Source: Candidatus Uhrbacteria bacterium (lineage in GTDB: Bacteria; Patescibacteriota; Patescibacteriia; UBA9934). From it: DNA of 64,000 bases. The notes beneath the pieces were generated by a model. It made no database searches and was not told where the DNA came from. It saw nothing but the letters and a program-made list of their open reading frames with translations. Positions within the stretch are counted from its first letter, which is position 1, and every line of letters begins with the position of its first letter. The position numbers were made by a program, and so were the translations under genes. The DNA lies in the NCBI GenBank assembly GCA_963822405.1, contig CAWGHH010000004.1, positions 6,226 to 70,225 of the forward strand, given 5' to 3'. This document shows, piece by piece, positions 1 through 64,000 of this stretch.

Positions 1-401
1 CTGTAGACTGAGGCAAAACGAATATACGCTACCTTATCAAAAGTTTTTAAACGCTTCATGACGATCTCGCCTATCTCTGCACTAGTTAGCTCTCCCCCTC
101 TAATTTTTTGGATATCGCGCTCAATAGAATGCACCAAATGCTGCAGCTGAATATCCGTGTAAGGCCGCTTTTGCAAGGCCTGTTTAAGTCCGCTGATTAG
201 CTTTTCGCGCGAGTACGCTTCACGCTTGCCGTTCCGTTTCACTACAGTTACGTCGAGTAGCTCAATTTCTTCAACGGTGGAAAACCTAAAACCGCACTTC
301 TCTTTTTCGCATTCTCGACGACGCCTAACTCCCTGGCCATCAGACAGCAACCGCGAATCAACAACGCGGGTAGATTTAAAATTGCAGACAGGACAACGCA
401 T
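1..401 (-). CDS. nrdR: Transcriptional repressor NrdR (Zn-ribbon + ATP-cone), 3'-partial at window edge
   Basis: Manual translation of the minus strand from ATG at 401: MRCPVCNFKSTRVVDSRLLSDGQGVRRRRECEKEKCGFRFSTVEEIELLDVTVVKRNGKREAYSREKLISGLKQAL...GELTSAEIGEIVMKRLKTFDKVAYIRFASVY. This matches the NrdR CxxC...CxxC Zn ribbon and the ATP-cone ...VAYIRFASVY motif. It is absent from the ORF track because it runs off the edge. Confidence 0.85.
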   Translation of the reverse strand, partial: MRCPVCNFKSTRVVDSRLLSDGQGVRRRRECEKEKCGFRFSTVEEIELLDVTVVKRNGKREAYSREKLISGLKQALQKRPYTDIQLQHLVHSIERDIQKIRGGELTSAEIGEIVMKRLKTFDKVAYIRFASVY

Positions 402-405
402 AGCC

Positions 406-1722
406 CTACATCATCTTCCGGCGAATAAACGCTGGAATACCAAACTCGCCGTCATCATCTTTAGAAGCAGATTGGGATTGCTGTGGTGGTGGCGTAGAAG
501 GAGAAACTCTATTCTGCTGAGAAACTGGAGAAGGATTGAATGTTGGAACTGAAGGTTCAGCGGGAGGTTCAGAAGGGGTAAATTGAGAAACTGGCCGTCT
601 GCCAAAGGGCGAAGGCATCTCTTGCTTCTGAACAGGCTCTGGTGGCGGATTAAATGGCGCAGGCGGTGGCGTATAGCGACGTACCGGCTCTTGCTCTGCT
701 TGAGGACGCCAACCGGATTTAGGAGCAATGCCGATCTCTCCGCCCAAACTAGGCGCACGACGGTGATCTCGACTATCAAAACCGGTAGCAATGACCGTGA
801 TTCGAACCTCGTCTCCGAGAGTATCATCCTGAATAATACCGAAAATAACTTTTGCGTCATCATCAGCTGAACCAGTGATGATCTTAGCCGCCTCCTGCAC
901 CTCAAACATAGTGACATCAGCTGAACCTGCCACAGTAAACAAAATACCTTTAGCGCCATCAATCGAAACTTCAAGTAGGGGGCTGGCAATAGCCTGCTTA
1001 GCCGCGTCAACGGCTCTTGATTCACCAGACGCCCGACCAATACCCATGAGCGCGCTCCCAGCATTCTGCATGATCGCCTTCACGTCAGCAAAGTCTACGT
1101 TGATTTGACCAGGCACGGTAATCATTTCGGCAATTCCCTGAACGCCCTGTCTTAGTACGTCATCAATAATTCTAAATGATTCAGCCCATGACGTTTTCTT
1201 ATCGATCACCTGTAACACTCGATCATTGGGAATAGTAATAATGGTGTCTACGTGTTGAGCGAGCTCAGCGTGAGCGTCCTCCGCAATCCGTCTACGCTGC
1301 GCACCCTCAAACGTAAACGGCTTAGTTACAACCGCCACCGTCAAAGCGCCGATCTCTTTAGCAATTTTTGCAATGGCCGGCACAGCACCAGATCCTGTTC
1401 CGCCACCAAGTCCAGCAGTTAAGAAAATCATGTCAGCTCCGGCCAGCGCATCCCGAATTTCATTTGCGTTTTCTTCAACTGCACGTCTGCCCATGTCAGG
1501 ATTCATTCCAGCGCCTAGACCGCGAGTCACCGTCTTACCAATTGGAATTTTTAACGAAGCAAGGCTACCGTGAAGTGCTTGGGCATCCGTGTTTACCGCT
1601 AAAAACTCAATACCACGGATTTTCTCCGTGATCATACGATTAATGGCCGAGCCTCCCCCTCCCCCTACTCCGACCACTTTAATTTTGGCACAAGTTTCTA
1701 TTTCTGGCTTAAACTCGGCCAT
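406..1722 (-). CDS. ftsZ: Cell division GTPase FtsZ
   Basis: 438 aa. Tubulin signature GGGTGSG, N-terminal VVGVGGGGGSAINRM, and a Pro-rich C-terminal linker. Confidence 0.97.
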   Translation of the reverse strand: MAEFKPEIETCAKIKVVGVGGGGGSAINRMITEKIRGIEFLAVNTDAQALHGSLASLKIPIGKTVTRGLGAGMNPDMGRRAVEENANEIRDALAGADMIFLTAGLGGGTGSGAVPAIAKIAKEIGALTVAVVTKPFTFEGAQRRRIAEDAHAELAQHVDTIITIPNDRVLQVIDKKTSWAESFRIIDDVLRQGVQGIAEMITVPGQINVDFADVKAIMQNAGSALMGIGRASGESRAVDAAKQAIASPLLEVSIDGAKGILFTVAGSADVTMFEVQEAAKIITGSADDDAKVIFGIIQDDTLGDEVRITVIATGFDSRDHRRAPSLGGEIGIAPKSGWRPQAEQEPVRRYTPPPAPFNPPPEPVQKQEMPSPFGRRPVSQFTPSEPPAEPSVPTFNPSPVSQQNRVSPSTPPPQQSQSASKDDDGEFGIPAFIRRKMM

Positions 1723-1804
1723 ACGCGGTAGATGTTGAACACCAAGTGTGTTCAGGCTATTCCTTCAATGAATACGTTTTGTATTCTACCGTATAGTACA
1801 CCAT

Positions 1805-3070
1805 CTAAGGAATCAAGGATTTCATCCACTTTCTGAGTTGGCCGGCCACTTTATCCATGCTTTTCAAAGGAATCATCTTCCCGAAGTCAAACTTGCCCCC
1901 GGATACCTGTCTAATGCCGTACCCCCAGGATGCCAAGCCTATAGCCGTAGCAAAAGCCGGATCCTGGACTTCATCAATCACGCTCGTCACGCTCACCGGG
2001 GTACCAACCGCACAAGGAAGTCTGAGCGTTCTCTTAGCTACTTCTATTGCCCCCGGCGTTTTCATCACTCCTCCAGTGAAAACTACGCCGACCGGTAGCA
2101 TTCCAGAACGATCGATTTTTCTCAGCTCGTTATCAATAGCCTCAAAAATCTCTTCCATTCTGGCCTCAATTATTTCCGCTACAAATTTAATCTTCACCTC
2201 ATCATCAGCCTCGGCCCCAAAATCACGTAAAATAAATTGTTCTTTCCTATCTACCGAATCAGGTAATGCGTTTCCGTAGGTAACTTTTACTTGCTCGGCT
2301 ATATCAATAGAAGTTCGCAAGCCAATAGCGATATCATTTGTCACATGATCTCCACCAAGCGGAAGGACGGCCGTGTGCAGTAAATCCCCTTCTTCAAAAA
2401 CAGCCAATGAAGTGGTGGCCGAACCAACAGTCACCAAACACACTCCAAGCTCCTTTTGCCGCTGTGTAAGCACTGCTTCCGCGGTAGCAAGAGGAGCGTA
2501 GACCAAATCTTCAATATCCAACCCCGTGCGATAAACACACTTGGTCAAATTCTTCATGTGCGAATTAAGCGCCTCGATAATTACCGCGTCGACTTCAAGA
2601 CGAATACCTGACATGCCAACTGGATCCTTAATCCCCCGCTGACCGTCAACCGCAAAGCCCTTAGGAATCACGTGCAAAATTTCGTAATTTGACGGAACGG
2701 CAACAGTTCTAGCCGCTTCCATGGAACGTTCAACATCACCCTCGGAAATTTCACCCTCTGGACGAGCCACAGCCACTGCGCCACGACTTTCCTGGACCAA
2801 AATGCTCTGCCCAGCAATAGATACCCAAACATTATTCACCCCAATTCCAGTCATGCGTTCTGACTTTTCAAGGGCTTTGGAAACAGCCGAAACAGCGTCC
2901 TCCATACTAGAAACAGCACCGCGGTGCATGCCCGCAGACGGTGAAGAAACCGCTCCTACAACGTGTAGGGCCGGTTTGCCATCTTCTCCTGGGGAAACCT
3001 TACAAATAGCAATACGAATGGAGGAGGTTCCGATGTCCAAGCCCGTGATAATCTCATCGGCCATAGCCAA
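1805..3070 (-). CDS. ftsA: Cell division protein FtsA (actin-like ATPase)
   Basis: 421 aa. N-terminal GLDIGTSSIRIAI phosphate-1 motif. Sits immediately upstream of ftsZ in the canonical order. Confidence 0.93.
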   Translation of the reverse strand: MAMADEIITGLDIGTSSIRIAICKVSPGEDGKPALHVVGAVSSPSAGMHRGAVSSMEDAVSAVSKALEKSERMTGIGVNNVWVSIAGQSILVQESRGAVAVARPEGEISEGDVERSMEAARTVAVPSNYEILHVIPKGFAVDGQRGIKDPVGMSGIRLEVDAVIIEALNSHMKNLTKCVYRTGLDIEDLVYAPLATAEAVLTQRQKELGVCLVTVGSATTSLAVFEEGDLLHTAVLPLGGDHVTNDIAIGLRTSIDIAEQVKVTYGNALPDSVDRKEQFILRDFGAEADDEVKIKFVAEIIEARMEEIFEAIDNELRKIDRSGMLPVGVVFTGGVMKTPGAIEVAKRTLRLPCAVGTPVSVTSVIDEVQDPAFATAIGLASWGYGIRQVSGGKFDFGKMIPLKSMDKVAGQLRKWMKSLIP

Positions 3071-3095
3071 AAAATGGAAGCGTACTGGAGCGTGC

Positions 3096-3488
3096 TTAGA
3101 GCTTACAGTAATGAATTATAGCACAGACTTTTTCCAAGACTGGGAGATACAAAATAGCTATCCCAACAATGAGTGCCGTCAAAGCGGTTATCAGGACCGC
3201 CCCCGCCATCATATCCTTCACATCCTTCACCATTGGACTTAATCGAGGCTGAACCGCGTCAGCTACTCGCTCAATAATGCTGTTAATAATTTCAAGGACG
3301 AGAACTGCCGAACAAAGAAGAATAAGCAAAATACGTTGCCAGGCAGCCAAGTCAAGAGTCAGCATCAGGACCACGACCACGAACGTTGCCAACACCTGGA
3401 TACGGAAGCTCTGCTCCGAATGAAAAAGCTCAGCCAAACCCTGGAGAGCGTGGCGCAGACTCCTAAAAAATGAGCGGGGTGAAATCAT
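3096..3488 (-). CDS. dgkA: Diacylglycerol/undecaprenol kinase (DgkA family) membrane protein
   Basis: 130 aa, three TM helices. Has the EIINSIIERVAD motif, which is DgkA-like (ExxNSAIE). Overlaps ybeY by 4 nt. Confidence 0.75.
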   Translation of the reverse strand: MISPRSFFRSLRHALQGLAELFHSEQSFRIQVLATFVVVVLMLTLDLAAWQRILLILLCSAVLVLEIINSIIERVADAVQPRLSPMVKDVKDMMAGAVLITALTALIVGIAILYLPVLEKVCAIIHYCKL

Positions 3489-3910
3489 AGGACAGTGGCC
3501 ACAATTTTATCTTGTAAAGGAAACATCTCATCAGCGTCTTCCGCCTTTTCATGATCGTAACCGAGCACGTGAAGGATCCCGTGAACCAAGAGATCTGTCA
3601 GTTCAAGTTCAAGATCTTCATCCTCCGCCTGTCTAACTGCCTGTGGAAACGAAATAATGACATCGCCAAGATACCCAGACCTATCCCCGTCCGGCGAACC
3701 GAACGATAAAACATCCGTAATCTTATCCTTCTTTCTATACATCCTGTTTAGTCGACGAATCTCGGCATCGTCAACAAAACTTATAGAAACTATTCCTGTT
3801 GTTTCTTCTCGCAAGGCAACGTCAAGTGCCTTAGCAATCTTAAGAAGTGCGGCCTTAGTAAACCGGCTTCCCTTTGGCACTAAATCTTGTTGGCAATCAA
3901 ACGTGATCAT
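3485..3910 (-). CDS. ybeY: rRNA maturation endoribonuclease YbeY
   Basis: 141 aa. Conserved HGILHVLGYDHE zinc-binding motif of the YbeY/UPF0054 family. Confidence 0.93.
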   Translation of the reverse strand: MITFDCQQDLVPKGSRFTKAALLKIAKALDVALREETTGIVSISFVDDAEIRRLNRMYRKKDKITDVLSFGSPDGDRSGYLGDVIISFPQAVRQAEDEDLELELTDLLVHGILHVLGYDHEKAEDADEMFPLQDKIVATVL

Positions 3911-4884
3911 GGGAGAAGATTTAAACCATTGAGCATCATCTGGAAGGTGGTCAGGAATTCAATGGTTTTTTCATCCCCAAGGTCATAAGTCAAAGTAAAT
4001 ACATTACTACCTCCGTCAACATAAGCAATCCGCTGATCCCGACGAGCCATTGCTAGCAAACCCTCAGTGGTATATGTGGTCTCTAGTTGTTGAGAATTTT
4101 CGTTCGGCACGTTTTGCTGATACCAAGTTTCTAAACTCTGCGTGGAATCTTTTGGTGTAACAGTAATAATAATAGCGGCAGTAGTTGGAGAACGGAAAGT
4201 TACCTTAGCAGTTGTCGAGTCTGCTACTGGCGTCCAAGCAGACGGGTAATAAATAGTAAACGGCAGATCGGTGCCCTGGAATACTCGAACCGCGCCGGTA
4301 TCGAGCAGTGTCAACGGAGCGGGACCGTTCGGATTGTACCGGTGGAATACCTCATTCCCGTCCAAGAACGTATCGCCATCTGTATCTGGATTTCGGTAAT
4401 CTGTCCCGTATAAAAGTTCCTCAATATCAGTCAAACCATCCGAGTCAGTATCCTTACCAGGCTGAGGCTCTAAAACCACCGGAATCGGTGTCGGAGTTGG
4501 TTCAGGAATTGGTTCAGGAACAGGTGTCGGAGCAACTACCGGGACCGGCATGAAGTAGAGATAATAAACCGTTCCCGCGCTGCCAAGTGCCAGGACAAAA
4601 AGAAGCAGAAATAAGAAAAGTAATACTCTAAACTTCTTTTTTGGCGGTGGAGTTATCGTGGCGGGCTTTGGAGGAATTGGTGCTGGGGCAACTACCGGCA
4701 GAGGGATTGGAGCGGGTACAGGTACCGGCACTGGAATTGGCACCACGGAGCCCGGCACGGGCACCGTGGACGACAAAGCCTTCCCCACAAACTCTTTTGG
4801 CATGACATGAATAACCATGTCGTCAGTTTTTATTGACGGCACCAAATTGCTTGTAGGTTGCTGTTCCTCTTTTTTTCCGAACAT
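3907..4884 (-). CDS. Bitopic membrane protein with Pro-rich N-terminus and C-proximal DxDxDG (thrombospondin type-3-like) Ca-binding repeats; paralog 1 of 3
   Basis: 325 aa. PVPVPVPAPIPLPVVAPAPIPP tract, one TM (FRVLLFLFLLLFVLALG), then DTDSDGLTDIEELLYGTDYRNPDTDGDTFLDGNEV and ...YNPNGP. Confidence 0.7.
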   Translation of the reverse strand: MFGKKEEQQPTSNLVPSIKTDDMVIHVMPKEFVGKALSSTVPVPGSVVPIPVPVPVPAPIPLPVVAPAPIPPKPATITPPPKKKFRVLLFLFLLLFVLALGSAGTVYYLYFMPVPVVAPTPVPEPIPEPTPTPIPVVLEPQPGKDTDSDGLTDIEELLYGTDYRNPDTDGDTFLDGNEVFHRYNPNGPAPLTLLDTGAVRVFQGTDLPFTIYYPSAWTPVADSTTAKVTFRSPTTAAIIITVTPKDSTQSLETWYQQNVPNENSQQLETTYTTEGLLAMARRDQRIAYVDGGSNVFTLTYDLGDEKTIEFLTTFQMMLNGLNLLP

Positions 4885-4887
4885 ATT

Positions 4888-5598
4888 TTACGGAGTAGTT
4901 GGTATCTGCAAAAGCTTTCCTGGTCCATTTGGGTTATAGCCGCCCTGAACTTCGGCTCCGTCTAAGAATCCATCGCCGTCAGTATCTGTTCGGAGAGGAT
5001 CAGTACCGTACACTTTGACCTCCTCCCTATCACCAAGGCCGTCTCCGTCCGTATCCGGATTTGTAGACGAAGTTCCAGCTGACAGCTCATCAGCGTTATT
5101 CAATCCGTCGCCGTCACTATCAAGGAATGTTGGATTCAAGTTAGGTGGCGTCAATGTTTCAACTGTTCCAGGAACAGCGGGAACCACAGGCGTTGGAGTT
5201 GCTACCGGAGTCTCAACTGGCGGTACAACCGCCGGGGTCTCCGGAGTTACTACTGGCGCCTGCGTAACAACTGGCGCAACACTAACGCTCATGATCGGCT
5301 TGATCATCAGCGCGTAAGCAGCATATGCGCCCCCAGCAACAACCACTATAGCGACAATGATAATAACAATGTTACGAACTAAATTGGGATGTGGCGTAGA
5401 TTCTGAACCCCCTCCGACTCCCCCTGAAAGGGGGAGAGGCGACGCCACAGACTGCGTCGCAGTAGCCACCGGAGCCACAGCTGGTGCCAACTTTGGCGGA
5501 GGCGCAATAGAAGCGCGCTCAACAATACTTGGCTGAGCAGGTACTGCTGGTGGCTTATCCGTGCCAGCAAAAATGTCTTGTGGTTCTTGTTCGAACAT
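4888..5598 (-). CDS. Bitopic membrane protein with DxDxDG Ca-binding repeats; paralog 2 of 3
   Basis: 236 aa. Pro/Ala-rich N-terminus, TM (IVIIIVAIVVVAGGAYAAYAL), DSDGDGLNNADE...[14 protein letters not shown]...TDTDGDGFLDGAEV...YNPNGPG. Same C-terminal architecture as the 325-aa neighbour. Confidence 0.7.
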   Translation of the reverse strand: MFEQEPQDIFAGTDKPPAVPAQPSIVERASIAPPPKLAPAVAPVATATQSVASPLPLSGGVGGGSESTPHPNLVRNIVIIIVAIVVVAGGAYAAYALMIKPIMSVSVAPVVTQAPVVTPETPAVVPPVETPVATPTPVVPAVPGTVETLTPPNLNPTFLDSDGDGLNNADELSAGTSSTNPDTDGDGLGDREEVKVYGTDPLRTDTDGDGFLDGAEVQGGYNPNGPGKLLQIPTTP

Positions 5599-5619
5599 AG
5601 TGTGAAGAATATAAAACTC

Positions 5620-6468
5620 TTATTTCTTTAATGGATCGTGTCCGCTCGCCACCTCCGCCCCATCAGTATACCCGTCACCATCGGTGTCGGGATTTTGGTC
5701 AGAGGTTCCAAGGACGTGCTCTTCAGCTAATGTTAAACCGTCACCGTCAGCATCAGTAGCATTAAAGATATCGTGACAGCCAGCTATAGCATCCGACGGA
5801 AGTGCATCACAGGATGCGGGATTACCGGTAGCTATAGCCGTGTCGAGCAACTTTTTAGCATCACAGAATTCTATAGGCACACCATGACTGGCGCAATCAC
5901 CCAACCTGGCAGCGACCGAGCTAATCACTCCCCTACACGACGCGAGAAGAGTCGAGTCCGAGATAGCATCACACGCTTTGTAGTCTATTTTTGCCGATGC
6001 CATTACCAGTGTAGCGCCATCCGAACAGGCTTGCTTTTCTGCACCCGACAAGACGTCGCAAATCAGAGGGTCTGCATTGTCGGTCGCGATCAATGCCACG
6101 CAATTAGCATATTCACCGTCCGCTAAGCCCTTGCAGCCGTCAACAAATCCAACCTGTCGAGCAGCTCCAGATTGAGAAGTTCCGTTAGCTACCATCTCCT
6201 GCACGGCCGCTGTTTTTTCAACTATCACTTTTTTGGCTGCTGAGCTAGAACGAAGTGCGTTCGCCGCGAATACAACAACAAGCCCAACAACGACCATCAA
6301 TCCCAAAGCAGAAACCGCCATTATTACTAACTGTCGCTTCTTATACCAAGGAGTAAGCTTTGGAGTTGTCTCTTCAGGTGAAAGCGAATAGAACACCGGC
6401 TGAGCGACTGGTGGCTGAACGGGAGGTGTAGAGACAACCTGTGGCTGTTGGGGCGTCAGTTCTTCCAT
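5620..6468 (-). CDS. Bitopic Cys-rich membrane protein with C-terminal DxDxDG Ca-binding repeats; paralog 3 of 3
   Basis: 282 aa. Pro-rich N-terminus, TM ([21 protein letters not shown]), 12 Cys in the ectodomain, C-terminal [12 protein letters not shown]...[15 protein letters not shown]. Confidence 0.7.
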
Positions 6469-6469
6469 A

Positions 6470-9400
6470 CTACGGTGAACAATAGTTGATCTTCACGTCA
6501 GAAAGCTTCACCTGTCCAGTACCTCTAAAAGTAACCTGGATCGGAATCTGCTTAGTGGTCGAACCATCACACTTAAAGCCAGAAGGCCAAGGCAATGTCT
6601 GACTAGAACCACCACGAAGTGCCACCGAATCTTGGTGAGCACCAGCAGAATCTGTGCTTAATAATCGGACGGTCACGCCAACAATTGAATTAATTACTCT
6701 TTCGTACGCGGTTCTGAGCTCTACCGCAGTATTTGCAGCGTAAGAATAATCGATACCTGTAGAACTACTATATTCGGTGCCCGTATTGCTCGACCACTGG
6801 TTCATGTGCGAAATAAATTTAGAACTAGAAGACAGCGCGATCGTATAAAGCTCGTAATCATCAAGCTTATCCGCTTGAGTATTTGCCCCCTTTAATGACC
6901 AAGAGGAAGTATTGGCGTTACAATCCCCACTCGTATAAGCGTTTCCAAGACTATCCATTCCACAAAATCCTGATGTAGTTGGGGTAGGCGCTACATCAGA
7001 CAAGAGAACAACTATTTTTCTCACGGTTGGAGAAAGTGGCGAAGTGACAGTGTCAAGTAAAGTTTTCGCCGCCAATAGACCCTGACCAATATCTGAACCG
7101 CTAATTACCGTGTAACCGTTTATTCTGGTTGTCAAAGTTGATTCACCTGTTTGATCAAGCATAGCTGACTGAGAGGTCGTATCGCCGAATTCAACTAATC
7201 CAACGTGCGCCTTAGCCGCCAACTCGCTAAAAAGAGTTGACACCGAACCCTTGAGAGAATCCTGCGTGGAACTTAACTTAGTGGTAGTCGTACCGCCAAA
7301 CACACTTCCCATCGAAGCCGCGCGAGTCGTCACAAAAACCACATACGCGTCAGGAAAAACAATATTGTCCAGAGATATACTACCAGAGAACCTTCCTGAA
7401 ACCGTACATGCAGGAACAGTGATGATGGTTGCGTTTGGTAAAGTTGAGGTCGAAGCTGCATCGTATGAATATAAATCTACACTCGAGCTTGGACGAGAAC
7501 CGGGCTGATTAGCTGTCATGAGTAGACTCGAATCAGAAAGTGATAATGGACAAGAGGAAGCGCATGATGCTGAACATTTAGGCTTCACACATTCGTAACT
7601 GAGACCAGCGGACTGGTCCTCACAATCAGCAACGTCTCCATAATAATGAGATAAAGTGATGTAGCTAGCCGTACACTTCTTTCCATTTCTCGGACCTCCG
7701 TTACAAACGCCGACATCGCTGCAAGTCGAACCGGCATCCACGACCGTAGTTGTCACGCTAGAAGACCTGATTAAGAGACATTTTGTCGGAGTCTTTGGCA
7801 ATGTTCCAGTGAACGCAGGACAGAATTCGCCAAAACTATTGCAGGAAGAATTGCCACCATCAAGATTATAGGCCGCGCATACAAATTGATTATTGCTGTT
7901 TTGTACACACTTGACCTTACCGCCAGCATTTTTGATAGCACCTGTAGCTTGACCGCAACTAGTGTCACCAAAGCCACTGCAAGTTTGTGTTGTAGCTATG
8001 CCACAGTCAAACGAATCACTAACCGTTGTAACTTGATGAGAGCTAGTTATCAGCTGCTGACCCAATGAGCTACAAGTGCCTGAAGTCGTATCTGTTTCTG
8101 CGTCGTAGAAGGTGTAGGGAACGTCAGTACCGTCGCAATATTCAGTCCCGTTCTTCACGCCGTCGCCACAGAAAGCGCCAGATGAAACCACATTTCGACA
8201 AGTAGTCGAACAGGCGCTACAGGTTGAGCCGTAAGACGAACTGCATGATCCGCCGTTTTGTACGCCAAGGTCACATTCTTCGGCAACTGGGTTCAAGGCA
8301 CCGTCGCCACAGACGTTCAACTTACAAGAAGAGGTACAGGCATCAGTGTCGTTCAAATTTCCATCGTCGCAGGTTTCGGCTCCCTCAATTTTTCCGTTTC
8401 CACAGGAAGGAAGATTAGTAGCGGAACAGTCAGTCGAAACGGTTGATAGCTGACAGGTTCCCGAACAAGTCTGGAACTTACTTGTAGGGTACATCTGAAC
8501 ACTGCACTTACCGCTCGTGCCACACATGCTATCTATAGTACAAATTTTTCCAAGTTTATCTATATCTCCTTTTTCACAAACCCGAGACGGCACGCACAGT
8601 GCGTCGGAAATGATTTTAACCTCTCCAACCTCACACTGTTCGTCGCTGTCTAGGTGCTTGTCGCCACAGTAAGGTGCAGGTCCAGAGCAATCCCAAGCAC
8701 AAGAAGTAGTGGCGTTAGATTGATAGACGCCATTTATTGCGCCACACGTTCCACCGCCAAAAGCTCTTCGGCCAACAAGAGGCGGCGTATTTCCACAGTC
8801 ACACTTTTCACTACCGGCCAACGAACCATCGCCGCAAGAAAAGCCGCTAGCCCTGGTACAATCCGCACCACAGAATCCATATGAGCCGTTCTTTGAACCA
8901 TCATCGCACTGCTCTATACCGTCCTTCACACCGTTACCACAAGTAGCGGCAACACAAGCTGCCTGCGTGTTATCCACAAAACCAGTACAAGAAGAATTAC
9001 AAATCTGTTTCCGGAAACCATCCATTATTCCGTCAGCGTTCCCGTCACAGGCCACTTCAGTCCCGCCAATCGAACCAACCTCGCAAACTTCTCCAGAACC
9101 AATTACGCCATCGCCACAGGTTGTCGAAGTGCCGAGAACCGTGTTCTGACAAACGTCGCCGGTGCTGAATCCACCAGTCGAACTATTTGCTCGACCAACA
9201 GTGATCTGCACGCCGTCTTGCAAGCCATCAGCATCAATCGAATTCGCCCAAGCCCCAGCAAATTCTAGATCAGCGTTAATCAACGTCGAGCTGTTTCCGT
9301 TCGCCAAGTACTGATAAACATGAGAACCAGCTGGACAAGTGTATGTGCCTTTAGTGGTGTCTACGCAAGTTGTCTTGTCATAACTAACAAGCGAGCTACC

Positions 9401-11074
9401 AACAACTCCACAGCCCGCAAAAGAATTCAATGGATCGGCCGGTAATTCTTTTGTACCAAGCGCACCACCAAGTATATCTGCCCAGCTTGGCCAAGTACTA
9501 GCGGCTACGTTTCTGACAAATGTACCAGCGGCTAATTCAGGAACGATTGGCGAACAGGATTCACCAAGCGGACATTCGGCACTTGTAGAACAAAGCTTTG
9601 AACGCGTTCCCGAGCAAACGCTATTTTCAGTGCTATAAGTTTTTACAGCCGAACGAATATCCGTCAGATCAGACAGGCGACGTACATCACGACGCACCTT
9701 TGCCTTAGTAGAAAGACAAACCGCACCAGGAGCGGCCGAAACACAATCAGCATCTGACGAACAGGTCTTATCCGTCAATGTTCCGTTAGCCAAACAGACT
9801 GTGTCATTTCCAAGATCTATGGCAAAGGAAATATTTCCAAGCATTAAATCAAATATTTTTTGAGCCGAGGCACTTGCTCCGTCGTTATACGATAAAACGT
9901 AAATATTGGAGTATAGCTTTCCGCCGCTATAATTAGAGGCTGAGACATAAACTGTTCGACCATCACGAACTGCCTCAAAACCGTCTACAGTTGTGTTTAC
10001 CGGACTACCCTTGAAGTTCTGCGCGTCATACCAAGCACGCGGCGAAAGGTAGCCAGGGTTGCTGACAATTCTTACGCCAATAGCATCACCAGAGTTATCA
10101 CCGATTTCAAACAAATACTGCTTAAGAATGTTCGTCGTTCCGCCTACTGGTGCCCGAACCGGCGTCACCGAAGGCAAGTCGTCAGTCAGGCCGACAGCTC
10201 CCTGATCTCGACAGAAATACGTAGAGAAATTCATCCAGCCATTTCCCTCTGAAGCCAATCCTTGAGCTCCACCAGTAGCATTGTCCTGCCATGGGAATTT
10301 AGACAATGTTGGCCAAGGATTTTCACAAAGAAGGGCCGTAACCTGAGCCGATCCCTTAGTCTTTTTATCTTTTGTTCCGCCAAGTGTATCCGCAGTGATA
10401 ATGGCCTCGGCCAGAATAGTTGTCTGACCGTTCTTACCAACAGTAGCGATACTCGCGGTGCTGTGATCAACACTGCTCTGTAGGGCAGTAAATAAAGCAG
10501 CATCACCGCTCACCCACTTGTCATAATCCCAAGCGTACACGTTTACAATCGGCACAATTTCTTGCGGGCCAGTAGCGGAATGAGAAACCGCCTTCGCTAC
10601 AAAGTTATGCATCTGATCTCCACGAGTAAAGAGATATGGACTGGTTTTATCAGTGTCTGAAATCTGAACCGCATCGAGAGCACAAAGTGATGGGCCAGTA
10701 GTGAAAGTAGAGGAAGTGACACCGCCCAAAGCAACGCCAGATGCCGCAGCTATTCCGGTTACTGACGAGTCGTTCACGTTCGTGTCACCCTCGACGACTA
10801 AGGTGTACTTAGCATTTGGCTCAAGTGCTTTTGCGTACTTCAAGTAAACTTTGTAAGTGCCATCATCCTGTGCAACCTGCGAGTATCCAGTCACCGGCAA
10901 CAAACACTTGGCGCCAACATTCGGCGCAGCTGAGGCAGACGCGCCCATGAAGAACCGAACGATCGAGTTTTTGACTAACGCGAAGAATCCCTTTGGATCA
11001 TGCGAAAGGGCAACCTGATAGCCACTTGGGCAAGTCATGTTCGGAGATACTGGTTCGAGCTGGCCCAGGACCAA
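6470..11074 (-). CDS. Giant (>=1534 aa) secreted Cys-rich repeat protein with C-terminal vWA-like domain; start uncertain (may be fused to the upstream giant ORF)
   Basis: Long ORF. Multiple C-x-CGDG/CGNG...E-CDDG...C repeats (e.g. [29 protein letters not shown]; [28 protein letters not shown]) of the Myxococcus-type cysteine-rich-repeat kind. C-terminal region resembles a vWA fold (AYVVFVTT...[10 protein letters not shown]). The 5' end overlaps the upstream ORF by about 77 to 100 nt in another frame and the tracked start is TTG. Confidence 0.7.
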
Positions 11075-14000
11075 CCGGAGCGCCGCCAGTCTCCAAGCTC
11101 AAATACATGTGATTTGTTTCAACTGTAGTAGCACCAACCACACTTGTTGTTGTAAAAGATTCTGTGTTCATCTTCTGCGTAAAGATAGCGTAGATAGCCG
11201 GGTTTCTACATGACGTAGAAGACGCAGTTGGGAACAAAGTAGCAGTTGGCCTTGGCATGCAGCAGTGCGCCGAACCAACTCCGTAAAGCGAAGGATTTGT
11301 ACAGCTAGCATCAGACGTGGCCACGCAAGAAAGAGAAAGATCGGCTGTAGTAGAAAGACCGGACGAATCTTCAGTCACTTGCACGGTAGCTAGAGCCTTC
11401 TTGGTTGTTCCATCCACCTCGAACACTGCACCATCAGAAATCACCGCAGTTTGCAGAGGATCGATTCTGCCGTCACCGGCTACGCCAACTTCACAAGCTG
11501 GATATTCGCCCACTCCAGCAAACCCGTCACCACAGAAAGATGCTTCCGTGTAAGCCGTGGAGGATCCCTCAAATAGACAGCGACTAGAACAGCCATCGCC
11601 GCTTACTTGGCTGCTATCATCACAGTCTTCAAAGACAGGACTGACGTCCCCATCGCCACAACCCTGCGCCTCCGTACCACCTTCATGCAAACAAGAAGAC
11701 GAACAGCCATCGCCGTTTACCACGTTCGAATCGTCACAGCTCTCAGCTGGAGCATCAACTCGACCATCGCCACAAACAGCCCCACCAATAGAAGCTAAAG
11801 TTGGCGTACCTTCGTTTGTACAGTTAGAAGAACAGCCGTCACCGTTTCTAGCGTTCCCGTCATCACATTCTTCACCGGCTTTAGTAGTAGCGTTTCGAGC
11901 AATGTCGTTGTTTCCGCAGGTTGCACCAACAGATCTAGAACCTTCGGCCTGACATTTACTAGAACAGCCGTCACCGTCAACCCCATTATGGTCATCACAA
12001 TCTTCCGCTAGATCGATCGTTCCGTTTCCACACATTGGAACAATAGTACCTTCACGTAAACACGAGGCCGAACAGCCATCGCCGCTTGCTACATTACCGT
12101 CTTCGCATTCTTCACCAGCAGTCGCGTCAAGCCGACCGTCGCCGCAAATAGCACGGTAGGCCACGCTGCCACCGGCAGTACATGAAGCTGTACAGGCGGA
12201 AGGAACTGAAGATGGGGACGTGTCCTGTAACTTTCCACCCAACCATTCAGCAACTACCGTTGAAGCATTACCATCAATGTTCTTGTCTACGATCGGGTTC
12301 GCCCAAGACCAAGAATATGAGAATCCGGTGAGTCTCTGACCAGACTGAGAACAGCTATCAGCCTCTCCGTATGCAGTGCTAGAGAATGTTGCCCTATCCC
12401 CAATCGATTTAGCTAATACACTAGCCGGGGAAATAGAAACTCTATTCACAGCACAAGCACTAGCATCTTCTCGAGCCCGGAAAATCCAAGAATAATCGCC
12501 ACCGTCATTTGTTCTGATTAATGGCACGCCACTCATACTCTTAACCGAGCCTGAGACAATTACCTTGTAAAAAGTGCTCGGATTCAAAGTGACTGTGGAC
12601 AAGGAGAAACCAGTACAATCGCCGGAAATACCAGTAACAGTGATACATTTAGCATTTGGGTTGGCAACTTCGCTAGTCGAAGAACAGAGTTCATTAGCAC
12701 AAGAGAACAAGCGAACAGCACCAGCCATTTCAACAGTCTGTGGCTTCATTGGAATGTTGAAACTCGCCCCGATCTGAGCGTTCATGCAAGCAGAATCACA
12801 ATCCGGCCACACACCCGTGACGTACGGATCTGTAAATTTAATGGTCAAATCACCAGCGCCCGAAGTGGTAGTGGTTCCAACAGTTGCTTTCACCGGAGTC
12901 TGGCCCTCAGCTAAAGCTTCAGCTGTAGCGCAAGAACTATTGCCACCAACACAAGATGGATTAGCCGTGCTATTAAAACCAGCAAAACTTGGGTTCATGC
13001 TCCACGCCCAGGTCACTGAGGCTGGATCAACCACTACACATCCAGAGGTTGGCAAGGCCGAGAAACTCTGCGTAGCATTCTTTGTCGTAAGCGAGGCTTT
13101 AGACGGAGAAACGCGAGCGCTATCAATTACACATGAACCGGCGTCAGTCTTAGTTAAGAATGTCCATTGAACATCATTCGGAAGAGCTATCCCGTCAGCC
13201 GACTGCGCATCAGTGGTGACAGTCACTCGATAGGTTGTGCCGGTGGCAAACACTGAGCCCGGCTTAAAAGTGAACGAGCTAGCGGTAGTTTGAACTGATC
13301 CGGTTACTGAAACCGCCGTAGAACACGGGTTAGATCCACCACCAGAACAACGCTCAACTTTCACCGCGCTGCCAAGCGTCGCTTGATTCATTGGGACAGT
13401 GAACTCCGCATAAACAACCGCGTTCACACAAACGGTATCTGTGAACTTAATGTTCGGCACAGAAGAAACAACAGCCTGTGAACATTCAGAAACAATTCGC
13501 GGAACCTTTGGCACAGATCCAGAAGAGAAACTCCAGGCGTAGCCACCACCCACCGCGCCAAGAGATACTGCCGGCGAGGAGACCGAGAATGGCACGTCAT
13601 TTCCCTTTACGCCGGCCGCGTTTACCAGACGAACGTTTCCTGATTGCGCCGCCGGAGGGACTACTGCTTTTACTTCAGTGTTACTCCATGAGCTGATGAC
13701 AGAAGTGACGCTCGACGAAAAAGTAACCGCTCCTTTTGTGCTTCCAAAATGGTCGCCCACCATTTTAACGACGTCTCCCGAAACACCAGTGCCAGGAATA
13801 ATGCCACACACATTTGGAGCATCATCCGTGGTCGATATAGTGAATGGAATAGTATTCGAATTCTGACCTCCAGCTGTAGTCATTGAAATAGTGTAAGCAC
13901 CAGGAAGCAAAGCAGTTCCCGCAGTACTGCTACCAGGAACAATAAATCTAACTGAAGTTGGGCTCCATGGGTTTACGGTACCGCAAGCCGCCGGGAAGTC

Positions 14001-16136
14001 TAAGCTAGCAATACCAATATCACCCGTGGCTGTATTCTTAAATTTAACCGTACCTTTAGCTGTGCCAAAATTGGCGCCTTCTAAACTGACGTATCGGCCA
14101 ATACCGCCCTGTCCAGGGTTTATAGATAGAAGCGAAGGAGCAGGAGTATTGGTTCCTGCGGTACCACCGGCTGAAGGAGGAATAGTCGATCCTGGCGTAG
14201 TGCCACCGGGAGGCGTGGTTCCGCTCGGGGGTGTAGTTCCGCCAGCTGAAGAACCTGCAGCGGCCGAAGTAAACCGCAAGCTAATCGAATTTGAAGAAAC
14301 CCCAGTTCCAGAAACTACTCGAACGCCGAATAATCCGTCACGCGTAGAAAGCACCGGCACAACAACCTGGGCTGAAGTGTCGCCCCACACTGGATATGAA
14401 GAACCGGTTTGAGCATTACCGAATGCAATAGTCGAGGCATTCACGCCCGACGGAGTTCTGTTCGCCCCGAATCCAGCGCCGATCAAAGTCAGCGAATCAC
14501 CAGCCTTAGCGCTCATGGCTGAAAGGCTACAAAGGTTAGGATGAATCACCGCGTCAACCACGAAGTTAGCAATCAGTGGACCTCTAACGTCACCCGTAGC
14601 ATCACGGCCAAGATCATCAGTTGCGTCAGCTCGAACAATTGAAATTGGACCGTTACCGGTGCCAGCAGGCACAACCACAATTACCTGGCGATCAGTCCAA
14701 CCTCCGTCACATGGCGCAAGTTGCGCCTCGATTGGAGCGCCGGAAGTAGCGAAAAATACTTTTCCTGGCGTAGCTCCAAAACCGTTACCAGAAATAGTTA
14801 CGTAAGTTCCAGGCGCGCCAGAAAGAGGAGAAACAGCTCTGATCACCGTCATGGCCTTACAAGTACCATTAACACAAGAGCCGGATTGGCAGTCAGTTGA
14901 AGCAGTACAGACAGAACCATCACACGCACCACAGTAATTAATGTTGGTCGGATCTCCGCCACAATCAATTCCAGTTTCGCCACTGCCAGAATCTAGAATG
15001 TTATTTTGACAACTTGCTGGCGACAACATAACAGAAACCGAATCCTCGGCCGTGTTCCCGGCCAGGTCAGTAATCGTCGACGAAAGATTAATAGTGTTGC
15101 CCGCATCAATATTGCTCGTATCCCATGAAGTACTGATAGTCACATTTTTCGGATCAGTTCCGCTGGCTGGCACTTCGTCAAAGCTCACGCTGCCAGCTAA
15201 GAATGTAGCGCTTGCCACCCCAACGTCGTCCGTTCCGATCACCTGCACATTCTGTGAACTATTCGCAGCGATTCGTTGTCCAGAAGTAGGGTCAGTTAAT
15301 CTGGCAGTTGGTGCTGTTTCGTCAATGATCGTCCCAGTTGTAAACGTGCCGGTACATGGACGGCTAGTAGGACAGGTCAACGCAGCCGCAGAAGTATTCT
15401 TAATGGCAGTAGTTAAAGTAACAGTGAACTGTGTGCTAGCGTCGAAACATCTAGTCACGGAACCAGTGGAACAAGGCGTAGTTGGCTTAAACGTGATCAC
15501 GTTCCCAGAAACGGAAGGCGTGCCATCAATAACCGCGCCGGTAAGTGTATTTTTTACTGTGAATGCCCCAGCGATGCTTGCTGGATCAACATTCTTTGAG
15601 AATGTAACCCGAACTTGAGGATTACGAATAGTGATTTCTCCGGCAGGTTTTACGCCAGTCACTACGAATGCACTACCAGAGCCTCCGCCAAGCGCCGAAC
15701 CTCCGCCGGCACCACCCCCACCACCAGTGCCACCGCTCCCGCCGGCTCCAGTCGCGCCCAAGATAGAGGACATAACAAAAGACACAATAGACCAGGACAT
15801 CAAGATAATCATGAGGCCAATTCCACCACCAATCAAAATCTTTTTAGCTTTCGCGACATTCTCTTCGTTTCCAGCGGCCGTCATCCAAACAAAACCACCG
15901 TAAAGAACAATCACCACCGCCACAACACCAAGCAAAGAAATTCCAGTTCTAATCAAGCGCGCCACGATGAGTCTAGGATCTTCGCTGCCCAAGCCAGCTG
16001 ACTGCCCCACCACATCAAGCCCGCCCTGGACATCCGCCGACTGGGCTAAAGCGATCATCGGCAAAGCGAACGGCAAGGCCGTACTCGCCATGACGAGTGC
16101 TCCGAGGACTAGATGTTTTAAGGGCTTGATGTTCAC
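10998..16136 (-). CDS. Giant (1712 aa) cell-surface protein: signal peptide + 2-TM hairpin anchor, Gly-rich linker, Ig-like and IPT/TIG-like domains, Thr/Pro linker, six Cys-rich CGDG...CDDGN...GDGCS repeats
   Basis: N-terminus MNIKPLKHLVLGALVMASTALPFALPMIALA-QS (AxA-type cleavage site). TM1 ISLLGVVAVVIVLYGGFVWMTAAGNEENVAKAKKILI, TM2 GGGIGLMIILMSWSIVSFVM, then a GGSGGTGGGGGAGGG linker. IPT/TIG-like segments (SGAPGTYVTISGNGFG; GQGGIGRYVSLEGANFG; GVSGDVVKMVGDHFG). C-terminal repeats such as ICGDGRLDATAGEECEDGNVASGDGCSASC, six copies. Confidence 0.85.
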   Translation of the reverse strand: MNIKPLKHLVLGALVMASTALPFALPMIALAQSADVQGGLDVVGQSAGLGSEDPRLIVARLIRTGISLLGVVAVVIVLYGGFVWMTAAGNEENVAKAKKILIGGGIGLMIILMSWSIVSFVMSSILGATGAGGSGGTGGGGGAGGGSALGGGSGSAFVVTGVKPAGEITIRNPQVRVTFSKNVDPASIAGAFTVKNTLTGAVIDGTPSVSGNVITFKPTTPCSTGSVTRCFDASTQFTVTLTTAIKNTSAAALTCPTSRPCTGTFTTGTIIDETAPTARLTDPTSGQRIAANSSQNVQVIGTDDVGVASATFLAGSVSFDEVPASGTDPKNVTISTSWDTSNIDAGNTINLSSTITDLAGNTAEDSVSVMLSPASCQNNILDSGSGETGIDCGGDPTNINYCGACDGSVCTASTDCQSGSCVNGTCKAMTVIRAVSPLSGAPGTYVTISGNGFGATPGKVFFATSGAPIEAQLAPCDGGWTDRQVIVVVPAGTGNGPISIVRADATDDLGRDATGDVRGPLIANFVVDAVIHPNLCSLSAMSAKAGDSLTLIGAGFGANRTPSGVNASTIAFGNAQTGSSYPVWGDTSAQVVVPVLSTRDGLFGVRVVSGTGVSSNSISLRFTSAAAGSSAGGTTPPSGTTPPGGTTPGSTIPPSAGGTAGTNTPAPSLLSINPGQGGIGRYVSLEGANFGTAKGTVKFKNTATGDIGIASLDFPAACGTVNPWSPTSVRFIVPGSSTAGTALLPGAYTISMTTAGGQNSNTIPFTISTTDDAPNVCGIIPGTGVSGDVVKMVGDHFGSTKGAVTFSSSVTSVISSWSNTEVKAVVPPAAQSGNVRLVNAAGVKGNDVPFSVSSPAVSLGAVGGGYAWSFSSGSVPKVPRIVSECSQAVVSSVPNIKFTDTVCVNAVVYAEFTVPMNQATLGSAVKVERCSGGGSNPCSTAVSVTGSVQTTASSFTFKPGSVFATGTTYRVTVTTDAQSADGIALPNDVQWTFLTKTDAGSCVIDSARVSPSKASLTTKNATQSFSALPTSGCVVVDPASVTWAWSMNPSFAGFNSTANPSCVGGNSSCATAEALAEGQTPVKATVGTTTTSGAGDLTIKFTDPYVTGVWPDCDSACMNAQIGASFNIPMKPQTVEMAGAVRLFSCANELCSSTSEVANPNAKCITVTGISGDCTGFSLSTVTLNPSTFYKVIVSGSVKSMSGVPLIRTNDGGDYSWIFRAREDASACAVNRVSISPASVLAKSIGDRATFSSTAYGEADSCSQSGQRLTGFSYSWSWANPIVDKNIDGNASTVVAEWLGGKLQDTSPSSVPSACTASCTAGGSVAYRAICGDGRLDATAGEECEDGNVASGDGCSASCLREGTIVPMCGNGTIDLAEDCDDHNGVDGDGCSSKCQAEGSRSVGATCGNNDIARNATTKAGEECDDGNARNGDGCSSNCTNEGTPTLASIGGAVCGDGRVDAPAESCDDSNVVNGDGCSSSCLHEGGTEAQGCGDGDVSPVFEDCDDSSQVSGDGCSSRCLFEGSSTAYTEASFCGDGFAGVGEYPACEVGVAGDGRIDPLQTAVISDGAVFEVDGTTKKALATVQVTEDSSGLSTTADLSLSCVATSDASCTNPSLYGVGSAHCCMPRPTATLFPTASSTSCRNPAIYAIFTQKMNTESFTTTSVVGATTVETNHMYLSLETGGAPVGPGPARTSISEHDLPKWLSGCPFA

Positions 16137-16145
16137 AATAGAAGA

Positions 16146-17936
16146 TTAAAAGAGGACGCAGGCAGAAGCCGACGAAACTCCGTTGCAACAGTAAGGGGAA
16201 GAGGCAGTAACACCACAAACACCACCCGTCGCATCCGGTCCAGCGCCTGGTACATAACAATTCTGATACTCGTTCAAAAGTCCACTCGTGACCGTCGAGC
16301 CATATTCGTAAGTCTTGCCGTCAACTGACTGCAGGAACGTACCGTGGCTTATTTTCACAAGCGTCTGAGCGGGAATCTGAGAACCAGAAGTCACTAACTC
16401 GCCATTACTCGTTAAGTATGAAGTGCTTGGCGAATACCACATTTCATGCGAAGTGTTGGTTGATAATTCCTTATTAGACAAACTAATCGTGTCTTGTGAA
16501 ATGGTCGAGGTCATTAAAACGCCATCAAAAGTCACCAGCACTGGCTGATCAAGTGGCACATTCTCCTCAGAAATATTCGGCGAGATAGAAGTTATACTTG
16601 GCCCCTTAAGCGCAATGTCACCAGTGGTCGAAAAGCCCCAGGCGAAGCTGTCTCCGGCCGTTCCGTCATGATTACCGTCTAACGAGTTACCAGCCATGTC
16701 GACAACCCCGTCATATGGGAAGATATCAGCCTGCGGAGGATTCGTGGTGGTAGTCGCGCCTCTAACAGTTGCTGTCAGAGTACTGCTTCCCGGAAGACAG
16801 ACGATTGTTTCACCGCAAGAATTAGTTCCGCATGGACTGTCAGAATGGAACGTAACTGATGTATAGCCGTTGGAAATTTCATACGTTCCAGTCACCGGAG
16901 TAGCACCAGCAGTAATGGCGATATTTGAAAATCCCCCAGCCTGAGCGTGTTGACCGGAAGCTGACGTAGGATCAACTGGTTCAGAAAAAGTAGCTTGCAC
17001 TACAATGTTTCGAGCAAACGTACCAGCATTTGCCGGCGTCACGCTCACGATAGTAGGAGGCGTGAGATCAAGAACGGTACCAGTTTCAAATGACCATTTG
17101 TAACCACCGCTATATGAACCAGCAAAGATTTTGTTTCCGCTGGCATTTTTAATATCAGCAGTCAGTTGCACCGTGTACTGCACTTTACTGGTTGGCGAAC
17201 CTAAATAGACGGCCGGCTTAAAGACAAAAGTCCTGTGATCATCAGTCGAGCTGATCGTCACATCTGTCAAAGCTCCTGGCGCACCAGACGCCGTAGGAAA
17301 AATCTTAACCGAGCCTACCGTGACCGTAGCTGGATCAATCGCTTCCTTAAAAGTAAGCATCACTTTAGCGTTCCTCGCTACGTCTGTTTGATTACGTGTT
17401 GGGTAGTGATCACGAATCGGCCCGGAACCAAGCGCGCCAGATAGACTCTCTACGGAAACTCCCCCATTACCGCCGCCACCAGTACCGCCATTACCACCGC
17501 CAGTACCACCGGTGATAGCGTTTATCACGAATGTTGTAATCCCGTATGCGCTCAGCGTAATAACAATTCCGACCGTAGCTTGAATTAAAATATTCTTAGC
17601 CTTAACAACCTTTTTGTCATCCCCACCGGCCGTCATCCAGATAACTCCAGCGTAGATTGTCAAAATAAGAAAAACAACTCCCAACAATCCTAGGAATATG
17701 CTGATTATTCGACCGATGATTGTAGGAAGATCAGCTCCCCCAAGTCCGGCCGTGGCCGCTACCTGCGCTGCTTGATCTGTCTGCGCTAAAACGTGTGGCG
17801 CAGAAAATAAAAAGCCGCCCACAAAAACACCAAGGCCAAGTAAAAGAGAAATCCGCGCCGTTCGGCTCAACATAGTCCCCACTATTTTACCGCAAAAAAA
17901 GAGTCCCCACGTTATTTGCATGGGGACACTTTCCAA
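16146..17936 (-). CDS. Cell-surface protein (596 aa by first ATG; likely start at 17873) with the same signal-peptide/2-TM N-terminal module followed by bacterial Ig-like (Big/SbsA-type) domains
   Basis: MLSRTARISLLLGLGVFVGGFLFSAPHVLA-QT, then IIGRIISIFLGLLGVVFLILTIYAGVIWMTAGGDDKKVVKAKNILIQATVGIVITLSAYGI, then GGTGGGNGGTGGGG. Big-like PTIVSVTPANAGT...VQATFSEPVDP. The N-terminal module is collinear with that of the 1712-aa protein. Confidence 0.85.
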   Translation of the reverse strand: MESVPMQITWGLFFCGKIVGTMLSRTARISLLLGLGVFVGGFLFSAPHVLAQTDQAAQVAATAGLGGADLPTIIGRIISIFLGLLGVVFLILTIYAGVIWMTAGGDDKKVVKAKNILIQATVGIVITLSAYGITTFVINAITGGTGGGNGGTGGGGNGGVSVESLSGALGSGPIRDHYPTRNQTDVARNAKVMLTFKEAIDPATVTVGSVKIFPTASGAPGALTDVTISSTDDHRTFVFKPAVYLGSPTSKVQYTVQLTADIKNASGNKIFAGSYSGGYKWSFETGTVLDLTPPTIVSVTPANAGTFARNIVVQATFSEPVDPTSASGQHAQAGGFSNIAITAGATPVTGTYEISNGYTSVTFHSDSPCGTNSCGETIVCLPGSSTLTATVRGATTTTNPPQADIFPYDGVVDMAGNSLDGNHDGTAGDSFAWGFSTTGDIALKGPSITSISPNISEENVPLDQPVLVTFDGVLMTSTISQDTISLSNKELSTNTSHEMWYSPSTSYLTSNGELVTSGSQIPAQTLVKISHGTFLQSVDGKTYEYGSTVTSGLLNEYQNCYVPGAGPDATGGVCGVTASSPYCCNGVSSASACVLF

Positions 17937-18016
17937 CCCAGAGAGAAATATGTATCAGAAAATTTTTAGGAGGTAACCCGACTCAAATTTTATGATGCAT
18001 ATTTCTCTCTGGGTTG
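17936..18016. repeat. Conserved-loop hairpin element, copy 1 (about 30-bp perfect stem; loop TTAGGAGGTAACCCGACTC on the plus strand)
   Basis: Left arm aacccagagagaaatatgtatcagaaaattt, loop ttaggaggtaacccgactc, right arm aaattttatgatgcatatttctctctgggtt. The arms are reverse complements, allowing G-U pairs. Confidence 0.85.
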
Positions 18017-18028
18017 TAAGCCTTTTCA

Positions 18029-19114
18029 CTATCTTATCTCCTTACTTATCAATGTCCTCAGTTCAGGCAAACCTTCTTTTGTCAAAGCGGAAACCGGCAC
18101 GCCACCTTCTATCTCTGGCAGCTTTTTCACCAGATCGGCTTTGTTCAAAACAATAATCACTGGCGTATCTTTAATTCCCAAGGACTTCAGAATATCTTCA
18201 ACTACTTTTTTCTTCAGTTCTAACTTTGGATCGGCAGCATCAATCACATGCAACAATAAATCCGCATGAACAGCCTCAGATAAGGTTGAACGGAACGCCT
18301 TAATAAGTGACGGTGGCAAATCACGGATAAAGCCGATCGTGTCGGATAGCAACGCTGAACCACCAAGCTCAGGCAAATACATCTCACCTACCCGAGTATC
18401 AAGCGTAGCAAAAAGCTTGTTCGCCGAAACCTCCTTACGTTTCGTTAACACGTTTAATAGTGCCGTCTTGCCTGCGTTTGTGTAACCAACAAGCGCCACG
18501 GTCTTAAACCCGGCGCGCGCTCTACTCTTTCTATGTTCGGCTCTTGCTCCCTCATATGTTTCAAGCTTCTTCAAAATAGCCCGCTCTCGTTCGCGAATAT
18601 GTCGCTTCATCTTCTCCGTGTTACTCTCCCCCGCTCCCCCGCGAACGCCCGTACCACCAGCCTGCTTACCAAGCTGTGCGCCCATGTTATAAATACGCGG
18701 ACCAATGTGACGCAAACGTGCAAGTTCAATCTCTAACTTCGCCTCAGCACTCGTGGCATGCCGATCGAAGATATGCAAAATCAAGTCGACTCTATCCCAC
18801 ACCTTCATCTTAACCGGCTCTAGTGCTTCTTCGAGCCTAAACAACTGACCAGGCTTCAATAGGTCGTTTACAATCAACACATTCGCCCCAGTCGCCTTTG
18901 CCTCAGCGATTATTTCTTCGAGCTTGCCGCTACCAACAAATGTATCGTTGTCCGGTTTATCTCTGCGCTGAATAGTTTTTACAACCGCAATACCGCCGTA
19001 GGTCTGTGTTAGAGCCTCAAGCTCGGCCATCCGTTCCAGCGCTTCCGCCTTCGGGACCGTAAAGTGAACCACGTCGGCCAGAATTGCCTTGTACGCCCCG
19101 GCTGGATTACTCAT
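18029..19114 (-). CDS. hflX: GTPase HflX
   Basis: 361 aa. HflX N-domain (GSGKLEEI) plus G-domain (GYTNAGKTALLN, DTIGF). Confidence 0.9.
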   Translation of the reverse strand: MSNPAGAYKAILADVVHFTVPKAEALERMAELEALTQTYGGIAVVKTIQRRDKPDNDTFVGSGKLEEIIAEAKATGANVLIVNDLLKPGQLFRLEEALEPVKMKVWDRVDLILHIFDRHATSAEAKLEIELARLRHIGPRIYNMGAQLGKQAGGTGVRGGAGESNTEKMKRHIRERERAILKKLETYEGARAEHRKSRARAGFKTVALVGYTNAGKTALLNVLTKRKEVSANKLFATLDTRVGEMYLPELGGSALLSDTIGFIRDLPPSLIKAFRSTLSEAVHADLLLHVIDAADPKLELKKKVVEDILKSLGIKDTPVIIVLNKADLVKKLPEIEGGVPVSALTKEGLPELRTLISKEIR

Positions 19115-19553
19115 TTAAAAACTTCTCAACTTTTTCTTTAATCCGAGAACCGTCAACCAGTCCTTTCAATTCTTTAGCGAGTGCGCCGACTACCTTTCCA
19201 ATTTCACTCGACGCCTTTGCGCCAAGCTCCTCGATCTTTGCTCTGACCTTTGCCTCAAGCTCGTTGTCAGACATTTGTTCAGGCAAATACTTTTCAAGAA
19301 TCGCAATTTCTTTCCTGGCCTCCTCAGCTAAATCTTCCCGAGCACTTGATACAAACATATCAAGAGCGTCCTTCATCTTCTTCGCATCACTCTTGATCAC
19401 CGCAATAACTTCTGCGTCTTCAAGTTCTTTATTAAGCTCAATCGCCTTATTACGAATGGACGAAATAACCATCCGTAAAACCTCAAGCGTCTTTGTTTCT
19501 TTTCCCTTCATCGCCGCCTTCATGTCTTCTGAAAGTTTTTCTTGTAATTTCAT
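19107..19553 (-). CDS. GatB/YqeY domain protein
   Basis: 148 aa, helical. N-terminal MKLQEKLSEDMKAAMKGKETKTLEVLRMV matches the YqeY family. Confidence 0.75.
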   Translation of the reverse strand: MKLQEKLSEDMKAAMKGKETKTLEVLRMVISSIRNKAIELNKELEDAEVIAVIKSDAKKMKDALDMFVSSAREDLAEEARKEIAILEKYLPEQMSDNELEAKVRAKIEELGAKASSEIGKVVGALAKELKGLVDGSRIKEKVEKFLNE

Positions 19554-19570
19554 ATGTTGGATATATTAAC

Positions 19571-19608
19571 ACAAAACCCCCTAGGCCAGAGGCTTCGGGG
19601 GTCTTTTG
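19571..19608 (-). terminator. Putative Rho-independent terminator downstream of rpsU
   Basis: GC-rich imperfect stem (cccccuaggcc...cuucggggg) followed by a U-run on the minus strand. Confidence 0.45.
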
Positions 19609-19609
19609 C

Positions 19610-19870
19610 TTACCGACCGCCACGCTTCTTAGCGCGTAGATCTTCTTCTTTGATCTTTCCTGTTTTAAGGAGGAATTCACGTCTCTCGCCCATTTCTAAG
19701 CGTCTGAGAGCTGAATCGTGTACGCGGTTTTTCTTTGGAGTTTTCTCAAAGAAACGTCCGGAACGTACGTCCAAAACTTTACCGCTCTGTTGAAGACGGC
19801 GGGAAAAACGGCGGAATACCGCTTCAAAGCTCTCCCCTTTCTTTCTTTTTACTTCGATGGATGATGCCAC
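19610..19870 (-). CDS. rpsU: 30S ribosomal protein S21
   Basis: 86 aa. VKRKKGESFEAVFRRFSRRLQQSGKVLDVRSGRFFEKTPKK fits the S21 pattern. Confidence 0.85.
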   Translation of the reverse strand: MASSIEVKRKKGESFEAVFRRFSRRLQQSGKVLDVRSGRFFEKTPKKNRVHDSALRRLEMGERREFLLKTGKIKEEDLRAKKRGGR

Positions 19871-19935
19871 AATATATTTTAAACCTTCCTTTCAAGGTTG
19901 GCGGGATGGTAACACAGGGCTTTTACCCTGGCAAG

Positions 19936-21315
19936 TTACTTAATCTCAGTTTTAGCGAGTGCCTTAACCTTTAGTTCCTGTAGTCTTTTTGCCACTATAC
20001 CCACCACCTTTTCTACATCTACAATTTCCTGCGCACCTGATTCCATATCACGGATGATGATAGTACCGTCAAGAACTTCTTTCTGGCCTAGAATAACCGC
20101 AATCGGCGACTTAAGTTTATCAGCAATTTCCAGCTGAGCCTTAAGATTCGATTTTGAAAATGCCTCCGCCACATCAACGCCAGCCTCGCGGAACTTCTCG
20201 AAAGTTTTCAACCCTTTTCTACGAGCAGCTTCTCCAAGCTGACAGAAAAATACATCCGAACGACGTCTTGGATCAGGAAGCTTGCCCGCCGCCCGAGCGG
20301 CAATGAGCACGCGTTCAAGTCCAATAGCAGCACCCACAGCACTAGTTCCTTCGCGGCCACCAAATAGTGGAATCAAACCGTCATAACGTCCGCCCCCACC
20401 AAGTGAACTCTGTGCGCCCTCATCAGCTGGAGGATTAGTTAGAACTACTTCAAACACCGTCTTAGTGTAGTAATCAAGACCTCTAACAAGGTGCGGGTTA
20501 AGGGTGTACTGCACCTCAGCTTCATCTAAATATTCAAGTACCTTCATGAAGTGCTGCTTTGATTCATCATCAAGATAATCAATAATCTGTGGCGCTTCGT
20601 TTTTCAGTTCCTCCATGCCTGGCTCTTTAGAGTCAAGAAGACGTAGAGGGTTCTTTGTTAGACGCTTCTGATCAGTTTCCGACAACTTCTTTTTGTTCGC
20701 TTTGAAAAACTTAACCAGTTCCGCCACATAAGCACGACGAGAAGTAGGCGTTCCAAGTGAGTTCACCTGGATAGTGACATCAAGTCCCATGTCTCTACAG
20801 AAACGCTCACACATGAGCATAATCTGGGCATCAAGCACTGGATCATCAGAGCCTATAGCCTCCATGCCAAACTGCCAGAATTGGCGGTAACGACCAGCTT
20901 GTGGACGTTCATGTCGGAAAAATTGTTCGCTGTACCATAACTTCACTGGTTGTGGCTGGTTCAACATGCCGTGCTCAATATATGCCCGGGCAATCGCTGC
21001 CGTGCCCTCTGGACGCATAGTCATGCGCACTCCCCCTTGATCCGTAAAAGTAAACATCTCTTTCTCAACTACATCTGTATCCTTACCAACTCCGCGCTCA
21101 AAAAGCGCCGTCTGCTCAAGCACTGGCAAACGAATACGCCCAAAGCTATATGCTCGAGACAAAGACTTCATTACGTCATCCATCTTATCCCAAGCGGCTT
21201 GTTCGTCTGGAAGAATGTCACGAAAACCACGAGGTGTTTCCGGTACCTTTGATTTTTTTGCTGGAGCCTTCTCAATAATCGTGGCTGGGGCTGGTTTCAA
21301 GGGCATAGTGATCAC
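19936..21315 (-). CDS. hisS: Histidine--tRNA ligase
   Basis: 459 aa. PRGFRD and RPEGTA class-II HisRS motifs, plus C-terminal anticodon-binding domain. Confidence 0.93.
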   Translation of the reverse strand: MITMPLKPAPATIIEKAPAKKSKVPETPRGFRDILPDEQAAWDKMDDVMKSLSRAYSFGRIRLPVLEQTALFERGVGKDTDVVEKEMFTFTDQGGVRMTMRPEGTAAIARAYIEHGMLNQPQPVKLWYSEQFFRHERPQAGRYRQFWQFGMEAIGSDDPVLDAQIMLMCERFCRDMGLDVTIQVNSLGTPTSRRAYVAELVKFFKANKKKLSETDQKRLTKNPLRLLDSKEPGMEELKNEAPQIIDYLDDESKQHFMKVLEYLDEAEVQYTLNPHLVRGLDYYTKTVFEVVLTNPPADEGAQSSLGGGGRYDGLIPLFGGREGTSAVGAAIGLERVLIAARAAGKLPDPRRRSDVFFCQLGEAARRKGLKTFEKFREAGVDVAEAFSKSNLKAQLEIADKLKSPIAVILGQKEVLDGTIIIRDMESGAQEIVDVEKVVGIVAKRLQELKVKALAKTEIK

Positions 21316-21342
21316 GTGCAGGATTGAACTTAATTATTCTAT

Positions 21343-21957
21343 TTAATACTGATAAACCGGGGTCATAAACGTCCCCGCTTTCTCAAGTGGGAGACCACGA
21401 ATCCACACTCGACCGATGATGTTCGCCTTTGGTACATAACCAAACGATCTAGAGTCAAGACTAGCGTTGCGGTTATCTCCCATGACGTAGTATTGGTCAG
21501 GACCAAGTGTCACACTATCACTACCAGTAGTGGTTTCCGTCAAGTATTCTTCAGGAAGAACTATGCCGGAAGGATACTGATCGTTGTAAATAGTGACCCG
21601 TCCGTTCTTAACCTCAACCCGCTCCTTTGGCAATCCAATGATTCTCTTGATATAAAACTGCCCCTCATTTTTTGGTGGATGGAAAACAATGATTTCTCCA
21701 CGCTCAGGCTCTCTAACGCGATAAGTAACCTCATCAACGATCAAATATTCATTGTCATGAAAGTTAGGCTCCATTGATGCGCCCTTAACAATGAAGGGCA
21801 AGATAAGAAAGTGCCGAGTGATCAAAATAATGACCAGGGCTAAAATTGCAATTTGCGCAATCTCTAAGAAAAAATTTCCAATCGCGCCAAAGGTCGGCCC
21901 AAACATTCGCTCAAGTACACTTGGTCCAACCACCTCACTTTTTCGGCTGAACAGCAT
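21343..21957 (-). CDS. lepB: Signal peptidase I
   Basis: 204 aa. TM followed by GASMEPNF (Ser box), RIIGLPKERVE (Lys box) and GDNRNASLDSR. Confidence 0.93.
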   Translation of the reverse strand: MLFSRKSEVVGPSVLERMFGPTFGAIGNFFLEIAQIAILALVIILITRHFLILPFIVKGASMEPNFHDNEYLIVDEVTYRVREPERGEIIVFHPPKNEGQFYIKRIIGLPKERVEVKNGRVTIYNDQYPSGIVLPEEYLTETTTGSDSVTLGPDQYYVMGDNRNASLDSRSFGYVPKANIIGRVWIRGLPLEKAGTFMTPVYQY

Positions 21958-22040
21958 AGTAGATAAATAATAGCATAAACAACCCTCTAACCAGCCGAGC
22001 TAAACATCCGTGTGACGGAGTTTATCGTATTTTTTGCCCA

Positions 22041-23594
22041 GTGTCGAGTGTCTTGCGGACCAGTCATTTTATCGCTATACTCGCCCTTGATATGGATCAC
22101 CGCCCCATGGATCTTCTCCACCCTTCAGACGAGTTAACAACCCCGTCGGGAGTAGAACAGACCACTACCTCAAAACAACGTCGCTCTTTTTCTGCACTTA
22201 ACCTGATATTTTTTGGAGCATGCATTCTGGGAGTAGGAGGTTTTCTCCTTTTTGCGGGTATCACAAAGAGCACAGGCTATGAAGATGGCGCGCCGTTGTC
22301 ATTATTTAGTACGCTGGCTCGCCTGGTTGGTTCAGGCGAGAAATCACTTTCCGGAGAAACTGAAGATAGAATCAATATACTGTTATTAGGTATAGGCGGA
22401 ACCGGACATGACGGACCAGAGCTCACAGATACCATGATTTTTGGCAGTTTTCGCCCAAGCACTAAAGAACTTGGCCTAATCTCTATTCCGCGTGACCTAA
22501 CGGTCTTTGTCCCTGGTGAGGGCTACAGAAAAATTAACGCTGTAAACGCCCTAGCGGAACAGGCAAAGCCAAGTAGCGGACGAGACGCCTCGGCTAAAGC
22601 CGTCAGCGAAATTCTGGGTCAATCAGTGCCCTTCACTATCAAAGCTGATTTCCAAGGCTTCGCGGATGTTATTGACGCACTCGGAGGCGTAGATGTTTAC
22701 GTAGAAAGAAGTTTCACTGATTCCACATACCCGCTTGATGACGGCCTTGGGGGCATCAAAACTATTACCTTCACCAAAGGCTGGGCGCATATGGACAGTG
22801 TCATGGCACTTGAGTATTCAAGGTCTCGCCATGGCGGCAGTGGAGAAGGTACAGATTTTGCCCGTGCCGCTCGTCAACAAAAAATTCTACTAGCGCTAAA
22901 AGACAAAGCGCTGAGCATGGATGTGATTCTGAACCCGACAAAACTTTCACGGATCATGGGCATCATTCAAAAAAATGTCCAAACTAACATGACGGCGTTT
23001 GAAATGTTAAAGTTTGCTAAATACATTCCAGATATTTCAACTGATAGAATCGCTCTGCATGTCCTTGATGCCACTGGCGGTCTGTTATATGAAACTTACA
23101 TAAATAGCGCCTACGTCCTTCTGCCTTATGAGGAAGACTGGAGTGATTTGAAAACGCTAGCTACCAACGTCTACTCCCGTGATATCCCTGGAGCAAAAAC
23201 TCCACTACCAACTCCCAGCAACACAATCGAAAACGCTCTCACAATTGAAATTCAAAATGGGACGCTGACTTCCGGACTCGCCGGAGACACAGCTCAACTG
23301 CTGCAGTCGTCAGGATTCACAGTGTCACTCGTAACCAACGCCGAAAACCGCAACACTCCAAAAACAACCATTTACGACTTTACTGACGGAAAGAAGGGGG
23401 TAGAACTTTCGGCGCTCAAATCGTATTTAAAGGCCTCTGTTGTCATGACAAAGATCGGCTCCATGAAGACACACGAGGTGATTCCTGACGTCGTCCTTGA
23501 GAAACAAACTCTTGAGGCTATGAAAAAAAGCACTGGATTAATTGACTTTTTAGTGGTCTTAGGGCAGGATTCGACGTCACTCTCTTTTAGATAA
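22041..23594 (+). CDS. LytR-CpsA-Psr (LCP) family cell-envelope phosphotransferase
   Basis: 517 aa. TM, LCP core (ILLLGIGGTGHDG...TDTMIFGSF...LISIPRDL...INAVNA) and a C-terminal LytR_C-like domain. Confidence 0.85.
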   Translation: MSSVLRTSHFIAILALDMDHRPMDLLHPSDELTTPSGVEQTTTSKQRRSFSALNLIFFGACILGVGGFLLFAGITKSTGYEDGAPLSLFSTLARLVGSGEKSLSGETEDRINILLLGIGGTGHDGPELTDTMIFGSFRPSTKELGLISIPRDLTVFVPGEGYRKINAVNALAEQAKPSSGRDASAKAVSEILGQSVPFTIKADFQGFADVIDALGGVDVYVERSFTDSTYPLDDGLGGIKTITFTKGWAHMDSVMALEYSRSRHGGSGEGTDFARAARQQKILLALKDKALSMDVILNPTKLSRIMGIIQKNVQTNMTAFEMLKFAKYIPDISTDRIALHVLDATGGLLYETYINSAYVLLPYEEDWSDLKTLATNVYSRDIPGAKTPLPTPSNTIENALTIEIQNGTLTSGLAGDTAQLLQSSGFTVSLVTNAENRNTPKTTIYDFTDGKKGVELSALKSYLKASVVMTKIGSMKTHEVIPDVVLEKQTLEAMKKSTGLIDFLVVLGQDSTSLSFR

Positions 23595-23602
23595 CCGCCA
23601 TT

Positions 23603-24982
23603 ATGGTGAAAGCTCCAAAAGTCGCCCTGATTGGACGAACAAACGTAGGTAAGTCCTCCCTCTTCAACAAACTAGTAGAGGAGGAAAAATCACTCGTTTC
23701 AGATGTCGCGGGTACAACCCGAGATCGTTTTGAAGCTCCCTGCCTCTGGCGTGGACATGTGATTACGGTTGTTGATACTGGCGGACTAGACGTCAATAAA
23801 GCAGACGAAATAGAAAAGAACGTGATTGATCAGACCAAGAAGGCCATGGAGCAGGCTGATGTTATTTTATTGGTGGTTGATCTCACTATTGGCTGTACCG
23901 CCGAAGACCTAATCATTTCCAAGGAACTTGTCTCCGGAAAAACACCCGTCATTGTAGTTGGCAACAAAGCTGACTCGGCCGCTATCAGAGCCAAACCAGA
24001 TTCTGAAGAATGGGCCAACTGGCCACTCAAAAAGCCAATGGCTATCTCAGCCAAACAAGGAACCGGCGTCGGAGACTTGCTAGATGAAATTTATGCCGCG
24101 CTAGAAACAGCCGGCAAGACACCGGTTGAGATTACTGACGTTCTGCCAATGCGCGTAGCAGTTTTGGGCGAGCCGAACGTTGGCAAGTCAACACTTTTGA
24201 ACGCAGTCTTGGGCGAGGAACGTTTCATTACCGCTAACCTTCCCCATACCACCCGTGAACCAAACGATGCAACCATTGAACATGAAGGTCGTACTTACGT
24301 CTTTATTGATACAGCTGGCATTCGCAAGCATGCAGCCATGGTTCGTTCTGGAACAAAGCTAGAAGTTCAAGGTGTAGAAAAAACTATAGATCTTTTGCGC
24401 CGAACAGACGTTGCACTTTTCGTCATTGACGTGACGCGCGGTATCACTGGCCAGGATAAGCATCTAGCTGGCGTGTTAGCCGAGTCTGGCGTGTCTACAA
24501 TTATTGTAGTCAACAAGTGGGATCTAATTGAAAATAAAACTACCAGCTCGACAAACGATTTTGAGGCTCAAGTTCGTGGCTGGCTCCCTCAACTCAAGTA
24601 CGCTCCTATTCTCTTTACCTCCGCGCTTACCGGCCAGAGAGCCATGAAGGTCTTCCCGATGATTGATAGCGTGTTCCAAAGCCGATTTACCGAACTTTCA
24701 GACGAAGAGTCTCGTCAATTCATTTCCCGCGCCATCTCCCGCCATAAGCCAGTTAAGGGCAAGGGCGTGAAACATCCAAAGATTGAAAAGTTCGTTCAGG
24801 TTGGCGTGAACCCACCACGTTTTGTCCTTTCCGTAAACCTTTCAAGAAAGGACTCACTAGCTGACTCCTACGTTCGCTTCCTTGAAAACGTCATGCGTGA
24901 ACACTACGATTTTACCGGTACCCCAATCAGAATCAGAATCGACGCCGCTCGCAAGTCACACACTACCTACGATCCAAATTAG
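23603..24982 (+). CDS. der: Ribosome biogenesis GTPase Der (EngA), tandem G domains + KH-like domain
   Basis: Two P-loops (GRTNVGKSS; GEPNVGKST) and DTGG/DTAG motifs. 459 aa. Confidence 0.95.
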   Translation: MVKAPKVALIGRTNVGKSSLFNKLVEEEKSLVSDVAGTTRDRFEAPCLWRGHVITVVDTGGLDVNKADEIEKNVIDQTKKAMEQADVILLVVDLTIGCTAEDLIISKELVSGKTPVIVVGNKADSAAIRAKPDSEEWANWPLKKPMAISAKQGTGVGDLLDEIYAALETAGKTPVEITDVLPMRVAVLGEPNVGKSTLLNAVLGEERFITANLPHTTREPNDATIEHEGRTYVFIDTAGIRKHAAMVRSGTKLEVQGVEKTIDLLRRTDVALFVIDVTRGITGQDKHLAGVLAESGVSTIIVVNKWDLIENKTTSSTNDFEAQVRGWLPQLKYAPILFTSALTGQRAMKVFPMIDSVFQSRFTELSDEESRQFISRAISRHKPVKGKGVKHPKIEKFVQVGVNPPRFVLSVNLSRKDSLADSYVRFLENVMREHYDFTGTPIRIRIDAARKSHTTYDPN

Positions 24983-24993
24983 GTTGTAGAATA

Positions 24994-25563
24994 GTGGAAG
25001 GTATGACCTTCATCATTCTTGGCCTTGGTAATCCTGGTGAGGAATACGAGAGAACTCGGCATAACGCCGGGTTTCTTGTTGTTAATGAATTAGCAAAAAA
25101 ACTAAACGTCTCTTTTAAGGACGTAGATTCTTTTCAAGCCGAAGTTGCTGACGGACGGATTGGAGATCACAAAGTCATCATTGCAAAACCATGGACGTTC
25201 ATGAATGCTTCTGGTCGAGCCGTCAGTGCCCTGGCTAATTTCTACAAAGTGCCCCCAAATCACATCATCATCGTCGCTGACGATGTCTCTCTTCCACTTG
25301 GAACGCTCAGAGTACGCACCGAAGGATCAGCTGGCGGACATAACGGATTGAAATCGATCATCGAACATCTAAAAACAGAATCATTCCCCCGCGTAAAAAT
25401 CGGCGTAGATCCTCAACCAGCCAACGTCCCTCTGGAGGCCTGGGTGCTCTCAAGGCTCTCCAAAGATGAACTCAAACTCTTGTCACCCGTCATTGATCAG
25501 GCGGTTAACGAGCTCATAGACGCAGTCCAGGAAGGAGTCTCGCCCACTACCGCCAAACTATGA
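24994..25563 (+). CDS. pth: Peptidyl-tRNA hydrolase
   Basis: 189 aa. FIILGLGNPGEEYERTRHNAGF signature. Confidence 0.95.
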   Translation: MEGMTFIILGLGNPGEEYERTRHNAGFLVVNELAKKLNVSFKDVDSFQAEVADGRIGDHKVIIAKPWTFMNASGRAVSALANFYKVPPNHIIIVADDVSLPLGTLRVRTEGSAGGHNGLKSIIEHLKTESFPRVKIGVDPQPANVPLEAWVLSRLSKDELKLLSPVIDQAVNELIDAVQEGVSPTTAKL

Positions 25564-26658
25564 CAGACCCGTTTCTTGTTGCCCTCGCAAACTGTCCTGT
25601 TTTTGGATCTAGATCGCTCGAAAAACTGATGACACGATTTTCTACCGCTGAAGCCGCCTGGGTATCGAGCCCAGACGAACTCATGACGCTCGGACTTGGG
25701 GAACAAAGAGCAAACGCATTCATCGCGTATCGCAAAACAACGAATCCACTATCCCTCACTGAATTGCTCAGAACAACCGGCGTACGAATGATCACCAAAG
25801 ATGATTCTGAATATCCGCCACTCCTCAAAACAATCTTTGATCCGCCATTTGTATTATTTCTAAAAGGAGCGCCACTTAAAGAATTGTGCGTTTCTATTGT
25901 TGGTTCTCGTCGGAATACTGAATACGGCAAAAAAGTCGCCACTCGATTCGCCAAAGAACTAGCCCAAAGAAACATAAGCATCATTTCCGGCCTAGCAGAA
26001 GGAATAGATACCGCCGCATATAAAGGAGCAATCGAAGGAAAAGGACATACTGTAGCCGTGCTTGGCGGAGGATTATTAAAACGCAATAGCCGTGATAAAG
26101 AATTAGCAGCCCAAGAAGTACTCGCCAATAACGGCACCGTTATTTCAGAGTTCCCTCTACGAGGATCGTTTATAAGTTTTCATTTTCCGATGCGCAATAG
26201 AATAATTGCAGGCATGAGTAAAATTACACTAATTGTCGAAGCGGCCCTGCCATCCGGCACGTTAACCACAGCCAAGGCAGCGGCTGAAGCAGGTCGGGAT
26301 GTATTCGCTGTACCCGGTCCAATAGATTCATTTACCTCTACAGGAACAAACAATCTTATAAAAGAAGGCGCTTTTGTTGCAACTAGCCCAGAAGACATAT
26401 TTCTTGCTCTCGAAATGAGTTCGCCGTCCCCAAGGCCAGCGACTATTCAAAATCAAATTTCTTTACCAAAAATTCTTCCCACTCTAGAACCCATTTCTGC
26501 AAAACTCTACGAGCATCTCCAAACAGGCACCTCTCTTTGCGGATGAACTTACTCTAAAGACCGGACTGTCTTCACCAGAAGTTTCACGGGCACTACTCGA
26601 ACTAGAACTCATGAGTCTCGTGAAGCACTTGGGAGGAACTAGGTACGAGTGTACCTGA
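25560..26658 (+). CDS. dprA: DNA processing protein DprA (Smf); the C-terminal winged-helix domain is encoded in the +1 frame after an apparent frameshift near 26535-26545
   Basis: Rossmann core VSIVGSRRNTEYG...LAEGIDTAAYKGA in the ORF ending 26546. The next frame continues ...DELTLKTGLSSPEVSRALLELELMSLVKHLGGTRYECT* (a DprA_WH-like C-terminus), ending with TGA at 26656-26658. Confidence 0.8.
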
Positions 26659-26660
26659 GC

Positions 26661-26737
26661 GGAATGAAGAGATATGTCCCATAAAATTTGAGTCGGATTA
26701 CCTCCTAAAAATTTTATGGGACATATCTCTTCATTCC
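26661..26737. repeat. Conserved-loop hairpin element, copy 2a (loop GAGTCGGATTACCTCCTAA on plus, the complement of the other copies)
   Basis: Arms ggaatgaagagatatgtcccataaaattt and aaattttatgggacatatctcttcattcc are perfect reverse complements around a 19-nt loop. Confidence 0.9.
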
Positions 26738-26739
26738 TA

Positions 26740-26818
26740 GGGCGAATCGTAAATGTCCTCCAGAAATTTTTAGGAGGTAATCCGACTCAAATTTCCGGAG
26801 GATATTTACGATTCGCCC
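26740..26818. repeat. Conserved-loop hairpin element, copy 2b (loop TTAGGAGGTAATCCGACTC), adjacent to 2a in the inverse core orientation
   Basis: Arms gggcgaatcgtaaatgtcctccagaaattt and aaatttccggaggatatttacgattcgccc, with two G-U-type mismatches. Confidence 0.9.
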
Positions 26819-26900
26819 GACCAAATTTTAGGGAAATACTTTCATTGTTGAAGAGACTCCTTGACGATGATGTATCATTCGAGCTATCAATTTCGCAAAT

Positions 26901-29177
26901 ATGCCCCCACTTCTAATTGTAGAGTCCCCCACCAAAGCCAAAACAATTAACAAATTTCTTGGCTCAAGTTACACAGTTATTTCGTCATACGGCCACATTA
27001 GAGATCTTCCAAAAAACAAAATGGGCGTAGATACCAAACACAACTTTGCCCCGACATACATCATCCCAGATGACAAAAAGGATAAAGTGAAGGCCCTTCA
27101 AACGGCTGCAAAAAAAGCTTCAGAAGTCTATCTCGCAACCGACGAAGACCGCGAAGGAGAAGCCATTGCCTGGCACATTGCTGAAGTGCTGGACCTAGAT
27201 GAAAAAACCGCCAAACGCATTACCTTCCACGAGATCACTAAGAGCGCTATAGAGAACGCCCTTAAGAACGCTCGAACGCTAGACATGCACCTGGTAGACG
27301 CCCAACAGGCACGTCGTATTCTTGATCGCCTGGTAGGTTTTGAGTTGTCACCGCTACTCTGGAAAAAAGTCCGAAGAGGACTTTCGGCTGGACGTGTACA
27401 ATCAGTGGCTGTTCGTATTGTAGTAGAGCGTGAACGTGAACGCCTCGCCTTCAACCAAGAAGAGTACTGGTCTATTGAAGGTGTATTTGAAAAATCTGGA
27501 ACTGAATTCCCAGCTAAACTTCAGGCCATCGGCGATAAAAAAATAGACAAGCTAGACATCAAAAATACTAAAGAAGCGCAAGCAATAGTTGAGGCTGTTA
27601 AAGACGCAAAATTTTCAGTCATCTCTGTTGAAGAAAAAGAAGCGAGCAAGAAACCGCCAACCCCACTCACTACTTCCACCCTTCAACAAGAAGCGCATAA
27701 CCGCCTAGGAATGAGCGCGAAGCAAACCATGACGCTAGCACAAAAGCTATACGAAACCGGTTTCATCACTTACATGCGTACTGACTCATTAAACATGAGC
27801 ACGCAATTTCTAGATGCCGCCCAAACATACATCAAAACTACTTTTGGAACTGAATACGCCAAGGGTTCAGTGGCTTACCACACCTCAAAAAAAGGAGCAC
27901 AGGAAGCGCACGAAGCAATTCGCCCGACCAACCCAGACGCATCTCCGGATGATGCTCGCGCCTCGCTTGATCCTGGCATGGCCAAACTATATGACCTCAT
28001 CTGGCGTCGTACCATGGCCTCTCAGATGCCCTCAGCCAAGATGCAGCGAACCGCTATTGATCTCTTGGGTAATGACCACACTTTCCGAGCCACTGGCTCA
28101 ACAGTTGTCTTTGATGGCTACATGAAAGTCTGGCAAGCCTCTGAAGACAAGCTCTTACCCGCCATGACTAAGGGCGATGACCTTGGACCAGCCAAGGAGA
28201 TTAAACCAGAACAGCATTTCACAGAACCTCCTGCTCGCTATTCTGACGCTACGCTAGTCAAAGCACTTGAAGAACATGGCGTCGGTCGTCCATCTACTTA
28301 CGCTCCAACACTGTCGACCATCGAAGCGCGTGAATACGTCCTACGAGATGATAATAAGAAACTATATCCATCAGACATTGCCATGATCGTCACGGATCTT
28401 TTGGTCGAGCATTTTCCACAGATTGTTGACCTAGAATTTACTGCAAAAATGGAAAAGCAGTTCGACGCCATTGCTGACGGCGAAGAATCATGGACCCAAG
28501 CTATAGATGATTTCTACGAGCCGTTCCATAAACTGATTGAAGAGAAAACTGAAGATTTATCACGTTCCGATATCATGAAGGAACGCTCACTCGGCGTAGA
28601 CCCGGTAACTGGTCTTGAAGTCATCGCCAGAAACGGCCGGTTCGGTCCGTTTGTGCAGCTTGGACCAATCACAGACGAGATTAAGCCTAAGCGCGCGTCC
28701 CTTGAAAAGCATCAAGCGCTAGAAACTATCACGCTCACGGACGCCATGAAGCTATTCATTCTGCCTCGTGAGCTAGGCGCCCATCCAAATGGTTACGCGA
28801 TCATTGCCAACACCGGACGCTTCGGTCCGTACCTTAAGTGCGGCGATATGAATATCTCGCTCCCGGAAGGCACAGACCCAAAGACGATCACCCTTGAACA
28901 AGCCATTGAGTTCTGCACAAGCGGTGTTGAAAAGAAGATCAAGATGAACACGCCTATTGCGGAGCTCGGCGAAGATCCGGAAACAAAAGCTAAGATTCTC
29001 GTGAAGGACGGTCGATTCGGCCCGTATGTCACAGACGGCAAAACAAACGCCACCATTAAAAAAGACATCGATCCTAAATCGATTACTCGAGAAATGGCGA
29101 TCGAAATGCTCGAAAAGAAACGCAAGGCACCGAAACGAAAATTCACGCGCAAACCAAAAGAAACAACCGAGGCTTAA
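26901..29177 (+). CDS. topA: DNA topoisomerase I
   Basis: 758 aa. TOPRIM (LLIVESPTKAKTI...GHIRDL), catalytic Tyr region, and three C-terminal GRFGPF/Y repeats. Confidence 0.96.
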   Translation: MPPLLIVESPTKAKTINKFLGSSYTVISSYGHIRDLPKNKMGVDTKHNFAPTYIIPDDKKDKVKALQTAAKKASEVYLATDEDREGEAIAWHIAEVLDLDEKTAKRITFHEITKSAIENALKNARTLDMHLVDAQQARRILDRLVGFELSPLLWKKVRRGLSAGRVQSVAVRIVVERERERLAFNQEEYWSIEGVFEKSGTEFPAKLQAIGDKKIDKLDIKNTKEAQAIVEAVKDAKFSVISVEEKEASKKPPTPLTTSTLQQEAHNRLGMSAKQTMTLAQKLYETGFITYMRTDSLNMSTQFLDAAQTYIKTTFGTEYAKGSVAYHTSKKGAQEAHEAIRPTNPDASPDDARASLDPGMAKLYDLIWRRTMASQMPSAKMQRTAIDLLGNDHTFRATGSTVVFDGYMKVWQASEDKLLPAMTKGDDLGPAKEIKPEQHFTEPPARYSDATLVKALEEHGVGRPSTYAPTLSTIEAREYVLRDDNKKLYPSDIAMIVTDLLVEHFPQIVDLEFTAKMEKQFDAIADGEESWTQAIDDFYEPFHKLIEEKTEDLSRSDIMKERSLGVDPVTGLEVIARNGRFGPFVQLGPITDEIKPKRASLEKHQALETITLTDAMKLFILPRELGAHPNGYAIIANTGRFGPYLKCGDMNISLPEGTDPKTITLEQAIEFCTSGVEKKIKMNTPIAELGEDPETKAKILVKDGRFGPYVTDGKTNATIKKDIDPKSITREMAIEMLEKKRKAPKRKFTRKPKETTEA

Positions 29178-29188
29178 TGCCTCGGTTC
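29164..29188. terminator. Bidirectional hairpin terminator spanning the convergent stop codons of topA and the 901-aa ORF
   Basis: aaccgaggc-ttaat-gcctcggtt, a 9-bp stem centred on the overlapping stops. Confidence 0.55.
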
Positions 29189-31879
29189 TGGTTTTGTAAA
29201 TGCTTTCAATGCCTGGCCAGCAATCTCTTGATGAGTGTTAGCGTCCAGGAATCCTACATGCCAACCATCTGCTCCTTGCACTGGAACCACAATTATATTT
29301 CCCTTTGCCTCATCAGTCAGCCACGTTTTCAAAAGTCCGTCATTTTTCGCCATCGTCTTGGACAACCTGCTCGCAAAAAGATGGAATGACATTGGATCGC
29401 CAGAATCAACATATCCATACTGTTTCGGGTTCTGTTCGATCACCCGAACAAGCGCCTGTGTGATACCGTCACCGGATTTAACAGTTCCAGCAGCGAGATC
29501 GGCAGGTGTGAATTCAGATATGGACACTTCAGACATCGGAATCTCAACATGCGCTTCCGGCAATGTGGATCCGATCGTCTCGTGTGCGTTATGCTCACCA
29601 AAAGTCTGCACTCCCCCACCAACCTCACCATGCCTCACAAGCTCGTGCATCACATGGACATCATCATGTGCGGTATAAGCCTTGAGTGCGTCACTTATGC
29701 GATCGTGAAGTTCCACAGAAGTCATCGTTTCCATACTCGGCATGTACTCCCAAAGCTCACGTGATGCGTAGGCGAACGAAGCAACCCGCAATACTTTTCC
29801 CAGCGTCATCAAACCAGCATAAACTTTTTCTCTAGTAGTTTCACCATTCCATGTCTTCGCCGCCTCACGGAATTCATGCGTAATAATTTTCTGAATGTGT
29901 TCGGAAGCCGAAGTCTCTGAAGGTGCGTCTTTCGCAACTTCCCGATAACGTCTTGAAAGTGAGAATCCGGCATAAATAGGCGCCCTGAGCACGTGTGCCC
30001 CCGTCACCGCCAAAATGCTGTTAGCTGCCTCTCTGCCAACGTCAGTACGAGTAATTCTGGAAGTTACTGCATCAGACAAAAGCTTAGCTACAGACTTCGC
30101 CTGAGCGGTATCTATCTTTGCACGCGTTTCTTCCTGAGTGACAGTTCGACGCATTATTTCACCAAGAAGTTTAGCCTTATCTTTTGGCGATAAATATCTA
30201 GACGCGCTTACCCGTTCCGCCATTCGTCTAACGTTGTCTTGATACGAAGCGTAGCCAGCCTCCTCAACACGCCTCGCTCCTCCTTCAACCACCGGCGAGA
30301 GTACCGCCTCTAAATCCGCACGCTCGTGCTTGGTATAAATCGACTGCGTTGTGTATCCAATAACTTCTGGACCAAATTGAACTCCGCCGTAACTCATGGC
30401 TGTACGCAATATGGACGCCGAAAAACTAGCAGCAATTCCAATTTTAGTACGCTCACGTCGCTCACCCAGTTCTTCCTTCGTCTTCTCACCACGAATGTGA
30501 TACGCAATTGATTCTTCAAGCTGCTCGTTGCCGCGATTCCAAATATAAGAAAGTCCCCGACGGAGATGCTCGCCGTAACCCACGTCTTTTTTCTCAATTC
30601 GTTCGGCCGCGGGGATTGCTATCTGCGACAGATCCAAAGAAGAAGCTTCTGGTGTTTTTTCTGCCAATTGATCAATTGGGATTAGTTCTGGCGTCTTCGC
30701 AACTCGCCCCTTAGCAAGTCCACGAACTGGAATTTCTCTTGGTTTGGCTAACTTTTCTCTTATAGAAAATGTCTCATCAACCGGAGTCTTCTCAATAGCT
30801 TTGGTCGGTTTGCGGGTAGGCGTCAGTATAGACCTACGTTTTGACTTCGGTTTTAACTTTGGTTCAGGCTTCTCGGTGCGAACAGGCGCCACATCAGGCG
30901 TCGTCTTTTCTCGGTTAGAGGTATCTGGCTCCTGTCGTACAGCCTCCAAAATATTATCCTCAAGATGCCAATACAACTCTATGTCTCGTTCAATTTTTTT
31001 CGCCTCTTCAATAAGAGATCTGCTCATTCCAGAATGATCGGTATAACTCCGGCGTGCAGCGCCAAACGTGTTCGTAATAGCGTTTAGGCGCCTTCTAATC
31101 TCCGCCTTCTGTGGTTGTTTTACCGCCAACAACACGTCAACCGCCTTAAGCATCTCCTTCAGTTTTGAAAGCTGCGAATTAAATAAGCGGTCAGCCTCAG
31201 GTTCTAATTCTGTTTTCTCTGACTCGATGTCATCAAACTCCTGATCTCCCTGCGCCGTCTCATTTTTGTGAAAGTTCAATCCGTTCAATCGACTAACTAT
31301 TCGATTGAGACGCTCAGATTCAGCTGTATTTCTTTTGGCTCGAATTTCGAAACGTAACTTCTGAATATCAAACGGCAAGGTTGGATGATATTCAATTCCA
31401 TCTTGCACCATCTGCTCTAAAATATTTGCCCGCTTCTCAATAGCAACTATATCCTTCTCACCCTCAGAAACTAAAACCTCCTCCGGCGAAGTAGCCAGAT
31501 CCTTCAAACGATCAAAGTCAGAAAAAAACTGTTCAGCCATTTCTGGCTTGAGCATCTGCAAAACGTCCTCACGAGAACGTACACCTTGAGCTAAACCGTT
31601 AACTTGATATTCAAACTCATTCGGATCGATCTTTCTGCCATCTGCATCTCTAGATTTCCAGAATTTTTGACTCGACAAATCTTCATACAGTGTCTGAAAC
31701 TCGGACTCTTGCTTAGGAGCTTCCGCTACTTCGGCTCCCTGTAAATTACGCAAACTTTCAAGATCGGCCTCGTATTTTTCTTCGTTAATAACAAAATCAG
31801 CAGAACGCTTGTATTCTCTATCGTCAGCAAGCATCCGACGAATTCCTTCTTTGCCAGTATTTTTTCGAGGTTTCCCCAT
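29174..31879 (-). CDS. Large (901 aa) highly charged hypothetical protein, no recognisable domains
   Basis: Long uninterrupted ORF with a Lys/Glu/Arg-rich N-terminal two thirds and no TM. Directly downstream of the 31882..32322 ORF, with a 2-nt gap. Confidence 0.7.
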   Translation of the reverse strand: MGKPRKNTGKEGIRRMLADDREYKRSADFVINEEKYEADLESLRNLQGAEVAEAPKQESEFQTLYEDLSSQKFWKSRDADGRKIDPNEFEYQVNGLAQGVRSREDVLQMLKPEMAEQFFSDFDRLKDLATSPEEVLVSEGEKDIVAIEKRANILEQMVQDGIEYHPTLPFDIQKLRFEIRAKRNTAESERLNRIVSRLNGLNFHKNETAQGDQEFDDIESEKTELEPEADRLFNSQLSKLKEMLKAVDVLLAVKQPQKAEIRRRLNAITNTFGAARRSYTDHSGMSRSLIEEAKKIERDIELYWHLEDNILEAVRQEPDTSNREKTTPDVAPVRTEKPEPKLKPKSKRRSILTPTRKPTKAIEKTPVDETFSIREKLAKPREIPVRGLAKGRVAKTPELIPIDQLAEKTPEASSLDLSQIAIPAAERIEKKDVGYGEHLRRGLSYIWNRGNEQLEESIAYHIRGEKTKEELGERRERTKIGIAASFSASILRTAMSYGGVQFGPEVIGYTTQSIYTKHERADLEAVLSPVVEGGARRVEEAGYASYQDNVRRMAERVSASRYLSPKDKAKLLGEIMRRTVTQEETRAKIDTAQAKSVAKLLSDAVTSRITRTDVGREAANSILAVTGAHVLRAPIYAGFSLSRRYREVAKDAPSETSASEHIQKIITHEFREAAKTWNGETTREKVYAGLMTLGKVLRVASFAYASRELWEYMPSMETMTSVELHDRISDALKAYTAHDDVHVMHELVRHGEVGGGVQTFGEHNAHETIGSTLPEAHVEIPMSEVSISEFTPADLAAGTVKSGDGITQALVRVIEQNPKQYGYVDSGDPMSFHLFASRLSKTMAKNDGLLKTWLTDEAKGNIIVVPVQGADGWHVGFLDANTHQEIAGQALKAFTKPEPRH

Positions 31880-31881
31880 AA

Positions 31882-32322
31882 CTATTCAGTTCTTGGAGCG
31901 CTCTCAAGGGAATCAATCTCTTGTTCTATCTTTGCTAAAGCTTTATTAGCATCGGCCTGGTTGTGGGCATGCGCAAACTGACGCTTCATCTCTTCTGCCT
32001 TCATCGCCAAAATCACATCTTCTGCCTCGTCAAAAATCTGTCTCTCCATGTGGGAAAGCAACATATCCCTGAACTTCCCTATCTGCTCTACTGTCATAAA
32101 CGGCACAAGTTCCGCCCAAGCCCGTTTCTCTTCATCTGCCAGCGGACAATCCAAAAGAAGCTGCGCCAGATCTTCTCCGAGCGCCCGAGCATCTTGAGTA
32201 ATTTTGCGCATTGAATCTGTCTGCGCGTGAGCATGCACCATAGCCTCTCCATTGTACCGCAGTTTTACTCCACACCGCCTCCCCTTTACGGGATAAGCTG
32301 ACCGCGCTATGTTTGAATTCAC
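31882..32322 (-). CDS. Hypothetical protein (ORF as tracked; the real start is probably the internal Met near 32241, since the tracked start abuts the divergent relA start)
   Basis: 146-aa ORF, helical and charged. Co-directional with and adjacent to the 901-aa ORF. Confidence 0.5.
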   Translation of the reverse strand: MNSNIARSAYPVKGRRCGVKLRYNGEAMVHAHAQTDSMRKITQDARALGEDLAQLLLDCPLADEEKRAWAELVPFMTVEQIGKFRDMLLSHMERQIFDEAEDVILAMKAEEMKRQFAHAHNQADANKALAKIEQEIDSLESAPRTE

Positions 32323-32325
32323 GAT

Positions 32326-33804
32326 ATGCCCGAATTAGAATTTTCAACTCTACACGCCGCGCTTGATGATCGGTACTCCGCAGCGGACATTAAATTAATC
32401 GAACACGCTTTTGCGTATGCAAAAATGGCCCATACAGGCCAGGCTCGGCACACTGGCGAGCCGTACTTTGCGCACTGTGCAAACGTTGGCCTTAAGCTCG
32501 CCAACCTAAAATTGCCAAGCGAGGTTATCGCCGCCGGACTGTTGCACGACGTACCGGAGGATACCGAAAAAACACTCGATGACCTTGAGATGGAGTTTGG
32601 TGCAGACATTAGAAGCATGGTCGGCGCTATCACTAAACTCGGAAAAGTGAAATACAGAGGCGAAGAACGCTACGCTGAAAACCTCCGCAAAATGTTCGTG
32701 GCGATGGCGGAAGACGTGCGCGTAATTTTTATTAAGTTCGCTGATAGACTGCATAACCTTGAAACACTTTACGCACTCCCGGAAGCTAAACGACAACGTA
32801 TTGCCAAAGAGGTCCTGGAAATTTACGCGCCGATTGCCAATCGTTTAGGCATGGGTGAATACCGCGGAGAGTTTGAAGATTACGCTTTTAAGTACCTTGA
32901 ACCAAAAGAGTACAGCTGGACTCAGCATCTTCTGGAAGAACGCGTCAAAAAGTTTGGCCCCGCGCTTGATCGAGCGTTACATGATGTTGCGCTCGAACTC
33001 AACAAACACGGCATCACTGGCGCTAATGTTCATGGTCGAGTCAAACACGCCTACAGTCTGCACCGCAAACTAGATCGCTATAAACAAGACATCGGCAAAG
33101 TTTACGACATCGTTGCCCTTCGGGTGGTAGTCAAAGATATTCCCGAGTGTTACGCGGTACTTGGTATTCTTCACGGCATGTACACCCCGCTACCTGGACG
33201 CATTAAAGACTACATCGCCCAACCAAAACCAAACGGCTATCAGTCACTTCACACTACAGTTTTTGACCATGAAGGCTCTATTCTCGAGTTTCAGATTCGA
33301 ACCGTTCAGATGCACGAAGAAAATGAATACGGAGTCGCCGCTCACTGGAAATATAAAGAGGGCGATGACGTGAAAGCCCGCCAAGTTCACTGGATGGAAG
33401 AACTCGCCGCCATTCAAAAAGAATTGTCCGCTAGTGACTTCATGAAACATCTAAACGATCTCAAGTTGGACATGTTTAGAGATCGCATTTTCGTCTTTAC
33501 TCCCCGCGGCGACGTGCTCGATCTCCCCGAGGAATCAACCCCCGTCGACCTCGCGTATTCTGTGCATTCCGAAATCGGCAACAAAGCCGTGCAAGCTCGC
33601 ATCAACGGCGAGATCGCTTCCCTTTCTACTCCCCTCAAATCCGGCGACCTTTGCGAAATCATCACCGACAAAAACCGAAAATATCCAAACGAGGACTGGT
33701 TAAAGTTTGTAAAAACAAGACACGCGAGAGATAAAATAAAAGACGCGCTCAAAGATTCCAAGACGGGCATTATTTCGTCACTTATTAAAAAATATCGAGG
33801 CTAA
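32326..33804 (+). CDS. Bifunctional (p)ppGpp synthetase/hydrolase, short RelA/SpoT homolog (HD + synthetase + TGS, no ACT)
   Basis: 492 aa. HD motif HTGQARHTGEPYFAHCANV...LLHDVPEDT, synthetase YQSLHTTV, TGS domain IFVFTPRGDVLDLP. Confidence 0.9.
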   Translation: MPELEFSTLHAALDDRYSAADIKLIEHAFAYAKMAHTGQARHTGEPYFAHCANVGLKLANLKLPSEVIAAGLLHDVPEDTEKTLDDLEMEFGADIRSMVGAITKLGKVKYRGEERYAENLRKMFVAMAEDVRVIFIKFADRLHNLETLYALPEAKRQRIAKEVLEIYAPIANRLGMGEYRGEFEDYAFKYLEPKEYSWTQHLLEERVKKFGPALDRALHDVALELNKHGITGANVHGRVKHAYSLHRKLDRYKQDIGKVYDIVALRVVVKDIPECYAVLGILHGMYTPLPGRIKDYIAQPKPNGYQSLHTTVFDHEGSILEFQIRTVQMHEENEYGVAAHWKYKEGDDVKARQVHWMEELAAIQKELSASDFMKHLNDLKLDMFRDRIFVFTPRGDVLDLPEESTPVDLAYSVHSEIGNKAVQARINGEIASLSTPLKSGDLCEIITDKNRKYPNEDWLKFVKTRHARDKIKDALKDSKTGIISSLIKKYRG

Positions 33805-33836
33805 TAGAAAAACCGCACCTCCCTTGCGGCTCTTCG

Positions 33837-34083
33837 TTAAGAGTTGCAGGTGATGCGGTTTAGTCGCGCGTGATTCCGTGGTTGCTCGGGAGGCCCACGC
33901 AGGTGATTGATCCAACCGATGCAGGAACCATCCAAAGCGCCCTGATGCAATCCATCACGCCACGCACTGTCTTCGATGACTGGAATCTCGAACCACTTAA
34001 AGTAGAGAACCGTGAGAGCGACTCCGGCTACGAACCCTCCCGTAAAAACGAACAGGATTGGAAGCCAGAAGGGGAAAGACATG
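33837..34083 (-). CDS. Small (82 aa) membrane protein, hypothetical
   Basis: ATG at 34083 preceded by GGAGG. TM WLPILFVFTGGFVAGVALTVLYF. Driven by a perfect consensus promoter. Confidence 0.55.
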
Positions 34084-34107
34084 GAACCTCCAGGTGAACT
34101 ATCCGTT

Positions 34108-34138
34108 ATATTATAGCAGAAAAATGGGCTTTTGTCAA
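34108..34138 (-). promoter_or_regulatory. Consensus sigma70 promoter, TTGACA-N17-TATAAT (module A of three near-identical copies)
   Basis: Minus strand: TTGACA (34138..34133), 17 nt, TATAAT (34115..34110). About 20 nt upstream of the GGAGG-ATG of the 82-aa ORF. Confidence 0.7.
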
Positions 34139-34392
34139 TCATAAAATACCAAAAAGAGGCTAATATAAGCAGTAAAGTTTCCGGCATAGCCGGACCCGGT
34201 TCCGCCGGGAAAAAGGTTAAAAATGCTGAAAAGTAATAATCTGATGGTTCAGACACTTTTTCAACTTTCTTGGCTTTTTTGACTCAAAAAAACAAAAGCG
34301 CACCTGGAGGCGGATGGCTTCTGGAAGCATTTCTGCTTCTCGCCACCCGCGCAGATGCGCGAGATCAGCTTTCGATCATTCAAGAGAATCGT

Positions 34393-34650
34393 TCACGTTC
34401 GGTGTCGCACCTCATTCCAGCCATCCTGCGGCCAGCGGTCATTCAGTTTGGCGATATGGTCGATCGACAACGTCGCCGCCCCACCGCCGACTCCGATGCC
34501 ATTGAAGAAAACGGACGCACAGTGCTCGCACTCGACACCGTTGCTCCACGCCAGAACGTGACGCGTCGTTCCCTCCCAGATCAGAAAGGAACACTCCCGC
34601 ACACGGAGAGCGCTCAGAACGTCGGCAAAAGTGGACACGTCTCCTCCAGA
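34393..34650 (-). CDS. Small GC-rich hypothetical ORF (start uncertain; GTG after GGAGG near 34650)
   Basis: Minus-strand ORF downstream of promoter module B. Local GC content is well above the window average. No recognisable domain. Confidence 0.3.
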   Translation of the reverse strand, partial: SGGDVSTFADVLSALRVRECSFLIWEGTTRHVLAWSNGVECEHCASVFFNGIGVGGGAATLSIDHIAKLNDRWPQDGWNEVRHRT

Positions 34651-34693
34651 AGTTGCATTACATGCAACGGGTTGTTTGGTTTTAGAACAACAC

Positions 34694-34722
34694 AGGATAA
34701 CACAAAAAATCACCTTTGTCAA
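34694..34722 (-). promoter_or_regulatory. sigma70-like promoter, module B (TTGACA-N17-TATCCT) sharing the upstream AGAGGCTAATAT element
   Basis: Minus strand TTGACA at 34722..34717. Sequence is collinear with modules A and C across about 50 nt. Confidence 0.5.
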
Positions 34723-34810
34723 TGGTTTTATACAAAAAAGAGGCTAATATGAGCCTCTTTCAGGGTGAGCTCGCTTCCCCCTTTTAGGGGGATTAAAGGG
34801 GGTCGATGGT

Positions 34811-35719
34811 TCACTCCTTCGCAAGCCTCTCCACAAGCGCCTTCAAATCTTCTTTAGCGTAAAAATAAATTGAAATCTTGCCCCCGCTGTTTTGCATGTC
34901 GATAGTGACTTTGGTGCCGAATTTTTCGCGGAGTTCCATTTCTAAGGCACCAATATTGGGATCGCGGGCGTAGCGGGCGCGGTTGCGAGCGGAACCGGCG
35001 CGGGCTTCAACCTCACGAACAGTAACGCCGCCCTTAAGCAGATCCTGGAAAATGGCTTGGCGACGAGAAAGCACAGGCTCGGCTAGAAGAGTCCTGGCGT
35101 GGCTCTTCATGATTCGGCCGTCGATCAACGCTTGGAGCATCTCTTCGTCGAGCTCGAGCAAACGTAGAGCGTTAGCAACGGCTGGACGGCTTTTGCCTAC
35201 TCGCTTAGCCACGTCTTCCTGTCGCAAATCGAATTCTTCGATCAGGGCACGGTATGCCTGCGCCTCTTCAACGGCGTTAAGATCAGAACGCTGGATGTTT
35301 TCAATCAAGGCCAACTCGAGTTTCTTTCTGTCGTCCTCCATTGGTCTGATGACCACAGGAATCTTATCAAGGCCAAGACCTCGAGAAGCGCGCAGACGAC
35401 GCTCGCCGGCAATCAGTTCATACTTGCCCGGCGAAATTTCCGAAACGATTAGTGGCTGGAGGATTCCATGTTCGGCAATGCTCGCCTCAAGCTCAGCAAG
35501 TTCTTCTGGGGCGAAATTTCTGCGAGGCTGGCGGGGATTATTAACAATGTCCTTTGGGGACACCTGCTTAATACGGAGATCGCCCTCATTAACCACATCA
35601 ATCGGCTCTGGGGCAAAGACAGCGGCTTCCGCGCTCACCTGCACAGGCGCAAGCATAGCTGACGGCGAAGACAACAGTGATCCAAGCCCTCTGCCCAATC
35701 CTCCTTTTTGTTTCTGCAT
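34811..35719 (-). CDS. parB: Chromosome partitioning protein ParB/Spo0J
   Basis: 302 aa. GLGRGLGSLL N-terminus and ParB box KYELIAGERRLRAS, with an HTH. Confidence 0.93.
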   Translation of the reverse strand: MQKQKGGLGRGLGSLLSSPSAMLAPVQVSAEAAVFAPEPIDVVNEGDLRIKQVSPKDIVNNPRQPRRNFAPEELAELEASIAEHGILQPLIVSEISPGKYELIAGERRLRASRGLGLDKIPVVIRPMEDDRKKLELALIENIQRSDLNAVEEAQAYRALIEEFDLRQEDVAKRVGKSRPAVANALRLLELDEEMLQALIDGRIMKSHARTLLAEPVLSRRQAIFQDLLKGGVTVREVEARAGSARNRARYARDPNIGALEMELREKFGTKVTIDMQNSGGKISIYFYAKEDLKALVERLAKE

Positions 35720-35722
35720 ATA

Positions 35723-36490
35723 TTAATCAATCTTTTCACGTTCCAAAAACTCCCGAGCTAATCGCTCATAAGCTTTAGCCGCTTTGCTAGCTGGATCGTA
35801 ATGAATGATGGACTTACCATAACTTGGCGCCTCAGCTAGGCGAATACTTCTAGGAATAACTGAACGGAAAATCTTGCCCGGGAAGTGTTTGTAAAGCTCC
35901 TGCAGAACCTGATTAGCAAGATTAGTACGTGGATCAAACATGGTAATCACCGCCCCCATCACTAGAAGCTCTGGCTTAATGTTTGTCTTTACCAGGTTAA
36001 CGGTTTGCAATAATTGACCAAGTCCTTCAAGGGCGTAATACTCGGCCTGTACTGGAACAAGCACGCTGTCGCTGGCCACTAAACCATTAATCGTCAATAA
36101 ACCGAGTGAAGGTGGATTATCAATAAACACGTAATCATAATCCTGTTTTACAGAATCAATTGCTTGCTGAAGTTTTCGTTCTCTATTAAATTCGTTCACC
36201 AGTTCAACCTGTGAACCAGCTAAATCAGCGTTAGCTGGCAGTAAGAATAAATTTGCGTGAGCAGTGGGGATAATTACTTCTGAAGCCTGTTTTTCCCCAG
36301 CCAAAACCTCATAAGAACCCTGGAGCTCTGACGGCTGGTGGCCAAGACCACTGGTTGCATTGCCCTGCGGGTCAAGGTCAACAAGTAGAATTTTTTTACC
36401 AAAGTCAGCCAAGAAAGCCGCCAAGTTCATGCTTGTCGTGGTCTTTCCTACCCCTCCCTTTTGGTTAACAATAGATACAACGTGGGCCAT
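35723..36490 (-). CDS. parA: Chromosome partitioning ATPase ParA/Soj (start placed at MAHVVSIVNQKGGVGKTT; the tracked ORF extends into tRNA-Leu)
   Basis: Deviant Walker A KGGVGKTT at residues 11-18 from the chosen start. Confidence 0.9.
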   Translation of the reverse strand: MAHVVSIVNQKGGVGKTTTSMNLAAFLADFGKKILLVDLDPQGNATSGLGHQPSELQGSYEVLAGEKQASEVIIPTAHANLFLLPANADLAGSQVELVNEFNRERKLQQAIDSVKQDYDYVFIDNPPSLGLLTINGLVASDSVLVPVQAEYYALEGLGQLLQTVNLVKTNIKPELLVMGAVITMFDPRTNLANQVLQELYKHFPGKIFRSVIPRSIRLAEAPSYGKSIIHYDPASKAAKAYERLAREFLEREKID

Positions 36491-36554
36491 AGTCGTGGAT
36501 ATTCTAACATACTTTGCCTTTTTACTAAGTTCTGCTACCATATGTCCCATCTGT

Positions 36555-36640
36555 GCCACGGTGGCGGAATGGTATACGCGACGGACTCAAAATCCGTTTC
36601 TCGTAAGGGATTGAGGGTTCGAGTCCCTCCCGTGGTACCA
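36555..36640 (+). tRNA. tRNA-Leu (anticodon CAA), long variable arm, encoded CCA
   Basis: Acceptor gccacgg/ccgtggt, anticodon loop cuCAAaa, extra arm, T-arm gagggttcgagtccctc, 86 nt. Confidence 0.85.
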
Positions 36641-36656
36641 CAGATGGTGTAAATTT

Positions 36657-36733
36657 GGCCGGGTAGCTCAGTCGGTTAGAGCGAAGGACTCATAAGCCTT
36701 AGGTCGTGGGTTCGATTCCCACCCCGGCCACCA
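36657..36733 (+). tRNA. tRNA-Met or tRNA-Ile2 (anticodon CAT), elongator type
   Basis: Acceptor ggccggg/cccggcc with a paired 1-72 base pair, D-arm gctcagtcggttagagc, anticodon loop cuCAUaa, T-arm gtgggttcgattcccac, CCA encoded. Confidence 0.85.
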
Positions 36734-36744
36734 TAAAGAAAACC

Positions 36745-36847
36745 CCATTAAATTCGCCCTGGCGGTGTCGTCTCCTGCGCCCCGGTCTCGCCGTACCATT
36801 AAGTACGTCTCGACCAGTGCTCGTCGACTCCTAGCCAGGACAAATTT
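36745..36847 (+). other. About 100-nt structured spacer between two tRNAs (closing helix ccattaaatt...aatttaatgg, internal GC-rich helices); unassigned, possibly a small RNA or processing element
   Basis: Inverted repeats ccattaaattcgccctggc / gccaggacaaatttaatgg enclose about 65 nt containing further local hairpins (ccgtac-cattaa-gtacg). No coding potential that does not overlap tRNAs. Confidence 0.3.
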
Positions 36848-36917
36848 AATGGAGTTTTCAATTAGCGAATAAGCACTGGCAACTTGCATTTTTCAGTACT
36901 CCCTGCTATCATTTTGT

Positions 36918-36995
36918 CGCGGGATAGAGCAGCCAGGCAGCTCGTCGGGCTCATAACCCGGAGGTCGTCGGTTCAAATCCGACTCCCGCAACCAA
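36918..36995 (+). tRNA. Initiator tRNA-fMet (anticodon CAT)
   Basis: C1-A72 mismatch at the acceptor end (cgcggga/tcccgca) and three consecutive G-C pairs closing the anticodon stem (ggg...ccc), which are the bacterial initiator hallmarks. CCA encoded. Confidence 0.85.
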
Positions 36996-36999
36996 AAAG

Positions 37000-37026
37000 C
37001 ACTCATCCTCGGATGAGCGTTTTTTG
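37000..37026 (+). terminator. Rho-independent terminator after the tRNA cluster
   Basis: gcactcatc-ctcg-gatgagcg followed by TTTTTT. Confidence 0.7.
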
Positions 37027-37079
37027 ATTGTGCATTTTATTGCCTATCGCCTGAAAAAGTGCTATCCTCTGTGGCATCT

Positions 37080-37560
37080 ATGACCTTAACTACTCACGTA
37101 GCGATTGGTGCAGGAATTGGCGTACTTGTTGGGAATCCAGAGCTTGGATTCGTCCTTGGCCTCGTTTCTCACTTCATGGTAGACATGATTCCGCATGGCG
37201 ATACTTTGCTGGCGGATAGGTTTTATATCCACAAGGAACGCCTGGTTCCAGTGGCCTATACCACCACTAAACGCCGCTCTTTCAGTCATCCTGCTCATGT
37301 TCCTAGTCACCATTAAACCAGACGGTGTGCATAACTCCGCTTTTGCCGCTACAGTAGTTGGCAGCGTTCTTCCAGATCTTCTCCTTGGCGTTGCTGATAT
37401 CTTCAAAAAGAGCAAAATCCTCCGCTCTTACTATCGTTTCCATTTCTTCTTTCATGACTACTTTTCTCGCCAGTATGGAGACGTGAGCTTGAAATATGCC
37501 ATTGCCGCTCAAGCCGCGTTCGTCTTCATTGTTGTGAAACTTATCGAACGGATAGCGTAA
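37080..37560 (+). CDS. Membrane-bound metal-dependent hydrolase-like protein (DUF457/YdjM-like), apparently frameshifted near 37245-37260
   Basis: Two overlapping ORFs in different frames: N-terminal part ...HVAIGAGIGVLVG...SHFMVDMIPHGD...FYIHKERLVP, and C-terminal part PLNAALSVILLMFLV...VGSVLPDLLLG... Together they form one approximately 160-aa polytopic protein. Confidence 0.45.
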
Positions 37561-38035
37561 CAAGGAGAACAATTAGCTGCCCCGTCAACGCGCCAAAAAT
37601 AATACTGGGAGCTGCCAGCTTAAAAGGAATCTTGAAAATTACTGCCGCCGCACTAGCAGACCAAACTCCGGTCAACGGAATCGGTAAAGCAGCAAAGACA
37701 AAAAGCACCACTGCGCCATATTGGGCATAGTGGTGTTTTGTTTTCCGCTCAACATCGGCCAAAAAATGATCAAGTGGTTTTACTAATCTTGGTGCTCTTG
37801 TGGCAAGCAGCACTCGAAGAGATTCAAGACCAAAAAATAAGGGAAAGAAAATCAAGGCTGAACCCAAGGTCGCGGCCAGATAAGTTTCAAGCAGGGAAAG
37901 ATGAAGCGTCTTCAGGCCAATAATAATGGCCAGCTTATACTCAGTTACCGGTGCCATAGACAAAACCGCCACCTTAAGCCACCCAGGTGTGCCACCAAGC
38001 ATCATTAATATCCACTGTGCTAAGGCTTCGGCCAT
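37541..38035 (-). CDS. Polytopic membrane protein (small multidrug-export-like / COG2426-like), hypothetical
   Basis: 164 aa with four or five TM segments. Confidence 0.5.
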   Translation of the reverse strand: MAEALAQWILMMLGGTPGWLKVAVLSMAPVTEYKLAIIIGLKTLHLSLLETYLAATLGSALIFFPLFFGLESLRVLLATRAPRLVKPLDHFLADVERKTKHHYAQYGAVVLFVFAALPIPLTGVWSASAAAVIFKIPFKLAAPSIIFGALTGQLIVLLVTLSVR

Positions 38036-38988
38036 ACAAATGTTCTAAAGGCCCACACGGCCAGATTCTTTGCGTCGGTAAATCTATCGTCAATCTTCTG
38101 TGCCCCAAGAACAATAATTACCACCTCATTGCCATCATGTTTGATAACCGTCGCCAAACAATACCCAGCTTGCGGAATATACCCCGTCTTCCCCGCCACC
38201 ACTTCATAATCGCTATTCGCCTCTGGACCGAGTAATAAGTTAGTACTCTCAATGTTCACGCTAAAACCGCTTGACTGCGTAACCGTTAACGACGAAGACA
38301 TCATAAAACTCTTCAAAACATCAGATCGAGAAGCGGCCAGCAATAACTGACTCAGATCTCTAGCGGTCGAAACATTCTGAGATGAAATACCGCTCGGATC
38401 TACAAACACCGTTTGCGCCATGCGTAGTTCCTTCGTCTTCTCGTTCATTCTTTTTACAAAATCTTCGCCGCTCAGCCCGGATAAACGGGCCAGTGAATGA
38501 GCGGCCGTGTTATCAGACCCAACAATTGCTGTACCAAGAACGTCACGCAAGGTTACCTCATCGTCGAATTTTAAGTATGTTCTGCCTCCCCCAACGTAAT
38601 CCTCATCAATCAACTTTACTCTTTTAGCTAGATCGGGATTGGAATCAAGAAAAACTACGGCCGTCATTAACTTTGTGATACTACCCATCGGCCTAACATC
38701 ATCCGGTTTTTCTGCATACAAAGTAGCTCCGCTCTCCACGTCTACTACAATCGAGCTATCCGCGCTCGTCACTACGCCAAAACTATTGCTAACTATTTTC
38801 TTTGGTGGCGGAGTCGTTCTATCTGTAGCTAGTGGCAAATGAAACCTGCTGGCCGCTAGAAAAAAATGCGTCGCCTCAAGCGGAATAGGGGCAGCCGAAA
38901 CCCGGTTCTCCAAAAGCGATGCGTCAACTGGCGCTATTGAGAACAGAGAAGACGCAAATAAGAGTTGGGCAATGATACGGGCGATCAT
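38020..38988 (-). CDS. D-alanyl-D-alanine carboxypeptidase (peptidase S11, PBP5/6-like)
   Basis: 322 aa. Signal peptide, then SxxK (MGSITKLMTA), SxN (VGSDNTAAHSLA) and a KTG-like (AGKTGY) motif. Confidence 0.85.
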   Translation of the reverse strand: MIARIIAQLLFASSLFSIAPVDASLLENRVSAAPIPLEATHFFLAASRFHLPLATDRTTPPPKKIVSNSFGVVTSADSSIVVDVESGATLYAEKPDDVRPMGSITKLMTAVVFLDSNPDLAKRVKLIDEDYVGGGRTYLKFDDEVTLRDVLGTAIVGSDNTAAHSLARLSGLSGEDFVKRMNEKTKELRMAQTVFVDPSGISSQNVSTARDLSQLLLAASRSDVLKSFMMSSSLTVTQSSGFSVNIESTNLLLGPEANSDYEVVAGKTGYIPQAGYCLATVIKHDGNEVVIIVLGAQKIDDRFTDAKNLAVWAFRTFVWPKP

Positions 38989-39539
38989 ACGGAGTCAGTC
39001 ATACTCGCCGTCAGGGATACGAGCAGTTTATCGATTTTTCCATTGGCATGAAGCTCGCCATATTCCGGCAGCTCGGCCACGTCATGAAGACCCAAATACC
39101 TCATTGCATCTGGGGACAATGAATACACCGGCTGACCTTTTAGCGAATCATCCTTCTCGTTCACTAAACCACGCATTAATAGATTCCGAAGAATTAGGGT
39201 GCAGTTAACGCCTCTAATCGCCTCAATCTCTGGCTTAGTGATAGGCCCGCGGTACGCAATGATCGTCAGCGCCTCAAGTGACGGCCTAGTTAACTCCCCC
39301 GCCTCATCTTTTACGAGCGCATTCGCTACTTCGGCACAAGCTGGGTTTGTCACCAGCTGCCACTCGTCACTGGTTCTAAGCAAATGAATTCCGGTCTCCT
39401 CAACATTCATCTTTTCCGCCAGAGTGATTAACTCAGATTCAACATCGCTCGCTTTTAAATTAAGGGACTGACCAATAGACCGAACCGATAAGGGTTTAGT
39501 CGAAAGGAATAGTAATGCCTGTATTTTTGCCGAGATCAT
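38985..39539 (-). CDS. scpB: Segregation and condensation protein B
   Basis: 184 aa. Tandem winged-helix ScpB signature (IQALLFLSTKPLSV...IIAYRGPITKPEIEAIRGVN). Confidence 0.88.
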   Translation of the reverse strand: MISAKIQALLFLSTKPLSVRSIGQSLNLKASDVESELITLAEKMNVEETGIHLLRTSDEWQLVTNPACAEVANALVKDEAGELTRPSLEALTIIAYRGPITKPEIEAIRGVNCTLILRNLLMRGLVNEKDDSLKGQPVYSLSPDAMRYLGLHDVAELPEYGELHANGKIDKLLVSLTASMTDSV

Positions 39540-40237
39540 ACTTTAGATAGTTCAATCTCACCGAATGTTCCCTTCTGCTCAACGGTCACAATCTGCCTAC
39601 GCAATAATTCCAACAACGCCAAGAAGCTTACCACGACCTCCATTTTACTCCTCGCCCCGGCCACTACTTCAGAAAAGGAAACCTTCGCCCTTGCTTCGAG
39701 CGCCCCCTTTAACTCTTCAATTCGCTCTTCAACAGACTTAATCCGCTCCATTGAGGTTTCTTGCAGCGCAAAGAACGGCTCAAGCCGCTTAATAACATTC
39801 CGGTAGGCATCGAACAAAATAGCTATGGCGAGCGACGGCGGCGGCAAAAAAACTGGCTCCAACTGTTTTACTTTGACATATGGTCGAGCCATCATGGTCA
39901 TCTTCCCGAATCGCTCCTCGAGCTTCTTAGACGCTTCGACGAATTCTTTATAAATACGTAACTGCTCTTCAAGTTCATCAATCCCATCTTCTGCCTCATC
40001 ATCACGCATGAGGTACGGCATTAGCTCACGGCTCTTCAAATAGATAAGACGCGAAGCAACAAGTAAAAAATCGGCCAACTCATCAACCGGCACCCTCACC
40101 GTTTCCATCCGCTTTAAGTATTCATCAGTCACTCGAGCAAGAGAAACTTTTGAAATTAGTAATTCCTTATTTTCGATCAGCTCTAACAAGAGCCCTAGGG
40201 GTCCCGTAAATGCCTCTTGTTGAACGCCAAATTCCAT
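39536..40237 (-). CDS. scpA: Segregation and condensation protein A
   Basis: 233 aa. FTGPLGLLLELIENKELLISKVSLARVTDEYL N-terminus typical of ScpA. Overlaps scpB by 4 nt. Confidence 0.88.
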   Translation of the reverse strand: MEFGVQQEAFTGPLGLLLELIENKELLISKVSLARVTDEYLKRMETVRVPVDELADFLLVASRLIYLKSRELMPYLMRDDEAEDGIDELEEQLRIYKEFVEASKKLEERFGKMTMMARPYVKVKQLEPVFLPPPSLAIAILFDAYRNVIKRLEPFFALQETSMERIKSVEERIEELKGALEARAKVSFSEVVAGARSKMEVVVSFLALLELLRRQIVTVEQKGTFGEIELSKV

Positions 40238-40326
40238 ACCCCATATTCTACCCGATAACCATCTTAATTGACCACTTTTAAGCTATCCATTAATCTGCAG
40301 CTGACCTTCCATCAACAAGGAGAGCC

Positions 40327-40525
40327 GATGTCGAACGAACTTGGAGAAAGTGACCCCAGAGACCGCCGTCTTGGCTTCATTCACGCCGGTTTCAGTAGCT
40401 GCGTCCTGCCTCTCATCATCGCCGTCGTCATCTTCTTCGTCTGCTGTGGTGGTTTTGGGAAGATATTTGATTCTCCCCCGCCGCAACAGCCCGCAACCCC
40501 GACCATCGACGGTCGGCCACCGTAG
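40327..40525 (+). CDS. Small (66 aa) single-TM protein, hypothetical
   Basis: GGAGAG-N4-ATG. TM LPLIIAVVIFFVCCGGF. Pro/Gln-rich tail. Confidence 0.4.
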
Positions 40526-40583
40526 AATTCAGCTCCTACTTTGACGCCCGGGCAAACCCGGGCGTTTGTATATTCAGCCTTTT

Positions 40584-40668
40584 CCAAACCAAAAGCGACA
40601 CACTGTCATAAAATTTTTAGGAGGTACTCCGACTCAAATTTTAGGATAGTGTGTCGCTTTTGGTTTGG
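40584..40668. repeat. Conserved-loop hairpin element, copy 3 (loop TTAGGAGGTACTCCGACTC)
   Basis: Arms ccaaaccaaaagcgacacactgtcataaaattt and aaattttaggatagtgtgtcgcttttggtttgg, 33 bp with G-U pairs. Confidence 0.9.
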
Positions 40669-40675
40669 ATCCGCA

Positions 40676-42082
40676 CTAGGCAAGCTTAATATTCGCCTCT
40701 TTCAGTGCCTTCTCAGGCAGTGGAGAAGGCGCACCCATCATGTGGTCTCGAGCGTTTCCGTCCTTCGGGAATGCCATTACTTCACGAATGTTCGCCTCGC
40801 CCTGGAATAATGCCATAACGCGGTCTACGCCGAGCGCAATACCTCCATGTGGTGGTGCGCCAAGTTCAAACGCTTTCATCATGTGACCAAACTGTGCATC
40901 GATCGTTTCAGCCGGGAAACCCATGATCTCGAATACTTTTCTGAGCGCGTCTGGCTGATGATTACGGATAGATCCACCACCGATTTCAAAACCGTTTAGC
41001 ACAATGTCGTACTGACTAGTGATGATATTGCCAACATCTTCTTTGCTCATGAGCTTGTCGTGCCATTCTGGCAATGCAGCCGAGAATGGATTATGGGTAA
41101 AGGTTCATCCACCGTCTTCTGTCTTTTCAAAGAACGGGAAGTCAATTACCCAACAGAACGCGAATAAGTTAGGATCATTCTTGTCTTCACGAATATCTGG
41201 ACGGTCATTTCCATACTTCTCCATGGATTCTTTATAGGTCATGCGTGGAAACGGCAATGCCTGGATCTTAGCGTCTGGTCTATATGTTTTAACGAGCTGA
41301 ATCAAAAGTTCTTCGATCATGCTCATCACATCTTCACGTTCCACAAAGCTCATCTCAAGGTCGAGCTGAGTAAATTCTGGCTGACGATCTCCACGTTGAT
41401 CCTCATCACGGAAACACTTGGCTAGCTGATAATAGCGTTCAACACCGGCCACCATAAGCAACTGTTTAAATTGCTGCGGTGACTGCGGAAGAACATAAAA
41501 ATTACCTGGGTGCGGACGAGAAGGCACAATGAATTCACGCGCACCTTCAGGAGTTCCTTTGGTGAGGATCGGAGTTTCAACCTCAATAAATCCTTTCTCA
41601 TTGAAATACTTACGCATGTCTTGAAATACAGCGTGACGAGTTCGCAGGTTCTTCTGCATGCGCTCCGAACGAAGATCGAGATAGCGGTAAGCCAAACGAG
41701 TCTCCTCATTCACCGGCAAGGTATCTTTATCGATTTCAAATGGCGGAGTCTTGGACTCGTTCAACACCTTCACAGATTTTGCTAGCAGTTCAACCGTTCC
41801 GGTCTTGATCTTATCGTTAATCTGCTTCGGGCCTCGAGCCTGGACTACTCCCTCAATCTCAACTACCCACTCAGGACGAACTTTGTTCGCTGCCTCAGCA
41901 GTATCACCGACCTCCGAAGGAACAATAACTACTTGCAATAAACCGTTCTTATCACGCAGATCAAAAAACGCTACCTTGCCCATGTCACGACGAGCGTGAA
42001 CCCAACCAGCCACCTTCACCGTCTCACCAACCTTACCCACTGTCTCTGACGAATAAATTCGTTGCATATAATTATCTAGCAT
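40676..42082 (-). CDS. aspS: Aspartate--tRNA ligase, compact type lacking the GAD insertion; interrupted by an in-frame TGA at 41105..41107
   Basis: N-terminal OB-fold plus motifs 1 and 2 (FRDEDQRGDRQPEFTQLDLEMSF) in ORF 41105..42082, and motif 3 (GGIALGVDRVMAL) in ORF 40676..41074. Both are in the same frame, separated only by TGA: ...FFEKTEDGG*TFTHNPFSAALPEW... aligns without a gap to the E. coli GEGGLTAMHHPFTSP region. Confidence 0.88.
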
Positions 42083-42261
42083 TTAATCTTGTAATTATTT
42101 GAGGGCGTGAGGGATATTGCTAATGCAGCGAGGAATTGCATTTATTAGGAGGTCGACATCCTTCGAATTTTCAGAAAATAGTTCGACCGACTCTAAATGC
42201 CCGCGCCAAGTCAGCAACATCCCTCGTGCCCGAAAGCTCATAAAGAAAGAATTCAGTGGGC

Positions 42262-42398
42262 GAATAAAAAACTCGCCCTCACAACACAATTCATTTAAGA
42301 ATTATGTGCTAAGGGCGAATTTCATTTCGCGGTGCCACCTTGCTTTGTACTTTTTATTAAGTTTTAGCCCGGCGCGATTGTCAGTCGCGTCTAACTGC
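42262..42398 (-). promoter_or_regulatory. T-box-like riboswitch leader of aspS (short stem I with GAC specifier in a hairpin loop, T-box sequence, terminator/antiterminator)
   Basis: Minus-strand leader: specifier hairpin cgcga-cuGACAa-ucgcg (42389..42373); T-box motif AAGGUGGCACCGCG (42341..42328; consensus AGGGUGGNACCGCG, with the UGGC bulge complementary to a G73-CCA acceptor end); competing helices gcgaa/uucgc and aaauucgcccu/agggcgaguuu followed by UUUUUU (42270..42265). Confidence 0.6.
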
Positions 42399-42404
42399 CC
42401 AATG

Positions 42405-42433
42405 ACCATAGGCTGAGCCGAAAAAGTTGTCAA
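42405..42433 (-). promoter_or_regulatory. sigma70 promoter for the aspS leader (TTGACA-N17-TATGGT)
   Basis: Minus strand TTGACA at 42433..42428 and TATGGT at 42410..42405. Confidence 0.5.
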
Positions 42434-42516
42434 GGTGGATAAAACTACACACATATAAATTCGTGTGTTATGTTTAAAATGCCCTGTAACGCTATTCTTC
42501 AGATAGGAGTCCCGCC

Positions 42517-42900
42517 TTGTCACACCTCGAACCGCGCCCAGCGGAAGGCAAACCCTCAACCGGCGAACACGACGCCGTCACCGTGAAAAAGAGGAAATTT
42601 ACGAAGGCAGATAAAGCCCAGTTTCAACGGATCACCGCCATTGCAGAACAGGCGGTTCATGCCATCCGATATCCCGCCGAAGCCACGGAGCAAGATCACT
42701 ACTCGCTCAAACTCCTGACAGACGCAGATGTCGTCACCATCAAGATGAGCGCCAAAGAGATGTGCAAATCCATTGGCGCTCTCAGGCGAACAATTGATGA
42801 CTTGATCGCAGGCAACGGAGCCGAAGTCGAGTGGATCAAACCGCTCAACTATCTCCTGCTTGTTCACAAGTCTCGTCCGTCACGCGGCATCGACAAATGA
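42517..42900 (+). CDS. Hypothetical protein (127 aa)
   Basis: ORF only, no recognisable motif. Confidence 0.4.
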   Translation: MSHLEPRPAEGKPSTGEHDAVTVKKRKFTKADKAQFQRITAIAEQAVHAIRYPAEATEQDHYSLKLLTDADVVTIKMSAKEMCKSIGALRRTIDDLIAGNGAEVEWIKPLNYLLLVHKSRPSRGIDK

Positions 42901-42942
42901 TGCCCTCAGCCGCTTCTCGATTCGTCGAGGAGCGGTTAACTT

Positions 42943-43722
42943 TTACGCAAAAAATAGCAAGCTCCAAAATGGCTCGTCCATCTGGTAACCGGGAACATGA
43001 TGACGCATGAGGTCATGGACGCAAGCTGCAAATGCGTTCACATGTTCAACTTTTAATGCTGGCCTAACGTAATCCGAATATTCCGACTCACGAGCAAAAC
43101 GCATGAGCGTAATAATTTCTTCTTCAATCACCCGCGCCGCCACCCATTCTTGTGGCTCGGCCAGCGTACAGTTAGTGCACACCAGTCCACCTCGGCCATC
43201 ATGCCAGCGAAAAGATAGTGGCAAAATATCGCCCTTACATGCAAGACAAGAATTGAGCTCGACCTCATAACCAAGCATCGAAAGAAGCCGCAAGAGAAAC
43301 CCACCGAGCACAAATGTTGTTCGCGCGGGTGTAAAAATACTGGTGTCGTTAAGAAACTGAAGAAGTGCTCGGTACTCATCATAAAGCTCCGGATCGGGCA
43401 TATCTTCTCTCACCGTTTTTCCGAGTAATGCCCCGGCGGCGTGTGCAAGCATTCGCCCATCAAGTGATGTCGATAACTCTCGAAAAGCATGCGAGCGCTC
43501 TGCGCCAATCACCGTCATCCCCCGCTGTCCTTTAATTATCTCAAGCGTTATTACGGCGAATGGGTCTAAATGTGGCGCGACCTTAGCTTTCCCTTTCCGA
43601 GCCCCCCGACCGATGAATTCAATTTTTCCGTGATCTCGCGTCAACGCCGAATATTTCCTATCAGCTTCCCGAAAAGGTGAAACTGTCAAAATCATGGCTT
43701 CGGTCTTAAGCGACGACCACAT
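42943..43722 (-). CDS. recO: DNA repair protein RecO
   Basis: 259 aa. N-terminal OB-fold and a C4 zinc finger (CLACKGD...CTNC). Confidence 0.85.
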   Translation of the reverse strand: MWSSLKTEAMILTVSPFREADRKYSALTRDHGKIEFIGRGARKGKAKVAPHLDPFAVITLEIIKGQRGMTVIGAERSHAFRELSTSLDGRMLAHAAGALLGKTVREDMPDPELYDEYRALLQFLNDTSIFTPARTTFVLGGFLLRLLSMLGYEVELNSCLACKGDILPLSFRWHDGRGGLVCTNCTLAEPQEWVAARVIEEEIITLMRFARESEYSDYVRPALKVEHVNAFAACVHDLMRHHVPGYQMDEPFWSLLFFA

Positions 43723-43734
43723 ACAGATTTATCA

Positions 43735-44136
43735 TTACGAGAACTGTTCCACCCCCATCGAACCTTCGTCAAAATACGCCTGAAGAATTAACATCGCGGC
43801 TAGCGCGTCTTCCTGTACTTTAGAGCCTGACTCACTCTGCATGCGTCTGGCCTCCGCAGACGAAAATTGCTCATCCGCAACATGCGTAGGAAGACCACTT
43901 TCCGCGCGTAATTTAGCCACGAATGCCAAAGTAAGTTCGAGTTGTGTTTGACTCTGGTGTTCTTCTGGCATCGGCAAACCAACCACCAAAGCCTCAATAC
44001 TTTCTTTTTTTATAACCTCGAGTACCTCTTTTATTCCCCCGCGCACAACCCCAAACGGCACAGCTACCCGAGCGCCATCGTCCCCAAGGGCAAGACCAAT
44101 TTTCTTCAAACCAAAATCTACGCCGAGATATCTCAT
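43735..44136 (-). CDS. ruvX: Putative pre-16S rRNA nuclease / Holliday-junction resolvase-like YqgF (RuvX)
   Basis: 133 aa. MRYLGVDFGLKKIGLALGD...ALVVGLPM RNase H-like signature. Confidence 0.88.
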   Translation of the reverse strand: MRYLGVDFGLKKIGLALGDDGARVAVPFGVVRGGIKEVLEVIKKESIEALVVGLPMPEEHQSQTQLELTLAFVAKLRAESGLPTHVADEQFSSAEARRMQSESGSKVQEDALAAMLILQAYFDEGSMGVEQFS

Positions 44137-44585
44137 AACTCTGGAGTAATAAAATGTATTTTAATAACATTACCGCCACTCATAATCGGTAAATCAACCC
44201 CCGGATCATAAGACTTATTTCCATTGTCTTTAAACATGAGAGCAAAGTATTGATTGTTCGCCTCAAGAGGTTTTTCTAACTTAATGACTAGATCCTTATA
44301 TTCACCCGGCACAAGATACACGGACGAACCGACGACCGGCCCAGGAGCCTGACCAATTGCCTCATGAAAAGTCACGAAACCGGCTGCCTTAATGACCGCG
44401 TCTACATGAACCTCACCAAAATTGCCCAAACTAGGTGGCGCCACAACGAGCGCGCTTCCGGTCTCTTCAACTGGCTTGTAACTAACCTCTGGAACATTCG
44501 GGGCAAAAATAAAAAACGCCGCCACAATAAGAATAATCGCCAGCAAGATAAGCAAACCGCTCAGATCTTCTTTTTTTATATACAT
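44133..44585 (-). CDS. Hypothetical N-terminally anchored protein (150 aa)
   Basis: TM LLILLAIILIVAAFFIFA, then a soluble domain. Confidence 0.5.
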   Translation of the reverse strand: MYIKKEDLSGLLILLAIILIVAAFFIFAPNVPEVSYKPVEETGSALVVAPPSLGNFGEVHVDAVIKAAGFVTFHEAIGQAPGPVVGSSVYLVPGEYKDLVIKLEKPLEANNQYFALMFKDNGNKSYDPGVDLPIMSGGNVIKIHFITPEL

Positions 44586-44782
44586 ACTTCTAACTGCTTC
44601 TTGATATATTCTTTATCTTCCTCCTCAACCGTCTCGTAATCTACAAAAAAATCACAAGAGCCGACTCTAATTTCGTATCCCCCGTCGTAGGCGTTTTCTT
44701 TTATATATACCGCGTCTTCTACTCCAAGCTCCAGAATCGCCTCCCGCAAAAACGTTTCATGAAATTCTTTTCGCTCGTGCAT
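44576..44782 (-). CDS. Small acidic hypothetical protein (68 aa)
   Basis: ORF only. Overlaps its neighbours by a few nt. Confidence 0.35.
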   Translation of the reverse strand: MHERKEFHETFLREAILELGVEDAVYIKENAYDGGYEIRVGSCDFFVDYETVEEEDKEYIKKQLEVCI

Positions 44783-44784
44783 AG

Positions 44785-45569
44785 CTAGTATATCTTCACG
44801 GTTGGTTCAGGCGTCAACAATTCTGGACCACTCGGCAGAATAGCAATAGTTACTTCAAAATGGGCTGAAATAGATTTATCGGCCGTTATTATGGTCCAAC
44901 CGTCTTTGGCGGTCACAACATCATGAGTACCAAGCGTGACCATCGGTTCAATGGCTAAGCACATCCCCTCTTTAAGATTTGTTTTAGGAAATGCGTTACT
45001 AACATAATTCGGCACATGAGGAGATTCGTGAATGGCGTGACCTACGCCATGACCAACTAACGCCTCCACGATTCCGTATTTCTTTTTATTAATGGCCCCT
45101 CCACTGCCACGCTAATGTCATGTACAGTTCCGCCAATTTTTGCCGCCGCCACCCCCGCACGCATTGACTCACGAGTAGTGTTTAAAAGCTGTTTCAATTC
45201 ATCGGAAATTTCCCCCACAGGAACCGTGACCGCCATATCAGTGCACATGTCTTTATACCAACAACCAATATCAAGCCCAACTACATCCCCCTCATTCAGT
45301 ACTATATCTCGAGTGCCAACGCCATGAACAACCTCTTCGTTAACCGAGATACAAACAGTTGAGGGAAAGGGGGTTTTATTACCGCCCTTGTAGCCCAAAA
45401 AAGATGGCTTTCCGCCTCCCTTCTCAATAACCCCGCGCGCGATAGTATCAAGCTCATGCATGGTTACTCCCGGTCTAATCGCATCCACTGCCGCCTGAAG
45501 CGCTCTGGACAATAAAACCCCACCCTCACGCATGGCTTGGATCTCTTCTTTTGTTTTAATCAAAGCCAT
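44785..45569 (-). CDS. map: Methionine aminopeptidase type I, with a -1/+1 frameshift in a poly-A tract near 45068-45080
   Basis: ORF 45057..45569 carries the MetAP N-terminus plus D/D metal ligands. ORF 44785..45069 carries ...VGHGVGHAIHESPHV...E...E ligands. The junction lies in ccattaataaaaagaaatac, where a 1-nt shift restores a continuous protein. Confidence 0.85.
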
Positions 45570-45571
45570 AT

Positions 45572-46123
45572 CTAAAGAACAAATAATTTTTCTATCCTCT
45601 GAGCCACTTCCTCAATCGTTCCCATTCCGTCAACCTCGCGTACAACACCAAATTTCTTGTACTCATCAATAATCGGCACAGTATCTGTACTGTAAATTCC
45701 CAATCTCTTTTCAATTATTTCGGGGGTATCATCCGTCCGACCTTCAGTGACTGCTCTGTTCTGCAATCTAGCTCGAGACTCACGCTTCGGAATATCAATG
45801 ACTATAACCGCCGTTGGTTGATCAAATCCCGCAAACGCTTTCATCTGTTCAAAATTTCTAGGAAATCCATCCAAAATGTATCCACTGACCACGTCCGGTT
45901 CCATCAAACGCTTTCGCAATACCGCCTCAGCCACTACGTCAGAAACCAAATTTCCAGTATCAACTATTGCCCTGACTTTCTCGGCCAGAGGCCCCTCTCC
46001 TTTAGCCTCTTCTCGCAAGAGATGGCCCATAGACAAATATGGTATCCCAAGATGTGCCGACAGTCTGGCCGCCTGCGTCCCCTTTCCGCACCCCTGTGGT
46101 CCCAATATTAGAATTCTATGCAT
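45572..46123 (-). CDS. adk: Adenylate kinase
   Basis: 183 aa. P-loop GPQGCGKGTQA. Short form without a zinc lid. Confidence 0.95.
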   Translation of the reverse strand: MHRILILGPQGCGKGTQAARLSAHLGIPYLSMGHLLREEAKGEGPLAEKVRAIVDTGNLVSDVVAEAVLRKRLMEPDVVSGYILDGFPRNFEQMKAFAGFDQPTAVIVIDIPKRESRARLQNRAVTEGRTDDTPEIIEKRLGIYSTDTVPIIDEYKKFGVVREVDGMGTIEEVAQRIEKLFVL

Positions 46124-46129
46124 AAGCTA

Positions 46130-47142
46130 CTAAGGGATGATAGATGCTATACAGGCTTGTTGCAAGATATACCCCTCACAATGGTCAAGCATTCCCAAAT
46201 ATGACGAGATATTCGTCGAATTAACCTTCCTCAACATCCGCCTTTTCGTCTTAGTTCTCAGCACCCGGTGGTACGGCCGAGTGACATATCCAAGGAAATC
46301 AATCCCTTGTGATAATTTCCTGACCTCGATTTTTCTAGGATGAAGTTCGAGTCGTCTCTCCCGCCAAAACCAAGCCTCAATCCAGGGAATAAGCTCTTTA
46401 AGCCGATCTCTGTCTTGATCAAGAATAACCGCATCATCGGCAAACCGAATATAGAACCTTTCTCGTAAATCTTCTTTGATAAAATGGTCGAATGCATCCA
46501 TGTAGACATTTGCAAACAATTGACTGGTCAAATTTCCAATCGGCAGTCCAACCATCCGAACGTCTTTTAGTGAACCCCCCCCCCAACCCTGTCATGCAAA
46601 ATCGAAACATGAAAACTACCCACAATCTCCCGGAGTAACGTCATCACGCGCCGGTCCTGAATCTTTTCGTCAAGTAGCCCGAGCAAAATCTCGTGATCCA
46701 CCGAATCAAAAAACCTTCTAATATCAAATTTAAGTGCCCAACAAGAATCCGTCCAATTCTCGCTTGTCTTTCTCACAAAAACCTCAAGCCGCTCCACTGC
46801 GGCATGCGTCCCCTTATCATCCCGACACGAATAACTATCAAAGATAAATGACCGTTCAAAAATCGGTAGCAGAACCCGATAAATAGCGTGATGAACAAGT
46901 CGATCACGAACAGTTGCCTTATTAATTATTCGTGGCTTGGGGTCAAAGACTTTGAACCGATGATACGGCCCATGTCGATAGGTGCCGTTAAACAGTTCTT
47001 CATGCAGTTCAAACACATGATCTTCAAGATTCCGTTCAAACATCTGCACGTCAATTCGCCCACGTTTGCCATCAGCACAAAATTCACGCCATGCGTTAAA
47101 TAGATTCGTCTTACTAACTATCTTTGAAAATATGTCTCTCAT
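46130..47142 (-). CDS. DGR reverse transcriptase (about 335 aa), split by a frameshift in a 10-nt poly-C/G run at 46575..46584
   Basis: RT domains 0-3 in ORF 46567..47142 (NAWREF..., TVRDRLVHHAIYRVLLPIFE, FIFDSYSCRDDKGTHAA, LKFDIRRFFDSVDHEIL). Domains 4-7 in ORF 46130..46555 (GLPIGNLTSQLFANVYM, the DGR-diagnostic [ILV]GxxxSQ motif rather than the group II QGxxxSP; YIRFADDAVIL). No maturase or endonuclease domains. Confidence 0.88.
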
Positions 47143-47476
47143 ACAAGAAGCGCCAGTATTCCAGTTAATTTATGACGAGCTCAAGGCGTTCCATCTCCTC
47201 AGAAAGAAGTTCGATAAAGGTGAACGGTATTCACTTGGCGAAAAAACCGAGCAAACACTACTTGACGTGCTCTTAGAGATCATCAAGGCCGGAACGTCAA
47301 AAAATGAATGGAAAATTGCCGCCATAGACTCCGCCAGTAAGCATCTTGAGGTCACTAAAATTCTCCTAAGACTCGCAAACGACATGGAACAGATTGAGGA
47401 TAAACATTATGAGGAACATCAGGAACGGATCAGCAGGGCGGGAAGAATGCTCGGTGGCTGGCGAAAAGCATCATAA
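47132..47476 (+). CDS. avd: DGR accessory variability determinant (Avd, four-helix-bundle family)
   Basis: About 115 aa from MSLIQEAPVFQLIYDELKAFHLLRKKFDKGERYSLGEKTEQ... to ...RAGRMLGGWRKAS. FPKxEKYxLxxQ-like and C-terminal GRxLGxW motifs as in bAvd. Its start codon overlaps the divergent RT start (atgtctctcat). Confidence 0.8.
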   Translation: MSLIQEAPVFQLIYDELKAFHLLRKKFDKGERYSLGEKTEQTLLDVLLEIIKAGTSKNEWKIAAIDSASKHLEVTKILLRLANDMEQIEDKHYEEHQERISRAGRMLGGWRKAS

Positions 47477-47516
47477 CGCAAACGCCCAGCTCAGCTGGAC
47501 GTTTGAGAGAAAACAG

Positions 47517-47642
47517 TCCCGGCGGAAGACTACCGTGCCGTACTGCGGATTCGCGTCATCGTTCCTGTTGTCGTTCAGCTTCGGCGAACCGTTCCACACC
47601 AGGAGGTACGCGCAGTTCGAGCGGTTCTCACGGTGGACGGAA
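47517..47642 (-). repeat. DGR template repeat (TR), 126 bp
   Basis: 88% identical to 47965..48090. All 12 mismatches have T on the plus strand (A in the minus-sense TR) where the VR has C, G or A. Confidence 0.9.
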
Positions 47643-47960
47643 AGATCTTCTGTATGCCAGACCCCATCTATTTCACCTCAGCTTCCGCACTAGGCGCGAG
47701 GTTGCTGATGAATTTCATTTAGGCCATATCCTAAGAATCTGGCAAGGAGTGTCTCATCTGATCGTACGCTCCCGTGTCTCACAACACGGAATTCTGACGA
47801 TAGCTCGTTTGAGGATTTCGGGGCCGGAGAGGCTTAGTTCTTCGTTCATTACCCTACTCTCAAGATGAGTATATATGAAAATCCTCCAGTCAGCTTGCGC
47901 CGACCGGAGGATCGAGGGTTGATGGCACGAGAAGCACCGAGAACCCAATGACCGAGGACT

Positions 47961-48740
47961 TTACTCCCGGCGGAAGACTACCGCGCCGCACTGCGGATGC
48001 GCGTCATCGTCCCTGAAGCCGTGCAGCTTCGGCGAACCGTACCACACCAGGAGGTACGCGCAGCACGAGCGGTTCCCACGGTGGACGGAACCAGGCAAGT
48101 CCATCACGTGCTCGCCTTCCACCGCCACGTTCTGGCTCTGATGGTGAATCCAGATTGCCAGGCCAACTTCCGCAGTTCCAGGGAAGAAGCCACGCTTCAC
48201 GGCCTCTTCCCGGCACACGCTCGGCTTCTTGCCGCGGTTCACGCGCCCGTCATGCGCCCGGATCCAGTGTGGCTCTGCCGGCGTGATGTCGCGCGGGCTG
48301 TACGGCTCCAGATTGGACACGCCGCAGTCTTTCACGAGAGCCAGCTCGCAGGTCTTCACCAGCCCGTTGACCGGGTAGACGAGGGTCAGGAGCGGGAAGT
48401 CGGGGTCATGCTCGAGGAGCGAGTCCGGGATCTCCGGGATGGTGGCCAAGAAGGCCTCCCAGAGATCCTTGCCCTTAAGCCGCCCGTTGAACTTCAGGTC
48501 GTACAAGCGCTTCGCCTGCGTTACCCGGGTATCGTCCGGCTTGCGGCGGCCCAACTTCTGAAGCGCCTCCTGGAAGGCCTTGGGCAGCTTGTTGCCGGAC
48601 TCGATGATCCGCTGAGCGGACTCGCCGTCCAACTCGTCCAACTTGCTCGTGAGCACCAAGAAGGCGTCCTCCACGAACCGCTTAAGTTGTTTCTTCTGTC
48701 CATCCGTCTGACCAGACGTGATCGCCTTGGGCGTCATCAT
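47961..48740 (-). CDS. DGR target protein (259 aa) with C-terminal variable region
   Basis: GGAGG-N-ATG at 48740. The C-terminal 42 codons coincide with the VR. GC-rich. The N-terminal domain is unassigned. Confidence 0.8.
   Translation of the reverse strand: MMTPKAITSGQTDGQKKQLKRFVEDAFLVLTSKLDELDGESAQRIIESGNKLPKAFQEALQKLGRRKPDDTRVTQAKRLYDLKFNGRLKGKDLWEAFLATIPEIPDSLLEHDPDFPLLTLVYPVNGLVKTCELALVKDCGVSNLEPYSPRDITPAEPHWIRAHDGRVNRGKKPSVCREEAVKRGFFPGTAEVGLAIWIHHQSQNVAVEGEHVMDLPGSVHRGNRSCCAYLLVWYGSPKLHGFRDDDAHPQCGAVVFRRE
47965..48090 (-). repeat. DGR variable repeat (VR) at the 3' end of the target gene
   Basis: Starts 1 nt after the TAA stop (47961..47963) and covers the last 42 codons (...CCAYLLVWYGSPKLHGFRDDDAHPQCGAVVFRRE). 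Confidence 0.9.
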
Positions 48741-48815
48741 CCACCTCCTAACACATGGGTTCCGCCATGTCGGTTTGTACCGGAATCACCCAACGGATGT
48801 GCCGATAACCGGCTA

Positions 48816-48844
48816 ATCATAGCAAAAAAATGGTCTTTTGTCAA
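48816..48844 (-). promoter_or_regulatory. Consensus sigma70 promoter, module C (TTGACA-N17-TATGAT) for the DGR target gene
   Basis: Minus strand TTGACA at 48844..48839 and TATGAT at 48821..48816. Same module as A and B, including the upstream GGCTAAT element. Confidence 0.65.
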
Positions 48845-48933
48845 GGTAAAATCACCATAAATTGGCTAATTCAAGCCAAACAAAAAGTCCATCTCTAGAT
48901 TCTTCGCCCATGCTCAGAAACGAATTCGGCAAA

Positions 48934-48962
48934 TCACCAAAACGACCCCGTTAAGGGTCGTT
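48934..48962 (-). terminator. Rho-independent terminator downstream of secY
   Basis: Minus strand aaacgaccc-uuaacg-gggucguuu followed by a U-run. Confidence 0.6.
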
Positions 48963-49029
48963 TGTCTTATCTCGTCTTGTGCGCGTCTCCCCCTCCACGA
49001 AGTGGAGGGGGTTTAGGGGGAAGGAAAAT

Positions 49030-50295
49030 CTATTTGTTGTCGTAGCTGCGCATAGTCAGCTGGGCCTCAATCTGCTTCACCATGTCGATAATAACGGACA
49101 CAACAATGATGACAGACGACCCACCAACTACCAGGTTCTTTGTACCAGTGATGTCCTGCATGATAACCGGCAAGACAGCAATAGCGCCCAAGAAGAATGC
49201 TCCGAGCAAGAGAAGACGATTCGTTACCCACTGCAAATACTTTGCGGTCTGCTCGCCAGGACGAACGCCTGGAATGAAACCTCCTTGTTTCTGCAAATTC
49301 TCAGCGACTTGTTCGGGCTTGAAGACGACTGACGCGTAGAAGAAAGTGAAAGAGAAAACCAAGGTAAAGTAAACTGCACCGTAGAATAGATTATTACCAA
49401 ACAAAGCAATTGTCTTCGTGGCAATCTGCTGAATCATTTCCGTACGCGCGTTCACAAAGAACTGGGCAATGAGCGGAGGTAAAACGATCAGAGACATAGC
49501 AAACAAAATCGGGATCATGCCGCCCATATTAACTCTAAGTGGCAAGGAGGAATTTACACTTGATCCCGCACCGCCACCTCTAGCATATTGCACCGGAATA
49601 TTGCGCTGAGCCTCACTGACATAAACAACACCAACAACAGTAACAATAGTAAGCCCAAGGAAAAGAAGAATATTCGTCGTGTCAGCACTGGTGGTCGAAG
49701 CTAAAGATTGAGCAATAAAACTCGGCGCAGAAGCAATGATACCGCTGAAGATCATGATCGAAAGACCATTTCCCATCTTTCGCTCAGAAATCAACTCGCC
49801 CAACCACATCAAGAAAATAGTTCCAGCCATCATGGAGAGCATGGCCAGAAGATAATCCATGGATGTGAACGTGATGTGAACACCTGATGAAGCGCTAGAC
49901 TGCTGAAGAAGCTTCAAGATGCTGTACCCCTGAAGAAATGACAATGGCACCGTCAACATTCTAGTCCAACGATTAATCTTCTGGCGTCCCTGTTCTTCCT
50001 GCTGCATCTCCTCAACAGAAGGGAAAATCATCCCAAGAAGCTGAAAGATAATTGAGGACGTAATATATGGACCAACGCCAAGAGCTACGATAGAAAAGCT
50101 TTTCAGCGTTCCTCCGGAGAAGACGTTAAGAAGTCCCAAAAACTGGTTACCAGCAAGTAATGACTCCAGTCCGGACGAATCTATTCCCGGTACCGGGATA
50201 TGTGCCGCAAACCGGAAAACCGTGACACAGAGAAGCATGAAGAGTAGGCCGTTCCGGAGTTCTTTCGTCTTCAGGATCCGCAGGAATACGTTCAT
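49030..50295 (-). CDS. secY: Preprotein translocase subunit SecY
   Basis: 421 aa, 10 TM segments, SecY signature regions. Confidence 0.96.
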   Translation of the reverse strand: MNVFLRILKTKELRNGLLFMLLCVTVFRFAAHIPVPGIDSSGLESLLAGNQFLGLLNVFSGGTLKSFSIVALGVGPYITSSIIFQLLGMIFPSVEEMQQEEQGRQKINRWTRMLTVPLSFLQGYSILKLLQQSSASSGVHITFTSMDYLLAMLSMMAGTIFLMWLGELISERKMGNGLSIMIFSGIIASAPSFIAQSLASTTSADTTNILLFLGLTIVTVVGVVYVSEAQRNIPVQYARGGGAGSSVNSSLPLRVNMGGMIPILFAMSLIVLPPLIAQFFVNARTEMIQQIATKTIALFGNNLFYGAVYFTLVFSFTFFYASVVFKPEQVAENLQKQGGFIPGVRPGEQTAKYLQWVTNRLLLLGAFFLGAIAVLPVIMQDITGTKNLVVGGSSVIIVVSVIIDMVKQIEAQLTMRSYDNK

Positions 50296-50310
50296 ACCGA
50301 TAAAGAATGG

Positions 50311-50745
50311 TTACTCAATCTTTCCGCCCGCCTTCGTGATCTTCTCTGTAGCTGATTTCGAAACCTCACAGTTTTTTACTACGATAGCGTGCGTGAGTTC
50401 ACCATCACCAAGAATTTTTACCGTGTGTGAGCTCTTAGGAATCAGGCCCTTCGCGCCTAACGTTTTTGGAGTTACTACCTCGTTTACTAAAGTTGTTTTC
50501 TCGAGATCACCAATATTAACCGAAGGCATCTTTTCAGCAAGCGAACGGAAGCCACGAAGCTTTGGTGTTGCGAGCATTGTGTGACGCATACCAAGACGCT
50601 TAAGACCGCCCACGCCGGAGCGTGAACTCTGTCCTTTTTGACCGCGTCCGGCAGTGGTTCCTTTTGAACCAAGACCGCGTCCTACGCGCTTTTTCATCGT
50701 CTTCGCGCCCTTTGCTGAGCGGAGGTTTGAGAGGGTAATTGCCAT
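50311..50745 (-). CDS. rplO: 50S ribosomal protein L15
   Basis: KRVGRGLGSKGTTAGRGQKGQ motif. Confidence 0.95.
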   Translation of the reverse strand: MAITLSNLRSAKGAKTMKKRVGRGLGSKGTTAGRGQKGQSSRSGVGGLKRLGMRHTMLATPKLRGFRSLAEKMPSVNIGDLEKTTLVNEVVTPKTLGAKGLIPKSSHTVKILGDGELTHAIVVKNCEVSKSATEKITKAGGKIE

Positions 50746-50746
50746 A

Positions 50747-51340
50747 TTAGGATTTTGCGACCGGCAACTTCAGAGCGCTGAGCGCCAAGAATGTAGCCTT
50801 TGCACTGTTGATCTTGTTCTTTGCTCCAAGAAGTTTAGAAACAGCATTTGGGACACCTGCTAGCTCGAGAACCATACGAGTTGGTCCTCCGCTCTTGAGT
50901 CCAGTACCCTTAGGAGCTGGCTTCAAAAGCACCTTAGCCGCAGCATACTTGCTATATACCTCGTGTGGAATAGTTTCGTTTACGAGAGGCACAGTAATCA
51001 TATTCTTTCTAGCCTGACGGAAAGCTTTCTCTACAGACATCGCTACGTCAACGCCCTTAGCGACACCAAAACCAACGCGACCACGACGATCGCCAATGAT
51101 GAGAGAAGCGCGGAAACGCATGCGCTTACCACCCTTGGTTACACGCGTAACGCGAACGAGCTCAAGAATCTTTTGCTCAAATTCACGAGGTTCACGCTCT
51201 GGACGTCCGCCAGAACGAGGTCCACGACCACGGCTGTCTCCGCCGCGTCCGCCCTGACCTCCCTGTCCACCCCGTCCACCTGCGGCGCCTGCGCGCGGAG
51301 GTCCTCGACGATCAGTAACTGGTTTTTTTGCTTCTTCCAT
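50747..51340 (-). CDS. rpsE: 30S ribosomal protein S5 (Gly/Arg-rich N-terminal extension)
   Basis: dsRBD + S5 C-terminal domain (VTKGGKRMRFRASLIIGDRRGRVGFGVAKG). Ends 1 nt before rplO with no L30 gene between them. Confidence 0.95.
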   Translation of the reverse strand: MEEAKKPVTDRRGPPRAGAAGGRGGQGGQGGRGGDSRGRGPRSGGRPEREPREFEQKILELVRVTRVTKGGKRMRFRASLIIGDRRGRVGFGVAKGVDVAMSVEKAFRQARKNMITVPLVNETIPHEVYSKYAAAKVLLKPAPKGTGLKSGGPTRMVLELAGVPNAVSKLLGAKNKINSAKATFLALSALKLPVAKS

Positions 51341-51346
51341 AGGATA

Positions 51347-51706
51347 TTAGAACTGGAGTCCAACTTCACGCGCCGCGTCAGCGAGCGCTTTAATGCGACC
51401 ATGGTAACGGAACGAGCCCTTATCAAAGACAACCGCAGAAATACCGGCGGCCTTCGCCTTCTCCCCAATGTCCTTTCCAACAAGAGTAGCAAGCTCCATG
51501 CCCGTCTTCTTGGCGTCCATCTTAAAATCAGAGGACGCAACAATAGTGCGGCTCTTTGTATCGTCAATGATCTGTGCCGTCATATGTTTCAATGAACGGA
51601 AGACCGTCAAACGCGGACGCTCCGGAGTACCGGTAATCTTAGCGCGAGTGCGGATGGCACGACGCTTAGCCTGCGCACGCTTTTTTTGGATGTTTTTCGG
51701 GGTCAT
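51347..51706 (-). CDS. rplR: 50S ribosomal protein L18
   Basis: [19 protein letters not shown] motif. Confidence 0.93.
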
Positions 51707-51710
51707 ATGC

Positions 51711-52265
51711 TTATTTCTCGCTCTTCGCGGCCTTACCTGCCTTACGACGAATCACTTCGTCAGAGTATTTAAAACCCTTTCCTTTATATGGTTCAGGCTT
51801 CTTGAGTGAACGAATCTCGGCGGCTGCACGTCCGACTGATTCCGCATCAATACCCGATAGGGTAAGTACGTTTCCCTCTATCTTTGCAACTACACCTTCT
51901 GGTAGTGGGTATTCTACATCATGAGAAAAACCAAGCGAGAAGATCAAGCCCTTACCCTTCAAGTTCATCTTAAAACCAACACCATTTAATTCCAATACCT
52001 TGGCATAGCCTTCCGTCACACCTTTTACCATCTTTTGGAGAAGTGCACGCATGGTGCCCCAAATAGGACGATCGTCGCCTTCTGGGTCATTCACGGTCAC
52101 TAGAAGTACCGTGACACCGCTGTCTGTTGATTGCGTTACATGCGCGTGAGCATGAAGTGGGAGCGTCAAAGACCCCTTGGCACCCTTAATAGTGACCTGC
52201 TTGTCTGTTATGTCCGCGGTAACGCCGGCGGGAATAAGAACTGGTTTTTTTCCTATGCGCGACAT
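51711..52265 (-). CDS. rplF: 50S ribosomal protein L6 (start at MSRIGKKP)
   Basis: [16 protein letters not shown]-terminus. The tracked ORF has an N-terminal extension into rpsH. Confidence 0.93.
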
Positions 52266-52266
52266 A

Positions 52267-52662
52267 TTAGTAGACTTCGCAAATAAGTTCTCCACCCAAA
52301 CGTCGCTTCTTCGCTTCATCGCTGGTCATTAGACCGTTAGGCGTTGAAACAATAGCGATTCCAAAACCTGAGCGAACACGTTCAAGCTCTGTAGCCTTCA
52401 CGTAAACGCGACGACCTGGCTTGCTTACGCGCTTCAAGTTTGAAACACGTGGTGAGCCGTCTGGTTCGTAGCGAAGTTCAACCTTTAGAATAGGTCGACC
52501 GTTCTGCTCCTCCCGGCTAACAGCCTGAAGGAAGCCCTCGCTCTCTAGAATCTTCGCCAAAGCGAATTTCATCTGTGAGAGGGGCATGGAAACCGTCTCC
52601 GCTTTCACCATGGCGGCGTTGCGGATTCTGGTGAGCATGTCTGAAATTGGGTCTGTCATCAT
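52267..52662 (-). CDS. rpsH: 30S ribosomal protein S8
   Basis: MMTDPISDMLTRIRNA signature. Confidence 0.95.
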   Translation of the reverse strand: MMTDPISDMLTRIRNAAMVKAETVSMPLSQMKFALAKILESEGFLQAVSREEQNGRPILKVELRYEPDGSPRVSNLKRVSKPGRRVYVKATELERVRSGFGIAIVSTPNGLMTSDEAKKRRLGGELICEVY

Positions 52663-52666
52663 AGGA

Positions 52667-52852
52667 TTACCAGCTAGCTTTTCGAATGCCCGGGATTTCT
52701 CCCACGTTCGCGAGTTCGCGGAAACAGATACGACACAGGCCGAAGTCCCGCATGAAGAAACGCTTTCTTCCGCAGCGCCAGCATCGCAGAACGTGGCGCG
52801 TCATGAACTTTGGGGTCTTTTTAGACTTGGCGATTTGATTCGTTGTTGCCAT
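52667..52852 (-). CDS. rpsZ: 30S ribosomal protein S14 type Z (zinc-binding, 61 aa)
   Basis: CWRCGRKRFFMRDFGLCRICFRE with the CxxC...CxxC zinc motif. Confidence 0.93.
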   Translation of the reverse strand: MATTNQIAKSKKTPKFMTRHVLRCWRCGRKRFFMRDFGLCRICFRELANVGEIPGIRKASW

Positions 52853-52856
52853 ATCT

Positions 52857-53414
52857 TTAGGCTCGGCTGATTTTCTCTTTGGAAGCAAATGGGAAACCAA
52901 GTCCCTTCATGAGGGCAACTCCCTCAGCGTGGTTCTTGGCTGTAGTCGTGATCGTGATCTGGAGACCGTGAAGTGATTCTACTTCATCCGGCAAAATTTC
53001 TGGAAACGCCGTATGTTCAGTTAGGCCGAAGTTGAAATTTCCATCCTTATCAACTGACGACTCTGGAATGCCACGGAAGTCACGGATACGAGCAAAAGCG
53101 ATGCGAGAAAGCTTCTCTAAGAAGTCCCACATCTTTTTTCCGCGCAAGGTGACTGTTACACCCACTACCATGCCTTCGCGAATTTTAAATCCAGCGATTG
53201 ACATGCGTGCCTTTGTTTTTACAGGCTGCTGGCCAGTGATGCGGCGGAATGTATCCACTACTACATCAGCGAACTTAGCATCCTTTCCTTTTCCGAAACC
53301 CGCGTTCAAAGTTACTTTCAGAACTGTTGGGATCTGGTGGACGTTCGTAAAACCAAACTCTTTGCGGAGAGCCGGTTGAACGATAGTCGTAAATTGTTCC
53401 TTGAGAGTTTGCAT
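52857..53414 (-). CDS. rplE: 50S ribosomal protein L5
   Basis: 185 aa, L5 fold. Matches the typical L5 N-terminus (E. coli MAKLHDYYKDEVVKKL). Confidence 0.93.
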   Translation of the reverse strand: MQTLKEQFTTIVQPALRKEFGFTNVHQIPTVLKVTLNAGFGKGKDAKFADVVVDTFRRITGQQPVKTKARMSIAGFKIREGMVVGVTVTLRGKKMWDFLEKLSRIAFARIRDFRGIPESSVDKDGNFNFGLTEHTAFPEILPDEVESLHGLQITITTTAKNHAEGVALMKGLGFPFASKEKISRA

Positions 53415-53416
53415 AA

Positions 53417-53752
53417 TTAGCCGATGTCTGTCACCAATTTTTTTGAACGAATGACGCGCGTTTTTGTTCCGCCGTCAGCCACCTTATATCCAACCCGCCC
53501 AATCTTACCGCCAGAGACGACCGCAACGTTCTCTACGCGAATAGGAGCAAAATATGTTATCTTCTGTCCCTCTGGTTTCTTTTCAGTATTTCCGGTTTGG
53601 CGCATGCGCTTTGGAGAAATATGCTTGGTTGTTTGACGGACACCGTCTACTACTACCAAACCCATCTCTGGAAATGTTTGCGTTACTTTTCCTTCCTTAC
53701 CCTTGTCCTTCCCTGTCATGACACGGACCGTGTCACCTGTTTTGATTTTCAT
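53417..53752 (-). CDS. rplX: 50S ribosomal protein L24 (start at MKIKTGDTVRV)
   Basis: KOW motif. The tracked ORF is extended upstream into rplN. Confidence 0.9.
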   Translation of the reverse strand: MKIKTGDTVRVMTGKDKGKEGKVTQTFPEMGLVVVDGVRQTTKHISPKRMRQTGNTEKKPEGQKITYFAPIRVENVAVVSGGKIGRVGYKVADGGTKTRVIRSKKLVTDIG

Positions 53753-53762
53753 AGAAGGTGGA

Positions 53763-54134
53763 TTAAAGGACTTCTGGAGCAAGTGAAACGATTTTTGTGT
53801 ATCCACCCTGACGAAGCTCGCGAGCCACCGGGCCAAAGATACGCGTTCCACGAGGGTCACCGGTTTCCCGGTTGATGAGTACGGCTGCGTTCTCATCAAA
53901 ACGGATATAGGAACCGTCTGCTCGACGCACTTCCTTGCGAGTGCGGACAATCACCGCATGAACAACGTCGCTCTTTTTTACTGGATTGTGTGGGTCAGCC
54001 ACTTTTACAACCGCAGTGACGATATCGCCCAAGCGAGCGTAACGCTTCTTATAACCACCAAGAACACGGATAACCTGGAGCTTTTTTGCGCCGCTATTGT
54101 CAGCTACGGCGATCATTGATCGATGTTGCAACAT
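53763..54134 (-). CDS. rplN: 50S ribosomal protein L14
   Basis: [21 protein letters not shown] signature. Confidence 0.95.
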
Positions 54135-54143
54135 ATAGGGGTA

Positions 54144-54398
54144 TTAAGCTTTGCTAACAACTCTCCAGCGTTTCAAGGCTGAAAGTGGACGTGTTTCCTC
54201 AATCACAACTTTATCGCCGGCTTGAATATCCGGTGACTCATTATGAGCCAAGTACTTCGCGCTCACTGAGTAGCGCTTTCCATACTTAGGGTGGATCACA
54301 GTGCGATCAACTCGAACGGACACGGTTTTCATCATCTTCGTAGAGACGACCGTGCCGATCAAGCGGCGGCGAGTGATTTTTTTTGTTTCGTTCGTCAT
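54144..54398 (-). CDS. rpsQ: 30S ribosomal protein S17
   Basis: OB-fold LIGTVVSTKMMKTVSVRVDR. Confidence 0.93.
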   Translation of the reverse strand: MTNETKKITRRRLIGTVVSTKMMKTVSVRVDRTVIHPKYGKRYSVSAKYLAHNESPDIQAGDKVVIEETRPLSALKRWRVVSKA

Positions 54399-54399
54399 A

Positions 54400-54588
54400 T
54401 TACGTCTTCAAAGCTGACAATTTGGTCAACATGCGTGCAGTATCTTTTCTTACCTCCCGGATTTCACGTACATCTTTAAGCTGATTCATTGTGCGGCTCA
54501 GTCTCAAGGCATGAATCCTGGCGCGTCCCTCCGCTATCAGCGCCTGGAGTTCCTTTTCGGTTTTCCCTTCAAGTTCGTTGAAGCGCAT
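54400..54588 (-). CDS. rpmC: 50S ribosomal protein L29
   Basis: 62 aa, helical L29 pattern. Confidence 0.88.
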   Translation of the reverse strand: MRFNELEGKTEKELQALIAEGRARIHALRLSRTMNQLKDVREIREVRKDTARMLTKLSALKT

Positions 54589-54589
54589 A

Positions 54590-55000
54590 TTAGCGGATGA
54601 TTATTTTTGTCTTGACCGGAAGTTTGTAGGCAGCTAGACGGAAGGCTTCAGTTGCTACTTCCGGCGTCACACCGTCCATCTCGAACATCACAGTACCCGC
54701 ACGAACAGGAACCATATAGTAGTCCACGCCACCCTTTCCCTTACCCATCGGGGCTTCAGCACCATGGTTTGTCACTGGGTGATCAGGGAAAATTCTAATC
54801 CAGATCTTTCCACCACGCTTAATGGCGCGCGTCATAGCGCGACGAGCGGCCTCAATTTGACGAGCAGTTACCCAGGCCTCCGTGATAGCTTTCAAGCCAT
54901 AGGAACCAAAAGCAACGTCCGTCTTCTGAGAGGCAAGGCGATCACCAGAGGTGCGTCGCTTTTGCCACTTTCTATATTTCATTTTTTTGGGGAGTAGCAT
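54590..55000 (-). CDS. rplP: 50S ribosomal protein L16
   Basis: [17 protein letters not shown]-terminus. Confidence 0.95.
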
Positions 55001-55013
55001 AGGACAGTGTCAG

Positions 55014-55749
55014 TTATGCGCGAGGTGCGCGGTAGCGTGGTGGAGCAGCACGTTTCGGAACATCAGGAGCCGCTTCTGCGGACTGAGTTTCTGTTGCCGC
55101 TTTATCTTTTTCGAAAACGTCACCGCGGTAAATCCAGACCTTAACACCGATAACTCCGTAGACAGTGTTCGCGCGCACTCGAGCGAAGTCGATGTCTGCA
55201 CGAAGGTTATGAAGAGGAATAGAACCCTGTGCAAGCGTTTCGGTACGAGCGATTTCCGCTCCGTTTAAACGACCAGACAACGTCATTTTTACTCCTTTAG
55301 CTCCGCCCTTCATAACACGCTCAATCGCCATCTTCATGGAACGACGGAACGGTAGGCGACGCTCGATGTCCTGAGCGATCTGCTCACCGACGATCTGCGA
55401 ATACAATGAAGGACGAGACACCTCAGTAACGTTGATGTTCAACGTCACGCGACGACCACGGAAGAAAGCTTTCATGATCTTCTTCTTGAGATCTTCGATC
55501 CCAGCTCCGGAACGACCAATCACGAATCCTGGCTTTGCACAGTGAATGGTGATTGTTAGCTGTTTTGGAGTGCGCTCGATACCGACGTCGTTAAGACCCG
55601 CTTCCTTAAGTTCCTTGCGGAAAAATTCGCGAAGCTCAACGTCTTCCTTCAATTGAGAAATAAACTGTCCGCCACGTGCGAACCACTTGGAATCCCAAGT
55701 GTAAACAGTAGCTAGAACGAAATGCTTTTGGATGGACTTTGTGACCCAT
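55014..55749 (-). CDS. rpsC: 30S ribosomal protein S3, with a 1-nt frameshift near 55714-55720 separating the N-terminal 11 codons (MGHKVHPKAFR) from the rest
   Basis: ATG at 55749 gives MGHKVHPKAFR, then stops after about 25 more codons. The +1 frame reads LATVYTWDSKWFARGGQFISQLKEDVELREFF..., continuous with ORF 55014..55652 (KH domain, S3-C). The shift is at the T-rich gcatttcgttcta. Confidence 0.88.
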
Positions 55750-55750
55750 A

Positions 55751-56086
55751 TTAGGATTTTGGAGAGACAGCGATCGTGATGTGTGACATACGCAAACGAA
55801 TTGGCGTAGCCCGGCCTTGTGCACGAGGTGTTGATCGCTTGATCTTTGGACCCTCATCTACACATGCTTTTGAAACTACCAATGTAGATTCATCTAGCTT
55901 TAGGTTATTTACCGCGTTCGCTACAGCAGAATTGAGCGCCTTAAGAACAGGCGTAGCTGCTAGTTTATCGGACACCATGAGCTGACGGCGAGCGGCTCCA
56001 ATGGACATTCCACGGATAAGGCTAACCACCAAACGGGATTTCCGAGGAGCGATACGGATAAATTTTGCTTTACAAATAGCTTCCAT
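55751..56086 (-). CDS. rplV: 50S ribosomal protein L22
   Basis: 111 aa, L22 pattern. Confidence 0.92.
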   Translation of the reverse strand: MEAICKAKFIRIAPRKSRLVVSLIRGMSIGAARRQLMVSDKLAATPVLKALNSAVANAVNNLKLDESTLVVSKACVDEGPKIKRSTPRAQGRATPIRLRMSHITIAVSPKS

Positions 56087-56094
56087 ATGGCAAT

Positions 56095-56422
56095 TTACCG
56101 GCTAATCTTCTTAGCCGCAGCTGGGGCTGCTGCTGCCGGAGCTGCCGTAGCCTCTGCGGCTACAGTCTTTCCAGCGTGCCGAACAAACTTACGCGTAGGA
56201 GAAAACTCGCCAAGCTTATGGCCAACCATGTTTTCAACTACACGCACCTGAATGAAATCTTTTCCGTTGTGTACGGCAAAAGTAAACCCAACCATCTGAG
56301 GAGTGATGGTAGACGAACGGGACCAGGTCTTTACGACCGTCTTGTCTCCCGGACGAAGCTTATCTACCTTCTTCTGAAGGTGGTCAGCTACGAAAGGACA
56401 CTTTTTTTAGACTACGTGTCAT
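56095..56422 (-). CDS. rpsS: 30S ribosomal protein S19, with a frameshift in an A7/T7 homopolymer (56402..56408) after codon 7
   Basis: ATG at 56422 gives MTRSLKK, then the +1 frame reads (C/G)[37 protein letters not shown], continuous with ORF 56095..56295 ([28 protein letters not shown]). Confidence 0.88.
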
Positions 56423-56428
56423 ATGGGT

Positions 56429-57277
56429 TTACACTGCGCGATTCTTATCGTGATTCCGACGACGGATAATGAGTTTGTCTGAAGACTTCTGTTTTCTGGT
56501 CTTTACTCCAAGCGCTGGCTTTCCAGTAGGCGTCTTAGGATGCTTGAGACCGATAGAGTTTCTACCTTCTCCTCCGCCGTGCGGGTGATCAACTGGGTTC
56601 ATCGCCTTACCGCGAACGGTTGGGCGGATACCGCGCCAACGAGTTCGGCCGGCCTTGCCCCAACGCACTAAGCTCCAATCGGGGTTTGAAACTGTTCCGA
56701 TAGTTGCCATGCACTCTTTTAGAACACGGCGTGTCTCACCGGAAGGCAAACGAAGCGTAGCGTGGTCTCCTTCAACTGCAAGAAGCTCTGCTGATGTACC
56801 AGCACCACGAACTACCTGTCCACCTCCACCCGGCTGAAGTTCAACGTTATGTACTTCCATGCCGACTGGAATTTTTTCAAGCGGGAAACGATTACCTACC
56901 GATGGCTCACCCTTCTCTCTGCTGGCCACAATGGTCATACCTACCGTGAGACCATGAGGGGCAAGAATATAAACCCGGAGACCGTCATTGTATGCAACCA
57001 ATGCTAGACGAGCACCACGATTTGGATCGTATTCAATAGTCTGAACCTTGGCTGGAATGTTATAACGATCAAATTTCCAATCAATGACTCTGACGTGAGT
57101 ACGGCCACCGCCGCCACGATGACGAACAGTGATTTTTCCACCTGCTCCACGACCAGCCTGTTCTTTACGTGCACGAAGCAAAGCCTTCACGGGCTTAACG
57201 CTCGTGATGTCTTTGAATGACTGAACGCTGGACTTCCGGCGACCGGCAGTAGTTGGTTTGTAGTTTGTAATCGGCAT
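56429..57277 (-). CDS. rplB: 50S ribosomal protein L2
   Basis: MPITNYKPTTAGRR..., plus the conserved His region. Confidence 0.95.
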   Translation of the reverse strand: MPITNYKPTTAGRRKSSVQSFKDITSVKPVKALLRARKEQAGRGAGGKITVRHRGGGGRTHVRVIDWKFDRYNIPAKVQTIEYDPNRGARLALVAYNDGLRVYILAPHGLTVGMTIVASREKGEPSVGNRFPLEKIPVGMEVHNVELQPGGGGQVVRGAGTSAELLAVEGDHATLRLPSGETRRVLKECMATIGTVSNPDWSLVRWGKAGRTRWRGIRPTVRGKAMNPVDHPHGGGEGRNSIGLKHPKTPTGKPALGVKTRKQKSSDKLIIRRRNHDKNRAV

Positions 57278-57278
57278 A

Positions 57279-57704
57279 CTAGAGCGCAAAGATATCTACA
57301 CGAGAACCAACCGGAAGAGTGATAAGTGCCTTCTTCCAATCAGATGCTCGGGATGTAAAACGACCAGACTTTGATTCCTTGCCATGAACACGAATAATGT
57401 TCACGGAAGTTGGAGTGATTTTGTAAAGCTCCTTGAAAGCCGCCCGAACAGCAACACGATTGGCAGCCAAGGCAACGCGAAATACATAAACACCGGAGTC
57501 AGTGAGATGAGCTGTCTTCTCGGTTACTAAAGGAGCCAAAAGCGTACGCGCGGCAAGAGCAGAAACAGTATTACCCTGCGCCTTAACAACATCACGCTTC
57601 TCTTCCTTTTTCGCTTTAACAACAGTCTTCTTTACTTCCTTAGAAGCTGCTGTGATTACATCAGCTTCTGTGGAAATTTCAGTTTTCTTTTTAAAGATCG
57701 CCAT
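57279..57704 (-). CDS. rplW: 50S ribosomal protein L23 (Lys-rich N-terminal extension)
   Basis: C-terminal L23 core (GVYVFRVALAANRVAVRAAFKELYKITPTSVNII). Confidence 0.85.
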   Translation of the reverse strand: MAIFKKKTEISTEADVITAASKEVKKTVVKAKKEEKRDVVKAQGNTVSALAARTLLAPLVTEKTAHLTDSGVYVFRVALAANRVAVRAAFKELYKITPTSVNIIRVHGKESKSGRFTSRASDWKKALITLPVGSRVDIFAL

Positions 57705-57705
57705 A

Positions 57706-58338
57706 TTAGAGAGCAAATGTATGTTCAAGAGTCTCAATAGCGGCCTTCGAAGCTACAACGAATGCGTACTTCGCAAGATCACGTGCGTTCAAGCTATGTG
57801 CGTACATGGTCTGTGTTTTAGGCAGATTCTTAGCAGCACGAAGCATCACGCTATCGCCCGGCGACAACAGAACAAGAGCGGACTTTCCAGCTCCTGGAAG
57901 TGCCTTACGCATCTGAACCGCAAACTTTGTTTTTGCTTCCGGAAGAGTGTAATTCTCGAGGGCAACAAAGGCTCCATCATTTAGCTTGTCCGTAAGGAGC
58001 ATGGCCATTGCTAGACGCTTTGTTTTCCTGTTTACTTTTAACGAAAAATTCTGATCTTTCTGTGGACCGTGCGTAACACCTCCACCGATCCAAATAGGTG
58101 AACGAGAAGAACCGTGGCGAGCACGTCCTGTGCCCTTCTGCTTCCATGGCTTTCTTCCGCCTCCGCGAACTTCTGAACGATCCTTAGCATGCGAGTGAAT
58201 CACGCGGCTATTCGCATCTTGGGCGACGATCACCTCATGAACAACTGCCAATTTTGGCATCACAGCAAAAAGCTTATCAGACACTGTAATAGTGCCCGCG
58301 TCCTTACCATCCCATGTGTAGCATTTTACTTCAGCCAT
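57706..58338 (-). CDS. rplD: 50S ribosomal protein L4
   Basis: 210 aa, L4 pattern. Confidence 0.93.
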   Translation of the reverse strand: MAEVKCYTWDGKDAGTITVSDKLFAVMPKLAVVHEVIVAQDANSRVIHSHAKDRSEVRGGGRKPWKQKGTGRARHGSSRSPIWIGGGVTHGPQKDQNFSLKVNRKTKRLAMAMLLTDKLNDGAFVALENYTLPEAKTKFAVQMRKALPGAGKSALVLLSPGDSVMLRAAKNLPKTQTMYAHSLNARDLAKYAFVVASKAAIETLEHTFAL

Positions 58339-58934
58339 ACGTTGCCATCAGTTTCATGAATGGTGATCAAACCTCCGCGAGCACCAGGAACCGCCCCCTT
58401 CACTCCGAGAATATTCTTTTCCTCATCGATAGTGATGATCTCGAGATTCTGCACCGTCACCCGATCTCCACCCATGCGACCAGCCATGCGCATTCCTTTG
58501 AACACGCGCTGGATACCGCCGGCACCGATCGATCCAGACTTACGGACCTGATCTTTGTGACCGTGAGTGGTTGGGTGACCATGGAAGCCATGGCGCTTAA
58601 CTACACCCTGGAAACCGTGACCCTTGCTCGTGCCCATAGCAGTGACTTTATCGCCAATGGCGAAATCTTTCACTGTAAGCATCGTGCCTGGTTCGAGCAC
58701 TTCACCTTCTTTTAGGCGAAGCGTTCTCATGTGTGCAAAGGCTTCTTTTGCCTGAGCTTTTGAAGGATGCTTGGTTTTACCAACTCCGACAAGAGCTACA
58801 GAGTGCCCCATATCATCCTTTCCAACGCGCGCAACAGTACACGGTTCCGCAGCAATAAGAGTTATCGCTACAGCCGATCCGTCGGCACGGAAGGCCTGAG
58901 TCATTTCGAGTTTTGTACCAATGATATATTTCAT
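58326..58934 (-). CDS. rplC: 50S ribosomal protein L3 (start at MKYIIGTK)
   Basis: LEMTQAF...GFQGVVKRHGF motifs. Confidence 0.93.
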   Translation of the reverse strand: MKYIIGTKLEMTQAFRADGSAVAITLIAAEPCTVARVGKDDMGHSVALVGVGKTKHPSKAQAKEAFAHMRTLRLKEGEVLEPGTMLTVKDFAIGDKVTAMGTSKGHGFQGVVKRHGFHGHPTTHGHKDQVRKSGSIGAGGIQRVFKGMRMAGRMGGDRVTVQNLEIITIDEEKNILGVKGAVPGARGGLITIHETDGNVWLK

Positions 58935-58994
58935 AGAATCATCGTTCACCAACCTTCGCTAAAGCTATGGCTGGGCGGAACGTCTCTGTTGAAC

Positions 58995-59252
58995 AAAAAC
59001 AGACTATGGCTCCTCGCTCCATAAAAGTAGAGCTGAGGTTCCATAGCCCGAAGTATCGATCCCCTCTGAGGGGCGCGTACATTCAGGTTTTTTGTTCAAG
59101 TGTGAATAGGCAATTCCTCGCACAGACTCCGCATGAAGCGTCGGGAAGGTTTTCCATTTCTGGATCTTTCTTTCCGGTTCACTATAGGAGGTTGTTGTTC
59201 GAGATTGCGATCAAGGCACGATAGCTCTTGCCTTCGTCGCAATCTCGAACGG
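58995..59252 (-). other. 324-nt structured spacer between rpsJ and rplC (long-range helix plus a 15-bp perfect hairpin), unassigned
   Basis: gttgaacaaaaac / gttttttgttcaa pairing encloses about 75 nt. Perfect palindrome gttcgagattgcgac...gtcgcaatctcgaac at 59198..59252. No ORF. Confidence 0.35.
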
Positions 59253-59258
59253 TCACAG

Positions 59259-59597
59259 TTACATTTTAATTTCGATGTCAACACCGGCCGGAAGATTCAA
59301 GCTCATAAGAGCATCAATCGTACGTTCCGTAGGATTCATGATGTCAATGAGACGCTTGTGAATACGCATTTCGTACTGATCACGAGACTGCTTATCAATG
59401 AAAGTGGAGCGGTTAACGGTGTAGCGACGACGCTCTGTAGGCAGAGGAACCGGACCAATCACAGTTGCACCACTTCTTTCAGCTGTCTTTATGATAGTAA
59501 CGGTAGCCGTATCAATGATCTTATGATCATAGGCACGGATCTTAATGCGAATCCGCTGCTCTTTCTCACCTTCAGTTTTCTTCTCTTTATCGGCCAT
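59259..59597 (-). CDS. rpsJ: 30S ribosomal protein S10
   Basis: [17 protein letters not shown] signature. Confidence 0.95.
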
Positions 59598-59659
59598 AAC
59601 AAAGGGCAATTGTTTCAACAGAGGTAGGGGCGGCTTTTAAACCGCCCCTACATGTGGGG

Positions 59660-60853
59660 TTATTCAATAATTTTTACAACCACACCAGCTCCAACCGTGC
59701 GACCGCCTTCGCGGATAGCAAAGCGGAACTTATCTTCCAATGCAACCGGGCTCATAAGCGTGACGATACAGTTAACAGTGTCTCCTGGCATAACCATTTC
59801 GGTTCCGGCTGGGAGCTCAATTTCACCTGTTACGTCTGTAGTACGGATATAGAACTGTGGCTTGTATCCCTTGAAGAACGGCTTATGACGGCCACCTTCT
59901 TCCTTTGTAAGAGCGTACATTTCCGCTTCAAACTTAGTGTGAGGGGTTACAGAAGCTGGCTTAGCGAGCACCTGTCCACGCTCTACATCTTCTTTCTTGA
60001 TACCGCGCAAAAGTACGCCAGCGTTATCTCCAGCCATGCCGGAATCAAGAGACTTGTTGAACATTTCGATACCGGTGACCACAGTCTTCTGAGTGTCACG
60101 CAGACCAACAAGCTCAACTTCGTCGCCAACCTTTACGATGCCACGGTCAATACGACCAGTGACAACCGTACCGCGTCCTTCGATAGAGAAGACGTCCTCA
60201 ATAGACATGAGGAATGGCTTTTCTGTATCACGAACTGGGTCAGGAACGTACTCGTCCAAAGCCTTAATAAGATCAAGGATTGGCTTAGCTGCTACATCAT
60301 CAGCTGGGTTCTCAAGAGCCTTAGAAGCAGAACCACGAATGATTGGCGTGGTGTCACCTGGGTACTTATACTTTGTCAAAAGATCACGAACTTCCTGTTC
60401 TACAAGGTCAAGAAGCTCTGGGTCATCAACAAGATCAACCTTGTTCAAGAAGACGATGATGGTAGGAACTCCAACCTGGCGAGCCAAAAGAATGTGTTCG
60501 CGGGTCTGAGGCATTGGACCATCAGCAGCGGAAACTACCAAAATTGCGGCGTCCATCTGAGCAGCACCGGTGATCATGTTCTTCACATAATCAGCGTGTC
60601 CTGGACAGTCAACGTGCGCGTAGTGACGCTTTGCTGAGGAATACTCAACGTGGCTAGTAGCGATGGTCACGATCTTGGACGCATCACGAACCGTACCGCC
60701 TTTAGCGATATCAGCATACGACTTAACTTTACCAAGGCCACGAGCCGCAGAAACAGCGGTCAATGCAGCGGTAGTAGTAGTCTTCCCGTGGTCAACGTGA
60801 CCAATGGTGCCGACGTTCAAGTGCGGCTTTTCACGATTGAATTGCTCTGCCAT
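59660..60853 (-). CDS. tuf: Elongation factor Tu
   Basis: [14 protein letters not shown] and NKVD motifs. Start at [11 protein letters not shown]. Confidence 0.97.
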
Positions 60854-60995
60854 ACAGTATTTATGGAGCGTTTTTTCCCCGAGTAAGGAGAAAAGGCGCA
60901 AAGAATAATGAAAATACTAAGATTTAAATGCGCGAGGAGTGTAACAAAACCTATTGAAACGCGCAAGGGGCGAGGTGGACGAGGAAGTCCAATGT

Positions 60996-61469
60996 TTAAA
61001 CGGCCTCCAGATAGAACCGCTCCTCCCCCCCGTCATTTACCTGATTAATCTTACGAGTGATCGGTTTTCTTGGGGCCTCCTCAAAGGAAGGAGAGGTCTC
61101 ACTCTCGGCAGATATTTCTACCGGAATTACTCTTGGTTCCTCTTCTTGGACCATGGCTGCCATTACCTGTTTTTCCAAGGCAACCGGATCAAAGTCTTCG
61201 TCTGGATCAATTCGTGAGTCGGTTTCTACTGCGAATTTTTTAATATCTTCATAAGCTCTCTCTTCCTGGTTCTGACCACCCTTTTGACCCCATTCGCTTT
61301 TTTGGTCGTTTGGTTGACTGCGAAAAAAGGTCATTGAGTCTAGCATCCCCTCATATTCTGTTAACGGCAGAATAACCACCGGCTCCGCGCCATCGTTACT
61401 TGTAACGATAAGCCGGTCACCAGTCCTTTTAGCAAGCTTCAATAGACGGTCAAGTTGGGAATTCTGCAT
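60996..61469 (-). CDS. Acidic hypothetical protein (157 aa)
   Basis: ORF with Glu/Asp-rich low-complexity C-terminal half. Confidence 0.45.
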   Translation of the reverse strand: MQNSQLDRLLKLAKRTGDRLIVTSNDGAEPVVILPLTEYEGMLDSMTFFRSQPNDQKSEWGQKGGQNQEERAYEDIKKFAVETDSRIDPDEDFDPVALEKQVMAAMVQEEEPRVIPVEISAESETSPSFEEAPRKPITRKINQVNDGGEERFYLEAV

Positions 61470-61601
61470 ATGTCTGCATATTAGGGATGGTACGTTTGAA
61501 AGTCAAAAACATCGGTGGAAAGCCAAAAAGAAAATCCCGTCGAAGGCCGAAGCCAACGACGAGACAGGCGCACTCACGCGCAGACAACCAGCTCTCACTC
61601 G

Positions 61602-62024
61602 CTACAAATCCGAGAACTGATCGGCCTTCAGGCGCTCAAGCTCAGAACGAAGCGATTCTGGGCTAGCACCATATTTCACGGTTCCGTTCCGTTTGAGTTG
61701 CCGCTCGATTATCGAGCCATCCCAGCCAGAGGAGTGCATGACTACGTATGGCCGCTCGAGTCCAGCCGACAGTTTGGCTAGCCTGATCGCGATCTGACGA
61801 CCACTCGGAAAGGCCTCGGTATTCAACGTCATATCTAGAATGACGATGTCCGGATCGACCAACAGAATCTCGCCCGTAAGTTCCTCATCTCCTCGCGTAT
61901 CCTCGCCGAGCAACAGCATGAGTCGGATGTCTGAATCCGGAAACACGATGCGTGCCGTGGCCCGGGCCATCATAATCTTCACCCGATCATCATCAACGAT
62001 CACGACCACCCGCGGTTTTCCCAT
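61602..62024 (-). CDS. Stand-alone response-regulator receiver (CheY-like) domain protein
   Basis: 140 aa. N-terminal VVVIVDDD acidic pocket, putative phospho-acceptor in DIVILDMTL, downstream VMHSSG and K (KYG) positions. Confidence 0.55.
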   Translation of the reverse strand: MGKPRVVVIVDDDRVKIMMARATARIVFPDSDIRLMLLLGEDTRGDEELTGEILLVDPDIVILDMTLNTEAFPSGRQIAIRLAKLSAGLERPYVVMHSSGWDGSIIERQLKRNGTVKYGASPESLRSELERLKADQFSDL

Positions 62025-62113
62025 GATTTCCTCCAGAGAAATGGGACCACTGATTCTAGCAGAAAACCCCGTCTTTGTAAAGCAAAAGCACCCCGTGATG
62101 GGTGCTTTGCTAT

Positions 62114-64000
62114 CTATTTACCGGTTCTTTCTTTGATGATCGTCTCTGCGACGTTTCTTGGGACTTCCTGGTACTCGCCGAATTCCATGGAGGAGGAAGC
62201 GCGACCCTGAGTCAAAGAACGAAGGTTTGTAGCGTAGCCGAACATTTCAGCGAGCGGCACAAGAGCGCGGACAGTCTTCATGTTTCCACGATCGCCCATC
62301 TCCTGAATCTGACCGCGCTTTGAGTTCAAGTCTCCCACCACCGTACCCATGAAGTCTTCTGGTGTTACCACCTCAATCTTCATGATCGGTTCGAGCAAGA
62401 CTGGCTTTGCGTTCTTAATAGCTGCTTGGAAGGCCATTGAACCAGCCATTTTAAAAGCTGCTTCGTTAGAGTCAACATCATGGTACGAGCCGTCAAAGAC
62501 AGTCGCCTTAATGTTGATAAGTGGGAATCCTGCAAGCACACCACGGTCACAGGCCTCACGAGCGCCCTTACCGATTGGTGTGATGTACTCACGCGGGATA
62601 GCACCGCCTTTTACCTCATCTTCGAAGACAAAGTTCTCACCTTCTGGATCAACAAATGGTTCCACACGGAGCCAAGCGTGACCGTACTGACCACGACCAC
62701 CAGATTGCTTAATGTAACGTCCTTCGCCTTCAGCAGAAGAACGAATAGTCTCGCGGTAGCTAACCTGCGGTTTACCCACGTTCACTTCAACTGAATATTC
62801 ACGCTTCATACGATCCACCATGATCTCAAGATGAAGCTCGCCCATTCCGGCGATAATCGTTTGGTTAGAATCTGGATCAGTGTTCACATGGAAAGTAGGA
62901 TCCTCTTCCATGAGCTTACCAAGGGCCATGCCCATTCTTTCCTGGTCACCCTTTGTCTTTGGCTCAACTGCCTGAGAAATAACTGGTGCAGCAAAAGTAA
63001 TTGATTCAAGAACAATCGGATGATCCGGGTCACAAAGAGTCTGACCAGTAGCTGTACCCTTCAAACCGACCGCAGCAGCAATTTCTCCAGCGTACACCTG
63101 ATCAACTTCCTCACGGGAGTTTGCGTGCAAACGAACGATACGAGACAAACGCTCTTTTTCACCGGTAGACGAGTTCAAGATATATGAACCAGCCTTTACT
63201 GTTCCAGAATAAACACGGAAGAAAGCTAGCTTGCCCACGAATGGATCAGCGGCGATCTTAAAAGCTAAGGCAGCAAATGGAGCATCGTCCTTGGCTGGAC
63301 ACTCGATCAACTCCTCTGGATTATCCGGATTAAAACCAGAAATAGCTGGACGATCAAGTGGAGACGGCAAAAATTCGATGACTGCATCAAGCATCTGCTG
63401 AACGCCTTTATTCTTCAAAGATGAACCACAAATAACCGGAAATACTTTCATGGCGATAACACCCTTACGGAGGGCTGCCTTAAGTTCTGGTACAGAGATT
63501 TCCTCGCCAGCCAAATATCGCTCCATTAAAGTTTCGTCGTGCTCTACGCAAGCTTCGACCAACTGAGATCGGAACTTCTCAACGTTCGCAGAATATTCTT
63601 CTGGAACCGCGATCTCATCAATCTCTTTTCCGAGGTCATCCTTATAAACGTAGCCCTTGCGAGTAAAGAGGTCGATCAAGCCAACGAAGTTAGATTCCGT
63701 TCCCATTGGGAGCTGAATCGGATGAGCGTTAGTAGATAGACGAGCGTGAATACTCGCCAAGTCCTTATAGAAGTCAGCGCCGGTACGATCTAGTTTGTTG
63801 ATATAACAAACGCGTGGCACGCCGTATTTATCAGCCTGGTGCCAAACGGTTTCTGACTGTGGCTCAACACCAGCAACTCCGTCAAAAACAGTGACGCCAC
63901 CATCAAGCACACGAAGAGAACGCTCTACCTCAACGGTAAAGTCAACGTGCCCTGGGGTATCAATAATGTTAATGCGGTGATCCTTCCAGAAACAAGTAGT
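62114..64000 (-). CDS. fusA: Elongation factor G, 5'-partial (N-terminus beyond window end)
   Basis: The reading frame is open to position 64000 (...[35 protein letters not shown]...). Domains II-V with C-terminal ...[10 protein letters not shown]. Confidence 0.96.

Follow-up and report, generated by a model that had tools for sequence, protein, structure and literature searches.

One question raised by the aspS locus of the window, by which we mean the whole 64 kb stretch of DNA analysed here, is how much of a T-box riboswitch can be removed while the remaining RNA still senses tRNA. The leader of this gene consists of a short hairpin, a purine-rich linker and an antiterminator that competes with an intrinsic terminator. 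With a probability of roughly 60%, we read it, from its sequence and that of its relatives, as a transcription-attenuating T-box riboswitch for aspS that has been reduced to a core of ~79 nt and is predicted to sense tRNA-Asp.

The aspS locus and the architecture of its leader

The regulated gene, aspS (40678..42067, minus strand; ATG at 42067, TAG at 40678; 463 codons), encodes a bacterial-type AspRS without the GAD insertion that matches NF001750 and TIGR00459; the nearest AspRS proteins occur in MAGs of Patescibacteria and Ca. Uhrbacteria, so the guess of a CPR-type genome was right. Along the locus, recO is followed by a small, divergent hypothetical gene, then by the leader, aspS, scpA and scpB. 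Upstream of the leader, on the minus strand, lies a sigma-70-type promoter (42405..42433) with the -35 element TTGACA (42433-42428), a 17-nt spacer and the -10 element TATGGT (42410-42405), in which 10 of 12 positions match the consensus. Judging from this promoter, transcription would start near 42398, ~8 nt before the hairpin.

The hairpin, an ultrashort Stem I (42373..42389, minus strand), has a 5-bp stem formed by CGCGA (42389-42385) and UCGCG (42377-42373) and a 7-nt loop, CUGACAA (42384-42378), in which the proposed specifier GAC (42382-42380) is followed by A. Folded alone, it reaches -4.7 kcal/mol; in the minimum free energy (MFE) structure of the single leader sequence, other pairings out-compete it, and it is seen only in the consensus fold. 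A 31-nt linker follows (42342..42372, minus strand; 65% purine, 48% A), the 3' part of which reads AAAAAG-UAC-AAAGC. The T-box antiterminator, AAGGUGGCACCGCGAAAUGAAAUUCGCCCUU (42341-42311, that is, 42311..42341 on the minus strand), comprises helix A1 (AAGG/CCUU), the bulge UGGCACC (42337-42331), helix A2 (GCGAA/UUCGC) and the loop AUGAAA, and it begins with the T-box sequence AAGGUGGCACCGCG (42341-42328, minus strand). In the intrinsic terminator (42266..42322, minus strand), the outer helix AAAUUCGCCCU (42322-42312)/AGGGCGAGUUU (42279-42269) encloses the inner helix ACAUAAUUC/GAAUUGUGU and leads into a U6 tract (42271-42266). The 5' arm of the terminator (42322-42312) is at the same time the 3' strand of the antiterminator (A2/A1), so the two folds are mutually exclusive; the terminator folds at -30.3 kcal/mol, compared with -6.1 kcal/mol for the antiterminator folded alone. 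An exact match to the motif GGTGGNACCNCG is found at a single place in the 64 kb window. The original prediction had named these components, namely a TTGACA-N17-TATGGT promoter upstream of the leader, a hairpin presenting GAC followed by a purine, a T-box sequence with a UGGC bulge, and mutually exclusive antiterminator and terminator helices, and each of them was found at the position given.

Several domains of canonical T-boxes are absent from the leader. A long Stem I bearing the distal platform (an AG bulge and a distal loop) is not present, only ~8 nt separating the inferred transcription start from the hairpin. No K-turn (GA motif) is present at the base of Stem I, where the flanks UUAGA and CCGGG are not conserved among the eight leaders described below. 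The S-turn of Stem II and the IIA/B pseudoknot are lacking, no AGUA or CCGUUA motif being present in the linker. Stem III is absent as well; the tract AAR-AG-nnn-AAAGYA directly before A1 is conserved and may be the retained purine string that flanks Stem III (5'-RRRxG...AA-3'). The basal pair of A2 is G-C and not a G.U wobble, both in the window and in 25 of 25 short-Stem-I leaders, and this is a common variant, since it was also seen in 24 of the 72 other T-boxes of our sample. No Shine-Dalgarno pairing by the leader was seen; the element ends instead in an intrinsic terminator with U6, so that control at the level of transcription is predicted. We also considered whether a longer, canonical Stem I might lie hidden upstream of the promoter; this was ruled out by the fixed distance between promoter and hairpin, by a leaderless relative (L210) in which the promoter lies directly before aspS, and by the lack of a Stem I signal in Rfam.

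Detection by Rfam and covariance models

At the Rfam gathering thresholds, only three tRNAs were found in the window. With relaxed thresholds, the T-box model RF00230 aligned to 42345-42311 over model positions 183-216 (A1, the UGGNACC bulge and A2) with the correct structure, while positions 1-182 have no counterpart in the leader. The E-value of this match was 0.0046 when 701 nt were searched and 0.42 when the search covered the whole window. The covariance-model search that had been suggested as a check of the original prediction thus returned a match, but one of 23.4 bits against a gathering score of 93 and restricted to the antiterminator; by itself, it is weak evidence. Leaders of the same minimal type scored 23-29 bits, and the fuller type described below scored 41-63 bits. 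All eleven CPR leaders submitted to Rfam fell below the gathering score or gave no match at E <= 0.1.

No other T-box was detected in the window by Rfam (E <= 0.5), by our own covariance model R1 or by motif search, and hisS (19936-21315) has no leader. Bacterial tRNA-Asp has the discriminator G73 and the anticodon GUC. Both features are assumed for this lineage, of which no tRNA-Asp gene was found, either in the window or in the 60 loci searched. The UGGC bulge predicts G73 in this tRNA-Asp.

Conservation and covariation of minimal leaders

Is the leader a selected element or a peculiarity of one contig? Relatives whose AspRS is 85-92% identical to that of the window were traced to their contigs, which yielded L081, L083, L204, L205 and L206, and a metagenome scan for CAAAGYAAGGTGGNACCGCG together with model R1 added L162/L165 and L125. 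Thus, eight independent minimal leaders before aspS were available (the window, L081, L083, L204, L205, L206, L162 and L125; alignments A1 and A3). The promoter lies at the same distance in all eight. A TATnnT -10 element at a constant distance from the hairpin is present in 7/7 leaders of alignment A1 (TATGGT in 5/7), and L125 has TTGACA-17-TATCGT at the position equivalent to the window promoter.

The pairing is maintained in spite of sequence change. In Stem I, 92.5% of the stem cells are paired, and three of the five pairs have changed on both sides; the antiterminator is paired in 100% of cells, with an invariant bulge; and in the terminator, the outer and inner helices are paired in 92.2% and 98.4% of cells, respectively, with two-sided changes at six pairs. 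For the hairpin and antiterminator, the observed level of covariation was reached in a single one of 500 column shuffles, and pairing fell to 29-46% in controls with slid partners. The loop consensus is YUGACAY, in which GACA is invariant in 8/8 leaders while the stem and flanks change; accordingly, the specifier feature, a triplet matching the amino acid of aspS and followed by a purine, is also invariant (8/8). The linker measures 30-33 nt and contains 62-76% purine in all eight leaders at a sequence identity of 52-90%, and RNAalifold found no conserved pairing in it. From the first base of the hairpin to the last base of the antiterminator, the core spans 77-79 nt in the eight leaders (~79 nt in the window).

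At fourfold-degenerate sites, aspS of the window shares only 29-39% identity with its relatives, which corresponds to saturation; the identity to the window is 84-97% in the antiterminator and 57-100% in the loop. Since the fourfold sites are saturated yet the loop and antiterminator are kept, these comparisons indicate that the leader is under purifying selection and not merely young. The gene downstream of the L162 leader encodes an archaeal-type AspRS (NF003483), and that of L125 has an N-terminus very similar to that of L162, its archaeal type being judged from the N-terminal sequence only. In both, recO, the leader and aspS keep their arrangement, and even the inner helix of the terminator persists. 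The presence of the leader before a non-orthologous, archaeal-type AspRS means that it is conserved according to the amino acid, not according to the coding sequence.

Conservation in related genomes had been proposed as a further check, and it holds for the seven diverged contigs, but not for the close relatives L210 (AspRS 87% identical), L213 and L001-L003, from which the leader is absent. In L210, the same promoter directly abuts and drives aspS. The leader is therefore dispensable in evolution.

Fuller leaders in Patescibacteria and the origin of the minimal type

A longer leader was found before aspS in L208, L211 and L212 (AspRS 82-84% identical) and in the more distant L004 and L052; with L084, L101, L105 and L179-L181, these make up the fuller Patescibacteria T-boxes that we found. 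RF00230 aligns to the fuller leaders from end to end, still below the gathering score (41-63 bits, <93) and with E-values of 1e-6 to 1e-11. In this alignment, Rfam treats the same hairpin as Stem I, with 74 distal model positions replaced by the 4-nt centre of the loop. The fuller leaders possess a K-turn (UGA...GAGC), an ultrashort Stem I whose loop reads CUGACAC, a Stem II that carries an AGUAGA S-turn, a IIA/B pseudoknot whose F-box is CCCGUUA and sometimes a Stem III; their 3' part reads CAAAGUAAGGUGGCACCGCG and is followed by a terminator.

The window leader and the fuller leaders share the promoter-proximal hairpin with the loop YUGACAY, the stretch CAAAGYAAGGUGGCACCGCG, the basal G-C pair of A2, the terminator and the aspS context, whereas the K-turn, Stem II S-turn, F-box pseudoknot and occasional Stem III of the fuller leaders are all missing from the window. 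In other words, the minimal type equals the fuller form minus the K-turn and all that lies between GCUAAA... and the purine tract preceding A1. In comparison with L208, L211, L212 and L004, the linker stands where the 3' strand of the K-turn, Stem II, the IIA/B pseudoknot and Stem III would be. The fuller leaders are evidently ancestors or sisters of the window element, and the alignments show that the minimal type is derived from a fuller CPR T-box, in which the K-turn, Stem II, IIA/B pseudoknot and Stem III were lost, and that the short hairpin is the homologue of Stem I. The antiterminator/terminator pair, in turn, is a genuine T-box 3' domain, because its local structure is correct in Rfam and because it is homologous to fuller T-boxes that are aligned end to end. 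Together with the invariant GACA and the covarying stem, the Rfam 3' domain and the homology to fuller leaders support the original reading of a T-box-like leader of aspS.

In the literature, which we covered incompletely, no description of T-boxes in CPR, Patescibacteria, Saccharibacteria or Parcubacteria was found. The TBDB database searched for short-Stem-I (class II) T-boxes only in Actinobacteria.

Correspondence between the loop triplet and the downstream gene

Another important point is whether the loop triplet behaves as a codon. We surveyed the reduced leaders from the metagenome scan and compared the triplet, the bulge and the gene that follows. GAC is combined with a UGGC bulge and an AspRS gene at no fewer than 12 loci (>=12). 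The triplet AAC, also with UGGC, precedes AspRS-family genes at L052, L100 and L121: the gene of L052 is a bacterial-type AspRS by reading, that of L100 is without assignment, and that of L121, a 76-aa fragment, has AspRS(Asn) as its best NCBIfam match, below the curated cut-off. UAC with a UGGU bulge precedes tyrS (TIGR00234, 1.9e-59) at L146, and CCU with UGGU precedes a P5C-reductase-like N-terminus (PF03807, as in ProC) at L159. The bulge thus reads UGGC with the Asp and Asn triplets and UGGU with the Tyr and Pro triplets. Across these related reduced leaders, the triplet in the loop goes with the gene downstream; since all minimal examples carry the Asp triplet, this match between codon and gene is seen only in their somewhat less reduced relatives.

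Proposed mechanism

Under the proposed mechanism, the loop CUGACAA would offer GAC, an Asp codon, to the anticodon GUC of tRNA-Asp, and the unstructured, purine-rich strand of 31 nt would join the hairpin to the antiterminator, where the bulge UGGC could pair with the free 3' GCCA end of uncharged tRNA-Asp. Pairing with the tRNA would hold the weak antiterminator against the strong terminator, and RNA polymerase would read through into aspS; with charged tRNA or no tRNA, transcription would terminate at the U6 tract. Because the terminator is far more stable than the antiterminator, termination should be the default, and read-through would need a stabilising ligand, as in all T-boxes. Both the binding of tRNA-Asp and the resulting read-through are inferred from these features.

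The hairpin has the geometry of an anticodon loop, with a 5-bp stem, a 7-nt loop, a U before the triplet and an A after it, and tRNAs with complementary anticodons form unusually stable complexes. The loop would thus form a kissing complex resembling that between two anticodons, with up to five pairs (UGACA with U33-A37), which might make up for the lack of Stem II. The distance from the anticodon to the 3' end of a tRNA is ~75 Angstrom, which a stacked purine strand of ~31 nt can span, and the linker of constant length would act as a ruler between the two tRNA contacts.

Comparison with known T-box classes

Two known classes are closest to the window element. The Actinobacterial ileS class with an "ultrashort Stem I" (Sherwood, Grundy & Henkin 2015; Mycobacterium and Nocardia structures), taken here as described in PMC7583486 and PMC12990946, shares with it a reduced Stem I without the elbow platform and the combination of anticodon pairing and NCCA-bulge pairing, which in the window is predicted. 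In that class, translation of ileS is controlled by sequestration of the Shine-Dalgarno sequence (PMC7583486, PMC12990946), whereas the window element has an intrinsic terminator with U6, precedes aspS and belongs to Patescibacteria. Furthermore, a K-turn, a Stem II S-turn and a pseudoknot compensate for the short Stem I in the Actinobacterial leaders, and the window has none of these. The original comparison of the short Stem I with the Actinobacterial ileS type is therefore apt as regards truncation and the loss of the platform, but the window element is more reduced, as it has no K-turn, Stem II S-turn, IIA/B pseudoknot or Stem III either, and is predicted to be transcriptional.

The glyQS T-boxes of Bacillus and Geobacillus, the smallest well-studied transcriptional ones, resemble the window element in acting on transcription (by prediction in the window), in lacking Stem II and IIA/B and in having a flexible linker from Stem I to the 3' domain; PMC7583486 argues that Stem II can be dispensed with where the codon-anticodon pair is G+C-rich. 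They keep, however, a long Stem I with a K-turn and a double T-loop platform that stacks on the tRNA elbow, as well as Stem III with its flanking purines. In the window, by contrast, Stem I is a 5-bp hairpin, and 2-5 nt stand in place of Stem III.

What is known of these classes also speaks against function. According to PMC7583486, a T-box that acts on transcription requires a long Stem I carrying the elbow platform; a truncated Stem I makes Stem II, the K-turn and the pseudoknot essential; deletion of the pseudoknot costs about 1,200-fold in binding; and an antiterminator without Stem III binds tRNA poorly. The function of the window element can be questioned because all of these essential parts are missing from it. 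Further points against it are an Rfam score far short of the gathering score, a specifier hairpin that is marginal in single-sequence folding, the loss of the leader in some relatives and the restriction of the minimal type to one amino acid.

Alternative explanations

A T-box that depends on a protein or another trans-acting helper in place of the missing domains, with the RNA alone unresponsive to tRNA, would reconcile the leader with these reports, in which the missing domains are essential in every T-box studied. PMC7583486 also notes that K-turn-binding proteins may assist T-boxes, and the linker, kept in length and purine content, might just as well be a site to which a protein binds. 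The leader has no linked candidate gene, however, its neighbours being recO, the hypothetical gene and scpAB, and the anticodon-loop geometry of the hairpin (5-bp stem, 7-nt loop) provides an explanation by RNA only; we regard a helper as unlikely, at odds of perhaps one in six or seven. The opposite simplification, that the leader senses only a 3' end, so that any uncharged tRNA ending in GCCA would do and the hairpin would serve transcript stability, folding or pausing, fits the fact that the antiterminator is the best conserved part, fully paired and with an invariant bulge, as well as the weakness of the hairpin (-4.7 kcal/mol) and its absence from the single-sequence MFE structure. It does not account for the GACA that stays invariant in eight leaders while the stem and flanks vary, for the homologous hairpin that Rfam aligns as Stem I in the fuller relatives, or for the triplet that changes with the gene (UAC with tyrS, CCU with the proC-like gene, and AAC). 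We therefore hold it to be doubtful, at about one chance in ten.

The leader could also be a decaying relic in which tRNA sensing was lost after the deletion of Stem II to Stem III and a leaky constitutive attenuator remains. The gradation from full (L208, L211, L212) through minimal (the window group) to absent (L210, L213) among close relatives is consistent with such decay, as is the damage near the window leader, that is, the UTR insertion and the TGA in aspS. Nevertheless, neutral sites are saturated while the loop, antiterminator, terminator and linker length are kept and the stems covary, and a terminator of -30 kcal/mol that nothing could counter should be selected against before aspS. 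This gene is normally essential, and no second copy of it was seen in the window. Decay is a little less plausible to us than sensing of the 3' end alone. The exact anticodon-arm geometry of the hairpin (a 7-nt loop on a 5-bp stem, with the triplet preceded by U and followed by A) would also suit a mimic of the anticodon arm to which AspRS binds to regulate its own synthesis, as happens at the E. coli thrS operator. We excluded such a mimic, which we consider highly improbable, because the loops carry codons, not anticodons: GAC here instead of GUC, and UAC and CCU before tyrS and the proC-like gene. The leader is, moreover, kept before the non-orthologous archaeal-type AspRS. Finally, the sole database match is sub-threshold, with E = 0.42 over the whole window, as would be expected if an ordinary promoter-proximal hairpin and a terminator resembled a T-box by chance; with eight conserved copies and a graded series of homologues leading to leaders that RF00230 aligns over their full length, the chance of this is negligible.

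Implications of a putative minimal T-box

Returning to the reading of the leader as a reduced T-box, we give even odds to a broader proposition, namely that it is the smallest natural tRNA-sensing riboswitch: an RNA-only module of 77-79 nt that recognises tRNA-Asp through two pairing sites and a single-stranded ruler of fixed length and still controls termination, and that is one of a radiation of transcriptional T-boxes with an ultrashort Stem I in Patescibacteria, uncatalogued so far and invisible to Rfam. In that case, the module would be about the size of its tRNA ligand, and the elbow platform, K-turn, Stem II, pseudoknot and Stem III would not be intrinsically required for T-box function. 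A leader without these domains that has been selected in at least eight diverged genomes amounts to a natural experiment on the minimal needs for sensing tRNA charging, and its 79-nt core is a directly testable construct. It also suggests how a T-box could start or end, as a codon-bearing hairpin joined to an NCCA-binding switch, and makes the element attractive as a very small orthogonal tRNA-responsive part. For Patescibacteria, it would mean the use of T-box regulation, here predicted from sequence, in a form missed by standard Rfam annotation.

Peculiarities of the window copy

In the window copy, the 5' UTR carries a 129-nt insertion and the aspS that follows has a premature TGA, which we counted against the best reading. 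The insertion is a long imperfect hairpin in the gap between the terminator and aspS (42103..42231, minus strand; 129 nt) that is not part of the T-box; the UTR containing it has an MFE of -63.7 kcal/mol (z -5.2). The distance from the U tract to the ATG is 15-37 nt in the relatives and 198 nt in the window, because this hairpin has been inserted; only the window has it at this position, and it is absent there in L081, L083, L204, L205 and L206. The arms of the insertion gave no matches elsewhere in the loci. Codon 321 of aspS is an in-frame TGA (41107-41105), at which 10/10 relatives have TGG (Trp). UGA as a sense codon was ruled out by several long genes without an in-frame TGA, including four of >400 codons, and by the TGG in 10/10 relatives; the TGA is thus a single TGG-to-TGA change. 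The UTR hairpin itself is a member of a palindromic repeat family, which is also present at 17931-18019, 26668-26818 and 40583-40669 in the window and 3' of aspS in L081 and L204, and the apical motif of this family, GAGUCGGnnUACCUCCUAA, resembles the 3' end of 16S rRNA.

Retention and loss of the leader upstream of aspS

The window and its minimal T-box-type leader were compared with the L-numbered loci, which are contigs of relatives or of a metagenome scan. In L162 (8191-8420), L165 and L125 (3560-3720), both the minimal leader and the recO synteny are as in the window. The aspS gene following the leader in L162 encodes an archaeal-type AspRS of 437 aa that matches the AspRS(Asn) model NF003483, and the same type was assigned to L125 solely from an N-terminus similar to that of L162. 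The regulated gene was thus displaced in situ by a non-orthologous one, and the leader was kept. At another relative, L210 (930-1003), the entire T-box leader is cleanly gone: a CTTGCG-17-TATGGT promoter directly adjoins aspS, and the encoded AspRS is 87% identical. The T-box leader is likewise missing from the relatives L213 and L001-L003.

T-boxes of other architectures

Further reduced T-boxes, which combine a K-turn with an ultrashort Stem I and have middle domains unlike the standard Stem II and IIA/B, were identified at four loci. These carry the proposed specifier and T-box bulge combinations UAC and UGGU upstream of tyrS (L146, 5930-6060), CCU and UGGU upstream of a ProC-like gene (L159, 3020-3130), a possible ACC with UGGU upstream of a gene for a CsaA/Trbp111-like tRNA-binding protein (L133, 4900-4990), and AAC and UGGC upstream of an AspRS(Asn)-like gene (L121, 1000-1090). 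The short leader of L185 (4706-4840) contains CAAAGCAAGGUGGCACCGCG and lacks a terminator; the complement of its T-box GGCACC, GGUGCC, lies in the Shine-Dalgarno region immediately before the ATG of a bacterial AspRS gene (608 aa). This leader has the appearance of a T-box of the translational type, in reduced form, from outside Actinobacteria. L189 (7301-7760, minus strand) carries a canonical T-box that has a long Stem I, UAC (Tyr) in its specifier region, UGGU in the bulge, and a terminator. It is located ~65 nt upstream not of a protein-coding gene but of a tRNA-Tyr(GUA) gene.

In the window, no leader or T-box was detected upstream of hisS (19936-21315, minus strand). Near this gene, a RelA/SpoT-family protein with HD_4, RelA_SpoT and TGS domains is encoded (32326-33804, plus strand), and the organism therefore also has a ribosome-linked sensing route for uncharged tRNA.

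An in-frame TGA in aspS

Codon 321 of the window aspS is an in-frame TGA (41105-41107, minus strand), and the public gene call is a truncated protein of 320 aa (P0069). All ten relatives examined have TGG (Trp) at this position, within the motif GGWTFTHNPF. Genome-wide recoding of TGA is ruled out because in-frame TGA is lacking from several of the window's long genes, including four that exceed 400 codons. Either the codon is a nonsense variant, or it stems from an error in sequencing or assembly, or the UGA is decoded as Trp by read-through.

An intergenic hairpin family and other repeats

Long intergenic hairpins with 25-35-bp stems form a family with copies in the window (17931-18019, 26668-26730, 26740-26818, 40583-40669 and 42103-42231) and in two relatives sharing its minimal leader, L081 (~4393-4475) and L204 (~2556-2640). 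Stem sequences vary from copy to copy with pairing kept, and the apex is conserved as AAAUUU-GAGUCGG(A/G)(U/G)UACCUCCUAA-AAAUUU. The apical CGGAUUACCUCCUAA, which reads UAGGAGGU on the opposite strand, is similar to the 16S rRNA 3' end (anti-Shine-Dalgarno sequence). One copy directly 3' of aspS is kept in the window, L081 and L204, and the window's aspS 5' UTR has an insertion of a second copy, inside which a 33-nt hairpin is nested. Comparison with Rfam matched no family, yielding only spurious miRNA-precursor matches.

A 58-nt motif (...TTTTGTCAA...GGCTAATAT.AGC; 76-78% identity among its copies) occurs three times, at 34113-34170, 34697-34754 and 48819-48876, and resembles a shared promoter or leader element. 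Five 48-nt repeats spaced by 108-132 nt (11565-12095) lie within a very large ORF (10998-16136), where they probably reflect repeated protein domains. Finally, a 126-nt direct duplication with 90% identity is present at 47517 and 47965 (span 47517-48090).

Follow-up and report, generated by a model that had tools for sequence, protein, structure and literature searches.

Organization of the locus

The window (here, the whole 64-kb stretch of DNA that was analysed) carries a diversity-generating retroelement (DGR) between secY and adk. Its genes and associated features are, in plus-strand order:

46130-46574, minus strand: C-terminal part of the reverse transcriptase (RT) gene, with GLPIGNLTSQ, the F-ADD catalytic motif and the thumb; RVT_1 profile positions 118-203
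46575-46584, minus strand: G10 homopolymer (C10 on the plus strand), encoding a VGGG loop; the frameshift site
46585-47142, minus strand: N-terminal part of the RT gene, motifs 1-3; RVT_1 profile positions 8-91; matches bRT 8ub7; its reading frame stops at 46567
47132-47476, plus strand: avd, 114 aa, divergent to the RT gene; PF22296 bAvd, 2.8e-15
47480-47504, no strand assigned: hairpin between the 3' end of the template region and the convergent 3' end of avd; conserved position
47517-47642, minus strand: template region (TR), forming an ungapped repeat pair with the variable region
47654-47862, minus strand: structured noncoding RNA with three helical domains, directly 5' of the TR; covariation
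47868-47873, minus strand: -10-like box TATACT, 7-9 nt upstream of the structured RNA; TATAAT in most relatives
47881-47912, minus strand: hairpin about 50 nt downstream of the variable region; 14 pairs (2 of them G.T), GCAA loop, then TTTTC
47961-48740, minus strand: target gene, 259 aa; N-terminal helical region and C-terminal C-type lectin-fold domain
47965-48090, minus strand: variable region (VR), 126 nt in codons 217-259 of the target, differing from the TR at 12 positions
48816-48844, minus strand: promoter-like site TTGACA-17-TGnTATGAT, TG-extended, upstream of the target; 11/12 match

Two of these components, the repeat tract in the RT and the conserved structured RNA between VR and TR, were absent from the initial annotation.

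The element is a real DGR: the target ends in a VR, TR and Avd are present, the RT is of the DGR type, and TR and VR differ in an adenine-specific way. It belongs to a chromosomal kind already known from CPR bacteria (Patescibacteria, Uhrbacteria-like clade). The initial annotation had described a 126-bp TR/VR pair differing solely at TR adenines, and tabulation by alignment agrees: the pair aligns without gaps over 126 nt, all 98 non-adenine positions are identical, and each of the 12 mismatches is a coding-strand A of the TR (T on the plus strand) that reads C, G or A on the plus strand of the VR. With adenine at 28 of the 126 TR positions, the placement of 12/12 mismatches on adenines has a hypergeometric P=1.6e-9. 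The VR also lies, as had been proposed, in the last 42 codons of the target and in frame with its open reading frame (48740-47961), and 10 codons are changed, of which 7 read AAC or AAT in the TR. At their 3' ends TR and VR match throughout, so that no IMH/IMH* difference is visible. For the target C-terminus, the VR-bearing end, a C-type lectin or FGE fold had been predicted and a C-type lectin fold was found; the 259-aa protein as a whole matches no Pfam family and has no obvious signal peptide. The assignment of avd on the plus strand likewise holds by its match to bAvd. The start codons of avd and RT overlap by 11 nt, and the Avd protein is 88-89% identical to its counterparts at two related loci (L002 and L003).

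The RT gene is split at a poly-G tract

The DGR-specific IGNLTSQ motif noted previously is present as GLPIGNLTSQ (motif 4, of the I/LGxxxSQ type), along with the catalytic FADD. Treating 47142-46130 as a single RT gene does not survive a check of its integrity. The span is 1013 nt long, no multiple of 3, and as assembled it consists of two open reading frames, one of 191 aa (47142-46567) and one of 141 aa (46555-46130), with the C-terminal part in the -1 frame relative to the N-terminal part. The break lies at the G10 tract, where G8 or G11 would be needed for an in-frame RT, so that the window is one G short of G11. Outside the tract, the two halves contain no stops and no further indels. The initial description of a complete DGR is thus correct as to the DGR parts and the adenine specificity, and incorrect as to an intact RT. 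When the frame is repaired, the best solved relative of the protein is the Bordetella phage bRT 8ub7 (1.4e-48), group II intron RTs follow at 1e-20, and identity to CPR RTs (annotated as Candidatus Uhrbacteria, Berkelbacteria and Parcubacteria) is 55-66%; these named relatives are the basis for placing the element with CPR/Uhrbacteria-like bacteria. The G10 tract is the sole G or C run of at least 8 in the 64-kb window; the only other homopolymer of that length is a T8 at 54377-54384.

If the split were a sequencing or assembly artefact, the RT would be intact (G8 or G11), homopolymers would be miscalled here and in relatives, and the element would be a complete CPR DGR of the ordinary sort. 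Short-read chemistry has difficulty with poly-G runs of 9-11, the contig of one relative (L016) stops at the tract, and map, on the same contig as the DGR, has a 1-nt deletion compared with an intact homologue (L020); because this essential gene is also frameshifted, some indel error in the window assembly is possible. Against an artefact, G10 was repeated by an independent assembler: the Logan assembly L023, built from run ERR12037365, shows 100% identity with the window along 8399 nt, the G10 frameshift included. Further evidence on this point comes from related loci.

Variation of the tract in related loci

A metagenome scan with the RT yielded 4 loci, and the wider survey covered a protein database and GTDB genomes. 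Among 13 related CPR loci from GTDB representative genomes or metagenomes, 8 lose the reading frame precisely at the homologous tract, which is G9-G10 in them, and the in-frame loci have tracts of G5-G9. The three nearest alleles are all in the out-of-frame (OFF) state (window G10, L002 G9, L003 G9). To restore a full-length RT, a +1 shift is needed at seven loci and a -1 shift at the window and L012.

Similar truncation is widespread in the protein database. Of the best 120 protein clusters matching the N-terminal half of the RT, about 100 are fragments ending at VGGG or ERERE, whose tails commonly represent both wrong frames, and many of these fragments sit on contigs of 50 kb to 1 Mb. It should be noted that the ratio of fragments to full-length proteins (about 100:16) gives no estimate of OFF:ON, as candidates were chosen by shared words and are therefore biased. 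Clusters at 90% identity contain the full-length and both truncated forms together, with identical N-termini.

Length polymorphism that toggles the reading frame on otherwise identical alleles is directly observed in relatives, where tract lengths are G9-G11 or (AG)8-10. In Uhrbacteria from Rifle, the RT occurs with G9, G10 or G11 and with 0 differences in 589 + 440 nt of flank: G11 (ON) in three contigs, G10 (OFF) in three, two of them read, and G9 (OFF) in eleven, four of them read. At Hainich, (AG)9 was found in two contigs and (AG)8 in three contigs from replicate samples, with 0-1 flank differences. The two repeat types encode unlike peptides in the same loop of the RT, GGG from poly-G and ERER from (AG)n, and GGG accounts for only 34% of the Gly codons elsewhere in these RTs. 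Both observations suggest selection for the repeat itself.

These observations also bear on the possibility of an artefact. Out-of-frame tracts recur across many studies and assemblers (SPAdes, MEGAHIT, IDBA-type, Logan), both wrong frames are found, whole-unit changes between (AG)8 and (AG)9 in replicate samples correspond to no known short-read error mode, and the in-frame G11 was correctly assembled in three contigs of the same Rifle gene. An error of sequencing or assembly is thus quite improbable as the general explanation.

Evidence for continued function

Purifying selection acts on the RT half that follows the frameshift. Its dN/dS is 0.07-0.14 at dS of about 1-1.8 (window, L002 and L003, all out of frame), the N-terminal part has a dN/dS of 0.06-0.09, and adk, for comparison, has 0.06. 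TR/VR differences in OFF-state loci are still adenine-only, and the Rifle contigs show a single SNP in 3 kb, at a TR-adenine site of the VR. Avd, the RNA preceding the TR and the TR itself are all conserved among relatives.

These data can be set against the view that the DGR is a fossil, its RT inactivated by frameshift and its VR frozen. Decay would fit the split RT, the OFF state of all three nearest alleles, and the damage seen at two related loci, one of which (L020, at the same site) no longer has the N-terminus of avd and the N-terminal half of the RT while another (L001) retains an orphan target only. It does not fit RT halves without stops or indels beyond the tract, the low dN/dS of the downstream half at saturated dS, the identity of TR and VR at 98 non-adenine positions, the conservation of Avd, pre-TR RNA and TR, or the presence of ON and OFF alleles together on identical backgrounds in relatives. 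We therefore regard decay as very unlikely.

A different possibility is that slippage of the polymerase or ribosome on the G run gives a little full-length RT at any tract length, in which case being out of frame would be the normal low-expression state, as in frameshift-dependent IS transposases. Most alleles are out of frame, yet their downstream half is under purifying selection; trace amounts of RT suffice, and long homopolymers are slippery. A single programmed frameshift was nevertheless rejected as an explanation, since the direction of the required shift differs among loci (with both kinds of wrong-frame tail common among the fragments), which leaves no one conserved programmed shift. 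In addition, (AG)n repeats are not classical ribosomal slippery sites, and in-frame alleles occur on the same background. Recoding as the whole explanation is accordingly unlikely; it is compatible with phase variation, to which it may add.

Structured RNA, hairpins and candidate promoters

The RNA directly upstream of the TR contains 48 pairs, 32 of which show compensatory changes. In the alignment, 94% of cells are paired, compared with 36-51% in slid controls, and 0/500 shuffles reach the observed level. A covariance model (R1) matched 8 loci outside its training set at 87-196 bits, with one at 22. No Rfam family reached its gathering score for this RNA, and at the 13 related loci no RT-associated family did. 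Assignment to Rfam RT-16 (RF03019) was rejected, the local match (47656-47744, minus strand) scoring 22 bits against a gathering score of 50. The structured RNA is probably part of the DGR template RNA; this role, like the transcription units described here, is inferred. The -10-like box just upstream is a candidate promoter of the TR-containing RNA.

A hairpin follows the TR in all 7 (of 8 aligned) loci that reach past it, and at L006, L008 and L010 the hairpins differ in sequence and are followed by T runs. The hairpin at 47480-47504 probably acts as a bidirectional terminator, at which the TR RNA would end. The second hairpin (47881-47912) had been noted as a DGR feature just downstream of the VR. 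It does exist, with a folding z-score of -3.1, and it is kept in L002, L020 and L001 with compensatory changes. Given its distance of about 50 nt from the VR and the TTTTC that follows, a target-gene terminator explains it at least as well, and it could be such a terminator, a DGR target-site hairpin, or both. The consensus promoter attributed to the cassette corresponds to the site at 48844-48816, which would by its consensus match serve the target gene.

Composition and age of the insertion

The cassette had been described as GC-rich and as consistent with horizontal acquisition. Only part of it has this composition: GC is 63% in the target and 54% in the TR plus spacer, while RT (44%) and avd (45%) are host-like, close to adk and secY (46-47%). 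Across all loci examined, GC is 0.61-0.71 in the target family and 0.44-0.55 in the RT, so that high GC is a property of the target family. Adenine depletion was considered as its cause and rejected, A and T being about equal on the coding strand. The order secY-DGR-adk is also found in L002 and L020, whose synonymous sites are saturated relative to the window (dS at least 1). A site shared across this synonymous distance means that the insertion is old in the lineage and, together with the host-like GC of RT and avd, speaks against recent horizontal acquisition into the ribosomal locus. Relocation of the DGR cassette does occur, as a closely related cassette lies at a different site in L003 and L001.

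Comparison with known systems and proposed mechanism

Chromosomal DGRs of CPR/Patescibacteria were reportedly described by Paul et al. 2017. The same CPR DGR group appears as the 'CPR set' of Wu et al. 2018 (PMC5758913) and as 'DGR clade 2' of Roux et al. 2021 (PMC8144416). Like these, the present element is cellular rather than viral, and in its target, in keeping with published work on the clade, no Pfam or transmembrane domain can be recognised.

With the DGR of phage BPP-1 (mtd-avd-TR-brt), the element shares adenine-specific transfer from TR to VR, Avd together with an RT bearing I/LGxxxSQ, a C-type lectin-fold target with a C-terminal VR, and a hairpin downstream of the VR. BPP-1 requires flanks of the TR, 300 nt upstream and a 144-nt spacer downstream (PMC6182149). 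Several differences from that system were found. Here avd is inverted and overlaps the start of the RT, a conserved, structured and noncoding RNA lies 5' of the TR, and a terminator-like hairpin follows the TR after about 12 nt, in contrast to the spacer of about 140 nt in BPP-1. The hairpin near the VR is some 50 nt away and terminator-like, and about 20 extra residues, which hold the repeat, are inserted into the RT ahead of motif 4.

In its repeat, the RT resembles the contingency loci known from poly-G tracts in genes of Neisseria, Campylobacter and Haemophilus: an intragenic mononucleotide (G, at least 8) or dinucleotide repeat whose length toggles the frame between otherwise identical alleles. 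Classical contingency loci gate surface or restriction-modification genes of host-adapted pathogens, whereas here the repeat would gate the mutator enzyme of a system for targeted hypermutation, in groundwater bacteria that are free-living or episymbiotic.

On balance, we consider it probable that the element is a CPR-type DGR in which the RT is gated by a hypermutable repeat, present in the window at an OFF length. A minus-strand RNA would run from a structured leader of about 210 nt through the TR to the terminator hairpin, and an Avd-RT complex would copy this RNA with misincorporation at template adenines. The resulting cDNA would replace the last 42 codons (the VR) of the C-type lectin-fold protein encoded beside secY. 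Slipped-strand changes in the length of the simple-sequence repeat, which lies in a surface loop just before GLPIGNLTSQ (poly-G here, (AG)n in a sister lineage), would shift the catalytic half of the RT in or out of frame, so that RT-ON and RT-OFF cells would coexist in a population. OFF alleles may still yield some RT through slippage of the RNA polymerase or the ribosome on the G run.

A further step, which we take more tentatively and hold to be plausible rather than probable, is that the tract is an evolved contingency switch. The element would then be a two-tier system, with heritable, stochastic ON/OFF gating of a targeted hypermutator, and together with the 5' RNA and the terminator-proximal TR it would represent a mechanistically distinct DGR subtype. 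Under such a switch, which would be adaptive and reversible, a subpopulation alone would diversify the lectin-fold protein at any time, and good VR variants would be locked in once the RT slips OFF. Against a switch, the element might be dispensable and the OFF alleles loss-of-function mutations that arise often and are tolerated. The literature searched, which did not extend to Paul et al. 2017, made no mention of a repeat tract or frameshift in a DGR RT, and in passing no description of a pre-TR structured RNA was met there.

Implications for DGRs in CPR bacteria

Gene callers split these RTs, and more than 100 clusters of half-RTs were found; CPR DGRs are therefore probably undercounted or wrongly scored in surveys that demand an intact RT reading frame. 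Attempts to reconstitute a DGR from outside Bordetella biochemically could start from the conserved pre-TR RNA, a defined candidate for the template. A switch of this kind would bear on how DGR mutagenesis is restrained in cells and how they keep useful variants; no on/off mechanism within a DGR RT gene was found in the literature searched. If the tract is a true switch, the length of this one repeat would predict how active DGRs are in the bacterial radiation richest in them, and existing metagenome time series, in which ON fraction and VR diversity can be compared, would allow a direct test.

The retroelement between secY and adk

The element is a genuine diversity-generating retroelement (DGR) of the CPR type, a known kind, found here in a genotype in which the reverse transcriptase (RT) is out of frame (OFF, as opposed to in frame, ON). 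Its parts are arranged as follows.

50295-49030, - strand: secY, first in the minus-strand order of the region
between secY and avd, in minus-strand order: promoter-like site, target gene, hairpin, conserved noncoding RNA, template region (TR), hairpin
47132-47476, + strand: avd, accessory protein gene, between the TR-side hairpin and the RT
47142-46130, - strand: RT, after avd and before adk
46123-45572, - strand: adk, followed by map

As the initial annotation had proposed, the TR (47517-47642) and the variable region (VR, 47965-48090) form an ungapped 126-nt repeat whose 12 mismatches all fall at coding-strand TR adenines. The TR holds 28 adenines, the chance of 12/12 mismatches landing there is 1.6e-9, and 98/98 non-adenine positions are identical. 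The VR does occupy the last codons of the target gene, in frame (codons 217-259 of a 259-aa protein), and 7 of its 10 altered codons are AAC or AAT in the TR. Such codons at varied sites are the usual DGR design. The avd call was confirmed by a match to PF22296 (bAvd, 2.8e-15), and the reported DGR-specific RT motif is present as GLPIGNLTSQ, along with an F-ADD catalytic box. The best solved relative of the repaired RT is the Bordetella phage bRT (8ub7, 1.4e-48), far above group II intron RTs. Taken together, the adenine pattern, the VR frame, the Avd match, the RT motifs and the relationship to bRT make the DGR identification sound. The proposed consensus promoter corresponds to a promoter-like site at 48844-48816 that matches at 11/12 positions. 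The avd (+) and RT (-) genes diverge from overlapping start codons, with 11 nt in common (47132-47142), an arrangement shared by the related locus L002; the promoter of each must therefore sit within the coding sequence of the other. Elsewhere in the window, two very large neighbouring minus-strand ORFs of 1534 and 1712 aa (6470-16136) overlap slightly and may represent one giant gene or two.

A repeat tract interrupts the RT gene

The RT (47142-46130) had been listed as part of a complete element, but it is not intact: the span is 1013 nt long and reads as two frames, an upstream ORF of 191 aa ending in HDRVGGGVH and a stop, and a downstream ORF of 141 aa in the -1 frame, beginning MVGLPIGNLTSQ. 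The frame breaks at a tract of ten coding-strand Gs (G10; 46575-46584, C10 on the plus strand). Nowhere else in the 64-kb window do G or C form runs of 8 or more. With G11 or G8 the gene would encode an unbroken protein of 337 or 336 aa, respectively. Aligned with bRT, the tract falls within a ~20-residue insertion directly before motif 4, so one added glycine should be tolerated.

Related loci were compared by retrieving 13 CPR loci from species-representative genomes, using peptide patterns of both RT halves, and adding 2 metagenome contigs. The frame changes exactly at the homologous poly-G tract in 8 loci, with G9 (L002, L003, L009, L015) or G10 (L010, L011, L012, L013), and L016 has G11 at the point where its contig ends. 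The in-frame loci L004-L008 carry G5-G9, and in L007 an (AG)10 repeat stands at the tract position, in frame. Seven out-of-frame loci have one G in surplus; the window and L012 are one G short. A single programmed frameshift was rejected, since it could not restore every locus when surplus and deficit both occur. In L008 and L022 (~6756-6770) the RT is in frame at G7 and the frame changes downstream, at query residue ~262-267. The 1.0-Mb complete MAG chromosome OZ246408.1 (L013) encodes at least 2 DGR RTs: P0037 is annotated as full-length (319 aa) and P0236 is out of frame at its G10 tract.

The same pattern is found in the protein database, where ~100 of the best 120 clusters matching the N-terminal RT half are fragments of 155-254 aa. 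They break off at VGGG and carry tails read in one or the other wrong frame, many on contigs of 50 kb-1 Mb, and ~30 more fragments stop at ERERERE, where an (AG)n repeat takes the place of the G tract. Among non-CPR DGR RTs from the same scan, neither a G run nor an (AG)n repeat occurs in the gene: L014 and L018 lack repeats altogether, and L017 and L021 have T7 and A7-9 runs only.

These data are most economically read as a simple-sequence-repeat switch that gates the RT. Slipped-strand mispairing would change the tract length and thereby place the catalytic RT half in or out of frame; an assembly would show whichever length dominates the sample, and the window allele would be an OFF length one step from ON.

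Tract length varies on identical backgrounds

Full-length RTs and both truncated types, with identical N-terminal sequences, fall together in clusters at 90% identity. In one Candidatus Uhrbacteria RT from the Rifle aquifer, the tract occurs at three lengths although its flanks (589 nt upstream, 440 nt downstream) show 0 differences.

Tract lengths of the Rifle RT
G11: in frame, 348 aa (L024-L026)
G10: out of frame (L031, L032)
G9: out of frame (L027-L030; product found on 11 contigs)

Homopolymer error may account for part of the signal. A 1-nt deletion in map, an essential gene on the same contig, adds weight to this concern (break at ~45094-45099, GAGGGGCC in the window vs GAGGGCGCC in the intact homologue of locus L020). 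L023, assembled by Logan from run ERR12037365, matches the window at 100% identity across 8399 nt, G10 included; the tract is thus not one assembler's peculiarity, although both assemblies may rest on the same reads. The strongest argument for biological length variation comes from Hainich well H51, where one RT with 0-1 flank differences carries (AG)9 in 2 replicate samples and (AG)8 in 3, a change of a dinucleotide unit that is atypical of short-read error. Neither length is in frame, as (AG)7 or (AG)10 would be. The map gene itself (44785-45569, -) is split into 170 + 94 aa, a split that L023 repeats. Either this essential gene is truly a pseudogene here, perhaps with a second copy elsewhere, or the split is a read-level error.

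OFF alleles may also be no more than frequent, tolerated knock-outs, or may yield a trickle of RT by slippage in transcription or translation. The evidence speaks against a dead gene. Among the window, L002 and L003, all out of frame, dN/dS of the RT half downstream of the tract is 0.07-0.14 at dS ~1-1.8, compared with 0.06-0.09 for the upstream half and 0.06 for adk, and no stops were found in the downstream frame. Adenine-only TR/VR differences are kept in every related locus, OFF ones included (L002, 12; L009, 21; L010, 21; L015, 16; L024, 15). Across the 3 kb that precede the RT, the Rifle contigs differ at one site only, a G/A polymorphism in the VR where the TR has adenine. The homopolymer is kept across lineages with saturated synonymous sites, although elsewhere in these RTs only 34% of glycines are encoded by GGG. 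Since (AG)n encodes a different peptide at the same loop, it is the repetitiveness that is conserved and not the peptide. We found no earlier description of a polymorphic RT repeat tract in the searchable literature, which did not include Paul et al. 2017.

A conserved RNA precedes the TR

The initial annotation overlooked one component of the DGR, a conserved noncoding RNA 5' of the TR (pre-TR RNA). The VR-TR interval (~320 nt) is conserved far above the target protein, and RNAalifold predicts three helical domains with 48 pairs from ~47862 to 47654 (-). Compensatory changes occur in 32/48 pairs; 94% of cells are paired, vs 36-51% with partners slid, and 0/500 shuffles reach the observed values. 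Trained on 8 loci, a covariance model detects the RNA just upstream of the TR in 8 loci outside the training set (176-196 bits in 5, 87-91 bits in 2 and 22 bits in 1). It matches neither the non-CPR DGR loci nor L001, the locus with an orphan target. Rfam holds no family for it at gathering score, and membership in RT-16 was rejected on a match of 22 bits, below threshold.

A TATAAT-like box lies 7-9 nt upstream of the RNA and a terminator-like hairpin ~12-40 nt after the TR in loci extending that far; we infer a dedicated leader-TR transcript. The DGR of BPP-1 needs 300 nt upstream of the TR and a 144-nt spacer downstream (PMC6182149). In the window DGR, by contrast, the hairpin follows the TR too closely to leave a long 3' spacer, and one may speculate that the priming geometry therefore differs from that of BPP-1.

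The hairpin past the VR (47881-47912) is real (14 pairs, z -3.1) and conserved among relatives with compensatory changes; the DGR target-site role implied for it is not favoured over that of a terminator. It lies ~50 nt past the VR and is followed by TTTTC, and its G.T pairs work on the sense strand only. As an explanation, a terminator is no less likely than a target-site cruciform of the BPP-1 type.

The target protein

The target matched no Pfam family and has only 28 homologues among 5.8 billion sequences. Aligned, these have a core that is conserved and a C-terminal pattern that varies, DLPGSVHR..R..CAYL.VW.G...L.....A.P..G.VVFRRE. The AlphaFold model from this alignment is confident (pLDDT 87.8; >90 for residues 70-259). 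Structures listed with the model are the Bdellovibrio Bd2740 tip domain (9.3), the CD72 CTLD (7.7), the FGE paralogue SUMF2 (7.6), Treponema TvpA (6.6) and Bordetella Mtd (6.4). No signal peptide or membrane segment is evident in the target, as is also reported for targets of the CPR DGR clade (Roux et al., PMC8144416).

The targets of the window, L002 and L020 share only 42-52% identity, against 80-90% for neighbouring genes, which suggests a gene that is either fast-evolving or swapped by exchange. The cassette had been called GC-rich, which is true of the target (63%) and the TR (54%) but not of the RT and avd, which are host-like (44-45%). The target family has 61-71% GC in L001, L002, L008, L009, L010, L015, L020 and the window, whatever the host GC; this is 12-21 points above the adjacent RT, with A ~ T and no adenine-specific depletion. 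The high GC could reflect GC-rich donors via exchange or a compositional constraint.

Location and history

The secY-DGR-adk order is also found in L002, with all parts present. At its secY-adk-map locus, L020 (Ga0315281_10034534, 1-4300) has a degraded DGR that lacks, through deletion, the avd N-terminus and the N-terminal half of the RT; the target, TR, VR and pre-TR RNA are kept, map is intact, and the VR differs from the TR at adenines only. SecY of these two contigs is 87-91% identical to that of the window with saturated synonymous sites, so the insertion is old in the lineage. A recent invasion of the ribosomal locus by horizontal acquisition is thus not supported. CPR DGRs among ribosomal protein genes have already been recorded (Wu et al., PMC5758913).

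The RT closest to that of the window (87%) is in L003, where avd-RT (1-2208) adjoins a 128-aa membrane protein and ClpB. The same neighbours in L001 (7458-8400) accompany an orphan target and post-VR hairpin, with a GIY-YIG gene ahead and no pre-TR RNA, TR, avd or RT. These pieces at another chromosomal site imply that the cassette, or parts of it, relocate. Two strong hairpins between secY and the DGR promoter (48940-49013) are probably the secY terminator:

~48991-49013: CCCCCTCCAC-GAA-GTGGAGGGGG
48940-48963: AAACGACCC-loop-GGGTCGTTT

The secY-adk location is a lineage-specific curiosity; the interest of this DGR lies in the polymorphic RT repeat tract and the conserved pre-TR RNA.
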